From: Tubulanus polymorphus | Taxonomy: Eukaryota > Animalia > Nemertea | Direction of reading: 5' to 3' | Assembly: GCF_964204645.1 (NCBI RefSeq) | Contig: NC_134032.1 | Coordinates: 4,178,175-4,242,174, forward strand | Length of the DNA stretch: 64,000 nt | In this document: positions 1 to 64,000 of the stretch, piece by piece | Layout: each line of letters begins with the position of its first letter | Position numbering within the stretch: position 1 is the stretch's first letter | Made by a program: the position numbers and the translations under genes | Notes under the pieces: generated by a model | The model's database searches: none | What the model was told of the DNA's origin: nothing | What the model saw: only the letters and a program-made list of their open reading frames with translations

Positions 1-445
1 TTAGAAAATATGTTCGATATTAGGGGTATGCAGGTTTCATGAGATTAGCAATTTATAATAGCATTGCTGTCATATACGGCTCCGCGTCCACTGATGGCAA
101 GTGTATAAGGTGACAATTCAATTCAATACTCTATTGATCCTTATTACATGGAAATTCCGGGATGAAATTTCCAAATTCAATAAAGTTACACATTTTAGAA
201 TAAGAAAATACAAAATACAAGACGCATGGGTAATTCATACAGAATAACATGAATAAGTTATTTAAATGATGATGTCTACTTCAACCCAGACTCAAGTCTA
301 GGATATCATCGTATCGAGTGACAGCCAAACCGGGCCCCAGAACCGGGCCGGCTGGCTACACGATATGCTCGAAGTCATGATGAAGCAGACATCAGAATAG
401 CTCTTTCTTCAACCATGGAGGCAATGAAGTTGCAGACCAGCTTAG
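1..445 (+). repeat. Dispersed repeat, direct copy of 36226-36655
   Basis: Aligns by eye, at high identity, from TTAGAAAATATGTTCGATAT to CAGACCAGCTTAG with 36226-36655. Confidence 0.9.
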
Positions 446-611
446 CCATTCTACATCTTTATCATTAATATTTGCGAAACAGCTTGTATGTGTACACATA
501 AACCTGTGAGGTTTTGCTCATCGATTTACGGTTGTCGTTTGTAAAATGACGCTGAATGGTTAACATTGTTTAGGTTTCATAATGGTAACGTTTTATCAGG
601 CGTCAAAAAAT
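444..611 (-). repeat. Dispersed repeat, inverted copy of 35727-35894
   Basis: The reverse complement (TTTTTTGACGCC...AAAACGTTACCATTATGAAACCTAAAC...GATGTAGAATGGCT) matches 35727-35894. Confidence 0.88.
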
Positions 612-832
612 CATAAATTACCCCTTTGAAATGAGTAGAAACTGAGTAAACAGTAAGCTTTCAACAGAGATGACGTCAGGATAAGCGATAGCAGATTTCA
701 GTAGTTTCACAGTTGCTATGCAACCACAGTAACCATTGGATTAGAATACATATGAATATATTTACCTACACTACAACCATTTCTTCCAAATTATCCACAT
801 GTTTTCGTTTACTAGTATAGTTTAAAAAATTA

Positions 833-1255
833 CTAATTAGTAAACTTATAAGCAACAAATATAACAATAACTGTTCCACCTAAAATCCATATTATTTCAT
901 ATTTCTTCTGTTCATTACTTGGGGTATAATAATCTGATAATTTGGGTTTGTATAGATGTAATTTTTCTTTATTGGTTACCGCGTTATATAAACTCATTGC
1001 ATCATCAACTGATTGAAAATCTCTATGTGAAATCTTCTGATCATATAATTCCTTGTTAATATAATCCATATAGTTTTGCCTCTTTTCTCTATATTCTTCT
1101 GCTGCTTTATTATATTTCTCTAATGCTAAGTTATGTCTTTTTCATTCTGTTAATGAACCCTTTTTATCAATATGCTTGAATAAATAACCACCACCAGTAA
1201 ATGCTAAAGCGTTAACAATTGCTGATCCTATAATAGTTATAATTGCAGAAGCCAT
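833..1255 (-). pseudogene. Small Polinton membrane/coiled-coil protein, disrupted
   Basis: MASAIITIIGSAIVNALAFTGGGYLF... is broken near 1142 and continues into ORF 833-1069, which has a hydrophobic C-terminus. Confidence 0.6.
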
Positions 1256-1279
1256 TTATTTAGTAAAATAATTACGCAT

Positions 1280-1501
1280 TTATATGGGAGGAATATATTT
1301 TTGTTTTTCCAAATAATCAATAGTTAAATTAGATAAAGTAACTGCTAATGTTAATTTTAAAATATCATTTATATCAAATCTATCAACATTAACACTTCCC
1401 ATTTTGAATATTTTTTTTAATACCATTGAATAACCAACAGTTCCAACTGATAGTAATGCTCCATTATATAATCCAGTTATTATCCACTTATTATCGCTCA
1501 T
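1280..1501 (-). CDS. Small hydrophobic Polinton protein (73 aa)
   Basis: Intact ORF with two hydrophobic segments, ending YLEKQKYIP, within the Polinton gene cluster. Confidence 0.6.
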   Translation of the reverse strand: MSDNKWIITGLYNGALLSVGTVGYSMVLKKIFKMGSVNVDRFDINDILKLTLAVTLSNLTIDYLEKQKYIPPI

Positions 1502-1876
1502 TTATTCATCAAAAAAATTACTATCTTCAAAATATTTAGTTAACTTAGTTATAATTATTTCAACATTTATTTCATTACTAGTTTCATTTGTATATATTTC
1601 AATTATTATTTTTTTAATATCATCGATGATAAAATCTTCATCTAATTCATAAAATCTTAAAGATTCTCTAATTAAATTAGTAATCTTTTCTACATTTAAA
1701 GTTTCTTTATCTATTGTTGTTTCATACTCAAATGTTGTTTCATTAGAAAATGCAATATTTTTTGATATGTGTAATTACATCATTAACGTTAAATTTCATT
1801 TCTTTCTCACGTTTAAAATAAAACCCAAAACATATACTCGGTCCAACAGTTATATTCATTTATATAGTGAAAAAAA

Positions 1877-2622
1877 TTACTCTCTACATCTTATAACTAA
1901 TTCATAAATTACAGGAAAGTTATTCAAATCAATTAGATAACCATTATGATTTCTTATTTCTAATTTAAAATTATTAAATTTAGGAATGCAAGGTTTGAAA
2001 TCACATTCTGTTAAATTATAATTTATTTGCGTTCCAACTTGTTTAACATTTTTTAATGGTAAAATATTTAGTATACTAGCATTACAAATTGTATCTTTAG
2101 TTGCTTCGAAAGTTTTTGTAGGATCAATTAAATTGCAATAAATATAAAAGTGTGTAAAAGGTATTATATTTGAATTACCATCTACGTTTCCTGTAACAAT
2201 ATCTGGTGCAATTCCTAACAGTTTAGCTATAGGTTTTTTTACCATAAATGCATGTTGACTTTCATCATATACCTTTATTTTAATTTTATTTGTGCTATCA
2301 CTTTTTATAAATCTAATTAAAAATTTATCTTCTCTTCTAATTTTCAACCGTGCTCTTCGATTAATTTCTTGAGCTAATGTTTCTAAATTATATAATCCTG
2401 GTTTTAAAATTTATTTACATTTCCAATATGAATTAAAAAAGTATTATCTTCAATAGTTTTATCCGTTATATTATAAAAAGAATTACATAAACTTATATTA
2501 ACTAATTTTAAATCTACACAATTTTTATATTCCCTATCTAATTGAACTAGTAAATTATGAGATTTATAATTTGTAAGCCTTCTAGAATCAACAAATATTC
2601 TGTATTCTTTTAATTCCGCCAT
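1877..2622 (-). pseudogene. Polinton minor capsid (penton-like) gene, frameshifted
   Basis: ORFs 2404-2622 and 1877-2347 join across a frameshift near 2400. Recognisable segments: IFVDSR, LKLVNISLCNSFYNI, PGLYNLETL, FYIYCNLID, KLEIRNHNGYLIDLN. Confidence 0.65.
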
Positions 2623-2639
2623 TTATTTTACATATTTTC

Positions 2640-2999
2640 TTATTCGAAATCTATTTCATGGCGCCCTTTTTCATTCTTACCTTTGTATACGAAATAGAAA
2701 TCTCCAGAACATAATTCTTCTAGATCTTCACTTGATAATCTATGAAATCTATCCGGTAAATATGTTATGAATTTATATGTATTTCCTTTTAATCCTTCAT
2801 ATTCTAAGTGTATAACTAATTTATCTCCATAGTTATTAGTAACTGTATCAATATTTGTAATTAGATATTTCTTATGAATTGTTAATTCTGTTAACTTTTT
2901 GAATTTATAATCTACAGATTTTACATTTGTTATATCTTTAATTCTATCTAGAAATAATTTGTTTTTCTCACTGTGCGCTTGTTTACTCTCCATTTTCAT
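2640..2999 (-). CDS. Polinton accessory protein (119 aa), possibly OB-fold
   Basis: Intact ORF between PolB and the penton gene (TNNYGDKLVIHLE...YLPDRF). A degenerate homologue lies at about 23130-23418. Confidence 0.6.
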   Translation of the reverse strand: MKMESKQAHSEKNKLFLDRIKDITNVKSVDYKFKKLTELTIHKKYLITNIDTVTNNYGDKLVIHLEYEGLKGNTYKFITYLPDRFHRLSSEDLEELCSGDFYFVYKGKNEKGRHEIDFE

Positions 3000-3022
3000 A
3001 ACATATTTTTATCAAAATTTGA

Positions 3023-6000
3023 TTAACACGTTAGAATTCTTTTCATTATCTCGTTCTCTTTTGTTTCTTCTCTTTTAAATTTTAAGTATTCATCTAAATT
3101 GCAACCATAAGCAACTGTATGAATTCCATCATCCAGAATATATCTTTTATCATCAAATGGGTTTAGACTTATCTTTTCAATTTCTTCAATAAACATTTCA
3201 TGATCTTCAGATCTTAAACATCTCATCTTATGTTTTCTAACTTCTTCATTGAATATACAATTGATGTAATCTTTAAAATGAATATTCTTTTCTACAACAC
3301 TTTTGGTTATTCCTTTTAACTTTTTAGCTTCATGTTCTTTAGTTTTATATGAATACATTTTAGATCTAATACCGATGAATTCAATCATTTCTTCATCACC
3401 TAATTCATCTTTGAATTTACCGGGAACTTTTTTATTATCATTGCTAAACAATTCATGATCTTTAGGATAGTTACTAAAATCAAAATGGTGTTTTAATGTT
3501 TTTAAATCATCTGTTATGTTATCAGTTTTTATCTTTAATATGTAACTGTCAGTATCAAAATATAATATTTCTATATGTTTTTCTCCAAAAAGTGGTTGTA
3601 ATACATTTTAATAGAATTCATACATTAGTAATTTTGATAATTCTAAAACTGAAGCGCCAACATAGATTGGTTTATTAAATTTCATTGATGTTCTTTTCAT
3701 TTTAACTGCAGCTAAATTTTCATCAAATATTCTGTTACCAATGAACTTAGGATATGATTGTAAATGCCTTATCCTTTTACCATTACTAACTAACTCAATA
3801 TCATTTCTATTTCTAATATTTTCACAAGTCTTACCATCGAATGCGTTATTCATTAACTTGAAGAAATCTTTTTCGAAATCAGTTTTAGCTTCAGTTCTCT
3901 GTTTGGTGTTAAAATCTATTTTTTTTTCTAACCACTTAGATTGACTAAATGAAATATATCTATGTACTTTTTTAGAACCATTCCTTGTTTTAGATAAAAC
4001 TTTAACATTCTATAATGTACTACATAATTATATTTATCTTCTTGAGTTACCATTAACTTTTCTGTATGAATATGATTTTCGGGTTTAATTCTTTTTTGGT
4101 AATTTGATAATTCTTCATGAGTTACAGTTTTATGTTCGGGACAGTATGCTAGATTTCTAGATTTAAATTTAATATGTTCAGGATATTCTAAGTCTACAAC
4201 AAAGAAGTAACCAGTATCTGAATCATCTGCAATATCTAGGATTCTTTTCTTCCAATCAAAATTATCATTATTTTCATTCTGTAAAACTTCAGTTAATTCA
4301 AATACTCCATAAGGTTGTGGTTCCATCATTGCCCAACCATACAAATTATTTGCATCTATATATAATAACTTATATCCAGGGTTATCATTTACATTGAAAT
4401 ATGTATCACCTAATACACCTGAAACTCCTCCTCTTATAGATTTTTCAAATAATAATAATTGATCTATATTTGTTAACAAATCCATTTTTATATCTGTAAA
4501 TTTTAATCCACAATCCCATGTTAGACCTGGTGATGAATAACAATGACAAGTATCAATGTTAAAATATTTTAGGTTTACATCTCTAAACCTTTCGAATATA
4601 TCGGTTAATAATAATACATCTGATTTTAAATATAAATCTACTAATTGCCCATGATTTTCTATTTTGAAATGATTCCAAATATTCAATGTTCTATTATAGA
4701 CTTCATCTTTAACATATTCATTTTTTAATTCGTCATAGAATTGTTCTTTCAATAATTCAGTTATGTTAAAATTATTATGATTGTTATAGAAAGAATATGG
4801 AATTGCTCCATTATATCTCATTAATTGGAAATCATCATTATTTGGGTAGTATTATTTGGGTATATCTTTATTTCATCATCAACTTATGATTTTGATAAGT
4901 TATCTAATGAACTATTTAGAAATAATATGAATCTATAAATCTTAGGCAACCAAATTGGAATGATATATAATTCTCAGATGTTTTAGCTAACATTCTAAAT
5001 TTATAAGTTGGTATTTTATCTTTTGATCTATTTGAATTTAATCTTTCTATTTCATTATTAATTTCTTCTATTTTATAGCATAACTGTTTGATGAATAAAT
5101 GTGCATCATATCCTGATAGATTATGAAATATAACTGGTACAAAGTTAATTTTCTTAGCTTGTAAGTTACAATTCTCATGTGCAGCGCCTCTAAACTTTCC
5201 ATTCAAATGATCATGGTCTCTTACTTTTTTATCTTTATAATTAAATATCTTTTCACAATAATAACATTTATCTGCAAACGCAAATTCTTCTTTATCTTCT
5301 TCTGTCATTATAATTTCTATATTTGTATTCAATAATTTACTAAATCTTATTTCATATTCAATTAATAAGTCACAAAAATGATTGATAACATTTTCATTTC
5401 TATAATCATAATATTCACTTTCAATTAGTTCTGGATAATCAGATTTAATATATAACCCGAAAGCTGCAGCTAAATGATGAATCTTTTTAATAGTATTTGT
5501 TATTGGCGGTTCATCTGAAAAATCATTTTCATTAGAATTTAATTTCTTTCTTTTATAATATATTTCTTTTCTATCTTGATCAGTTAGTTCTTTATTTAAT
5601 GATTCAAAATCTCCATATATTATAAATGGTACTTTATTTTTGTAATCATATTTTTTGAATTCTAATATTTTATCCTTTTCATTTGGTATAACTAATTTAC
5701 AATAATCATGATTTTCACATAATTGTTTATGATTTAATAATGTACTTTCATAACTGAATCTATGTAAACATTTTCTACATAGATATATTTTATGGTGATC
5801 ATTTTCTGATTTAAAAAATAAATCTATTTGTTTAATCCACATATAATGATTCTCATAATATAGTATATCTATAACATCGTTTGAATCATAATCTTTTGAT
5901 AGGTATAAAGGTTCTTATGTATAATGTTTTATGCTGTTACCTTTTGTATTTGGTAATTTGATTAAATCAAATACATTTATTCTTAAATTATTATCTCTTT

Positions 6001-7060
6001 CTATCTTTGGGATGTTTTTAATTCTAACAGGATACTTATCTATCTTATAATTATTTTCAAATGGTTTATAATGAGTTAATCTAAAACTATGTGTAATATC
6101 TTCTGTTGGATGTAAACAACTTATTATAGCCCATAGAAAACATTTATCATCTTCATTTTTTACATTTATTACAGCATTAGTTTTAAATGGTAGTTTAATA
6201 TAACTCGATGCTTCAATATCTGGTTCTTTATAATATGATACATTATTTTCATCTATTGGTTTTGATTTAGTTAACTTATTATATTTTGTGTTATAAACAT
6301 GTAAAGTCATAAATATTATTTCATCAAATATTAAACCAGATCCTTCAAAATATTTCTCTTCTATTTTAGTTTTTACTTCATTATAACATTTATCTAATTT
6401 ATCATCTATATGTTGTTTAGATATAATATGTTGTGAATGAGAATTTATATTATATATTGGTTTATCTTCAGATTTTATGAATTTAACTTTAACTGATATA
6501 CTTATTTTAGGGTATTCAACATCAGTTATTATTTTTATTATTTCTTTCATATTTTCTAAATGTTTTTTTTCTTCTTCTAATGTTTTTCCTTTATGAAATT
6601 TAAACTCGATAGCTGCTGGACCAATATCACTTTTAAATGCTTCGGTTATCTCTATATCTTTTTTATTATCTAATGAATTAATATGATTTCTTACATCTTC
6701 CATGTATGGTCTTTTATTGTTTAATTTATTTTTTATGCTTTTGATTGTCTTCTGTTTCTTATCATTATCTTTATTAAAATAATCTTCACCTAAAATATCA
6801 TTATTCTTATTTCTAATATGACTTTTAGATTTTAAATGTTCATTATAATATCTTTTATCACTGAATGATTGATTACATGTATCACATTTTTATGTTTCTT
6901 TTTCATTCTTTAATTCATCTAATTTAGTTTCTAATATATCATCTTCATATTCTAGTTTCAATTTATTCTCTAAATGTGTTTTAGTTTTATTGTGTCTTGC
7001 TTTTTGGGATTTATCTATATTGATATTACATGTTGGACAGTAGTACTTATTTGCTTCCAT
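3023..7060 (-). pseudogene. Protein-primed family B DNA polymerase with N-terminal C2H2 fingers, multiply frameshifted
   Basis: Motifs across ORFs 5915-6703, 4916-5842, 3928-4821, 3608-3853 and 3023-3451: ExoI YGDFES, RDHDH..GKFRGAAH..CNL, ExoII HNLSGYD, ExoIII YLKSDV, motif A YIDANNLYG, motif B KLMNNA..GK, motif C YFDTDS, KMYS. The upstream ATG at 7060 opens MEANKYYCPTC...H.....H. Confidence 0.92.
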
Positions 7061-7139
7061 TTTAATACTAAATTTTTTATTAAAATTGATTTTAGAAGTT
7101 ATTCATTTATATTTTATTCATATATATGAATATTTTAAG

Positions 7140-7490
7140 AGTAAAAGGGGTAATGGGCTTTCATATCAAAGGTTGAATGGTCGAGTTCATTAAAAACAAA
7201 ACATTAAAAATAATTTAAAACTATAATATATTTTCATAACCGTGTGTACTTCAGTTGAATAATAGAATAATTATTATCATTTGAATATATTTGATGATAT
7301 GATTTTGTGTATTGTAAATAATTCAATATGCTTTTTAAATTATTGATATCTTAGAATAAATATTTAGTTATAATATAAAATGCACACGGTTCTGAAAATA
7401 TACTATAGTTTTAAATTACTTTTAATGTTTTGTCTTTTAAGGAGCTCGACCTTTCGACCTTTGGTATGATAGCCCATTACCCCTATTACT
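7140..7490. repeat. About 108-bp inverted repeat pair (7140-7248 / 7381-7490) at the Polinton end
   Basis: AGTAAAAGGGGTAATGGGCTTTCATATCAAAGG...AACCGTGTG versus the reverse complement AGTAATAGGGGTAATGGGCTATCATACCAAAGG...AACCGTGTG. Confidence 0.9.
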
Positions 7491-7698
7491 TTCATTTCAT
7501 TTTCATTTCATTTTCATTTCATTTTCATTTCATTTTCATTTCATTTTCATTTCATTTTCATTTCATTTTCATTTCATTTTCATTTCATTTTCATTTTATT
7601 TTCATTTCATTTTCATTTCAAATTCATTTCATTTTCATTTCATTTTCATTTCATTTTCATTTCATTTTCATTTCATTTTCATTTCATTTTCATTTCAT
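7490..7698. repeat. (TTTCA/TTTTCA)n simple repeat
   Basis: Direct reading. It produces the spurious ORF 7430-7708. Confidence 0.97.
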
Positions 7699-8228
7699 GA
7701 TATTTTGATAATTGTCTTCTATCTATATAACGTTTAACAGTTTATTTTCAAGAGAGTGCGCGATATGATCAATGAGAAAAACGCTAAAAGGCGTATTAGT
7801 CCACGCCCAGTCGCATACCAGTGTTTATCAAAATACGCTTGGAGACAGTTAGCGATAGTGTCTTACGTGAATACGTTTGCAGGCAGACTGTTATCGGATT
7901 CTAATATTGAAGGCGAACTACGTAGTGTCCGCGAAGGTTCGTCTTGCATCTCTGTTTTCAGATTTTGAATATATTTTGGTCTAAAGTCAATTCCGGCTTC
8001 GCTATTGATCCAATTCCTCATATCTTATTCGGTTAATGTCAACAAATCCGCTTGAGTGCAATCATTTGAGTGGGCTTGAAATCTATTCGGAAATACCATT
8101 GTAATTCCCGATTTATGCCCAGACTTTCTTAAACACGTCACCCGGACGTTTTAGACTCCACGATGAACCGATTATCAATTATTTCCGTAAACATCAGGAA
8201 TTCAACAAACCATGCACGTTTTACAGGA

Positions 8229-11200
8229 ATGGTTACTGAAATGCAAGCTTTATGTATAGTTTTGTTGTCAGTAGTAGCAGCAACGACGGTGGCAACAGCA
8301 GCGGCGGCAGCACAAGCACCAGGTAATAAGTCTCTTACGATTCATTGAATGCAGTTAACGGTGCTTATTCTGATTGGTCAATAAGACCGGTGCCCTCGGA
8401 AACGTACTCGCAGGCAAACGTGCACCAATCCACTCGATGGTGACCAGAAAGCGTGACATAAGCTTGTTTTGTTGCTAATGCTAGTTAACTACCTGACGTA
8501 TCACCTACATCGAATAGATTCGCCCCTTGATTCTTTTTATAACAATAATTTAAGAGCAAAATTCATCACCGGATATGTCTGGTGTTTCCACACGAAAATC
8601 AACTCAAAAATCGTTTTAATTTATCTGGGTCAGCCCTTCTGCATTTGGTGATGTACGTATAGAAAAGGTTTGCAATTATCTTATTTATATTATTTTATGA
8701 TGTTTTTACTACAAGCAAGACATAAACGAAACTGCAATATGGTAACTAACTATAGCGACTTCAGCGCCACCACAGGTAAACATATGAGGACCCTAGAGTG
8801 GCAATATGTTTATAAACAATAAGATCTGATCTATCGATTGATGTATGTTGCCAACCATTAACACAAAATGCCGTAATATCCAATTTTTTGTACCTTCGGC
8901 AGGCCGACTATTATTTATATCTGTCATGTTCGCGTGTATTGGGCCTTTCCGTTTTTCTTTCAATAAATGTATTGTATTGTTTGTTCAACTCTGTGCAATG
9001 AGCTGATTGGGGAGCAATAAACTTAACTTAACTTCATTATTCAGTTATAATTGCAGCTATGATTTCCTATGTATTTATGTGCGTCAATCCAACTAAATCT
9101 ATTCACTTTTATGCGAGTTTTTACATTACAGCAGTTAACGGCGGTTATACTACATGGGGAGGTTGGAGCCCTTGTTTCCAAACTTGTGGCGGCGGGTCTC
9201 AGACGCGTTATCGATCGTGTACCGATCCAGCACCATCCAATGGCGGTTTGAGCTGCGCCGACCAAAACCTCGGACCTGATAGCGACTCGAAGCCATGCGA
9301 ATTAGTAATTGCGTGTCCCGGTGAGTGTTTCATTGCGTTGGTCACCGACTAATAAAATTACTGATTTCAGTTGCTGAAACGTTAAGCGGTGGATAAATAC
9401 CGTAGAAACAATGAACTTAATTGTCACTGGTTAACCCTGAACAATCTTTTAGGCCTTTTTGAATTGCTTGGTTTACGGGAACCGCCTCCGAAATTTAAAG
9501 AAAAGTCAAATGAAAATATTTTATTTTTCTTATTCCCGTGCGTGGAACAAATTCAGTGAAAAAATGAGCAAAAAAAGTTTTTTTCACCACCGCCGAACAA
9601 GTATCCTGGCTGGAATGATATAAACATTGGAAAACGCGAGTTTTTTTTATCTCACTGTGCAGAATTCGAACTTCCCAAGAAACATTTGTTTGGATATATG
9701 TACAATGCCCTATCGACAGTTCCGTCTTCCTTTAAAAAGGAATTTTATTTCAATAAGGGATTTTCTTTTAAATTTCTATTTCCTCCTCAGAAGTGATATT
9801 TGAATAGGTCTACCGCGTAAACCGAGCAGCTATTAAAAAGGCCTCAGGACCTGACTCCAGGGTAATCCGAATTGGTGATTGCTAATTTCACCCAGAGTGT
9901 TTCACCTGCACTGAAAAGATTCGCCCTAGCTAGTTTGTCTTCATATTGATACAGACTATGTATTTGTGTGTGCGTCAATCGGACTTATCTTAATTCAGAT
10001 AATCAGATGATAATCCAGAATTCGGATAAGGCCGAATCATCTTTTTCAGTCGCAACTCTTTACCGTAAAAACCAGCGTAAATTATTTGGTCCGCTGAGAT
10101 TTCAGCCCCGATTATAGCACTCATTGACCTTGAGTTTACTGAGTACGTACGCAATCAATATTGATGACGAAGGCGAAGTTTCATTAGGATAAGGTTAGCA
10201 GCGGGTGAGGTCATGGTTTGGGAATGGGAGAATTGTACAAATTAGTATATAAGTCTAAGGTTTTGGTTCAGGGAAAGAAGAGAACAGGAGGGAGCTAATA
10301 ATTTAACAATAGGAAGAAGAATAACAGAAACAGTGTGATCATATAAGCAAGACGTGTTAGCACTTTATATCTGCCTGATCGAGGAAAGAGGAAGATCCAG
10401 CGGTACGAGATTAATAAGAACAACAATAGAGGAGAGTCAGAGGACACAACACTGGTGGGGAACTTCGTGACACAACAAGTTGTGGGGAATCGAGTGGAAT
10501 AACTAGGTACAGATTGTTACGTGACATATCAGTGGTTGAGATTGTAGTTTTATAACAGGCATATATATGAGGACGATTGAAGTAGAACATTAGAAGAAGT
10601 AGAATTTTTAAGCTACCTAGGTACGGCTTCAAATAGACTGCTGGCCGATATGTTCTAAGGGGGAAGAAAGGAATTTTGTATGAAGGAATGGAATGAGGGA
10701 AATTACAATGTATCAGTTTCCTGATCACATTTCAAAAGTTATCTTAATGTTGGCTATTTAAAAGGTCTTTCGGAGAAATAGTGAGCGAGTTTCTCGGAAC
10801 GGAGCTTTACAAAATACGTGTATCGTTTCTCGTCGTCGTCGTCGTCTTTGTTGTCAATGAAGATCGAAATATTCATCATCTTTATTTCCAGCTCAAAACT
10901 TTTGCGACTCGACCAACGACTGCGGAGTGGATGTCGATTGCATCGATACAGAAAATTCTTATTATTGTAAATGTCAGGATGGTTTTGTGCTCAGCGCTGA
11001 TCGAAAACGGTGCAAAGGTAAGCAGGCATGCAATTTCTTATTACCGACTGCCCCGTGTGTCATTAGCTATCAATTCAGGAGGCGTATTAGCCGATTGTTT
11101 GTTCCTGTATTTTTTTCTGTTTATTTCTATCAACGGTTAAGGCATGTATTTGTTTGATAGGTAGATTTCGCTTGATTTGTCTTGATTTGGTGTCCTTCAC

Positions 11201-14200
11201 AAACCCATCACTCACACCTGCATTTTCATTCAAACAATCTCGAGATCTTGGTAATAACTGTTCTACAAGGTTAATGATCATTACATTTTGGCCGTTTTCC
11301 ACATGTAAATAGTCCGATTATAGTTCGTGTTGACGAGATTGAAAAGAAAGAAATTTCGAAACGCAAATAATCAACCTACACAATTTGATTATGCCAAACG
11401 AATGCTAAAACATTTTCATAAAAGATCCTACCTTTTTGTAATTATCAACAACCTAATAATTACCTGGTGAAATTAGCAGGGATGAGGTGCACGATTCTGA
11501 TGACATGATCGACAACGCAAACGAAAACGAAGTGGCCAGAAGTAAGTATGCCATACATTTTTCGGAGCAATTTTTCGATTTGTTAAATCTTGTTCACTCC
11601 CGCCCAGAACCTTTTGAAAAATACGCAATAATTTTGGGTTTTCTGGTTTTTTCACCTTTTTTGATGGATGATATAATACATGATTAATTAATGATTTCGT
11701 ATCTGCTGGTACAGTATTGAGGCTAAAGTGATCGGAGAACGCCGGCCTTAAAAACCGGCCCAGGTTTTTCTATATCGGTAAACGAACTTTTCTATCACCG
11801 CTTTTTTTATAGAGCTCATACCGAACTACACGGGCGCGTTTATTGGTTTTAGGAGACCGTTCAAAATGGTGAGTGTGATGAAATCTTGGACAAGCCACCT
11901 TATTTTCACTGAGACGAACAACGTCAGACTATACTTCAACAGGAAAGAACACTAACGTCCAATCAAGGGCAATAATTCAATTCATTTCAAAAATATCTTG
12001 ATCTATACGGTTATATCCATACGGATTTGGACGTACAGAGTAAACAGATAGGAAATAAAAATAAAAAACTATACAATTGCAACATATTACCGATTACAGA
12101 TGAATACACGATATGATAATGGACAGGTGCAACGCAGGTTTCCCCGCCAGATGGCGTGGCGAATACTCGGTATCAGTTAATTAGCAATGAACTTCAAATT
12201 AGATTTTTTGGCTACCGAATCCATACATTAGCATATGACCCAGCAAATATACTTTGAATTGATTTAAAGTTCAAAAATATGTAGTTTCAATAATATTTGA
12301 TCGATTTAAGAGAAAAGACCATTCGGTTTTCATTGAAATTTAGACGAAATTAAACGCAAATGACCGAGCATAACTACTATGGAACGAACCTAGTGGACCC
12401 TCGCTTACAACAAGAGCGTTGGTAGTTGGTAGTTTTGAAATAAGGATCCATAAACGTAAATGGAGTCTGCGGTGCATTTTTAGACATCTGCCATTGAAAA
12501 TTTTGCAAAACTTTGGTGACCACATTCATAACAGACCATGATAAATTGTAGGACTGAGACCTGGAAAAAAGGAGCACCCGCAGCAATTCGACCCATCGGC
12601 TGTCGTCAACCGTAAAAACGTTTTATTGCAGGCATACTCAAATTGGAATTGGGATGAACCTAACAATAGACCTGCGCCTGAAAACTGTGTGGAAATGTTT
12701 CCAAATAATGGAAGGTGGAATGACGTCGACTGCGCATACTCGAAACCCGTGATTGAATATTATTCCTGTAGTTGTCGTGACGGTTACGAATTAAGTGGTG
12801 ATAAAAAGAAATGCATCGGTACGTAGTGCGCCGTCTTCTTACTCATAACTTCTGCAGATATGAACAGATCTGCTTGACACCCCCTCAGACAATCCACTGT
12901 CGGTACCCTGCACCCCCTCAGATAGTCTGCTGTCTGTACCCTGCAACCCGTCAGACAATATGCTCGCTGTACCCTGCAACCCCTCAGATAGTCTACTGTC
13001 TGTACCCTGCAACCCCTCAGATAGTTTACTGTCTGTACCTTTCACCCCTTCAAACAATCTGCTGGCTGTACCCTGCAACCCCTCAGACAATCTGCTGTCT
13101 GTACCCTGCAACCTCTCAGACAATCTGCTTTTTGTACCCTGTACCCATTCAGATAATCTGCTATCTGTACCCTGCAAACCCTAAGACAATCTGCTGTCTG
13201 TACCCTGCAACCCCTCAGACAATCTGCTGTATGTGCCCAATAACCCCTCAGACAATCTGCTGTTTGTACCCTGTACCCATTCAGATAATCTGCTATCTGT
13301 ACCCTGCAACCCCTCAGATAATCTGCTATCTGTACCCTGCACCCTGTGTTGTAAATTGATGTTCGGTTTGCTACTATAGAATTTGATTGTAGTCTAGTTT
13401 AGCATTAGTACTGTAGGATTTGTACCTCTTTACTGAACTCCTTCATGCTTGAAAGAGCTACAGCAATTGTAAGTTATGAATTTCTAGGAATACAATAGGT
13501 TAATTTTCCTCAGCTTAAATTAAATTAATTACTTTCTATCTTTGTGGCAAACTTAAGACGCCGAGTTTGATTTAAGCTAAGTAGCTAAGTTGTGTAGATT
13601 TGACGCGGACTCGTTTCGCCTGTTCGGAACACCCTGCACCCCGTCGGACAATCTGCTGTTTGTGCCCAGCACCCCTTCTGTACCCATCTCCCAGACAATC
13701 TGCTGTCTAACATGAAATTGCTTTTTTTAGATATAAACGAATGCGCTTTAGGGCTCGACAAATGTGGTCACGTGGGAACGTGCGTCAACACTGAGGGTTC
13801 CTATCGGTGTAACTGTAGCGACGGTTATGAATTAAGCGCCGACCAGAAACGATGTGACTGTAAGTTCCATCATTCCAATCGCTCTCGTCGATTATTATTC
13901 TCATTCCTCATTCTTCTTGTTTTTCCCTCTTCCTCTTAATCTCCCTCTCCCTCCCTCTCAATCTCCCTCACCCTCCCTCTCCCTCTCAATCTCCTACTCC
14001 CTCCTTAATAAGAAAGCATTCTCAATTCTATTTTTGTTTTGCCGGTGAATATTTTACACATCCCAGTTTTACAACAAAGCTGAATAGCACTCCTAACTTC
14101 ACATTTTAATCAAAAGCACGGTGATTAACATCCTCCAGAGATTGCCACGGTACGAAACCCTGCCACACTAGACCGAGTGCGCAGTTACACGCGCAGCTTA

Positions 14201-16485
14201 GATGATGTCATTATCAGCCAATCGGATATCCCGTTTTATTTAAGCTCGGGTTTTCCCTTTTATAGTTCGTACGTGAAAGCGATTAAACAACGAGAGCAAT
14301 CGCATTTGTGCGGCAAAGTTGCGCGTGTACTTGCGCACCCGGTCTAGTGTGGCAGGGGTTCGTACTGTGGCTGAGTGTAGCGATGTCATTAGGTTCGAAT
14401 CCCTGCCGCGGGAAGATGGGTGATAAAAGGGCCTTTTCTATTCCTATTTCATACGGATGCAGTTTCAGCGAATGGTGGTTGGACTCCGGTTGGAAACAAC
14501 AAATGTTTCAAGATTTCTGCGCTTGCTAGTACGTTCAATCGGACCAAACTTTGTCCCGGCTTTTCGATAGCTGAAGTGGAGAGCTGGACTGAAAATCAAG
14601 CGGCCAGAAGTAAGTACAGAAACGAGTCGATGTAATACACCCGGGTCTCGTACGTAGAAGGCAAGTGTGCTAACAAGTAGACCAATAGAACCAGCCCAAG
14701 TTCGGTAGATATGAGCTTCTAGTTGTCCGTCGATTTACATTTTTACTTTAATAAGATCACTTTTAATAGTGACGATATACAAATTCAAGATACCTACCGA
14801 CCATCTTCGCCCAACCTTCTTCGCTTTTATTCGGATTGAGAAAATTGCGATTTTGAATCTTATAATCGTTTTCATTAGGGCTCATTCCCGCAGACTACGG
14901 ATCAACGTGGCTTAACTTCACTAGACCGTTTACAATGGTGAGTCTATTTGTTAGTTAGTAGCTTTTCCATGTAAATCGATTAACTGGTTATATATATATT
15001 CAAAAGACCGTATCAATGTTGATTTTGATGGCTTTATCAGGCGCCCTCGAGGGGTCCACTTAACTAGACATGGAAAAAATGAATTACGATATTAGCTAGA
15101 TGAATTTTGCCACCAAGACTTTTCTGCGACAAATATTTTGTCAATGTTTTCTAACAAACTAGTTCATTCATTCCATTCATTGATATACTCCAGCACATTA
15201 GCATTCGCTAGTATTGTTGGAGCGTGCGCGTCTGTGTTAAAAGAGGAAGGAAAAGAATGTGCATGGAAAATCTGATTAATAATAATGATAAAAGAGATAA
15301 TGTACATTTTTAAAAACACTCAACAGGATTTCGGAATAAATCTAGGGTTGTGCCACAGATACCAGACTCCTGAAGGATACGGGTGACTGGGTAAGAACAA
15401 CTGATGGAGGGAGAGTATTCAATTGGGCTTTGGAAATTGCTTTTGGAAAAAAGAGTACTTGTAGCAGTGTTTTGTAGTTTCTTGAATGCTTAGAAACGAC
15501 GCTATTTTCAAAAATCTTATAATGGGAATAATTTATGGTTTTGATTATGTGGTCGGAAAGCGTACATTATCGTATTCGAACATAAATTCATTGAGGAATA
15601 GGAAGTTTTAACAATTTTACGTCGAGCCTTTTTTGCTACCGGCCACACCTGCCTGAGATGGAACGGGGTATTTTCATTAAATGGGATACCGAAATAAACA
15701 GATGTATTAGATGTATTGGGTACAGGTTAATTCTCTTTTTTGATCGATGTGCTGGACACTTCGGTTTCAGTTTGGATCCGATAAACAACCTTCCTAGACC
15801 AGGAAGTGACCTTAATGGGGACATGTTTGTCCATTGCCTAATCTAATGCCGACAACTTTACCCGTAGAGTAGAACATCATACTACTCCGGAAGCTAGCTC
15901 AATTGTCTTTCTCATGCACATGACGTCGTGGTTTGTTCGCCAACCAGTCGTGGATACTTGTCATGCTATCTTGAGATAACTGCTCGCAGGTCGTACATAT
16001 AATAACAAAACACGATAATCAACTTTTTGGTTACTTACTCATGTTTGGAGTTAATATGGAAATTTAAACCATGACCATAGGGAGAAACTGACCCCAACCA
16101 GACACGTCTGAAATTTGGCCCGTGTCAATTTAAAAGTGCACAATATTCACCAATTCGCATTCACACGAAGATTCATAATTTGGCACGGGCTTGGTCTTAC
16201 GTTTTGGGCGGACTATATTCTTCCCGTTTTAAACAGGCATGAGTCCGGCACCTCCACGCGCGGGCTCAGGTCAGAAATTATCGGTGATTGCGATGAATAT
16301 TATTTCAGAACTACAGCAAATGGATGCGGGGAGAACCAAACAATCAGAACAATGAAGAAAATTGCGTCGAAATTCAACGCTCTTATGGCGCATGGAACGA
16401 TGAACGATGCACTTCCAAACTTGTGCCTGCAGTCGAAGGCTTGCTAATAACAACAAAATATGCGACGAGGCGAAAAGCACTTTAG
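8229..16485 (+). CDS. Multi-exon secreted protein: signal peptide, TSP1, EGF, C-type lectin, half-EGF, cbEGF, C-type lectin (one exon appears damaged)
   Basis: GT-AG exons: 8229-8322 (signal), 9132-9320 (TSP1, WGGWSPC..TCGGG.QTR.RSC), 10892-11017 (EGF), ~11506-11541 (remnant), 11813-11868, 12632-12818 (EPN...WND then YSCSCRDGY), 13731-13859 (DINEC cbEGF), 14463-14609, 14879-14937, 16309-16485 (GEPNN...NCVE...WND.RC). Phases are compatible except at the 5' side of the 11.5-kb exon. Confidence 0.8.
12878..13345. repeat. 33-bp intronic minisatellite, about 14 copies
   Basis: Unit approximately TCTGCTGTCTGTACCCTGCAACCCCTCAGACAA. Further degenerate units lie at 13628-13708. Confidence 0.93.
14145..14370. 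mobile_element. MITE-like fold-back element in an intron
   Basis: About 55-bp imperfect inverted repeats: GCCACGGTACGAAACCCTGCCACACTAGACCG... and ...CGGTCTAGTGTGGCAGGGGTTCGTACTGTGGC. Confidence 0.7.
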
Positions 16486-17199
16486 ATAGGTTAACTATAG
16501 TTTTCTAGACTAATTCGCCTATGGCGAAACTACTATACATAAGTAGCGAAAACTCGTGCGGCTAATTAACTAGTTAACCTATAAAGTACTAGTAGTCTCG
16601 TCACCGGAGAGCCTATCTTAAAATTTTTTACCCGATTTACTTTTCTTAATCCTTATGATTTAAATGTATCGTACTTGAAACGGTAATAACGGTATAACTC
16701 CCCAGCTCTGCGTGCATACGCTTAGTTGTTTCCTTTTTAAAAATATGTCCATTTGAAGGCTCGAAAAAGTAATCCATTTTTTCAAACTATCAGGTTTTCA
16801 CCGACAAGTTCGCTCTATCAATTCCACCTGCTCGGTCAGGGTTTATGTCAGCTTTTTATTATCAGGCTTATTATTATTATTACCATATCTAGTGCTGTGT
16901 ATCCAAGTAAAAGTACATGCTGAAAATCACTTACAGCATATTAAAAGATCTTCTGAATAAAATCACGATATTCTATTCGGACCAACAGTCTTCTCTTCAA
17001 TAGATTGAGTCGATACTATGTGAGAGGTCGATTATCCGGACCGTATCTTTTGGCTAGGGCCTTTTTATCTTCATGGGACATAGTGGTCTTGGAATCGTAA
17101 GTCGAGTCATTAAGCTCAATTTTGCTGAATGAAGCGAATGGGATTTCGTTTCTTTTTATACAATTAGAAACGTTTCCTTAATTTGTGCTATTTGTAGCT

Positions 17200-19150
17200 A
17201 ATGGTCCATTTACAGCCCAACCAAATGCTGTTCCAACGCCAAACGCGTCATAATTTATAAGCTTTTATTGTTGCCTATCAAAAGGCCGATCTCCACATTG
17301 ATCGATGGTTACACAATGCATGTAGTGCCATATGTGAACATCTTCCTGTCTAGGAATATCTTCATGTGAAACTGGCAAAGATGGTCTCGAATAAACATCC
17401 TTGAGCTCTATCATATTCACCTCGTCTAGGTCATATGACCTACCAGTCAGCTTCACTGTCATTATTTTCCAAAGTAGGCAACGAAAGTCGCACCTTTTTG
17501 CGCGTGACGCCAATACGTCTTACCAATTTCTCAGAGGGAGAGTAGTATGAGCCTGTGTCGCTGAGTGCATATGTAATAATGACGTCATTGTCATTATGTT
17601 TAAACTGAAAGGGAACAATCGGCAAGCCAACGATTACACCTGTCTTCTTTGTAAAATCATTCTGCGCCCCAATGGTTAATGCATTGTTAGACGAACCGCC
17701 ATTTTGATCAGCGGCCCGGCATTCAATACTGCGTGTCCTGTTGACATGCGACAAAGGGGAATGTTCCCCGCTACATATATTGCAGGCGAGGAATCAAATA
17801 GGTGAAACGCAATCCATTATCATTCACGAATTTCACCTGTTTATCGTAAAACCTCGCCTTAAAATCGGAACAATCTATTAACTTAACAATTTGTACATAA
17901 TACAAGTTTTATTGCTTGTTGTCTGTTGTGACTTGTCACGCTTGATTTCACCCGATGAACCGAAACAGCTTCTAGCTGGGCTCTGCTGCCTCTCGACGTA
18001 TCGGCCCCACTCCGCGCGGGTGCGCCACCGTGCGGGGTTTACGCGAAGCAGCAAACACAAACATGGCCACTCTCTCAATTTTCAATGATAGAAATCGTGT
18101 GTGCTTTGCAATTATTTCGGCTGTTAGGGTTTTAAGGCACAATATAAGTTGATGATGTGATATGGCGATGTTAATTAATGATAATTCCGCGGTGAAGCTA
18201 GTCACGAACGGTGCCGATTGAGTGTACAGCTGCCAAAAACACTGAAATGTGCGTAGTTGCGTAACTATTTGCAGTGAATTGCAGACGAAACATGAAGCCT
18301 TAACGGCCGTTTAAAAGAAAAATTATACCAATCGCAATAGTAAAATAAAAATGAGATAGAACCTAAGTTAAAATTCTGGCCATTTCTAAAATGTTATTAC
18401 TAATTTTTAGTCAGTGCGGAACGTTTAGTTTTCCAACAATAATGAGGGGTGGTAAGTAGTCATGCAATTCAAGTCATCATTTATTACACGTTACTTCCGT
18501 GTCGTTGAAAATTTCGCGAGTCCTGGACCAAACCCCATTGAACAATGTGATCTGTGTGCTGGCCACAAATGCACACAGATCACAATACCCTACCCATTAC
18601 ACACTCCAGTACCCACAGCTTTCATATATCCATCCAAATATTTAGAGTGTCTTTCTTCCTGGATATTGTCCGTTATTCTACCGAATACTGGGTGGTTGAC
18701 AATCCGCACCTAGTTCTCAATAAAGGCGCTGATATCTGCGAGAGTAATTTTGCGAAATTCTAGTTGAGTAATATAGTTCGCTTTAACTCACCACCGTTTC
18801 CGGGAGTCGACCGGTTACTTGACGCAGATTGTCGGGATTTTGTTTAAATAACCAATTTCGTTCGTTCAGCGTGTTTCTACAAGTAATCGATGATAAAGAA
18901 AATCAGATTAGGTGAGCCATTAATCAGACGATCAACGGGAGCGATAGCAATGCGATGATTATTGCTGTATTTTCCAGACAGGAGATGCTTCGTTTATTTA
19001 TATCATCTTTTCATCAGTTCTTGTGCGTCGCTTCTAGTGTACTGAACTTAATAATACAGTCGTTCACTATTACCAACGTTTTTGTAACCATTGAAAGCTT
19101 TCCATCTTTGTTGACTGGCAGCACGTATATGTTTAAACCTTTACAATCTT
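17200..19150 (-). mobile_element. Highly degenerate BEL/Pao LTR retrotransposon relic (gag-protease)
   Basis: Broken minus-strand fragments: ERLYY.VQYT, KYSNNHRIA, NPDNLRQVTGRLP (gag); LPIVP...TYALSDTGS (protease); IPRQEDV; TAFGWAVNGPL. Confidence 0.72.
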
Positions 19151-19833
19151 AAGACATATCGTTACTATTGTAATGAGATATATCAAACTTTCTATTCAAA
19201 TCCAAAATCCAGAATTAAAAGTAACGGGTTCTTAACTTAACCCTTCATTTTTGGAAAAGGGGTTCAATAAGAATGTCCAATGAGCGCGATACCTCACATA
19301 ATAGCAGCAAAACCACTAAAATACGCGAAAACAACACCAGAAAAGAATGAAACTACCAGACAACACAGAACTTAAAATCGAACAGTATACTAATAACACT
19401 ATACTATGTGTAACTGACTTAGAATCACTGAATGAAGTCTTGACAACTTTAGCTCTTTTTGAACGGGCATCGGGTGCAAAAATTAAACTAATAGGGAATC
19501 TATTCTGGTGAGCTTCGAACTCGCAATAATTCGTACAGCAGCGTATCGCCTATACCACCCGAACACCGGGTCCAGTCAGCAGTAGTGATGATTGGCGCTT
19601 TTATACATGTATCGCGTGTGTCTTATATGCCTCTCATTTGTTGGTATTACCCCCAGCCTATAACTCTAAACACGTACGCATCAGTCTGAGTTCGATTCGG
19701 ATGATTCGATTTTTTTCTGAATAAGCTACTACTTCCGAGGTAACAGCCTCTATGGCACTTTATGAACGGTGCACATCCGCGATTTTACAGCGTCCACTAA
19801 CGACCAACTTAACAGGCGAATGCGACGAATAGA

Positions 19834-20847
19834 TTATCTTTTCGATGCATTACAAATAGTAGTTAAGAGATCTTTTCTAAACTGTTCGCTACTAGCCAGA
19901 TAAATAAAACCATTCAAAACATGATTCGCCCTATATAGTAGAGTTGCACCCACGTGGCCAAAAAGTACAAACCAAGCGTATGAGCCGAATAGTCTACAAT
20001 TAGGGACATAATATGTGGTGGTTTCCTCCAACGAGCCTTTCTCCAGAACTAACGTGTCAAATAGACACATCGGGAAAGTAAAACACAGGAACGCTAACGC
20101 TGTTGTAACGACTAAAGCTGTGATCTTATTCGACGCTCCTTGTTTTTTATAGGATGCAGTACCTTTGGCGACAGGCAGTTTAGCTGATTTTCGAACTGAT
20201 GAAATTATTATCCAATTAGCTACGGAGATAACGACAAAAGGAACATAAAGGGATATAGTATTTGTAGTTGCGTAGTAAGCAAAAAGTACATATTTTTCTA
20301 CAATTTGACAGTTTGTCCAGATTCTATATTTAATTGACTCAAACTGTGAACACCAGCCGAGATTCTGCACCGTCAATAAAACTGCCGTAACGAATAGCAG
20401 TTTGCAGCTGCGTTTAATCGTACAGATAGACACTGCTTGTAGGGGTTTAGGCACAGCTTTAGCGCGATCTATAGTCATCAACACTAGAAACCATATAGCG
20501 ATCTGACTTGGCCCGATCTTGTGGAACTGCTTCAAAACGCATTCGACATCGTTGAACGGGTGTCCGAAGTAGTTCATCAGATATTGAGTTTCAACCGATA
20601 CAATAGCGTACAGATCGGCGACACCGATGACCAACATGTGGAAATAACTGGTACTAGACGCCGAGCGTTTAAAAGTGCCCAAAAGTACGATACCAAAGTT
20701 AACGCATCCAACAGCGGGAAAAACGAACGCCAAATACCAACGCATGTCTCGACTGATATCGGCCGCGTCGTTAAACAATCTGCGTAAACGTTTACGAGCT
20801 TGCCTACGAGCCAACTTACTGGACATAAGTGAATCCGTTATATTCAT
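19834..20847 (-). CDS. Intronless class A GPCR, peptide-receptor (FMRFamide/srw-like) type, 337 aa
   Basis: Seven hydrophobic segments, TM3 MTIDR, TM2 VADL, TM5 YVPF, TM6 F.C.TFP and a TM7 NGFIY variant of NPxxY. Confidence 0.85.
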   Translation of the reverse strand: MNITDSLMSSKLARRQARKRLRRLFNDAADISRDMRWYLAFVFPAVGCVNFGIVLLGTFKRSASSTSYFHMLVIGVADLYAIVSVETQYLMNYFGHPFNDVECVLKQFHKIGPSQIAIWFLVLMTIDRAKAVPKPLQAVSICTIKRSCKLLFVTAVLLTVQNLGWCSQFESIKYRIWTNCQIVEKYVLFAYYATTNTISLYVPFVVISVANWIIISSVRKSAKLPVAKGTASYKKQGASNKITALVVTTALAFLCFTFPMCLFDTLVLEKGSLEETTTYYVPNCRLFGSYAWFVLFGHVGATLLYRANHVLNGFIYLASSEQFRKDLLTTICNASKR

Positions 20848-21744
20848 CGTGGTATTGTTGATAAGTGACGCACGTCACAAAATCCTCAAATAGCACGGAA
20901 GAGTTTAAAACCATGGCGGAAAACCGACACTGCTCCCAGCAAAGATACTAACGATAATGATAATTTCCTTCTTACATAGCACTTTGAATATAAAATCATT
21001 ACAGCGCTTTATACCAAATTGGAAAGCATGTCGATCAGAATGAACTGCCATCTCATAATGTTATTGAACTGAACATGTCTCCTCGCATATCAGAAAATCA
21101 ATTCCGATTTACTACAAGGGATATAATAGAAATAATTTAATATTCAGTCTTTTATATTACAATCACAATTTCATTTGCAGGATGTATTACTTACAGCTAA
21201 TTGAAAATCAACTCTCACAAACCTCACACAATTTAATTAGATAGGCCTTATAGCAAGCGTTTGTGAATGTGTAAAATATAAACGCAACTATATTGAATAT
21301 CATTATTCTTTGTCCAAGAATTCATCATAAATTGTGAAAGTAAAACTTCTGAACTGGTTGGAAAATATATTCATCAATTATATACGGGGACACGCATGTC
21401 GAAATATGATCAGCTCATTAGAACCACGTATTTATAATCAAATCCATAAGAGAAACAAGTGTTGTGATTACTTTATAGTACAGCCCTATCAATGATATTA
21501 GTCATAATTAGAAAAATAGATAAAATGCATGTACGAAGATCTAGTTATTGAGATCCAGAGAGAATATCCAGATTAAGCTATGGCACTGACATGGGACATG
21601 CAACCATACGGACCTGATCCGACTGACGAGAGACAACCACAATAAACAACGTGCATTGGAACTAAAGTATACAGAAATCAGTATCAGTTATACTAGGAAG
21701 AAACATGGTGAAATAGCATCACATTATCCGGTTTGCTCGACTAC

Positions 21745-21835
21745 AGTAGTAGAAATTGGGCTTTTCATACCAGAGGTATGAGGCATGTTGTAAGTAGGTT
21801 TTGGGTAAAAATACTATGTAAAATATATTAATGGT
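21745..21835 (+). mobile_element. Polinton-like terminal fragment
   Basis: Begins AGTAGTAGAAATTGGGCTTTTCATACCAGAGG, resembling the terminus at 7490. About 70 bp is repeated at 22905-22975. Confidence 0.55.
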
Positions 21836-21851
21836 TTTTGCTGCCTTGCGA

Positions 21852-22859
21852 CAGCTTATAAACGTAATTTTCAATTCTGTCAGAAATATAACTCAGCGCC
21901 TGACGATTTCGAATTTGCGAATAGTAATTTATTATGAATTAATCCAGCGTAATTACCGGGTCTAAACAGCGACAAGAATAACGCAAAGAATCGTCATCCA
22001 TTGATAAAAGTGCACCACGAAAAGCCTTAAATTTACCGGGCGACCTTGAGCGTCAACTCAACCGTAAATCTCGGATTCGAACTCCTATTAGTCCGGACAC
22101 GTCAATTCTCGCTATCTGATTCATATATGAGCGATTCAAAACGCCTCTATTTTGTTTACGCAAATCACGTAATCGGACTGATATAAGTCCCGATGCGTCA
22201 TTTCCCGTTTCTGTTTCATATATCTCCACCATTTTGTACCATCATCCGTTTGGCAGATGAACTCAACATTATCTAGATCGCTTCAAAGACATCGACGCAG
22301 TTGATGCCACATCATGTTCGAATCCATCCCGACATCGCTATGATTTTGTTACCTATAATTCCATATTGAAGTAAATTAATGTTCATTGAGTATACGTGGT
22401 TAAGTTAGTTTTCAAAGTAGATTTAGTTCAAACTTATGTGCAATATGTAAACTGATAAATGGAAACAAAAGCAACTTTTTAAAAAATCGTTGTTTATTTC
22501 TGAATGCAAATTCCTCAATGAACAATTGATGCATAAAGGTAGATCAACCTAGTATTAACGAAATTATCGAACAAAACGCGCAAGGAGAGCATGTGCGACG
22601 GACTAGTTCATGCAACTGCCACCAGGGGACTTTGAAAAACCATATCTTGGGTTAAGCCATTTTGGTACATCGATACTTTCACGCGAAAGCCCTTATATGT
22701 AGCTGGATCCACATTATCCAGCATATTGTTGACCCAGGTTGCGCTTCTCGGAAATAAGTCATATGTTATAGACTGTAGAATTATTTCGATGACACTTCCC
22801 AGTGAGATAAATGAACCAGTTAGGCAGAAACCCGCTATTGCTGCTATGCAGCTATATTT
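21852..22859 (+). mobile_element. Non-autonomous Helentron-derived element (left end missing)
   Basis: 21852-22075 is homologous to 44517-44735 of the Helentron. It ends GCAGAAACCC-GCTATT-GCTGC TAT GCAGC-TATATTT, repeating the Helentron hairpin arm. Confidence 0.75.
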
Positions 22860-22899
22860 GGTTAAGTTTTATCTATATAAATGGAGAATGATAATGCAA

Positions 22900-23830
22900 A
22901 TCGTTGGGGCTTCATACCAGAAGTATGAAGTATGTAGGTAGGTTTTGGGTAAAAATATTAAGTAAAATACATTTGGTAAATTCCTGCTATTTGAATGCAG
23001 AATGATAATGCCCTTAAAATTTCTAAAATTTCAAGAATTTGTAAATGTTGTATTGAATTTAATAAATCTAATTCCATGTAAGAATATTTAGGTAGAGGCA
23101 CGAGAAAAAATACACGTTTCGCACCTAAAAAACAGAATTTTCATCTAAAAAATTAAATGAATTATCAGAAGACGGTGAATATCATATAGATAGATTAGAA
23201 AAAAAATTGATATTTAATATGGAAAAAGAATAAGCGCATATTTAAGTCATACAGGATTAAATAGCACACATAGATGTAGACCTATATTACCTGAAAGATA
23301 CATTCAATTATCAGATGAAGAATTAGTTGATAATAATAATTAATAATAATGTTTATTTAGGATATAATAGAAAAAGGAAGATGGTTGTCATTTAATAGAA
23401 TTCATTGAATCGGAATAATATTTAATAATTAAAAGAAAATAAAAAAAACAAAAAAAAATTGAAATCATGAAACCAAAGATATATTAAGCGATTAAAGGAT
23501 AAGATATGATTCATTATCAATAAATTATCTGGACGGAATTATTTATTGCTCTGCATAGATAGATAAACATAGTGAGATATTTAATCACGTGAATATTCTA
23601 AAGTATTTATAATATATGTATTACAGTAGTCTAATTGTTTTTTTTTCAAATTGAAAGATGACAGTACATAGAAGAACGTTTTGTTTTAATTAATGCACAT
23701 TTAATTAAAACCATTTATTTTAATCGATAATTAATTCAATTTTTAATCAAATCATAATTAAGCTGAAAATCCTCAATTCAATAATAAGTTTTCATTCTTT
23801 CATTCTTTTTAATCGAAATAATATAAAATC
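22900..23830 (+). mobile_element. Second Polinton relic
   Basis: AT-rich tract with a terminus-like repeat and a broken homologue of ORF 2640-2999 (YLPERYIQLSDEEL...DGCHLIEF versus YLPDRFHRLSSEDL...KGRHEIDF). Boundaries are approximate. Confidence 0.6.
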
Positions 23831-26800
23831 TCAAATAACGTTTTCCTAGGAAACAGAGTTAATATTGGTTTCGGTGTTTTGAGCTAGTATGTATACATAT
23901 ATAGTAATCTGTTTCACTTATAAAATTGGCTGCCCGGTCTTGCAGGGCTACACGTAATAATAATTAGTATACCTTTTAGAATAATGTAGATTTAAAAACA
24001 ACATTGAATCGGCAGCTTCTATTCACTACGCCTAATTTACAACTTGATCGTCGAGTTATTTACCTAAGGTGAAGGTAACTTTTTCCTTCATGGAAGTCGG
24101 TATTGAAATAAGTAACACATCTTCCGAGATATAATGAGAGGTCATCTGTTGTTTTATTGGACTTTTTCACTACTGAGGGATGCGTGTTTACTAAAAACTA
24201 CGAGATGTTGAACCGATTTAGTGGGATTCAATAATGGTAGAGGTGAACAAAATAGTAAAATCTTGAACGAGTAACCGAATCGGGAACAAGTTATACGTAT
24301 TTCTTAATGGAAGGTATCATTTGAACAAGTAACCGAATCAAGAATAAGAAACGAGTAACTTACTTCACTTGGGTTTTGTTTTGGTGACAAATCGCGGATT
24401 TATACGAGCAATTCACGAAGCTGAAATAGGAAAAAACAAATCGGTGATATTTTGACTGATTTTCAAAAATATTCTATTGCTCATAAAGGCTAGTAAACGT
24501 TAGTAGAGAATATCACAGTCCTACAGTTAGAAACAAGTTTTATTGGTACCACATTCAAAATTGTAGTCGATAGCTATCAGGGTGTGATTTGAATGATGAT
24601 AGATGTTTACAGAATGGTGACAGAAAGACCACTAGTTGTACGACTTATCGATGCGAAACTAGAAATGGATACATCATCCACTGATTAATTTCAACAGATA
24701 TATGAAACATGTTACTGAGGGTCTTACTGTTGATTACTGATTAATTTGAACAGAAATATGACGTATGTTACTGAGGCACTTACTGTTGATCATTTTCTTT
24801 CATATTCCAATGAAGTTCATGAATATAGTCAATTTGTTACTGATAACACTATTCAGCCGTTGAGACTGTTCATAAGAAATAAAAACCCCGTAATATCACT
24901 GAAACTATACGATATACGTAGGTCTAGCAATAACTATCGCCTAAACCTGTCAATGACACCAACGGTTTCGATGTTTTTCAAACTTTGTAGCGGCTCGAAT
25001 TAAACTTTATAGATAAATTCAAACCTTTCTTTTGTCCATTTTTATAAGCCGGACATTCTAATATATCTGAATGCTACAAGTTTCAGCTTTCAATGTTCTG
25101 TCGCCCACTGATTAAATTATTCATACTGTTTATCAATTCAGTTTGCATGGCTCTGATACAAATTGGTTGGAATTAGAATAAATGCGAGTGTTTCAGTTAT
25201 TGCAAAGATAACGGACTCACAGAACTGCTGCATGTCATGAAAAGAATGCACCGTAGAACAGACAGCGACTGGAGCTAGCAGGGACAAATACCTCAGATAG
25301 ATCTTTTCCCTTGGTCTTATTGATTTGAATGCGGAATAAAATTGAATTTTCTGAAATTTGCTCAATTAATAAAAATGGATTTGCTGTCTAACCTTGTTCA
25401 ATAAAGTAAAATTGAATTGAATTGGATTTGTTTTTTTTGCAGAATAAAATTTCATTGAATTTGTAGTTTGAGCACATGGCTAATTAGCATATCAAGGTCA
25501 TCCACCCGATTTGAGAAAAAGCTATTTTTCCCGGAATTCTGTGGTGCTAATAAAAATATTCCTCCCAGAAACCAAATCAACTAAAGATTTCACAGAAATC
25601 GATATTGAAATATAATTTTAGATCATAAAATGAAACCCAGAATTAAAACGGTAGACAATACCGCGGGTTCACGTGAACACCTGCTGATCTCTACGGCTAA
25701 GCCAATCATAGAGGAGTCTTTGCTTTCTGATTGGCGTTTTTAAACAGATATTTTTGCGATCAGATTTTTCAGATCAGAAAAAGCTCATACAAATTTTAAC
25801 GAGGCCTTCTTTCATGGATGATAATGCTTAAATGAATGATTTGTATGAATATATGCCCAGTTGCACTGTCAAAGAGCCTCATCTGGAAACCATGTCATTC
25901 AAATTTGCTCCATTTGTAAAGTAATAGTCTCAGCCTACGGCCTTCCTTTATTGCACACTTGCACACTCACCCTGCCCCCTTTTTGGTATAATAATGTAAC
26001 TTTATTGTTTATGTCCGGCATGTGCATTTTGGTTTCGTTCTTTTTGTAAATTTTCCTAAAATGTGCATTCGTGCGCGGTGGCAAATCATTATGTAATGTA
26101 TATAATTTCATAAAGGTAATAAACTTATGCTATAAAAAACGAACTGATATATACGGAACTGACTCTGTCAACACTCGTAAAAATACGTCAATGTTACATA
26201 AAAAATCTTTTGATTTCTAGTTCTTCCTTTATGTTCTTTATAAAAACTTTACTGAGATTCAGTATTTTCTTGTTTACTGGAAGTTTTCTAAGAACTCGCT
26301 CTGGTGAGCTTTGAGATCATATTGTAAGCAGGACAGACAATCTTTTATTTGTTACAAGAAAAGTCTACTTTTCTTATCTTTTTTTAGATTCCGAAATCAT
26401 AAATCCGAAGCAACGTCACATAGTGACTGGTCGGTCGAGATTTTGTTTAAATCAAAGTATCTATTTGTAGGTGTAGACCTTGCCGAGACATCACTATCGA
26501 GTCCGCGCATGCGCTATGGAAGTTGAAATTGTTTTGAAGGATTCAATACCATTATTTGTTAAAGGGTAACTGACACTTTTTTTTTATTTCAAAATTCGAT
26601 AAGTTCTATCGAACTAAGGAAGACTTTGAAATAGTTCTGTTCAAAAATGTGTAGTTTCCGCGAAAATCGTGATTTTGTAAGACAACTTTTGACCTCATTT
26701 CGTTGTATACATCGCGTTAGAAATCATCGGCAATTTCCGTCGATCTCCGGCGCTGTGACGTCAATAAAGTGAGCACTGAAAATTTTCTTCTATGAGATAA

Positions 26801-26845
26801 CGTTGCGTTTTTACTACTCGGCGTGTTTTCACTGCTTTTTCTCAA

Positions 26846-29435
26846 ATGCCAAATCGTTGTGTTTGCTTTGGGTGCGATTATTCGGATAGGGGTATATTTC
26901 TTTTTCCGAAGAATCCTGTTCTTCGAGAAAAATGGGCTTCTTTTGTAGGTTTAAAGCGATTGAATTGGAGCGGCCCAACGTCGAATAGCGTCGTGTGTTA
27001 CCGGCATTTTACCAACGATGATTTCGTTAATAAAATGCAGTATGATTTCACAATTTGCAAAGAGGTAAGTTTCATTCAGTCATCTTAACATTTATTCGAG
27101 ACATGGTTTGAGAATAATTATTGTATGGGCTTGAAAATCACTGTTAAAAGGGTCGCATTTTCAAGTCCAATTCAAATCAATAAAATTTATTTTTTGCACG
27201 CGCGGTATCCAATTCATAATTTTTTATGTCAAAATGCCGTTTAACTTTTGTTTGCTAAGCGTGATTGTAAAACCATGCCTTCTAGGTCAGCTTACATCGT
27301 GTGACAATAGAAACATCTTTTCATTGAACTACTACTATAGGCCACAGTGCATTGGCCATCGTACAATAGGCTTTTATTGTCATTGTGAGTGCCTTACTTC
27401 ACTCACTAACTACAATAACAAAATGAATATTTCACGAGCCTTGTGAATTAACGGTTGCCTTTTGCTTGAAATAGATTGTTGCTGAAACAAGGAGCCGTGC
27501 CATCGATCCACACTGTGATAGAAACCCCTGAATCTACATCTCAACCAGAGGATTTCTTCTCGCCACCACGAAAGCCTGGACGAAAAGTGTTTGAGAAGAG
27601 GGAGAGACGGCGAGTCATTGCTGAGACTGAGAGCCAGGTTTTGCATAATCTTCAACCAAATTTGGTTGAAGATTATGCAAAACCTGGTGAAGATGACGGC
27701 GGGGAAGTGTATGCGGAACCCGGTATCAAATCAGAGTTCGAGGCGACAAGAGAATTTGCTGTGCAGGCTGAACCGGATTGTAAATCTCGAGGTAGGATTT
27801 TCATGATGGTATGGTGTATCATTGTCATTCAGTTTTGAATATATCACTGTAATCATTGAATTTCATGTTATTTAATGATAATTTTTTCTAGGGATGCAAA
27901 CGCTGAAAGAAACTGCACAGGTGAAGACCAAAATTGTGTACCGCATCAAACCTAAGATTATCTACAGAACGCCATTTAAGGCTCAGCGTTCAGTTGGAAT
28001 CCAGGAAAATGCATTGAGTGAGTATTCTTTATTCAGTCTATATCGTATTATGGTACGGCTTGTATTATGGGGTTTTTTATGATATCATCTATTCTCCCTA
28101 TCTATTTAATCCTACTACTGTGATTGGTCTGTTTTAGCCCGAAACATTGGTATTCAATGTAAGCGACCTGCTGAAGAACTTACAAATACCTCAAAAGCCA
28201 TTTGTATTGGAGAAGAATCAGATTTAGGGAGTGACAGTGAAGATGATGACTATCATCCAGATTCGGCAGAAGAGTCAGAGATGGACAGTGACTCTGAGGA
28301 TGATTCTGAAGGCAGAGTTATGTTTGAAGAAATGAGGTTAGTAAAGTATAATATTTTAATCATGAATGAACGTTGTTAAAAGTAAGTTCAAAAATTCTTT
28401 GTGTAGAATTTACATATCACTCACGGAATCAAAAATGAGACGAAATACTAATTTTTCATTTCAAGGTATAACTAAGAAACTAGAAATAATGTCAAGGAAA
28501 AAGGAATGTGAAGAAATCAAGGATTGGATAAAGTCAATAAAATGTCATTTGTACTGGTGCGCTGCATCATCATCACCCAGGGATAAAGAAGGCATCAGTA
28601 AAAAATGGTCATCAGCAGTCAAACACATCCAAGACAATCATGAAGACTGCAGCCATGAACCCATAACATCAGAAAAGAAATGGCTTTATCCAGGTAAGAT
28701 ATTATCTATTGCAACTACTGAATCAGAAATTATATCTAATTTCATGTGATGAAACATTTGATGTACTATTTACAGGATCTTTGGTTGGTGATTCTATGCA
28801 AAAATATCTGACGAATACACGGGTTATAAATAAAGTGAAGATGATGTCACCATACGGCCAGACCAGTAAACTGGAGTGTCTTCACAGTTTATTCAATCAT
28901 TTTGCCCCGAAGATGATTCAGTTTTCTTACAATGGAATGACAAGCAGGTAAGCAAAGTATATAACAATTGAGTGATTTCTATTTTTTCATACATATGTCC
29001 CTGCTAAGACTTATATCAATGTCTTATGTCTTCTCTTAGGTTACAAATAGCTGCCCTACATTTCAATGAGAATAGTGACAGAATACAAGGCACAAAGATT
29101 GATGGGACAAAAAAATATAGCATTGTCTATCCAAAATACAAGGACACCCACACATTACGAAAACTACTCACTGATGCCACTTATGGTGAATATTAAAGTC
29201 ATTAACTAAACTTATGTAAATAATTCATTACCAAACACATTGTTGGCTAACAGTGTTTTTTATTTCAGAATATGTCGACATTTGCTGGAACAAGATACTC
29301 GAGGACGTGGAAGAAGCAGATAGGCCGAGGAAAATAATCACAGTACCACCAAATCTCACATCAAACAAAGAAAAAATCACCAAAGAGGAAGCCATCGCAA
29401 TGCACAGGACAAGATTCAAAAAAACTAATAGATGA
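26846..29435 (+). pseudogene. Kolobok THAP-domain transposase, spliced, catalytic core missing
   Basis: THAP domain (MPNRCVCFGC..FP..W..VC..HF..AVPSI). C-terminal exons read WIKSIKCHLYWCAASS, QTSKLECLHSLFNHFAPK and RLQIAALHFNEN. The exon 1/2 phases mismatch and no central DDE exons are present. Confidence 0.8.
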
Positions 29436-30125
29436 TTGAATGGTAAGTCTCTTGACATTTGTATTGAAGGTATAATTTCATTTAAAATTGTAATACATGC
29501 ACATGAAAACATGACAATTATATTGATTTTCTTAAAAAATACATTCTTTTTAGGTCTGCGGAAAAAATGATGACCCGAAGTGATGATTTAATTCGAAAAA
29601 TAATGTACGAAGAAATATATTTGAAATTTGGCAGTTCAAGATACCGAGTGCGTTTTATTTCAACATCAGGAATCATGATATATCTTGTATTCGTTTTATA
29701 ATTCAACCTAAAATATTTTTCATGTCTTTTTCAGGTGATAAAGACAAAATATCTACATTTGCATGGGAAGATTAATGGTGAAACTACAAGTCTAAGTGAA
29801 AGTTGTAGACACCAGTTCACTCAATAAATGATCTGTAGAAAATTGATAGGAAACTGAAAATAAAATTATTGATCTGCTTAAGCATAACAAAACTGCTCCT
29901 TACTTGAACAATTAATTGCGATCAGATGTTTAAATTAGAACTCAATGGATTGAAAGCAAAACGTTTTATACATTATAAATATGCAATAAAATTTATATTT
30001 TATATCTAAGCGATGTCATTGTTTTATTAAAATATCTGTAAGAAAAGCACAAGTTAAGAAGAATATATAAACATCGTTAGAATTTTTAAGTTGAATTCTT
30101 CTATTTTAATTCATTATGGTCCATC

Positions 30126-30744
30126 TGTGACAGTGGTATTATTGAGTTTCAACAGCAGTCTCAATTCATAGGCAGTGCTGCCATCTTCTAACGATATCAT
30201 AAACTATTCCGCATTCATTATCCAACTCATTCAACAGTGCCATCTTTCGTGATAAAACTTTCGAACTTTGTTCCAGCGTCAGCTTTCATATAACTTTTTG
30301 TACTGAGATTGAACCTTAGGAAAATTACGACTAATGCGCGTCAGTTGCTCGTAAGTATTTGCTTCTGCGAGCAACGACTGCCGCTGAAGAACATAATTCA
30401 AAGTTAATGTTACATTTTTCTGGGAAGCTGTCACGTATAATGTCCTTTTGTAATTATTTCGGTTGAATAATGATATTTTTATGGGCAACGCTGTTGCGCT
30501 AACGACAAATTAACGGGCTTTGGCAATGTCGTTCGCTAATGAGATGGGTTGGAGAATTGACTATATATACTGGGGTTTTTTGGACCGTGGGGGAGACCGC
30601 TAGAAATTTTTAGATCGTTGAGATCAGTTCGTGAAATAAAAGTAATTTTGAAGACAGGAACTCTGTGTGTTGCGACTCGTTTATTCTTGGACGTTTGTTA
30701 ACATTCTATCACTCAAGTGGAATTCAAAGATCCCGATAGTGACA
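30126..30744 (+). repeat. Ty3/gypsy 5' LTR (start at 30126, or alternatively at TGTCAC 30429)
   Basis: TGT...ACA ends, a TATA-like TATATATA near 30562, AATAAA near 30635, and a PBS immediately after. Confidence 0.75.
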
Positions 30745-30746
30745 AA

Positions 30747-30756
30747 TGGTGGAGAA
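30747..30756 (+). promoter_or_regulatory. Primer-binding site, tRNA-Ala-like
   Basis: TGGTGGAGAA lies two bases after the LTR-terminal CA and is complementary to the tRNA-Ala 3' end (..TTCTCCACCA). Confidence 0.75.
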
Positions 30757-31039
30757 CCTGGCGGGCATTTTACTTGAGTGAGGTATCGAGCTATTTAACA
30801 AAACCAACGGAAACAAAGATAATTCACTGGAACAATACACGAAGTAGGAACTCGAGAAACGCACGGAAAATGGATTTTGGTAAATATTGAACAATACTTG
30901 TTATTTAATTTTGATTTCGTCGTGTGCGTAGAACAATTTTCTGTGGATAGACCGAATATTTTGCTGTCTCCTCCGGTCTATCGTACATTTAATTGACTTA
31001 ATATTGAAGAACCTAGAAATTATTTGATTGAATTTGTGT

Positions 31040-32005
31040 ATGCCGGTCGAAACGAGGTCTGGAATGGACCGCGCTTTGGCAGATAGACTAGCTGAAATGA
31101 CAGCCAAAATTGACGATAAGCCAATGGGCATGACTCGTCTACAACCGCCACAGTTTACCGGTACGGTAAGCGAAGACGCTAATATTTGGTGGCGGCGGTT
31201 CACCCAATATTCTACTTTCATGGGCTGGACCAATGAGAAGAAACTTAAAGCAGTGGGGCTGTTTTTAGATGGACTTGCTTCGGCTTGGTATTGGACCGTG
31301 GTCGAGGCAAGCAAGTCAAAAGACGCAACCGTTAAGACAACGGCGAATAGTATCTTATCAGATATTGACAACTTTGAAAGGGAATTCAAAAAGAAATTCG
31401 ATTCTGGATCAATGAAATGGGTGCGTGAGCAAAGTTTAATGAACAGAAAACAATTACCGGGGGAATCGTTGGACGTCTATCTTCAAGACATCCAAATACG
31501 TTCGGCGGCTCTTGAAAAGAACGATCATGATTTAATGGTCCTATTTATCAATGGCTTGGCGGACAATTTGAGAGCGTTTGTCGTATCTAGATCACCAACA
31601 ACTATGGACGAAGCCGAACAATACGCGCGCTTGTATGAATCCGTGTTGGCGCTGCAGGCGAAACCGCCTCCAATTGCCGGCATCATATCATCCACTGAGA
31701 ACCGAAATGAAATTTCGGATCTCAGGGATGAAATCAGGAATTTAAGCCGGGAAGTCTCGAGACTTCAGGTACAGGTCCGGAGGCAGGATAATAACCTGCC
31801 GCCACGAAACTTCAGATCTGCTTCCGGATCTGTAGTTTGTGGTAGATGCAATCGAGTTGGGCATCACGAACGTAATTGTTTTAGGCAGAACGGTAGTTAT
31901 CGGCCGGATAGACGGTTTAATAATTCTAACAATAATTTCGGTAATCGTTCCAACGATAATCCTAATAGATTCAGGCCGGGAAACAACCCCAGGCCCGGAT
32001 TTTAG
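31040..32005 (+). CDS. gag: Ty3/gypsy Gag (capsid, coiled coil, CCHC knuckle), intact, 321 aa
   Basis: PPQFTG..SED...W..RF, L.GLA..WY, RKQLPGESLDVY, FINGL...LR, and the knuckle CGRCNRVGHHERNC. Confidence 0.93.
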   Translation: MPVETRSGMDRALADRLAEMTAKIDDKPMGMTRLQPPQFTGTVSEDANIWWRRFTQYSTFMGWTNEKKLKAVGLFLDGLASAWYWTVVEASKSKDATVKTTANSILSDIDNFEREFKKKFDSGSMKWVREQSLMNRKQLPGESLDVYLQDIQIRSAALEKNDHDLMVLFINGLADNLRAFVVSRSPTTMDEAEQYARLYESVLALQAKPPPIAGIISSTENRNEISDLRDEIRNLSREVSRLQVQVRRQDNNLPPRNFRSASGSVVCGRCNRVGHHERNCFRQNGSYRPDRRFNNSNNNFGNRSNDNPNRFRPGNNPRPGF

Positions 32006-32021
32006 GGGATGATTCCGAGCC
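31978..32021 (+). promoter_or_regulatory. -1 programmed ribosomal frameshift signal
   Basis: In-frame slippery heptamer G GGA AAC (31978-31984), a 7-nt spacer, then stem GGCCCGGA (31992-31999) / TCCGAGCC (32014-32021). Confidence 0.7.
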
Positions 32022-32135
32022 AAAACATTCGTTTACAAAAGGTTGCCTAATATATTCATCAGAGATTTTACTGTTTTAATTCCTGCTTTGTTTCTCGTGT
32101 TGTTGTTCCTATTCTTTGTACGTGAGTCTGTCACG

Positions 32136-32608
32136 ATGTCGTTAATCGTTCATCTTCCACGCGTGAATGGAGAATTCGAGGCAGGCATAGCAGCCGGCGT
32201 CGATCCCCGTCTCGCCGACACTGACAAGCTCCCGATACATAACGCTGGAGATCACCAGGAAGCAAAGTCCATCGCCTGTGCATGGCTCTACCACAAGTAT
32301 CGAGCATCAGCAAGCGATGAGGTACTTGCAGTTTTGATGGGAGGAGTCATAGGTGGTCTGGACCTAGGGCTTTTCTCTAATGCGGATGGAGACGTGCTTG
32401 TGTCCAACCATGCTACTATATCGGCAACCGCACCAGAGCTGGAGACGTTTGTTAAGGATAAAGTTAGCATGGACGCTGTCCGTAAAGGAGTTACTTTGGC
32501 CATAGCTACAAAGGCAACTTGGTGGGCCATGAACCACCACACAGGCCAGGGCCGAGCGCAGGGCTACGCGAGAAAAGTGATGAGCACCTTTTTTGGAGAA
32601 TCCAACGT
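32136..32608 (+). CDS. Endogenous viral element: qinvirus-like nucleoprotein, 3'-truncated
   Basis: ATG at 32136, with sequence visibly more GC-rich than the host. The motif ATKATWWAMNHHTGQG..QGYARKV resembles my recollection of Qinviridae segment-2 proteins. The ORF is cut by the inverted terminal repeat and reads through to a stop at 32891. Confidence 0.65.
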
Positions 32609-32664
32609 AGATGGCAGCACTGCCTATGAATTGAGACTGCTGTTGAAACTCAATAATACCACTG

Positions 32665-33611
32665 TCACACATCAATCGACACATTACGAAATCCTTTATA
32701 TACATGGTCCTCCTCATAACCGTCCTCAGGGAAATGTGCGCGGATGCACGAAACGACACAAGCAGGCAAAATTCTCCTATTTTCCTTGCCCAAATATCCC
32801 CAACACCACCGAACAAATGATCTGTATGCTACATGTCTTAATTTCGCATTTGCTGGCCCTTCAAAACTTTTCCGTCCGTACTGCCGTTTAAATTCGGTCC
32901 ACATCAGCTGCAGGACCCAAGGGTTCAAACAGATCGAAGCGAAAGCTGCTGTGTCCGTCATGCAGGTCTCTTCATTTTGTCCGGACTCCTCCCAAACCCA
33001 TTCCAGTCTTCTTTTCACGACATCAATCTCCATACAGCACACACACTCTTGCTCCGTCTCTAAGATCTGACAGTGTCCACATTGGCACCTAAAAAGATTA
33101 TCCATAAAAATATTTTTAAGGTATGGATATAGGTATCTACTTGTTGTAAGCCTATGCTGATGCAATGCAGTGCAAGAATAGTCCAGCAGTGCCAGCACAA
33201 CGACGTTGAATCGCACTGAGCTTTTGAAACGAACATGATAAGATTCTCTCAACTTCGCCAACAAAGCTCAAAAACCCATAATTAAATCTACGGCTTAATG
33301 AATCTTAAAATATATATTTTTAAGTTAATTGTTATATGAACATACCACTGATTCAGATTATCCAGCTCCAAACGGTTTATTCGGCCTTCGTCGTCGTCTC
33401 CCTCTGCCTCCGGTCTGGGTCCATCGCCGTTTCGCTTCGGTTCTGCCTCTGGTTCGTATAAATACGGCCCGATCATTAATTCCTCTTCGTCACTTGTTTC
33501 CTGCCATTCAAAATCACTAAGCGATTTATCTGAATTTGATGCCGAAGTGGCATTAAATTCAGATGAATCGCTCCCATTGTCCGATTCTCTATTCATTTCT
33601 ATAGACGCCAT
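32665..33611 (-). CDS. Kolobok accessory protein KolX (P2X7 C-terminal ballast-like), two exons
   Basis: Exons 33611-33346 and 33088-32670. Motifs: PYLYEP, WCQCGHC...ECVCC.E, F..ICLN, LRHVAYRSFVRWCWGYLGK.NRRILPACVVSCIRAHFP, YKGF. The native end (GP*) lies at 30114-30121, beyond the insertion. Confidence 0.88.
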
Positions 33612-34877
33612 TATTGAGTCGCTGCCTTTAATGACGTAGTTCTATAAATAGCCCGCAGTACACGTGTTTTTCCGGAACGATGTAAACAAAACGAGGCGCG
33701 CGAAAATCAAAATCATCAAATATCATTATAAATTGAAATTTTTTCCGATCTTTCAAATTGTCAATCTCAATAGTATACTATAATGAATCATTTTATTCCA
33801 AAAGTAGAAAATTCTTGAAAAAGTGTCAGTTACCCTTTAATTTGTCCCTTGTTCAATGACATGCGCGCAGCGCACGTTATACCTTAAAATTGGACCGAGT
33901 CATTTAAAACTCTGCCAACTTGTAAATTCTACAGGAAGAACACTTTTAGATCGATTGTTATACTGCCATCTTGTTGAAAGCAATTTTCGCGAATTTGTAC
34001 TTTTTGCTCGACGCAAATTATTTTTTTTTGTGCAATAGAATATGAATAAATGAATGAACCGCAAATATTTCAGCTTTTCAACATCGATGGTTTTGCGTCA
34101 CCGTTTCCATCGTTTGCTATTCAGAGGTAACACTTTTCATCGTCGAATATATTTGTATAGGGACAGGGTGGACCTATCCAAGGTTTTTGATTACTGCTTA
34201 GCTGCGGAAGGGCACCTTTGTCATAGAAAATTTTGGGGCTCTGAGAGGCAATCTGAATCAATTTGGGGCATCATATCCCTTGTCTGCATCCACTAAATAT
34301 GACATTTTGACATGTTAAAGACAAATCATTGATAAAAAAAGAAGTTTACCCATTTTCGACTGTTCACATTTGTAATTTTAAAATCTATTCTACCTGAACT
34401 TCAAAAATAAAAGGACACTTCTTATCTTCAATCATGAGTACCGTTCAAGCGGTAGTAGCGGTAGGCTGGATCCGTCACTGAGGTATTATCCCCGACCCTT
34501 GACTCCCATTCAGTCTGTTACTTGACGAATTTTGTTTTGTAATGCTAAGATTTCATATGGGGAAGTACCCGGTGTAGGTTATGATTCTTGCGAGAAAAGT
34601 GATCGCTGATGACATCTATATCAACTGCTGCTAATAAAGCGAATTCATCCTGTCAAATCAGAATTGATTTTGCTCTTTGCTGGCCGCGTGTCATTCGATC
34701 GAATCAGATTTGCACAGCAGGATAAATTTTACGATTTGTTAAAAACGACGGACAAGAAAATACTGTCCCTGATTTTCTATTATTATTACTAGTACGGTAT
34801 TTCTATTCTATTATTACTAGTATTTCTACTTATGCATACAAATCTATATAGTTCTATCTATTTGATTCACTTGTATT

Positions 34878-34925
34878 TCATCTGATGAGGGGATATGATC
34901 TCGAAAACGTTCGTGTTTAATAAAC
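34878..34925 (+). ncRNA. Penelope-type minimal hammerhead-like motif
   Basis: CTGATGA-GGGGATATGATCTC-GAAA-ACGT-TC followed by AATAAA. Stem I is only 3 bp. Confidence 0.45.
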
Positions 34926-35726
34926 CATTTTTACTCATTAGAAAATGAGGTTTTCAACGTTACCGCTTTTATGGTTGTTCGGATACTTGAACTCTTTACC
35001 CATGATCAATTTTCTAATACCGCGTGAGTATCAGTTTCACTTTGAGTTTTGACCATTCGGATCAGTTTTACAAGTTGAGCTTTTCATGTTTTCCATTTGA
35101 CAACCGTAAACCTTTGTAAGTACCTAATAACCCAGATCACGACGAACTAAGACGCACTTAAATATCCCTCCAGGTGATATGAGTCAATACTGAGATATTG
35201 AATTCGGTTTCTAATGACTATTGAAAATATGATCATCACGTAGTTATAATTGTTGTCTCACTCGGCTGAGATTCTAACAGATGGTTTATATGGATCTTTA
35301 ATCAATTAAAACACCGAATATTAATGCAATCATCAGCGCACAGGGCGCGGATGATTAGTCAGAAGTCCCGCGGTATTCGATGAGAGAGGAGATCAGTTAG
35401 GAGACCGAAAGCAAGTCTAACTTATCAAATTTCGGAGCCGCCACGCATCCAGACTGTTGTAGCTATAATGAAATCAAACTCAACGATTGATTTTCTCATA
35501 AAAGGTGCGTCAATTTTTTCCACTGTAAAAACCGTTATTTATGGTGGATGGCATGTAAAAAAAAATGTTTACGTTTGCTGGTTTTTGTTCTCACCCGAGC
35601 ATTCAAAACTTTTTGGATTTCTCACACGAGAATTTGAAGATAATGTGGTTTTCTCGCGCGAGCTTTCGAAACTGCGTTTTCTAAAAAAGAAAACATAAAC
35701 GTTTTGTAATTTAGTAAATGATATCA

Positions 35727-36655
35727 TTTTTTGACGCCTTATAAAACGTTACCATTATGAAACCTAAACAATGATAACCATTCAGCGTCATTTTACAAAC
35801 GACAACCGTAAATCGATGTGCAAAACGTCACAGGTTTATGTGTACACATACAAGCTATTTGGCAAAATATTATTGATACAGATGTAGAATGGCTCCCTGG
35901 GATTATATAATGACCTCTATTTGAACGTCGAAATGTTATATCGTATTGAATATCATGAGAAGACGTATTGTAATAGTAAAGGATGTATGATTATATCAGG
36001 GGCGGCAGGGATAAATAGAAATGATAAGTTAATCGGATTATTCGGTTAAATGGCGGATGTATACACGATTTGGAAGTCTGATATAAAAGTCAGACCCTGA
36101 CATGGGGATGCTAGTGGAATGACGAAGCTATCTACGATCTGAGTTGGGCCGGCGTGAATTTCATCGGCGGCTACAAGCGGTCTATATAAAAACGTGTAAA
36201 CATATAATTTCAATATTCAAATGTTTTAGAAAATATGTTCGATATAAGACGAATGCAGGTTTCATGAGATTAGCAATTTATAATAGCATAGCTGTCATAT
36301 ACGGCTCCGCATCCACTGATGGCATGTGTATAAGGTGACAATTAAATTCAATACTTTATTGATCCTTATTACATTGAAATTCCGGGATAAAATTCCAAAA
36401 ATCAATACATTTACAAATTTTAAAATAAGGAAATACAAGACACACGGGTAATTCATACAGAATAACATGAATAAGTTAATTATATGACAATGTCTACTTC
36501 AACCCAGACTCAAGTCTAGGATATCAAGTGACAGCCAGACCGGGCCCCAGGACCGGGCTGGCTGGCTACACGATATGCTCAAAGTCATGATGAAGCAGAC
36601 ATCAGAAGAGCTCTTTCTTCAACCATGGAGGCAATGAAGTTTCAGACCAGCTTAG
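35727..36655 (+). repeat. Dispersed repeat related to 1-611
   Basis: Contains both blocks found at 1-445 (direct) and 444-611 (inverted). Confidence 0.85.
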
Positions 36656-36831
36656 AAGCAAAAGTGAATCGAAGTCACAAGTTGACAATTTTTTGTTGTT
36701 GATTAGACCAGTCGAAAACTGTATCATCTACCCAATCGCCAAATCTCATAATTCCCGAAATTTCTTAAAACTTCGTTTTCAAATTTGCAATTCCACATTA
36801 GCTTATACCAGAAATTCTACATTTTTCCGCA

Positions 36832-39800
36832 GGCGTCAAATAATTTATTAAAGTTAATTTTCTTGTTTCCATTTACCTCCAAAGTCTCGCTGACGGCTGG
36901 TTATTTGATTGAAGCGATTCGGGTAAGAAACGCAATCCGTATAGTGATACCTGGATGATTATTCGAATCCATCAAAACTACGTTCTAATGAATTGTCCAC
37001 GTGACTGGTTTTTAGGGTACGACTTGTGATGCGCGATTCGAACGTTTCGCTACCGATCACGCCATGTGTCTGAAAAGAGGCGCCGACTCAGGTAAGAATA
37101 CCGCTAAATCGATAAAAACAGAAAATTCTGTAAACTCGACCGCCGATTCCACAACTATGTACTTCTGTAGGCCCCTACTTCGAGATTTCCGATTTCAAAA
37201 TCAAACCCACTGTTTCGCTCGCGGCAGCAGATGTAGTGGGTTTGTAAGGGACACCAAATCAAATCAAATCTACGAATCAAATGAATCAGAGGGTCAATCC
37301 TTATTTTCAGAACACGTAATAATAGCTTAAATGTTTAGAGTGTTTTCCAGATGCTGTTTCCAGTTGTGATGAACTGAAATAGCGTCAAAATAATAACGAA
37401 GATTGTAATGTTTGCAAGATTGGAATTTCAGATAGATTTTTATTTCGGATATCCAATTGATTTCATTTAATTGTTCCTTTTCTCGTCCTGTCTAAATTTC
37501 GATGAACATCCTCCGGGATCGAATCCCCCCCTGTCTGGTTTTGTTTCAGAAATGGACGGCGCCTCACGAGACGTTTTGCCAAAAATCGTCAACAGTTTTA
37601 GAACTCTGAAAATGACCCGCGATCGGAACAGATACATGTTCCGTATGGTAAGCTAGTAGTAACAATGACAGAAAATATAATAATGATAATTATCAAAGCG
37701 ATTTATAAAGAGCTTCACCAGAGCGATTCACATGTTAAAAATGCCTACACAAAGAAAGCATTTTAACTGCTCCATCGATGGAAGTGACTGCCCGGCTGTG
37801 ATAGGAAACTCGTCCCACTTAGGGGCACTGTTGGAAAATGCACGACCACCATTATACTGTGACTATGAACAACTTCGAGCAATTATCTGAAAGATTAGAT
37901 AATTGCTCGTAGGAACAACTAATGAAACTTGATTAGCTGATCGAATTGCACGTGTGTGCTGCTTGTTATAGTTGGGTAGTCAGTGTTAACTAATGATGTT
38001 ACTCGCAGGTCCTAAGTAGAGCCGGTTTTTGACTCTAAGTGACATGTTTTGTGCTGGGTGTCAAATCCATTGCATATGGAAGACAGACGATGGAAGTCAG
38101 ATCATGTGGACGTAACGCTTAAAAATGGGCACATTTCGCGCGCGTTATGAACAGCCCCCGATTTTGTTAGGAACCATTTAATAACCGGGAGCCAGACACT
38201 TAAATGATAATTTTCTCTTCTCATTACACGTAAAATCGATATTGCCGATGTTATTGTGTTTCAGTATTGGGATACTGTATTGAGTCGTATGGCTGAAAAC
38301 TACGCGTCCACTTGTCCCGATACCGTCATATCCGAAACGAGGAACTATATACCAGGTAATACACAACCATCCAGAAATAAAACAAGAGACCTCCCTCCGT
38401 ACAACCCTAATGACGTCATCATCCAATAATATAATCTATACGATTCAGGTCGAGGTCGCGTGGATCAGTTGGTGTTAGTAATGGCGGATGAGGTGATGAA
38501 CGTCTACCGGAATTACGTCACTGCGGCCGAGTCACGTGACTACGCGGGTATTCTCATGGATGTGGCTGGAGAACTCAGTGACGGAACGACGAATCAGTTT
38601 CTGTCGATGTTCCTCTCCCCGGATAATGCCGTGAAAGTAAGAGCTTATAGCACCTCCCGTCGATTCGAAAAAAAAGTTTTGTATTACCAAAACAAATTCG
38701 TTTATTCAAGAACTAATTATCTTTTCAATTTTTAAAAGTTTTATTTTAAAGTTTTCCACAAACTCAAGATGTAACGCGCTATGTCAATCATGTCAGGGAT
38801 TTGATTCTAAAAATGGCTTGATTTCTATGATTATATTTTCTTGTTTCAATGTTATAGTTTGAACATGCTACTGCTATGAAGTTGGGCTGCGGTCTGAAGG
38901 CGTGTTCACCGCAAAAGAACGTGCTCGTTTGTAACATAGCCCCCAGGTATTTAGCATTTCACTCAAGTTTAGAATTGATCATGGAGTCACCCGCATGGAG
39001 CTTGCAGAATTGGTGTCTAATGTCAATATCAAATTGCTCCGGGTCGGGTTCCTGCTGAGCTGTCTTTTCAGTAGTACATACCTGATAAAGTTGTTTAGTA
39101 GGGCAAGCACAGATGAGCAGCTTAACTAAAAACATCGATCATTTCATTGAAATGTTACCGAAAATTCTCCTTTAGAATTGGGTTGTCTTCAAAGAGACTT
39201 TTTGGTAATCCCTCATTACAGCATAAAATGGATTTTAAAGGTTGATGTTTCAGTTCAGCTGCCTCAATCTGTGCTGGTTCAATAAACACCTATCAAGTTT
39301 GTTCCACTAAAACTGGCTGAGCTAGGCCACCCAACTGACGTCCTCTCACGCAAAAGTTTAAACAAAAATTTACTAAACGAATATTTGAAAAAATCTCAAG
39401 AGCTTTAAACCGACCTAATAAGCAGATTATCATAAACAGGCTGTCCCGGGTTCGAAACCGAGTTGATTCCGAGTTGGTCTCAGATGCTGAATCGATGATA
39501 AGAGAGGTCCTAGGTTCGAACCCATTGATTGTAAATTCTAATTGGTTCCTAATTAAACATAAATCATTAATTCGGGAATGATCCTACCTTTTCGATTTTC
39601 GTTTAACTTAACAATTCCGGACATTCAGTAATTTTTGGAAAGTTCCAAAAGATGGCGAGCTATGATTATGGTCTTTTCGAACAACATGTCTTTAGTAGCT
39701 CCATCGGAATTCAGTCAGTTCCGGTAAATTCTGATAGATGACGATCCATGATTCCAGGAACATCTGCAAATTTTAATTCATCCTGATTATTTTTGCTTTA

Positions 39801-40932
39801 CCATAGGAAAGTTCGTCAAAACAGTGAGCGAATGTCGAGTGCGGAACCTTCACTGGATTGTCCCGACAACTTCAACGCAGAATATCAGTTATGCGGTGAG
39901 TTTCAAGTAACGCATTGGGCGGGGGAATATAAAATAAATGAAGGACAAAGACATTATTTCTTATGACTGGATGATTCTTTGGTCGTTTTCCTACTCCGAT
40001 GGACAGGGGTAGGGGTAGTTCAATGTAGACATTTATATGCGGTCATGGGGGAGGGAGGTCAAAACTTTGAAATTTAGCGTGGACGTCTTTTGTTGAAAAA
40101 CTCCTTAAGTTGTTTCAGTCGGTAGATCACCATTATAAACAACAATTTTATTCTGGTTGTTTTTATTTGATTGTTTTCAGATTGTGGTGACAGGAATGTG
40201 TGCAGTTATAACGCTTTGCTTTATCCGGTCACCTGCAGTTGTTGGTGCGATAGAGTTTTCATATATTCCGTCAAACCGTACGTTAACAGAGACGATTCAT
40301 GTTCGCGTAAGTGTCTCGAAGGTTCTCACGAGATCCCGTCGCGTTTCCCGAAGTTTCAAGCGAGGATCTCGTATGTTCCTCGCGAGAACCTTTGAGAAAC
40401 GATACAGGATCTCGCGAGATCCTTCGAGAAACGATACGGGATCACTAATCGTTTCTCAAATGTTATCGCGAGATCTCGTAATTTTCTCGAGGGTTCTCGC
40501 AAGATCCATCTGTACAAATACAATATTATCCTTAACATACAATTTGTATCACATAATTCGTTATCGACAACATTACGAAATATGTTTTATTTTTCAAGGC
40601 GTTGATAAACTTCATTTTCTCGTTTGTTCTGTAGTAAATTGTACAAAAGTGAGAACGGATGAAAGTGTGACGCAACAGTTTGACGGGATCGATTCTAACC
40701 TGGAGATGAAGGATTTAGAAGCGTCTTGTATGACACCGGATACATCTCCAACAACTCCAGCTCCAACGACTCCAGCTCCAACGACTCCAGTTCCGACGAC
40801 CCCAGCTCCAATGACACCAGCTCCAACGACTCTCGTTCCAACATCAACAACGACTCATAATTCGAAGATAACTTCGACTCCAAGTACCAGGACTCCAGCT
40901 CCAAGTGCGCCACATCCAGACGAGTCAAACGG
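36832..40932 (+). pseudogene. Degenerate multi-exon CAP/SCP (CRISP/GLIPR-like) gene with a Cys-rich region and Pro/Thr stalk
   Basis: Exons 37016-37091 (CDARF..DHAMCL), 37550-37647 (VNSFR...YMFRM), 38449-38636, ~38858-38947 (LGCGLKAC..LVCNIAP), 39807-39895 (CP...LC), 40181-40307 (Cys-rich) and 40635-40932 (TTPAP repeats). An expected exon and several conserved residues are missing. Confidence 0.55.
40744..40842 (+). repeat. 15-bp coding tandem repeat (PTTPA)n
   Basis: Approximately ACGACTCCAGCTCCA units. Confidence 0.85.
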
Positions 40933-41579
40933 TAGGGTATCTCTAGCAGCCAGTGAAGATAGTCACTGAAAATTTGTCAAATGCCTCGTGAAAAAATTCG
41001 CTCAACACAACCATTCAGCCGGAGACCGGGTCTCTAGTCGACTTTCCCAAGTGAACATTCAAACTAAAACGGTTTTTCGATTTGTTTCTAGGACGACAGA
41101 AATTTGTTATCTGCAAGATACGTTTTACAAAGAAAAATGGCCGCTCTCCGGCGCGTCGCCGCAAGAAGAGGAGATACATGTGTAGGCGGCCTACAAACTC
41201 CAGAATATTGAAACATTTATTCGGGCGACTGGCAAATAACACCGCACAGGTGAATATAGCGCCATCTAGTGGACGACTCCGTGACTAAACAGGCGAAATC
41301 AAATGTCGTAGATTTATTGATGTAGGCGTATGTATGTATATATGCATATGTATGCCAAATATAGCAAGAAATACATGAACTGCAGCCTACACAAACTATA
41401 TTAGTTTGATTTCTTACAATGGGCGACTCGTAATCAGAGAGGGTTTAGGTACTGCAGTAACCATAGAATGAGCGGGCCGTACAAACGGCCAACAGTCACC
41501 ATGCACCAAGTCACTTCATCTGACTGGTCACTAGTCACTTCAATCGCTAGACAAACTTACAAACTTCGTCAGTCACTAC

Positions 41580-41650
41580 TGGTCTATGGTCGAGTGATTA
41601 GCGTGCTCGTCTGGCGCGCGCTGGAGGTCGCAGGTTCGAGTCCATCTTAA
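41580..41650 (+). mobile_element. tRNA-derived SINE head
   Basis: A-box-like TGGTCGAGTG and B-box GGTTCGAGTCC, without a full cloverleaf. A similar head lies on the minus strand at about 19505-19572. Confidence 0.5.
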
Positions 41651-42349
41651 GGCGTATTTAAGGCGTATCTTAGGGTTATCGGCATTTTTTGTCGTTTATT
41701 TTATTCTCGTGTTCCAACCTAGTCACTCTGGAAGGTCTAGGATTTTTAGGAGATTATCCCTCATGAAATAAAGAAGCGTCTTTAACCATTTCTGGTCGTT
41801 GATTTTACAACTTATGACGTTATTCAATGAAATTAATTAATTGCTAATTTCACCGATCGATTCCGGCGCCCAATTAGCGACAACGGGACGAAAACAAAAC
41901 AGGGAGTCGGATCACAGGAATCAATTCTAATTCGATCGCAGCAGCAGCAGCAGCAACCTCCTCTTATCGTCGCTTTTGTTAGATCTTCGGCGCGACTACG
42001 CAATCTATTATCGGGAGCGTTAGATTGGCGGCAGCTCGTCCAGTTATATATAATTGCTGCGAGGTGACACTAGTGCAGATAATTGAAAAGAAAATTAGCA
42101 ACTCGGGATGCAACACTGTTTGTTGTCTAACGATCTGGAGCAGGTTCTTCACCTGTACCACTGAAATACTGTTCGTTCAGAATCGTCGGTGATTGTCAAA
42201 CTCTCTGAAGTCGTCATCGGATGAGTCACGTCGATTGAAATCGTTTGTCTCATCGCTCTTAACTAACTGTAAGTCGTATTTTCTTTTCTCGATACACTCA
42301 AATTCACCACTTCTTCCAATTCAATTTATTAAGTGTATGTTATACGCAT

Positions 42350-42890
42350 TTGGATTAGTCGTCATATTACTGAAGTCATCCGATGGGTTTCCACCGCTGC
42401 CTGCGCGTTGCAGTTTTGGCAAGGATGTTATTAATCAAAGAGATATTGACACCAGAGATATTGTCAATGGCATTTGTAATTTCTGACTGGATATCCGCAG
42501 CAGAGGGAGCAGTTATATATCTTGCGACATCAGAACAAGGCTCACAAAAAAATCCAACGGGTAGGGCGTTGTCCGAGATGGAATTGTAAGCAACCGTGAG
42601 GGGGATATGGAAGGAACCAGTTTAGATTAGAGTAGATAGCTTACAATGGATAGAGTGCGCAGATGTTGGATTTATATACAACATTTCAACATTACAAAAT
42701 ATTCTCCCATTCCAACTAAATAACCAATTGTACTTGGTGCACGCACCATGGTGGTTGTAACAAGCAGATTTACCCGTTTAGTCAGCTGAAACACGACCAT
42801 TGGTGATTCTGAAGTTTTACATAGATCTAGGAGCTTTACCCCAAGAGCATCAACAGCATGGTTGCCACTTGGGTTTCCCAGTTAAGAGGC
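42350..42890 (-). mobile_element. Degenerate LINE AP-endonuclease fragment (L2/CR1 group)
   Basis: Broken reading GVKLLDLCKTS..TNGRVSAD.TGK.ACYNHHG, typical of the C-terminal half of the LINE APE domain. Confidence 0.6.
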
Positions 42891-43089
42891 TATCACACCC
42901 AACCCATAAACTAGATCATTAATACTATAATTTAATACGATACATGAATTGTCCATTTTGAAAATTGTTTATATCTGCCAATTAAAAAATTTTTGCAGAT
43001 TTAAATAATGGTGAGGTATGGGCTCTAATATCGGTCTTAAAGATAATGCGGAACGCTTTCTTCTGGAGAAGTTCCAGCTTTCATAAGTT

Positions 43090-44377
43090 TGAGATGGCAA
43101 TAAATGAAAGAATAATACAACTGCAGTAAAGTTGTTTTTGACAAAATTCCATAAAGTCTACCCATTATACAAATGAACCGTAATAGTTTAGTACAGATGC
43201 CATTCATTTGTGACTTCCAAGTAAGCTGGTCGTCAACTTGAACGCCTAGAAATTTTGTTGTCGAAACTTGTGATATAGACATATTGTTGATTTTGATAGA
43301 AATTGAGTGTTTATGTTTAGCACGGCTGAAAAATATGAAATGAATCAAATTCAATGAAAGCCTGTTTGCCCGAAAACAGATATTCAGTTTGTGTAGTTCT
43401 GTATTAACTATCATAGTTAACTCGTTAAAATATTGATATGAGAAGTGAATACACTGGCATCATCAGCAAACATGATAAAATTAAAAACGCTTGATGCGTT
43501 TACAAGGTCATTTATATATAATAAGAAAAGGATCGGCACCAAAATAGAACCTTGGGGCACACCACATAATACATGATAGGTAGTGGTAGTAGTCTCTTTA
43601 AAAAGAACAGTCGGAAAACGGTTTGAAAGATAATTTCTAAACCAGAGTAATGGCGTACCTCTGATGCCATAATGGCAAAGTTTTGACAATAAAATTTCAT
43701 GATTCACTCTATCAAATGCACGCGAAAGATCTAGAAATATTCCTATAGTAGATTTGCCATTGTCTAAATTATTGATGATTTTATCTATGATAACAGTAAT
43801 TGCCATGTTGGTGGAATGGTCTTTCCTAAATCCAAATTGACATGGAGATAGCATTTTATACTTGTCGAAAAAACTTTTTTGTAAACTACTTTTTCTAAGA
43901 TCTTGGAAATACATGGTATTGATATTGTTTAGGTCTGTAGTTTGAAAAATGTGAAACATCTCCCGATTTGAACAAATGTAATATCTTTGATATTTTGAAG
44001 CATTCAGGTACTTGCCCATTAATCAAACTTAGATTTAAAATATGAGATAACGGCAGAGATATAGCGTCAATTACTCTCTTGAGGATCTTTTGATTGATAC
44101 CATCATGACCAGTGTTATTACTATTTTTAAATTTTGAAACAATATTTTTAATTTCTAAAGAATCTGTGAGAGAGAAAAAGATATCATTTTGTTGTGGCGG
44201 ACCCAGAAAAGAGAAAAATGTTAGTAGGTAAAATATCATTGGCTAAATTTGGACCCGCTTGTGCAAAACACTTATTAAATTCATCGGCTATACTAACATT
44301 ATTTTTGTACATCACACCATTCTGTTCAAAACATGCGAAAATTTAGAATTTGACGATGTTATATTAATAAGCTCATT
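43090..44377 (-). mobile_element. L2/CR1-group LINE reverse transcriptase fragment, frameshifted
   Basis: NYRP, QFGFR, FLDLSRAFD.VNH, GVPQGSIL.P.LF..YINDL, FADD and KFLGV across ORFs 43895-44239, 43417-44019 and 43037-43414. Confidence 0.9.
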
Positions 44378-45600
44378 AATTAGGGTTTCTGCTGCTTTCG
44401 CAGAAACCCTCTTGTAATTCTGTTGATTATTATTATTATTATTATTATTATTAATTTTCCCCTTTCCAGCCAAAAATTTTTCATAAAATGTAACTCCTCT
44501 CAGATTCGACTACTAGCAGCTTATAAACCTAATTTTCAATTATGAAAGAAATATAACTCAGCGCCTGACCATTTCCAATTTGCGTATTATAATTGATTAT
44601 GAATTAATCCCGCGTAATTATTTGGTCTAAACAGGAAATAAGAATGTCGCAAGAATCATCATCCATTGATAAATGTACATCGTGAAAAGCCTGCAAATTA
44701 CCCGACGACCTTGAGCTTCAAAATAAATCACGGATTCGGATTTATAAATCGGTGTTCGACCTACGACATCCATTCAATGTTTTCAGATTTCGTGCGCATG
44801 CGTCAATTTAGCTCGGACGCCATTTTCTTTATTTTACAACGTGCGACGTCACTCTACGTTACTTGCATTTTTACGACTTTGTTGTGTGTTTCTGTGACCA
44901 ATCTTCAGAGAGGTATGTATATATAACGGTTAGGCCTAATATGATGTATTTTTCCACGTAATCTGACGACTGGTATTAAAAGCCGACCGGAATTCGTCTT
45001 GATCCGCGCGTTGTGGTAGCAGTCGGGTCTGGTTGGTGTGAGATCGATATCGAATCCCGCATGACTTACAGATAGAAGTAGCTTTTAAAAGGCCAAATTT
45101 GGGCTAGGTGTTAAGGTTGACCCAATGCGTATGATTTAATAATAGTGTTTGTGGTATGGGTAGAAAATATTTAGGCCTATATAGACAGCAGCTTAAATAT
45201 TGAATAATGGGATTTGAACTGCACTAGTGTGTGTGTGTCTGTGTGCGAGAGCAGGGAGCACTCCATCTCCCTGACCCTGTGACTTATGATTAAGCCACCC
45301 GATTCTGCTGAATGCGAACAAGTCATCAGGTTTTCGTGAATGTGAATAAATACTATAAGAAGGGACTGCCAATTTTAATGAACACAGAAATATCTTAATT
45401 GAAATCGTATGTCAGCTAATTTCAAATTGAAGGCCTATTATACATAAATTACAGTACACTCCGCCCACTCATGTCAGACCATTTGGGAGTGTAAAAATGT
45501 ATCCTGCTTTTCGGATCTGATTCAAGCTTAAGTCTACTGTTTGTATATTCAATCTACCTAGGCCCATAGGCCTAATTGTGCCTGCCTAATTATTGGGGAA

Positions 45601-46420
45601 ATCGACAATGTCAGGTTCTTGAATTTCTCGACTGATGGCGCTAGTTAGAACTGGATATTGGTACCTAAATCTGCCATGTTCTAGTTTATTTGCAATAAAA
45701 ATCTGGCCTCTCAATTTTTTAGTAGGCAGTAGTTATTTTACTGGATCTGGTCACTGACTTCTGAACGCTATTTTGCCAAATATTGTCTCTAAATTGGCTG
45801 ATTTACTACGCACATGCGCAAAGAGGTGCGCGGCTTAGATAATTGGAAGGAAGTGTGGAGAACAGAGTTTACCCGGACCAGTGAATTACTAGCCTAGCGT
45901 CTTCCTATTAGATCACAGAGCTCATTGAAAACCATCCGAATGTTTTAGCTACATTTAGCCTCACCTAGCCCTAACCCTATCCCTACTTGTGAAATCGAAC
46001 CCTGTGGACCCTCTTCTCACCCTCTTGACACTAACCCTATCCAAACCCTTACCCTAAACCCAATAAAATGATTTAATTGTTACATAATAAATGGATTTGG
46101 CAAAATAGCGTTCAGAAGTCGGTGACCGGATCCAGGTTAAATATGCACTTCCTTTTTAGTAAGTGTATTTTACGTACATACATCATCACGTTTAATCCTT
46201 TAAGTATGATATCCTGGAAATCTGTTAGATTGGACAAAACGTTACCTCAACTGTCAAAAATTTTCCAAAAATCACAAATTTAGTGAAAAAAAATGCTCAT
46301 TAAAAACTTGAAGCGAGAGATCTTTATTGCAAATCAACAAAACAAGGTGGATTTAGGTTCCAATTTCCGGTTCTGACTAGTGCCATCATACGAGTAATTC
46401 CAGAACTTGAATTTGTTGAT
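45601..46420. mobile_element. Nested fold-back elements (outer ~100-bp IR; inner 41-bp IR at 45741-46135)
   Basis: 45601-45703 is an imperfect reverse complement of about 46318-46421. The inner arms CTGGATCTGGTCACTGACTTC... / ...GAAGTCGGTGACCGGATCCAG enclose CCCTAA-like repeats. Confidence 0.7.
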
Positions 46421-47020
46421 ATTTGTATTGGCATCATTCCTTTTCTAAAACGGAACCTGACGACCAATTATTCAATTTCCTATTTATTTATTTTTTTAAA
46501 CAAGACTCATCATGCAGGTATTCCCCACAACAACAGGTTTCAGAGGGAAGACCACCCTTTTATTTTTGTTTCAACCCATCTTAAAATGAGCCACCAATCG
46601 GTAATCGGGCGAACCATAATAGTGTTCACTGCCTGTTTTAATACTCGTCGTTGCACATTTGTTCAGGATACTACGTCTAGCCTATGTGGGTTATAGGGTT
46701 TATTCCAAAAGTTTGCAAACAAAATCCAGTTAATTTGTTTAGTTTTGGAGACATTTTTGATGCATTGTTTTCAACACATTTTATTCAATTTTCTTCCAAT
46801 CTTGCCATCAACCAAACCCAGCGGAGCTATCACAGCTGACAGGCTGCTTGTTTAACACACCATACCTATTTGTAGCAGGTGTCACCTATTGTTTCGAAAT
46901 TTTAGAGAAAGTTCCTACAGGCTGATTAATAATGCTGTGATAATGTTTCTTTTGTGATAGGTCACATACTTGATACTTGTTGATACTTGAAATAGGATAT
47001 TGATCAGTACATTACTCATC

Positions 47021-50000
47021 ATGCCTAAAAGGAAAAGAAGAGCTGGTAGCTTTCAGCCGAAGAAGGTAAGACCCTCTTTTCATAGGCAAATGTTAATCTT
47101 CTAGTAAGAAGTATGTAGGCCTTTTTTCCGAGTAAAAAATTCATTAAACTGTTCATCACATGTGTTAGCTGCGCAATATTTTGGTGCCTGATTTTGGTAT
47201 TTTATCAGAAAAAACCATATCAGTAAATCATAAACCAGTTGCTTAGAGGGTGTGTAACTGACCAGTGTCGTATCATCCCTGGTTCTTGTTGAGATAATTA
47301 TAAGCTATTGAATTGAATTGAACTCATTAGAAAATTCTACGAACGTATAGTGAATGAATTTTTTTTCTATTTTCAGAAGGTGGAGGTGGTTGGAGTTCCC
47401 TCAGCCCTAACTGGACAAAACAGAGATGAAAAAAGGATCAATGGAAAAAAATTATGAAAAATCTCAATATACACAATATACATGAAACCTCATCGAAAAT
47501 GAAAGCTGACTCATCTATTCAACCAATTTCGAGTATGATTTCGTGTAGAGATTGTGATGGCAATTTTGGTAACAGTGAGTCATGTTTAAGTGCTGAGAAT
47601 ATGAGATGTTCATCAATTCATGGAAATTTCCACCAGGGTCATCCAAAATACGGTATTCATTCAGGTAAGCAATGTGTAACAAATGCATTAGCTGCAATGA
47701 TTCATGCATCAAATAAAGCTGTATGCCTCATGATATTGATTCAGTATTGAATATTGGAAATGATTTATACGCAACATTGACTAATATGAATACAATAACA
47801 AATATGTATTTATTGATCAGTGAGCTACCAACTGCTGTTGAGATTGGAAATTCCATTTATAATGTGACTGTTGGATCCCCTCAAGTTGCTATATCTGAAT
47901 TATCTGATGAAATGAGAGCTGGAAATTTTGGAATTATCAGTGAACTACATGAATGTTTGCACAATAATCTGCTTAATTACGACACATGCTTTATAACATT
48001 TGCTGGAAATACAAATACACGTGTTTTAAAACAGGATGACATGTACTGGGTATTTGATTCACATTCGAGAGATGCATCAGGAATGATGACCGCTGATGGA
48101 CATGCTGTATTAGTAAGGTACTCTTGTGTTAATTGTATTGTCAAACATTGTCAGAATCTTGCAGCTTCAATGAATCAGAGGCAACCAATACAGTATGAAA
48201 TTACAGTGGCTTCTATCAACCATGAAATTGAAACTACTGTAGAGAATAGCATTATCGAAACAACGACTACATACTCTCCAAACTACCAACAAACAAGTAG
48301 TGAAGATGAACTGCCCTATACAAACCCAAAAGTAGATGAATGCGATGTAATTGTTACTAGTGAATCCGTGCAGCATGATGATTTAATTTACAACCCACTA
48401 GAAAAAGGTCAGTGCAAAACATTATGCTCTATTCTAGGTATTCATTGTCGACCCTCAACTCTCGGATATGAATGTATGCCCAAATATGATGGACAACTCT
48501 ACTCTCCATGTAATACGCAGAAAATTAAAGGCGATGGAAGCTGTTTTTTTCGGGCAATTTCATATTCAATCTGTGGAACTGAGCAATATCATCGGGCTAT
48601 ACTCACCGAAGTTTTAAAGCACATGCGGCAGAATTCCGACAAATTCCAACCACATCTGAGAAATCCACAACTTACTATAAATGAGTATATTGATGAATCC
48701 CGTATGAAATATACAGGTACTTGGGTGACAGAGGTTGAAATTCTTGCAACAGCTGATTTACTGCATGCTGATATATATACATTTGTAGGCAATGGTTGGT
48801 TACGATTCGCTGGTTCTACTTTCAGTGCACCAAATCGTGTGTGTGAATTAAATGGCAACATTTATTTGAAAAATTGCAGAGGTGTACACTATGAAGTTGT
48901 GTCATGTGTGAAACAATCTGAGGAATGTATTTGCTCTTGGTGTGGCAAGCGACGAAATACTGAAAAAACGGATGATAAAAAAGCCCTGAAAAGGCAGTAT
49001 AATTATCAAAGATATCATGAAGATGAAGATTACAAACAGCACAAACAGAAATTAGCATGTATGAAATCAAAAAATGACGAGGCCTATCGTTTAAATCAAA
49101 ACCAGCAGAGGCAAATCAGATACAATGATGATGACTCGTCTTATCGTAGAACGAAGATGTCTAGTACTCTTAGAAGATACTATAATGATATCAATTATAA
49201 GCAAAAGGTAAATAAGCGAACATCAGAGAAATACAAAAGTGACGTTGACTTCAGAAATAAAGCTAAGCTTTGTAGTATTCAGAAATACAAAAGTGATGAG
49301 CAACATCGAGCACAACTAAGAACTAACAGCATCGAGAAATATCATAATGATGAACAGCATCAAGCCCAAGTTAAATCTTACAGCATTGCAAAATACCAAA
49401 ATGATGAACAGCATCGACGCCAAGTTAAATCTTACAGCATTGAAAAATACCAAAATGATGAACAGCATCGAGCCAAGTTAAATGTTACAGCATTGAAAAA
49501 TACCAAAATGATGAACAGCATCGAGGCCAAGTTAAATCTTACAGCATTGAAAAATACCAAAATGATGAACAGCATCGAGCCCAAGTTAAATCTTACAGCA
49601 TTGAAAAATACCAAAATGATGAACAGCATCGAGGCCATGTTAAATCTTACAGCATTGAAAAATACCAAAATGATGAACAGCATCGACGCCAAGTTAAATC
49701 TTACAGCATTGAAAAATACCAAAATCATGAACAGCATCAAGCCCAAGTTAGATTTAACAGCATTGAAAAATACCGAAATGATGAACAGCATCGAGCCCAA
49801 GTTAAAACATTCAGTGTTGAAAAGTATCAAACCAACATGCAACATCGTGATAAAATGAAAAGACTAAGCATCAACAAGTATGCAGGTGATCCTAAAATCA
49901 AGGAAATGGTTGTTGCTTCCACAAGATCACGTCGTGAAAATGAAAAATTGAAAAAGAAAGACATCAACTATGTGATCAGTGAATTTCGACGTGTATCTAA

Positions 50001-53000
50001 AGACGGTCCTGAATATGTCTGCTCTGTGTGTCATCGACTCTTGTTCAGAAATCAAGTTAAAGATCTTATTGAAAACAATTACACTACTCATGGACCTACA
50101 CATGCTGAAATTGCTCAAAAATGTATAACAAATACATATCTACATGTCTGCAATGAAGATTGTCCAACACCATGCACCTTGTAAACTGAACCATCAATTA
50201 AGCAGTGGATTTGTCACAATTGTCATCATAAGTTATTGATGGCTAAGATACCATGTGAGGCTGCTTGCAATAATTTGCAGTTAGATAGAGTTCCAAGAGA
50301 ATTATCACATCTGAATCCACTGGAGGAGCATCTTATTGCGATAAACATTCCATTCATTAAGATGATTGCTTTGCCGAGGCAAGGACAGCATGGTTGTCAT
50401 GGGCCTGTTGTATGTGTGCCAAGTGATGTTAAAAAAACTACTACAATATTACCTCGTGATTCATCTGATGATCAAATGATGAAAGTTAAATTGAAACGCA
50501 AACTCACGTACAAGGGTCACTATCAGTATCAGTTTGTTGACCAGAAAAAAATCATGGATGCTCTTACCACTTTAAAATCAATTAACAAACACTATCGTGA
50601 CATTGAACTGAACCAAGACTGGACCAATTGTCTTGAAAAAATTGATGAAGAATCAGAATCTGAAGTGCTCTCAACTGATAAATCGTCGTCCAATATAGAT
50701 GAAAGCTGTGTGAATTCCTTACCTACTGCTAAGAGTGAAGCAGATAAGGAAACAAATGGAACTGATTCACAGGAAGAAACCGAGGCAGAAAATCTACACG
50801 AAATGTATATGAATTCATGTCTACAACCAATTGATATTGGTCAAGAAATTCTTGATGCACACTTTAATGATATTTTGTGTCTGGCACCAGCTGAAAATAA
50901 CAGCCCAATACAAATATTAACCGACAAAGAAAATGAAGCCAAATCATTCCCCACATTGTTTCCTACTGGAAGATTCACTTATCATGCTGTTCGTGATGAA
51001 AGAATCACTCTCGCACGATATTTACATACCCGATTGATGAACGCTGATCCAAGATTCTCTCGAAATACTGACTTTATTTTCTATTCACAATTTTTGTCAG
51101 AAATTAATCAGGTTGCATCAAATGTATCGATAGCGCTACGAAAAGGAGTGAAAGATAGCACTCGGCAATTTCATGTCGGATTGGATAGTCTAAGAAATCT
51201 CAAAGACGTGAATGATATCTTCAAGTATAATGATGGCTACAAGTTTTTGAAACCAATACGAGGAACACCACCATTCTGGCAGGCTGCTCAAAAAGACTTA
51301 TTGGCTATGGTTCGGCAATTAGGTGTCCCTACATTTTTTGTGTCATTTTCAGCCGCTGAAATGAGATGGAATGAACATTTAGAAGCTATAATGCGAATCG
51401 ATGGATGCAATAAACCAGTTAGTGAATTGTCATGGTCTGAGAAATGTGGTATTTTGAGACGCAATCCTGTCACTGCTGCACGCATGTTTGATCACAGATT
51501 TCATACATTCCTTAATGATGTTATCAAATCCCCAGCGCAACCTATTGGTGAAATTCAAGACTTTTTTTATCGAGTAGAATTCCAGATGAGAGGCAGCCCA
51601 CATGTACATGCACTGATATGGGTAAAAGACGCACCGAAATCAGGAATTGATGACGACGCTAATGTCACCTCGTTTGTAGATCGATATATCACCTGTAAAT
51701 TACCTGATGATTCTGAGGATCCTGAATTACATGAAACTGTAACCAGTGTCCAAATGCACAGCAAAAGACACTCAAAAACATGCCGCAAGAAAGGTACTAA
51801 ATGTAGGTTTAATTTCCCAAAGAATCCTTCATTACAAACATTTTTCACTCAAGAAAAATAGGAACCCCCACCACCACCAAGTACTGATGAATCGAATAAT
51901 GAAGAACCATTAAATGAACAAATTGAGGCAGCTAGCAATGCAATGAGTCCCGATCAAGCGAAAGAAATATTACAGAAAGTCTGGGAATTGATGAACAAAG
52001 AGGATACTGATTTATCAACTACAGAATCACTGTACATATCAATTGGAATCACACAAGATATGTTTGAAGAAGCTTATCGTTGTTTATCACGTAAGAGTAG
52101 TGTCGTTTTGAAAAGGGAACCAAATGAATGTTGGGTAAATCAATACAATCCTGCATTATTGAGAGCCTGGCAGGCTAACATGGATATACAGTATGTGACT
52201 GATGCATTTGCATGCGTAGTATACATAGTATCGTATATCTCAAAGAGTGAACGAGAAATGGGTCTTTTATTAGAACACACAAGAGCGGAGGCTGCAGATA
52301 ATAATCAAAGCGCGAAACAAGCCATGAAATCATTAGGTTCAACTTATCTCCATAATCGTGAGGTGTCAGCTCAAGAAGCAGTGTATCGAGTTTGTAATCT
52401 AAAAATGAAGCAAGGATCTCGAAAAGTTCAGTTTATTCCTACAGGTGACAATATCATTAAATTAAGTAAACCACTGAGCGTATTACAATCAAAAAGCGCA
52501 GATCACGATTTGACTGATGATGATGTATGGATGACTGGCATCGTAGAACGATATCAAAATCGACCTGATGATGAGGAATTTGAACAAATGTGTTTGGCTC
52601 AATTCTGCTCTGAATATAGGATTCTCGCAAAATCTCAAGTGAACAACAGCAGCATAGCATTGAAAAATGAGAGTGGATATATCAGAAAGAGAACCAACAC
52701 AGCCCCGGCAGTTGTCAGGTATGCTAGATTTTCAAAAACAAAACAACCTGAAAAACATTATCAAACAAGTCTACAATTATTTCTGCCATATCGTCAAGAT
52801 GAACAATTAAAACCACCAGGTTTTGAAACATTCGAAGTTTTCTATGAAACAGGGCATGTATGTTTAGGTTCAGCACCATTAACGGCTGTTAAACATATTG
52901 TAGACAAACATCGCAGTTGGTTCGAAGCCGATATTGAAACATTTGACATGGCGCAAGAAATGTTGAATACAAATGATGAGTACGAGGATGCATGGGCTCA

Positions 53001-55260
53001 AATTGCACCGGAATGTGAACATGAAAGACATGAGGCTATTGCTGAATCACAACCTAATACCCACGATGACAATGAAAATGACCCTAATGATATACCGGAT
53101 TTGCAGTATACCGCAGAAAAAAAATCACCTGGCAACTATGCAATTGAAAATTCAAATGCAGCCCTATCAAAAGACGCTGCATGGAAATTAATTCGATCAT
53201 TGAACAATCAACAGAAAGAGGTATTCTATAAACTGAGACAGTGGTGTATTGATATTCGTAATGGTCATAACCCTAAACCATTTCATATATTTCTAACAGG
53301 CGGAGCAGGTACAGGAAAATCACATTTGATAAAGGCTATCAAATATGAGGCATCAAGAATTCTTGCACCAACTGCTGAAAACCCAGATGATGTAACTGTT
53401 TGTTTGACTGCTCCAACAGGTGTTGCCGCATACAATATTGGTGCGACTACAATTCATAATACGTTTGCTATTAACATTGGAGCAAAATTACCGTATGTAC
53501 CTTTGAGCGATGACAAAATATCTGAATTACGTGTGAAGTTCAACAGTCTCCAAATAGTGATAATCGATGAAATATCTATGGTTGATCATAAAATGCTTGG
53601 TTATGTACACGGCAGATTGAGGCAGATAAAACAATGTCCTGATTATTCTCCATTTGGTAATGTCAGTGTTATAGCTGTCGGTGATTTCTATCAACTGCCT
53701 CCAGTCAAAGGCAAACCTCTGTATTCACCGCCTGATAATGGTGTTGATTTATGGTCTAATGTATTTGAAATTGTAGAATTACAAGAAATAATGCGCCAAA
53801 AAGGTGGTGAATTTGCAGCTATGTTGAACCGACTAAGATCAAAAAAGAAAGAAGATATGCTATCAGATACAGACGACGCAACCTTGAAAGCAAGAGTTAC
53901 AGGTGAAACCAATGCAACTGCTTTAGGTATATACTCTACGAACAAACAAGTAGACGACGTTAATACAGCCATGTTGACAGAAAACTGCACTAACATTGTT
54001 GAAATTGCAGCACATGATTTGACTAAAGATCCAAGAACTGGCAGATTGATAAAAAAAGTTAATTACCACATAAGCAATAAGAGCTTGTCATTGGCAAAAA
54101 GCTTATTGTTAGCCTATAATGCAAGAGTTATGCTGACTAAGAATATCAATGTTTCAGATGGACTAGTCAATGGAGTTCTTGGCACTGTGTCGCATATATC
54201 ATTTGATGATGACATGGAATGTACTACAATATATGTGATTTTTGATGATAAAAAAATCGGTAAAGAACTACGTAATACGTCTAATGTTTCTAATGTGCCA
54301 GAAAATAGTACACCAATAGTACGAGTTGAGGAATCAGCGATGAAAAATAAAGGCGTGCGTCGACAATTCCCATTGAAATTAGCTTGGGCCTGTACAGTTC
54401 ATAAAGTTCAAGGAGTTACAGCACAAAACGCAGTAGTTTCGTTGAAAAAGATTTTCTCACCTGGACAGGCAGACGTAGCACTGAGTCGAGTGACATCTAT
54501 TGAAGGTTTAATTCTTGAGGATTATTCACCCAAGGCAATTTTTTGCAATGAGCTCATTAAACCAAGCGTTGAAAATATGACTCCATTCATACAAACTGAA
54601 AATGATCTATGTAACGACTGTACCCTCACTATGGCTCTACATAATACTGAAGGTTTACCCGCCCACTATAATGATATTGCTAATGATGAAAGGCTTTCGG
54701 GAATAGATTATATTTGTGTCACTGAAACCTGGTTAACTGATGATCACAACAGTGTCGACATTCAGGGATATAACTTCCACCATCAGACAAGATCTATGAG
54801 TTATGATATTGATCATGAAATGGTAACACAAATTCACGGTGGTGTAGGTATTTATGCAAAATTAACATCAGATTATGACCAGATTCCGCTACAAACAAAG
54901 AATATTGAATGTATGGCCATAAAGGATCACAAATCCGGAATAGCATTTGCTGTAATATATCGTCCTCCCTCCTACAATGTAACTCCATTCAAAATAGCTC
55001 TGAGAGATGTTATTTGTGAAATACGATCACACTCTGATCAAATAGCTATTGTTGGTGATTTCAATGAAAATGTATTAGTATCGTCGAGTGTTGCAAATAT
55101 GCTCGAAACATTTGGATATGTACAATGTGTTACTATGCCAACTACAAATGCTGGAACGCTTGTAGATCATGTATATGTCACTGGTTTTGCACGACCGCAC
55201 ATTCATATAGTACCCACTTTCTACAGTCATCACGATATAGTTTCGCTAGGATTCCACTAA
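47021..55260 (+). pseudogene. Helentron polyprotein: herpes-tegument-like DUB, OTU, 18-aa repeats, Zn finger, HUH Rep, PIF1 helicase, AP endonuclease
   Basis: FHQG...GKQCV.N and WVFDSH; GDGSCFFRAIS; VEFQMRGSPHVH and YIVSYISK; GGAGTGKS, IIDEISM, GDFYQLPPV, TVHKVQG; TETWL, YRPP, GDFN. At least three frameshifts, plus in-frame stops at 50182 and 51859. Exon 1 is 47021-47065. Confidence 0.93.
49280..49830 (+). repeat. 54-bp coding tandem repeat (KYQNDEQHRxQVKSYSIE), about 10 units
   Basis: Direct reading. One 53-bp unit near 49470 shifts the frame. Confidence 0.93.
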
Positions 55261-58200
55261 TTATAAGCTGTAACTTTTCGTATACAAAATTCGAATCACC
55301 TCGACAAAATATCCCACTGACCTTCCATATATGCATGTATTTGATAAATGTTTTTTCAGACATAACTGTTGATATTACCAGAAGATATTGAGCTAATACA
55401 GGATGTTGGTTAATGGATCATGATCGCAAAGAAGAAGAATATTCAAGACATGAATGGGATTTACTCGTCAACAAATTAATAATTATTGGTAATTACAGAT
55501 ACTTGATCAATAATTTCTATGTTTATACAAAAGAAAATAAGGCTCAACAAAAATGATACCTTGTTTCTTCGCAGCGGTCGGGTCATATTTGTAAAATATG
55601 GTAAAATTTGTAAACAGTTCATTTCTATAGCGGCCGGGTCTGTTGTGGTAAAATTGGTCACGTTTTTAAAGATGTAATGTATAGGGTAGATAGGGGGCTG
55701 GCTTGGTCAAGTTTTAAGCTCAGCAGAGCTGAAAACAAGGTATCAATTTTTTTAGCCTAATGGGAAATAAATAATGTATATAAATATTTTTTAGATGCCA
55801 ATATTGAGAAATGTTTATAAATACACAAATTTTCATAATGTTTTACAGTAAAAATTATGATTTATATGACTGGCTATGAAATTTAAATCTGTGATATAAT
55901 TCCAGGAATGATGATGCACCATCGTGCTAACAAATACAACAAACCAATCAACTATTCCTGGCCCCAGATTTAGTATCTAATGACACTGCCTCATATGGGA
56001 TACTACCTGAACTAGAATAAAATAGATACAGTACATTGAAAAATATATCAACATGATAAAATAATAAAAGTATAGATACCAATACATGGTCAAAATTGAC
56101 AAATGACACTGCATTTGATCAGTACGCAATGTGTATGAGTATCAGTGATGTGTATCAGAGCATGAGTATGTTAAAGTGGATTCAATTGATAATCGTTTAA
56201 TAAATTACCAATAACTTTATACTGGTATTATACCTCTTGTGATTGAGGCAATCAACTGAATTTCAAATCGCTGCTCTATCAGAATCTCTCACAAAACCAT
56301 ATGCAGTGATTTATATTATGATATCTTCAATGGAGACTAGATTTTTGGTTCATATCTCAGAATCATGCGATCTTATAATAGGACCCCATATTGCATTGGG
56401 ATATCAAAAGTGATGATTTATCTTCAGTATTTGCACCCATGAAATGACCAATGAATAAAACAATGATTTTTCCCAGACTGTGTGATACGAAAATCATGAA
56501 CTAGTAAACAACCTGTGAAATCAAATAACATCACGATGCCTCAAATCAAATAACATCAGGAAATCAAATAACACTAGGACACTTCAGTGGACAGAAACTG
56601 TCCATTGAGGTGTAGCTGTCCCACCTTATATGGACAGTTACACAGCAAAAGTTCTTCTATATTGAGGAACATGCATTGATATTACTATTTTTAAAAAGGT
56701 AGGTTACAGAAAGGTAGATGTACCTCCATGAAAACGTATCATTAAGAACAATTACTTAGAAAATTATTTAACTATTTTCAGGCCACGTAAAACAAGAGGA
56801 TCCATTGTTCGTATCATGACTGGCTACAGTATCTACAAAACATGCCATTAAAACATATGAACTGTTTCAACGATGTCTCCACAAGGTAAAGTAGCAGGGA
56901 TGAGATAAATGCATGAGAAAAATGTGAAAACTCCTGAAATTGTTAGAAATTACCAGTAAGATTTTATGTGGTTTTCCTGATGGGCTGTTTAAAATGTTTA
57001 GAGTATGGGTACTTTTTGACCCTAGATAGTTCATTATACATGTACATGTTCTAAATGTAGTGTCAGTCATCCATTTATTTACCCTTACCGGACAGAATTG
57101 TTTTATACTGTATCTTAAAAAATTTAACTCTGCAGTTCTCGCATGTAACTTTGTTGAAATTGATGAGATCACATTAGGTATATGTCCCCTTTGAACACAA
57201 TTCTGTTTTTGGGATGAAAACATTTAAAATCTTGTTTTTTGGTGTGATGATAATAATATGACAAAAGTTAATAATGACCACATCATTAACTGTGAAATTT
57301 TCACATTTTTCATCATATCCTTGAAATATTGAGGAAATTCCTTCACACCAATAACTGATTATAAATATCTTTCTCACTTTCAGAAAAGTTATGTAACTTT
57401 CTATTATTCAACATATTCCTCTACTTCAAACATGTCTACTTCAACAAGTCACTTCGCTTATCCTGGCAAAATACAAAATGCCTGCAACAACATTACACTT
57501 CGACACCAACCCAACAGACCACACTTGTACTGAGGCATTAATGCATGTTCTTGCACATACCAGTATTCTCAAGATGGAGCCATTCGAGTCATATGTCTGA
57601 ATTGACAATAAATCAGGTAACTTATAATGTCTGCTTTGATGTACACTATTGTGTATTTTAATTTCTCTGCTATTTCTCTGCTATTCAAATAATAACTTTT
57701 AAATTTAACATTTCAGCAATTAACAAGCTTTATGTATATCACTGCAACATTCACTCGCAAAAATGGATAAAGAAGCGTAACATGAACTCTTATAGACTTA
57801 TGCAGCTATCAATGTTATGTCTGACCCCCCCTAGTTCAGCGGTCGATGCAACATCGACGTCGAATTTTGGCGTATGCCTGACGTGGCGGCAAAACGCTGA
57901 TGTCGATTGTCTGGCTATCATTTTTTTTATATTGGGTGAATGACTGACGAACAGTTGGGGGCTATATAATGATGTTCTGGCGAATAGTTTCATGGAATGA
58001 GGTGAAAACCTGACGTACCGGTACCGGATTTTTAATTATGCGCAAGGAAGTTAAATAACCCGAACCGAAAAAAGATATATTACGACGCGTCTGTTGTGTT
58101 CTGCAGATAAATATAGCCTGCATGGGATTCGAACCTAATCACCGCGTTTGTATTCTAAATAGACTGGTTCCCTGCCCCAACGAGTCTATTTTCTTACTCG

Positions 58201-58385
58201 AGTCAGGTAACTTCGCTTGTAATTGGTGTGAGTAAATGTTTTTTTTTCATTGTCTATGCAAACTTTATTCATGTGTGTTACGCGATATTTTATATGTAGC
58301 AAATGTTAATAAATATTGAATTGAATTGAATTGTAAATAAAGAATTTGAATTTTCGTTTATCGATTGGCGAACGAAGAAAAACGG

Positions 58386-61300
58386 ATGGAAAAAATGCCA
58401 AGGTATTTATCAATCAGTTTATCTTATCGTCTCAGCAGGCCCCTATCTAGTATCTATATGACAATCTATACTAACTATGCCATCAATCACTTCCTTGGCT
58501 TGTTGGAGTTGTATCTAGCTAGAACGTAAAATTTCAGCCTAGGTTAGTCTGAGTAAAAACGCTCACAAAAAATTGATTGAAATTCAATTCTGTAGGGCCA
58601 GGCCTAATCTGCTTATATGGCTATTCCATGCTTCCACAACAAAGCCTGTCATCTGAACACCATTATTATTTATTCCATTGCCGTTATATTATTACTAAAA
58701 ATTCACCCCCTCCTAATCCTAGGCGCCAGGCTGCTCTTGGTCTTGGACTTGTACTCTAGGCCTACAATATACAACTTGTATTTTGTAGTGTATGTATGGA
58801 AAGAAGTCAGTGAGACCTTCTTCACTCACAATCACGTATTCTGCTATTCATTACAATTAATGTGGATGCCGTGAAGAAAACTCAAACTGTTGTCTATCAG
58901 TGTCTTTTCAATCCAAGGGACACTGCCTACAGAAAGCACCACCTCATCATGATCTGTCAAATTTTAAAATGTTTTACTTCTTTCGCGATATGTGACCTAG
59001 TTCCCATTATTGTGAAACTTCATTAGAAGTGATCAGGCTAACCAGTAACCTATCCTTTACGAAGCGTGCCCTTGCTCTTCTTGATAAAATTAATAGGCCT
59101 ATTATAATTTTTTATTTTCAGTCGACCCTTTAAATTACTCGTGGGCAAAGGAACCCAAGAAAAAGTTCCAATAATAGCAACATCGTATGAGGATTTATTA
59201 CAGAAAGGTGAGTCTATTTAAGTCTTGATTCGTGTAAGGTCAATGAGGCCTATAAAGGTAAAATTCACCTTTCCTGATCTCACGATTAGTTTATAAATTC
59301 TTAGCATTTCTTTAGCAGCAAGGGTATTTCTTTTCAAATGAATAGAAATCAATCTTTATTTAATTAATTGTAAAGCTTTTGTACAATATTGTTTTTATGG
59401 TAATGCTGCAATTGGGACATAAGTTCACAAAAATGAATATAAATCAAATGTCTATCTTCCTATAAAATGATACTACGTAGGATATAAGTTAAAAACCACT
59501 CTTTGATACTACGTACTGGTAGGGCTTGAAATTTTTGAAATTTCATACATCATCGATCCACATTGGATACTACTCAACCAAAATCTCGATCCGATATCCA
59601 AATCATGGTAGGCCTACCCCAAGTTCAGAGGTTTACTGAAAATTTTGGAAACCCATTTGGATACATAGACATCAAAGATCTAGGCCTAGTAGGCCTATCA
59701 TGTAGAAAACCCTCAAGTTTTTTTAACAATTTTATTTCCGACGTTTCGACACACCACTGTGTGTCATCAGGGTAAAGTTACAAGTGACCTAGTAGGCCTA
59801 TCCTTTGGATATCAAGATACTGCTAATTTCAAGCCCTGTATGACGAAATTAATTTGCCTAGGTGCACGAAGCACTCCTAGTTTGTAAAATGGTATTTGTA
59901 TTTTAGTTTGTGAAAAATTGAACTGTGAAGGTGTCCTGTACACAGAAGACCACACAGAAATAACTGCTGAATACTATGACTTTCTTGAAAACTTCACTGT
60001 TGTGTATTTGAAAGCTAGTCCCGATGTCAGCGAAATAGAATCGATCGAGAGTGAACCTGATATTGCAGCTGTCAGAGGTAACTATTATTTCTTATGACTT
60101 CACCCTTCAGCTGCAAGAGATAGTTAACCCTTTCCTAAATATATTTTCTGCTTTTAAGAACTACAATAGTGATAGATGTCCCACTGTGATAGCCTTTCAA
60201 GGCTGGGTTCAAACTTGTGTCTGCGTTGAACTCAAGTGTGACTCTCTTACTTAAACATAACTTACCGTACTTGCCGTATCCTGGCAATATTGCTACCCCA
60301 GTAATATTGGATTTCACTTGATATTTTTTATATTACTTTACTATCATTTTAAAAGCTCAGATATAGAGGACTGTCATTGTTTCTTTTATAGTCTAATGAA
60401 GTTGTGTAATTTTTCCACAGAAATTACAGTTCAGAAAACTTTAGTTGATTTTGGCACAATGGATACAGAAAAACATAAAGCTCATATTCAGCGACAGACA
60501 AAGATTCTGGCAGAGCATGGGAAAAATGCTAATTACAACAAGGAAATAAATAAAACATGCTATAAGCTTGTTTTAAAAACACCGGAGCTGTTAAATAAAG
60601 GCAATAGAGGAACGCTTCTGAAAAATGCAAGACTTGAGGTACATGTATAAATTTGAAAACCAATGATTTTAAAAAGTTTTTGATTACAGGTATTTTTGAA
60701 AGTCTACGCTACATTATCCGCCACCCTCACTATCTGCCAATACATTTTACATACGAATGGATTTCTACAACATATTTGTTTGTTTACTGATTAGCTCTGC
60801 TGTGACTGAAGTTCCCAGTTCAAGATGGCCGACAGGTGGCCATGATTATTTTAGGTTTTATTATCTTATGACATAACTTTATAAAAACCAATTGAGGTAA
60901 TTTCATTGAATTTTTTGATGGTAGGTGTATATTAAATCTGGGAGGTGGCTGACAGTTTGTGTTGGCTTTTATGTATTTTATGCCATAACACTGATGGACA
61001 TAATTTCATGAAATCTTTATGGTGGGTGTATGGTAGTACAAAGAGGAATCCTGTTTACATGAATTTACAGGACAATTGCTAATTCCCCAAAAATACTTAA
61101 ATTTTCCCACCAGAGCTTTATCCATAGAGATTTGTTATATTTCTTTTCAGGTTAATAAAGTGTACCCTTTTAAGAGAAAACGCAGACATGCCAACGCTGA
61201 TTCTGGTCCAAAACCGAAGCTGTCGAAAAAGTGTCGTCAACAAAGGATCGCTGATATAAATGATAGGTTATTGTCAATCGAATCTAAAACCGGCATTCTG

Positions 61301-64000
61301 CTCATTCAGATACGCACCAAAACTTTATTGAATTTAACGGAAGAGGCTGATGCACTTCAAACCCAATTAGATAATCTGTATGCTGAAAAAAAGGGCTCAA
61401 AATTGAAAAAGAAGATTTAAATCGAAAGGAAAATAAATCTGGAAGGGACTCTCGTTATCATGCATCACAAAGTATAAAGACTTCTCCATCAGCTACTGTT
61501 ACTTACTCAACCGATACATTTAGTAGTGCTACAGAAGAAGTGATTTCCGATGCAGACACTGTCATCCTTTCTGATGATGAACAAGTTAATGCCACAATTA
61601 GTTCATATAAGACTGTTCCATCAACTAATGTTGTTACTAAGCCCACCGATGAAGATAAGAGTATTAATACTGAAGAAGTGAATGAATCTGTATCTCACAA
61701 TTCAGACACTGTCATCCCCTCTAATGATGAACAAGATAATACTGAAATGAGTTCAGATGTTGGTAATGAGATCAGTGATGTTACGAGTAGTATTAAAGAT
61801 AGTATTCAATCAGTACCAGATAATAACAGGTATTTTTCAGATACTTATAGGTTGTTTATTTCCGAGAAAATGGTAGTTGATAGTAAAAAGGTTTTCTTCT
61901 TGAAAGTGAATGACCATGTAAAAGTGTCTCATTATTCAAACCTCACTCTTGCCGATTTTAAAATCATTCAAGAGAACTGCCGTCATACTGATACAGATAA
62001 CTGTTCATGTCAGCTTGATGCTTCGATAGCCAGATATGTCTTGGAGAATGAACCAGTCTCTCTTCGACAGATACATGATTCTTGTTTCCCTGCATCACAC
62101 AAGTATTGTAAGCCCAATGTCTTAAGAAAAGTTTTCCAAATGCCTGTTGTTGCCGTGTTAATGGGTAGAAACCTGAAAGGAACACTACGGTGTGGTGGAA
62201 CTCAGCTGTATATTTCACAGAAATTGAGTGGTGTCGATTATGGTTCAGCTTTTAATATAGGTGTCAAGTTTGGACTTTTCTCTGAATCAGAGTTTGGTTA
62301 CAATTATATTAGCAAAGATCGTCTAAAGTTGCTGAAATCGTTGTGTTCTACTGAGAAGGACAAACGACTGGTCACATTTGCTGCAACAGATTGTCTATCT
62401 GGTAAAAAGTGTAAGGCAGCTTATGGATCTAACTATAGGAAATTACGTGATGATGTAGAGGAAGCTCTATCACGGATACAAGTAATTCATAGTGTATATA
62501 CAGATCTGGTGCAATCGAAGGATAAAGCTATGCTAGAAGAGCTGGGGTTGTATGATCATTATGTTGACAATGAAGCAGATGATTTAGATGAGGAAGAGAT
62601 TGATGAAGACGAATTGAGTAATCTTCTGCCATGTGAAAATACTCCTGATGACACTGAACCATTGGAGATTGATAGTGATGACGATGATGATTGTGATACT
62701 GCTGAGAGACTAGTGAATGTAAAATCTGTTACAGATCCTAAGTTTATTCAGTTAATTAAAGAAAAGAGACAGCATTTACAACGACAAAAGAAGGTATTAA
62801 TTGCTAAGCAAATGGCAGAGGAACGATTATTACAACGAAAAGTCACTAAATCTACTAAAACTTTACTACAGAGCCATCCAGACATTGGGAAAGTCATGGA
62901 GGACATTGTGAGAAATGCGGGTGTGGGGGCCGATAAGTGGCGGTCCTCGTCTAGTTTGACATGGGAGCGCAAAAAGGTCGGCCAAAAAATGACTATGGAA
63001 AGGTTGCGAGATGAACTGTCAAAAAGAATTGGAAAAAAAATCAGTTATGGCACAGTATTTGAATTATGTGTTCCACCTAACAAACGGAGAAAATCAAGTT
63101 CAAGGTACCGTGGTGTTGCAAACATTGTGTCTAAACGTGCGAGGAAGGGCTTTGACATCAAAATTAATGTAGATGACCATTGGTCGTCGGCCTTGTATAA
63201 AGGTCTTGATAAATTACACTCAACTGACAACAAGAACATTCTTCTAATTAACAGAGATGATGCTGCTGGCTTCCGATTAAATACGCTAGCAACATCAAAT
63301 CATTTTAAATCGCTTATGGTGCGAGGTGAAGAGGACCTGGCCACGCGTACCGACTTCACAAATTCTGAACAGTCAATACTACAGGTCACTTCGTATCATT
63401 TCACCGGTAGTCCAACTACTATAGAGGACTATGCTGGGATAGTGAAACCAACCAAATTAGTTCCTAAGACACCTAGTCAACATGCAGCGGATCTACGTAT
63501 GTTGTCAAATGTTCCACAACTGAAACATGTTTTCTATCGAGAAGATGGTCATGTGAAAGAAATTGATGCCATCAGAGTAGATGGGGCGGGGGATGAAAAT
63601 CCCGACCATGTAGAACAGAAATTCATGTGGGGAGAATGGCACTATGAGCAAAGGAAACTAGCCACCTTCGTAACGACACGGTTTGCTGGCGGGAGCTTCT
63701 TAAATATTGTCGAACATTTAAATGGGCAGCTCAAGCGAGCTCACGCAAACTTGTTTATCCCATCGACCCTATTGGGTCCTAATAAAAATGCTGGTGTTAT
63801 AGATGAAACATTGGTTGCAAATAATCTAAATGCTGCTGTGGATGTTTACCTATCCAGAGTAAATGGAACAAAGTTTAACAATAACACAATTAAACTATTC
63901 AAACATGGTGAAAGACCAGATTATGTAGATAGGAGAGAATTGTTGCTGTCTTATCTGAAAGCCAATGAGAAGAAACGAAGTGATATAAAGTACCAATATT
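58386..64000 (+). CDS. Spliced CIDE-N-like + coiled-coil + Zator-like DDE transposase gene, one frameshift, runs off the window
   Basis: Phase-compatible exons 58386-58402, 59122-59207, 59907-60077, 60421-60638 and 61151 onward. The frame shifts at about 61386, then about 870 open codons run to the edge (absent from the ORF track because no stop is reached). Candidate triad: NRDDAAG, RVDGAGDENP, GGSFLNIVE. Confidence 0.78.
59700..59787 (-). mobile_element. 5'-truncated Penelope-like insertion with a hammerhead-like motif
   Basis: The minus strand reads CTGAT-GACACAC AGTG GTGTGTC-GAAACGTC-GG-AAATAAA. It is flanked by a 15-bp direct repeat, CCTAGTAGGCCTATC (59685-59699 and 59788-59802). Confidence 0.7.

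Follow-up and report, generated by a model that had tools for sequence, protein, structure and literature searches.

Both the capture of viral sequences by LTR retrotransposons and EVEs of qinviruses are already known. In the LCMV-IAP recombinants (Geuking et al., 2009), as outlined in a review (PMC3205384), a fragment of LCMV was reverse-transcribed and integrated with an LTR element; a negative/ambisense RNA virus and an LTR element are combined there as at the locus described here, but those recombinants were somatic and experimental, whereas ours is inherited and natural. In Aedes, CFAV EVEs and virus/Ty3-gypsy hybrid DNA also contain viral fragments flanked by LTR and gag sequences and polymorphic between genomes, and a copy-choice origin was proposed for the EVEs (PMC6797480; bioRxiv 10.1101/2020.04.02.022509). 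Unlike ours, they derive from a positive-strand flavivirus and lie in piRNA clusters, with piRNAs shown, and the available text of these sources gives no inverted U3 stub or duplication. The nodavirus EVE eBxnv-1 of Bursaphelenchus, single-copy and strain-polymorphic, is likewise a capture by an LTR element (Bel/Pao); according to the available part of that paper (PMC5177903), it has two direct LTRs, a primer site, a polypurine tract and pol remnants but no gag, whereas the present insertion has gag and an inverted stub and no 3' LTR. Pao/Bel elements with a chuvirus glycoprotein similarly hold a structural gene of a negative-strand virus; as far as the available text goes, those genes are embedded within the elements and may serve as env, in contrast to our truncated insertion, which cannot retrotranspose (10.1101/2020.04.02.022509). 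Finally, reported qinvirus EVEs in arthropods include an ant RdRp fragment (PMC6540820) and, in the accessible portion of another report, a table entry (PMC6955108). Compared with the RdRp fragment, the locus described here involves the N gene, represents a lineage with no more than 41% identity to any sequence found, and has a legible insertion mechanism.

The window analysed is a 64,000-nt stretch of Tubulanus polymorphus DNA. Positions 30126-32669 form a single 2.5-kb insertion consisting of an LTR, a primer site, gag, 586 nt of foreign sequence and an inverted copy of the LTR start (Table 1), so that the front half of an LTR retrotransposon is joined to approximately the first third of a qinvirus-type nucleoprotein gene. 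A preliminary description had recognized such a chimera, and its observations were reproduced: the LTR, the primer site, the open gag, the ATG at 32136, 157 stop-free codons and the quoted motif (..GYARKV) in the product were all found. The inverted LTR stub is not mentioned in that description; the CATC duplication, the exact gag/foreign junction and the surrounding Kolobok transposon are further additions.

Table 1. Features of the insertion and of its host transposon (positions within the window).
Feature	Position	Strand	Evidence
Kolobok (Kol0-type) DNA transposon hosting the insertion, between TTAA duplications	26563..33836		terminal inverted repeats; ORF domains
Target-site duplication, left copy (CATC)	30122..30125		empty-site joint 30121->32670, 4 letters fit both sides in X1, X2, X6
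LTR, 619 bp, TG...CA; TATA-like 30562, AATAAA 30635	30126..30744	+	read loose ends at both boundaries; motifs
Primer-binding-site-like sequence, TGG at 30747, 2 nt past LTR	30747..30764	+	sequence
gag ORF, 321 codons from first ATG, open, one CCHC knuckle	31040..32005	+	ORF and domain scan
Last 17 nt common to parent element	32006..32022	+	parent diverges behind 32022
T-rich foreign leader, 113 nt, putative viral 5' untranslated region	32023..32135	+	origin suggested by position
Fragment of a qinvirus-type segment-2 (nucleoprotein) gene: 5' part with native start, 157 codons, 3' side cut	32136..32608	+	homology
Inverted exact copy of first 61 nt of LTR (second U3 end)	32609..32669	-	61/61 identical
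Target-site duplication, right copy (CATC)	32670..32673		sequence and empty-site reads

The retrotransposon part has features of Ty3/gypsy elements, namely a TG...CA LTR followed by a primer-binding site, and a gag with a capsid domain and a zinc knuckle. Read loose ends before 30126 (83 X6 reads) share a purine tract as their consensus, as upstream of a 3' LTR, which places such a tract directly before the U3 start in the parent element, while those behind 30744 (52 reads) have mixed flanks. The tRNA-Ala named in the preliminary description is a candidate primer; no tRNA genes were found in the window. In a domain scan of gag, run from the second ATG (31064), PF03732 was just above the cut-off of 24.1 (24.6 bits, E 3e-5) and PF19259 was weak and below it (E 0.015); PDB sequences gave no match to gag. 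No pol was found within the insert, which bears out the reported lack of protease, RT and integrase. The parent sequence diverges at the gag/foreign junction, 32022|32023, in X1, X2, X5, X6 (65 reads) and X3, and extends about 2.7 kb beyond it in the X2 and X3 contigs; we assume that it carries pol and integrase. The viral segment is thus not a normal internal region of the parent element.

The foreign ORF is GC-richer than gag (52% vs 46%), as originally noted, and is stop-free over its 157 codons from the ATG, while none of 2000 shuffles was. Its product had 169 matches at E<=1e-3 among 1.84 billion proteins, including the segment-2 protein of Wuhan insect virus 15 (phmmer E 2.6e-12, 33-37% identity; pairwise 33% over 160) and Shahe qinvirus-like virus 1 (E 1.6e-6); Wenzhou qinvirus-like virus 2 was matched by tblastn. 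Named Qinviridae proteins made up three of the 30 matches looked up, a count not to be read as a rate, the third look-up set having been chosen by length and match to virus records. Homology to the Qinviridae (Yingvirus) segment-2 protein begins at the native start, and the same motif is present in both. The best relative is at most 41% identical. In a Pfam scan of 29 matches, 27 had no family above the cut-off; match P0028 contains DUF7869 outside the aligned part, and match P0137, a bacterial surface protein, is likely false. Word-index searches with the fragment gave no match, a profile search gave 14 unnamed Logan proteins, and Pfam, PDB sequences and Atlas contained no usable match to the foreign protein. 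In a tree of 45 rows, built from the window's N fragment, two virus records and 42 of the 44 best motif-bearing matches, the window protein had no supported placement. These comparisons support assignment of the 157-aa ORF as the N-terminus of a Qinviridae segment-2 protein. It is cut at 157 of about 370-470 aa, before conserved downstream motifs; the 3' junction falls in a variable loop, where protein conservation gave no information on microhomology. No nucleotide relative of the 113-nt leader was found. Position 32023 had been considered as the 5' end of the viral RNA; this was dropped, the leaders of two virus records being 223 and 229 nt long.

Predicted structures point, indirectly, to the same fold as in qinvirus segment-2 proteins. 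The fragment's own model is poor (pLDDT 51; best E 0.95 in its fold search), and a model of the homologue P0014 (pLDDT 91.6), 38% identical to the window protein, was used as the Foldseek query. Ranks 1-5 and 7 were named qinviruses or qin-like viruses (E 5e-21 to 7e-13, TMq 0.69-0.85), followed by a yue-like protein (E 2e-5). Among 48161 chains of solved structures, ranks 1-10 were all Mononegavirales nucleoproteins, with Z only 4.6-6.5, rmsd 5.6-7.5 and 186-265 aligned positions; in Foldseek against PDB the best E was only 0.15. The named Qinviridae homologues and the fold of P0014 uphold the segment-2 assignment, which had been proposed from the motif.

Both termini of the insertion are U3 starts of the LTR, identical over 61/61 nt, and loose ends of 163 X6 reads before 32609 run on as ordinary LTR. 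The chance of equal local 4-mers such as the CATC duplication is 0.006. At the empty site exactly 2548 nt are missing in 34 X6 reads and in the X1 and X2 contigs. The locus thus combines a virus/LTR-element join, a short duplication and an empty site with no poly(A), as in LTR-mediated non-retroviral EVEs; the duplication, the empty site, the parent junction at 32022 and the viral homology all argue for the originally suggested capture by an LTR retrotransposon. One might suppose instead that host repeats were joined to contaminant sequence in assembly, as repeats lie on all flanks and no single record listed spans the whole insert. Such an artefact is extremely improbable, given the exact duplication with its matching empty site and the presence of the viral part, at low but continuous depth, in raw DNA reads of an independent study, with no loose end at the inner junctions among the rows listed. 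An RNA virus gene is not known to have a DNA form otherwise.

Coverage differs along the insertion. In X6 the viral part has depth 7-11, about one seventh of that of gag (54-87). X1 contig depths are 58 for the viral part, 232 for gag and 125 for the outer flank, and are not to be read as copy numbers; the X1 contig runs 30 letters beyond each of the inner junctions, where the bridging rule asks for 31. Within the viral part, X2 and X3 have a contig only over 32200-32485, and X5 (depth 3-5) yielded gag pieces and no viral part. X7 and X8 gave no sequence of the region, which does not prove its absence there, and no RNA data set was among those in which the sequence was located. The outer junctions were not singled out in any read table. 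Since the DNA is present in samples of two studies, the insertion is inherited. As for the claim that it was almost unmutated, the best relative, at 41% identity, is too distant to serve as a measure. Only the uninterrupted reading frame and the 61-nt ends, which match exactly, speak for youth, and allele differences exist (32111 in X1; 31237 in 80/80 X6 reads). The allele differences give the locus some age, and so would suit a history in which a complete element came first and afterwards acquired the viral piece and the inverted stub from an older EVE at another site, through recombination or conversion. This is very unlikely, as a U3 end in inverted orientation must then have taken the place of the right LTR precisely at the duplication without any loss of target DNA, and no second viral variant was seen in the X6 reads.

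The insertion site is a Kolobok transposon with Kol0 features: TTAA duplication, RR...YY termini and KolX with a P2X7 ballast domain. Its terminal repeats are perfect, and its ORFs encode THAP on the plus strand (E 1e-9) and KolX/P2RX7_C on the minus strand (PF20478, E 2e-14), the latter ending at the insertion site; in the reads the element is multi-copy and polymorphic. As cargo of this element the insert might conceivably move, and both its frames are open, so the preliminary description had also offered a small mobile family with two capsid-type genes. We consider this scarcely credible: neither a direct 3' LTR nor a polypurine tract was found in this copy, whose right end holds only the inverted 61-nt stub, the N gene is truncated, and the viral part is far less covered than gag. 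Lacking the 3' LTR and polypurine tract, the insertion is a dead-end EVE. Its effect today, if any, would most readily be at the RNA level, with LTR-driven sense RNA and antisense RNA over the viral piece from KolX read-through; this prediction is tentative, and KolX transcripts could stop short at an AATAAA on the minus strand (33376). The gag + truncated-N transcript, piRNA source and dominant-negative protein of the preliminary description are candidate roles.

From the anatomy, duplication, empty site, parent junction and viral origin we infer a non-mobile EVE, probably made in one round of reverse transcription within a gypsy-type particle into which viral N mRNA would have been packaged, and probably inserted by the element's integrase. 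First, plus-strand DNA primed at the polypurine tract would copy 61 nt of U3. Second, its 3' end would shift to viral plus-sense RNA, and 586 nt would be copied in reverse, past the start codon and on into the leader. Third, it would shift to retrotransposon RNA close behind the stop codon of gag; from there gag, the primer site, U5 and R would be copied. Fourth, normal plus-strand strong-stop DNA would anneal via R-U5, and both strands would be completed. Finally, the U3 end would serve as the integrase attachment site on both sides, resulting in germ-line insertion into a Kolobok copy with a 4-bp duplication. Followed along a single strand from its right end, the insert consists of plus-sense U3, antisense viral RNA and antisense gag. 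Plus-strand capture requires this order, which speaks in its favour. According to the accessible parts of the respective papers, in Ty3 priming at the polypurine tract is repeated, displaced plus strands accumulate in particles, and transfer is completed via R-U5 pairing (PMC5371799); LTR-element/virus hybrids arise without sequence homology (PMC6797480); and in a LINE-1 case cDNA of a negative-strand virus had mRNA polarity (PMC4038843). No strong hairpin is predicted at the 61-nt switch point (-5.6 kcal/mol).

The route is deduced from one end product, and two other histories yield an identical sequence. In one, the U3 ends of two separate cDNAs were integrated at one target and their resected inner ends were repair-joined with viral cDNA as filler. 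The two outward U3 ends and the 4-bp duplication are accounted for equally, and the viral piece would lie in the observed orientation with a chance of one in two under either model; however, the viral cDNA would have to be free, two more joins would be needed and one of the molecules would have to be resected down to 61 nt. The right junction shows no evident filler or base scrambling, and the reading frame of N is undisturbed, which makes this unlikely. In the other, the plus strand moves from the end of gag to viral genomic (minus) RNA and then to a second plus-strand DNA, at a point 61 nt from the 5' end of that molecule; the abundance of displaced plus strands in Ty3 particles, as given in the available text of PMC5371799, would favour it. 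We regard it as quite unlikely: nucleoprotein coats the genomic RNA of negative-strand viruses, and a long flap would be left on the product for repair. No description of an inverted-U3 architecture was found in the open-access main texts searched (supplements may hold such junctions), and the words 'inversion' and 'inverted' do not occur in PMC12657518, on aberrant HIV strand transfers. The double-U3 signature is, on this search, the new part of the finding.

An inherited N fragment made by the animal's own retrotransposon is direct evidence of qin-like RNA in its germ-line cells. In the available portion of a 2023 paper, a trypanosomatid is the only unambiguous qinvirus host, and qinviruses from animal samples may infect the microbiota (PMC10496375); the insertion would mark Tubulanus polymorphus as a host of a virus family with mostly unknown hosts. 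Inheritance and viral identity are supported; the novelty of the host finding is tempered by the arthropod qinvirus EVEs reported earlier. Most non-retroviral EVEs are too decayed to reveal their entry route. Here the two attachment ends, the duplication, the empty site and the junction with the parent are all preserved, so that the route is testable and its scar searchable in other genomes. It is possible, though doubtful at present, that plus-strand capture serves LTR retrotransposons as a general and so far unrecognised way of writing RNA viruses into germ lines: integrase would accept the resulting DNA with its two U3 ends, and the scar, LTR-gag-virus-inverted U3 stub with a 4-bp duplication, would be missed by LTR finders that rely on direct repeats. 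Here it would have recorded infection of this animal by a new qin-like lineage, and its landing at a convergent transposon gene end may provide antisense viral RNA with no piRNA cluster involved.

The open reading frame that begins at 32136 runs for 157 codons without a stop (stop-free in none of 2000 shuffles), its GC content being 52% versus 46% in gag. A phmmer search with its product, the window protein, against 1.84 billion representatives returned 169 matches at E<=1e-3, 69 of them at E<=1e-10 (best match: E 4e-23, 41% identity); among the best 150 of the 169, 77 are 350-500 aa long and 95 carry the NHH-G motif. The window protein aligns to the N-termini of its homologues, and a profile of 78 of them, built with the window protein left out, scores it at 172 bits (profile positions 5-166 of 419) and has no second match among 1046 window frames. 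Three of 30 looked-up homologues are named: Wuhan insect virus 15 and Shahe qinvirus-like virus 1, both classified in Qinviridae, genus Yingvirus, and Wenzhou qinvirus-like virus 2; the rest are one hypothetical protein of an ant genome and 26 unnamed proteins on contigs of 0.9-6.5 kb. The pairwise alignment with Wuhan insect virus 15 gives 33% over 160 columns, motif included.

The structure model of the window fragment itself was poor, and the fold search from it was not significant. The model of the homologue P0014 (pLDDT 91.6) matches qinvirus segment-2 proteins (E 5e-21 to 7e-13), and its ten best solved-structure matches are all Mononegavirales nucleoproteins, but with Z of only 4.6-6.5. 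The preliminary description had assigned the motif to qinvirus segment 2, which proves right because of the sequence, profile and P0014 fold matches. Judging by the nucleoprotein (N) piece, the captured gene stems from a distantly related qin-like virus, a putative member of a family whose membership rests on RdRp; a tree with the window protein gave it no placement. By the matches of model m6b1d48232dcb (ranks 1-10, Z 4.6-6.5), the 'hypothetical' proteins encoded by qinvirus segment 2 may share a fold with Mononegavirales nucleoproteins; no Pfam family for these proteins was found.

Features of the insert, its host transposon and the rest of the window
Feature	Position	Strand	Basis or content
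LTR	30126-30744	+	sequence; both boundaries fixed by loose read ends
Primer-binding-site-like sequence	starts 30747	+	sequence
gag	31040-32005	+	ORF scan
Further element bases between gag and foreign part, 17 nt	32006-32022	+	
Foreign sequence, 586 nt	32023-32608	+	
Inverted copy of the first 61 nt of the LTR	32609-32669	-	61/61 positions exact
DNA transposon hosting the insert	26563-33836		perfect terminal repeats within TTAA duplications; THAP and P2RX7_C frames
Helitron2/Helentron-like element	47717-55260	+	OTU, Rep, PIF1 helicase, endonuclease; interrupted by two stops
Polinton-like fragmented frames	1877-6889	-	protein-primed DNA polymerase B, endonuclease VII
Rhodopsin-family receptor ORF, intronless	19834-20874	-	
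LINE-like reverse-transcriptase fragment	43417-44022	-	
Tandem arrays	7431-7760, 12779-13405, 49206-49905		units of 11, 33 and 54 nt
Shared repeat	1-615 and 35722-36655		

The LTR, the intact gag and the foreign ORF in place of pol, as noted in the preliminary description, are all seen in 30126-32669, and a search of the frames of the insert found no pol. CATC flanks the insert on either side as a 4-bp duplication (chance agreement of two random local 4-mers, 0.006). The insert lies between the two convergent genes of a transposon with the terminal repeats, TTAA and THAP plus P2RX7_C frames that are Kolobok Kol0 hallmarks (PMC9587614), and hits the final codons of KolX, its minus-strand P2RX7_C frame, altering the last two residues only. 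The Kolobok copy (26559-33840) is itself polymorphic, its left flank being fused straight to 33837 in a contig of run X2; behind 33840, reads of run X6 carry many differing flanks. The transposase region contains a 54-nt perfect palindrome (27634-27687). Introns, the rhodopsin-family receptor gene and the transposons indicate that the DNA comes from an animal.

Sequencing runs were compared over 28600-34200, with tables that do not single out the outer junctions; the stretch is present wholly or partly in five of ten listed runs, all from one organism and none recorded as RNA. An empty site, a 2548-nt skip with four letters compatible with both sides, occurs in X1, X2 and X6 (34 reads with 25 starts in X6). 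The retrotransposon that supplied LTR and gag diverges from the window behind 32022 in X1, X2, X3, X5 and X6 (65 X6 reads), which locates the junction sought near 32020-32135 in the preliminary description, with two contigs extending it by about 2.7 kb. One X1 contig spans 31993-32638, 30 letters beyond each inner junction; the X2 and X3 contigs over the viral part are confined to 32200-32485. Since X1 may be related to the assembly source, independent support comes from X6, raw DNA reads of a study different from that of X1-X4. Its depth is 7-11 over the entire viral part versus 54-87 in gag and about 150-170 in the LTR; no variant was found in its reads of the viral part, nor any loose end at either inner junction among the rows listed. 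X1 differs from the window at 32111 and 80 of 80 X6 reads at 31237; therefore, more than one allele exists. We infer that the insertion is inherited and low in copy number, probably present at a single locus, and that it is recent without being brand new.

The inverted LTR stub is the feature that reveals most. The U3 start of an LTR is the end to which integrase attaches; as it occupies both termini of the insert inside a clean 4-bp duplication, the simplest reading is a single integration of DNA with two U3 ends. The proposed capture by an LTR retrotransposon stands, and the insert is very probably a real integrase-type qinvirus capture. The bottom strand, starting at the right terminus of the insert, has 61 nt of plus-sense U3, followed by the viral sequence in antisense and, likewise in antisense, by gag, the primer site and the LTR. 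This order is expected if a polypurine-tract-primed strand, after 61 nt of U3, took the plus-sense RNA of the virus as its template and next that of the element, whereupon pairing with normal plus-strand strong-stop DNA would complete the product. In other LTR copies a purine tract immediately precedes the LTR start, as loose read ends show. Repeated tract priming, displaced plus strands accumulating in particles and R-U5-paired transfer, the ingredients of such a route, are described for Ty3 (PMC5371799). Integration of two molecules plus repair, or template switches on the other strand, would yield the same end product; switching of the tract-primed strand from viral to element RNA seems a reasonably probable course.

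LTR elements are known to capture non-retroviral RNA (PMC3205384, PMC6797480, PMC5177903, 10.1101/2020.04.02.022509); searches of an open-access library found no description of the inverted-U3 form. Endogenous viral elements (EVEs) of qinviruses have been reported in arthropods (PMC6540820, PMC6955108), and the host question of Qinviridae is still open (PMC10496375; family context, PMC6932829). P0011 (KAM0726700.1), an uninterrupted 373-aa qinvirus-type N homologue annotated as 'hypothetical protein' on a 15-Mb contig of the ant Formica fusca, is probably another N EVE. P0028 is N-like over about its first 147 residues, up to the NHH motif, followed by DUF7869, and may be a further case of a truncated N, here joined to a gene of a mobile element. 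The split or fragmentary N-like frames on two contigs of one metagenome (L003:374-1468 and L004:1227-1834) may be EVEs from the genome of a eukaryote that was sampled.

Because the 3' LTR and polypurine tract are missing, the insert, as sequenced, cannot retrotranspose normally, and the mobile family with two capsid-type genes suggested earlier is not supported; the insert could move solely as Kolobok cargo. A functional or dominant-negative N protein appears unlikely, since the frame sits behind the gag stop and extends through about 94 non-viral codons, to 32891. No AATAAA occurs between 30635 and 34045 on the plus strand or between the KolX stop and 30680 on the minus strand, where the first ATTAAA (32075) lies beyond the viral coding part. 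Because this signal is missing on both strands across these spans, predicted LTR sense RNA and antisense KolX read-through would both cover the viral piece, making it a candidate source of small RNAs.
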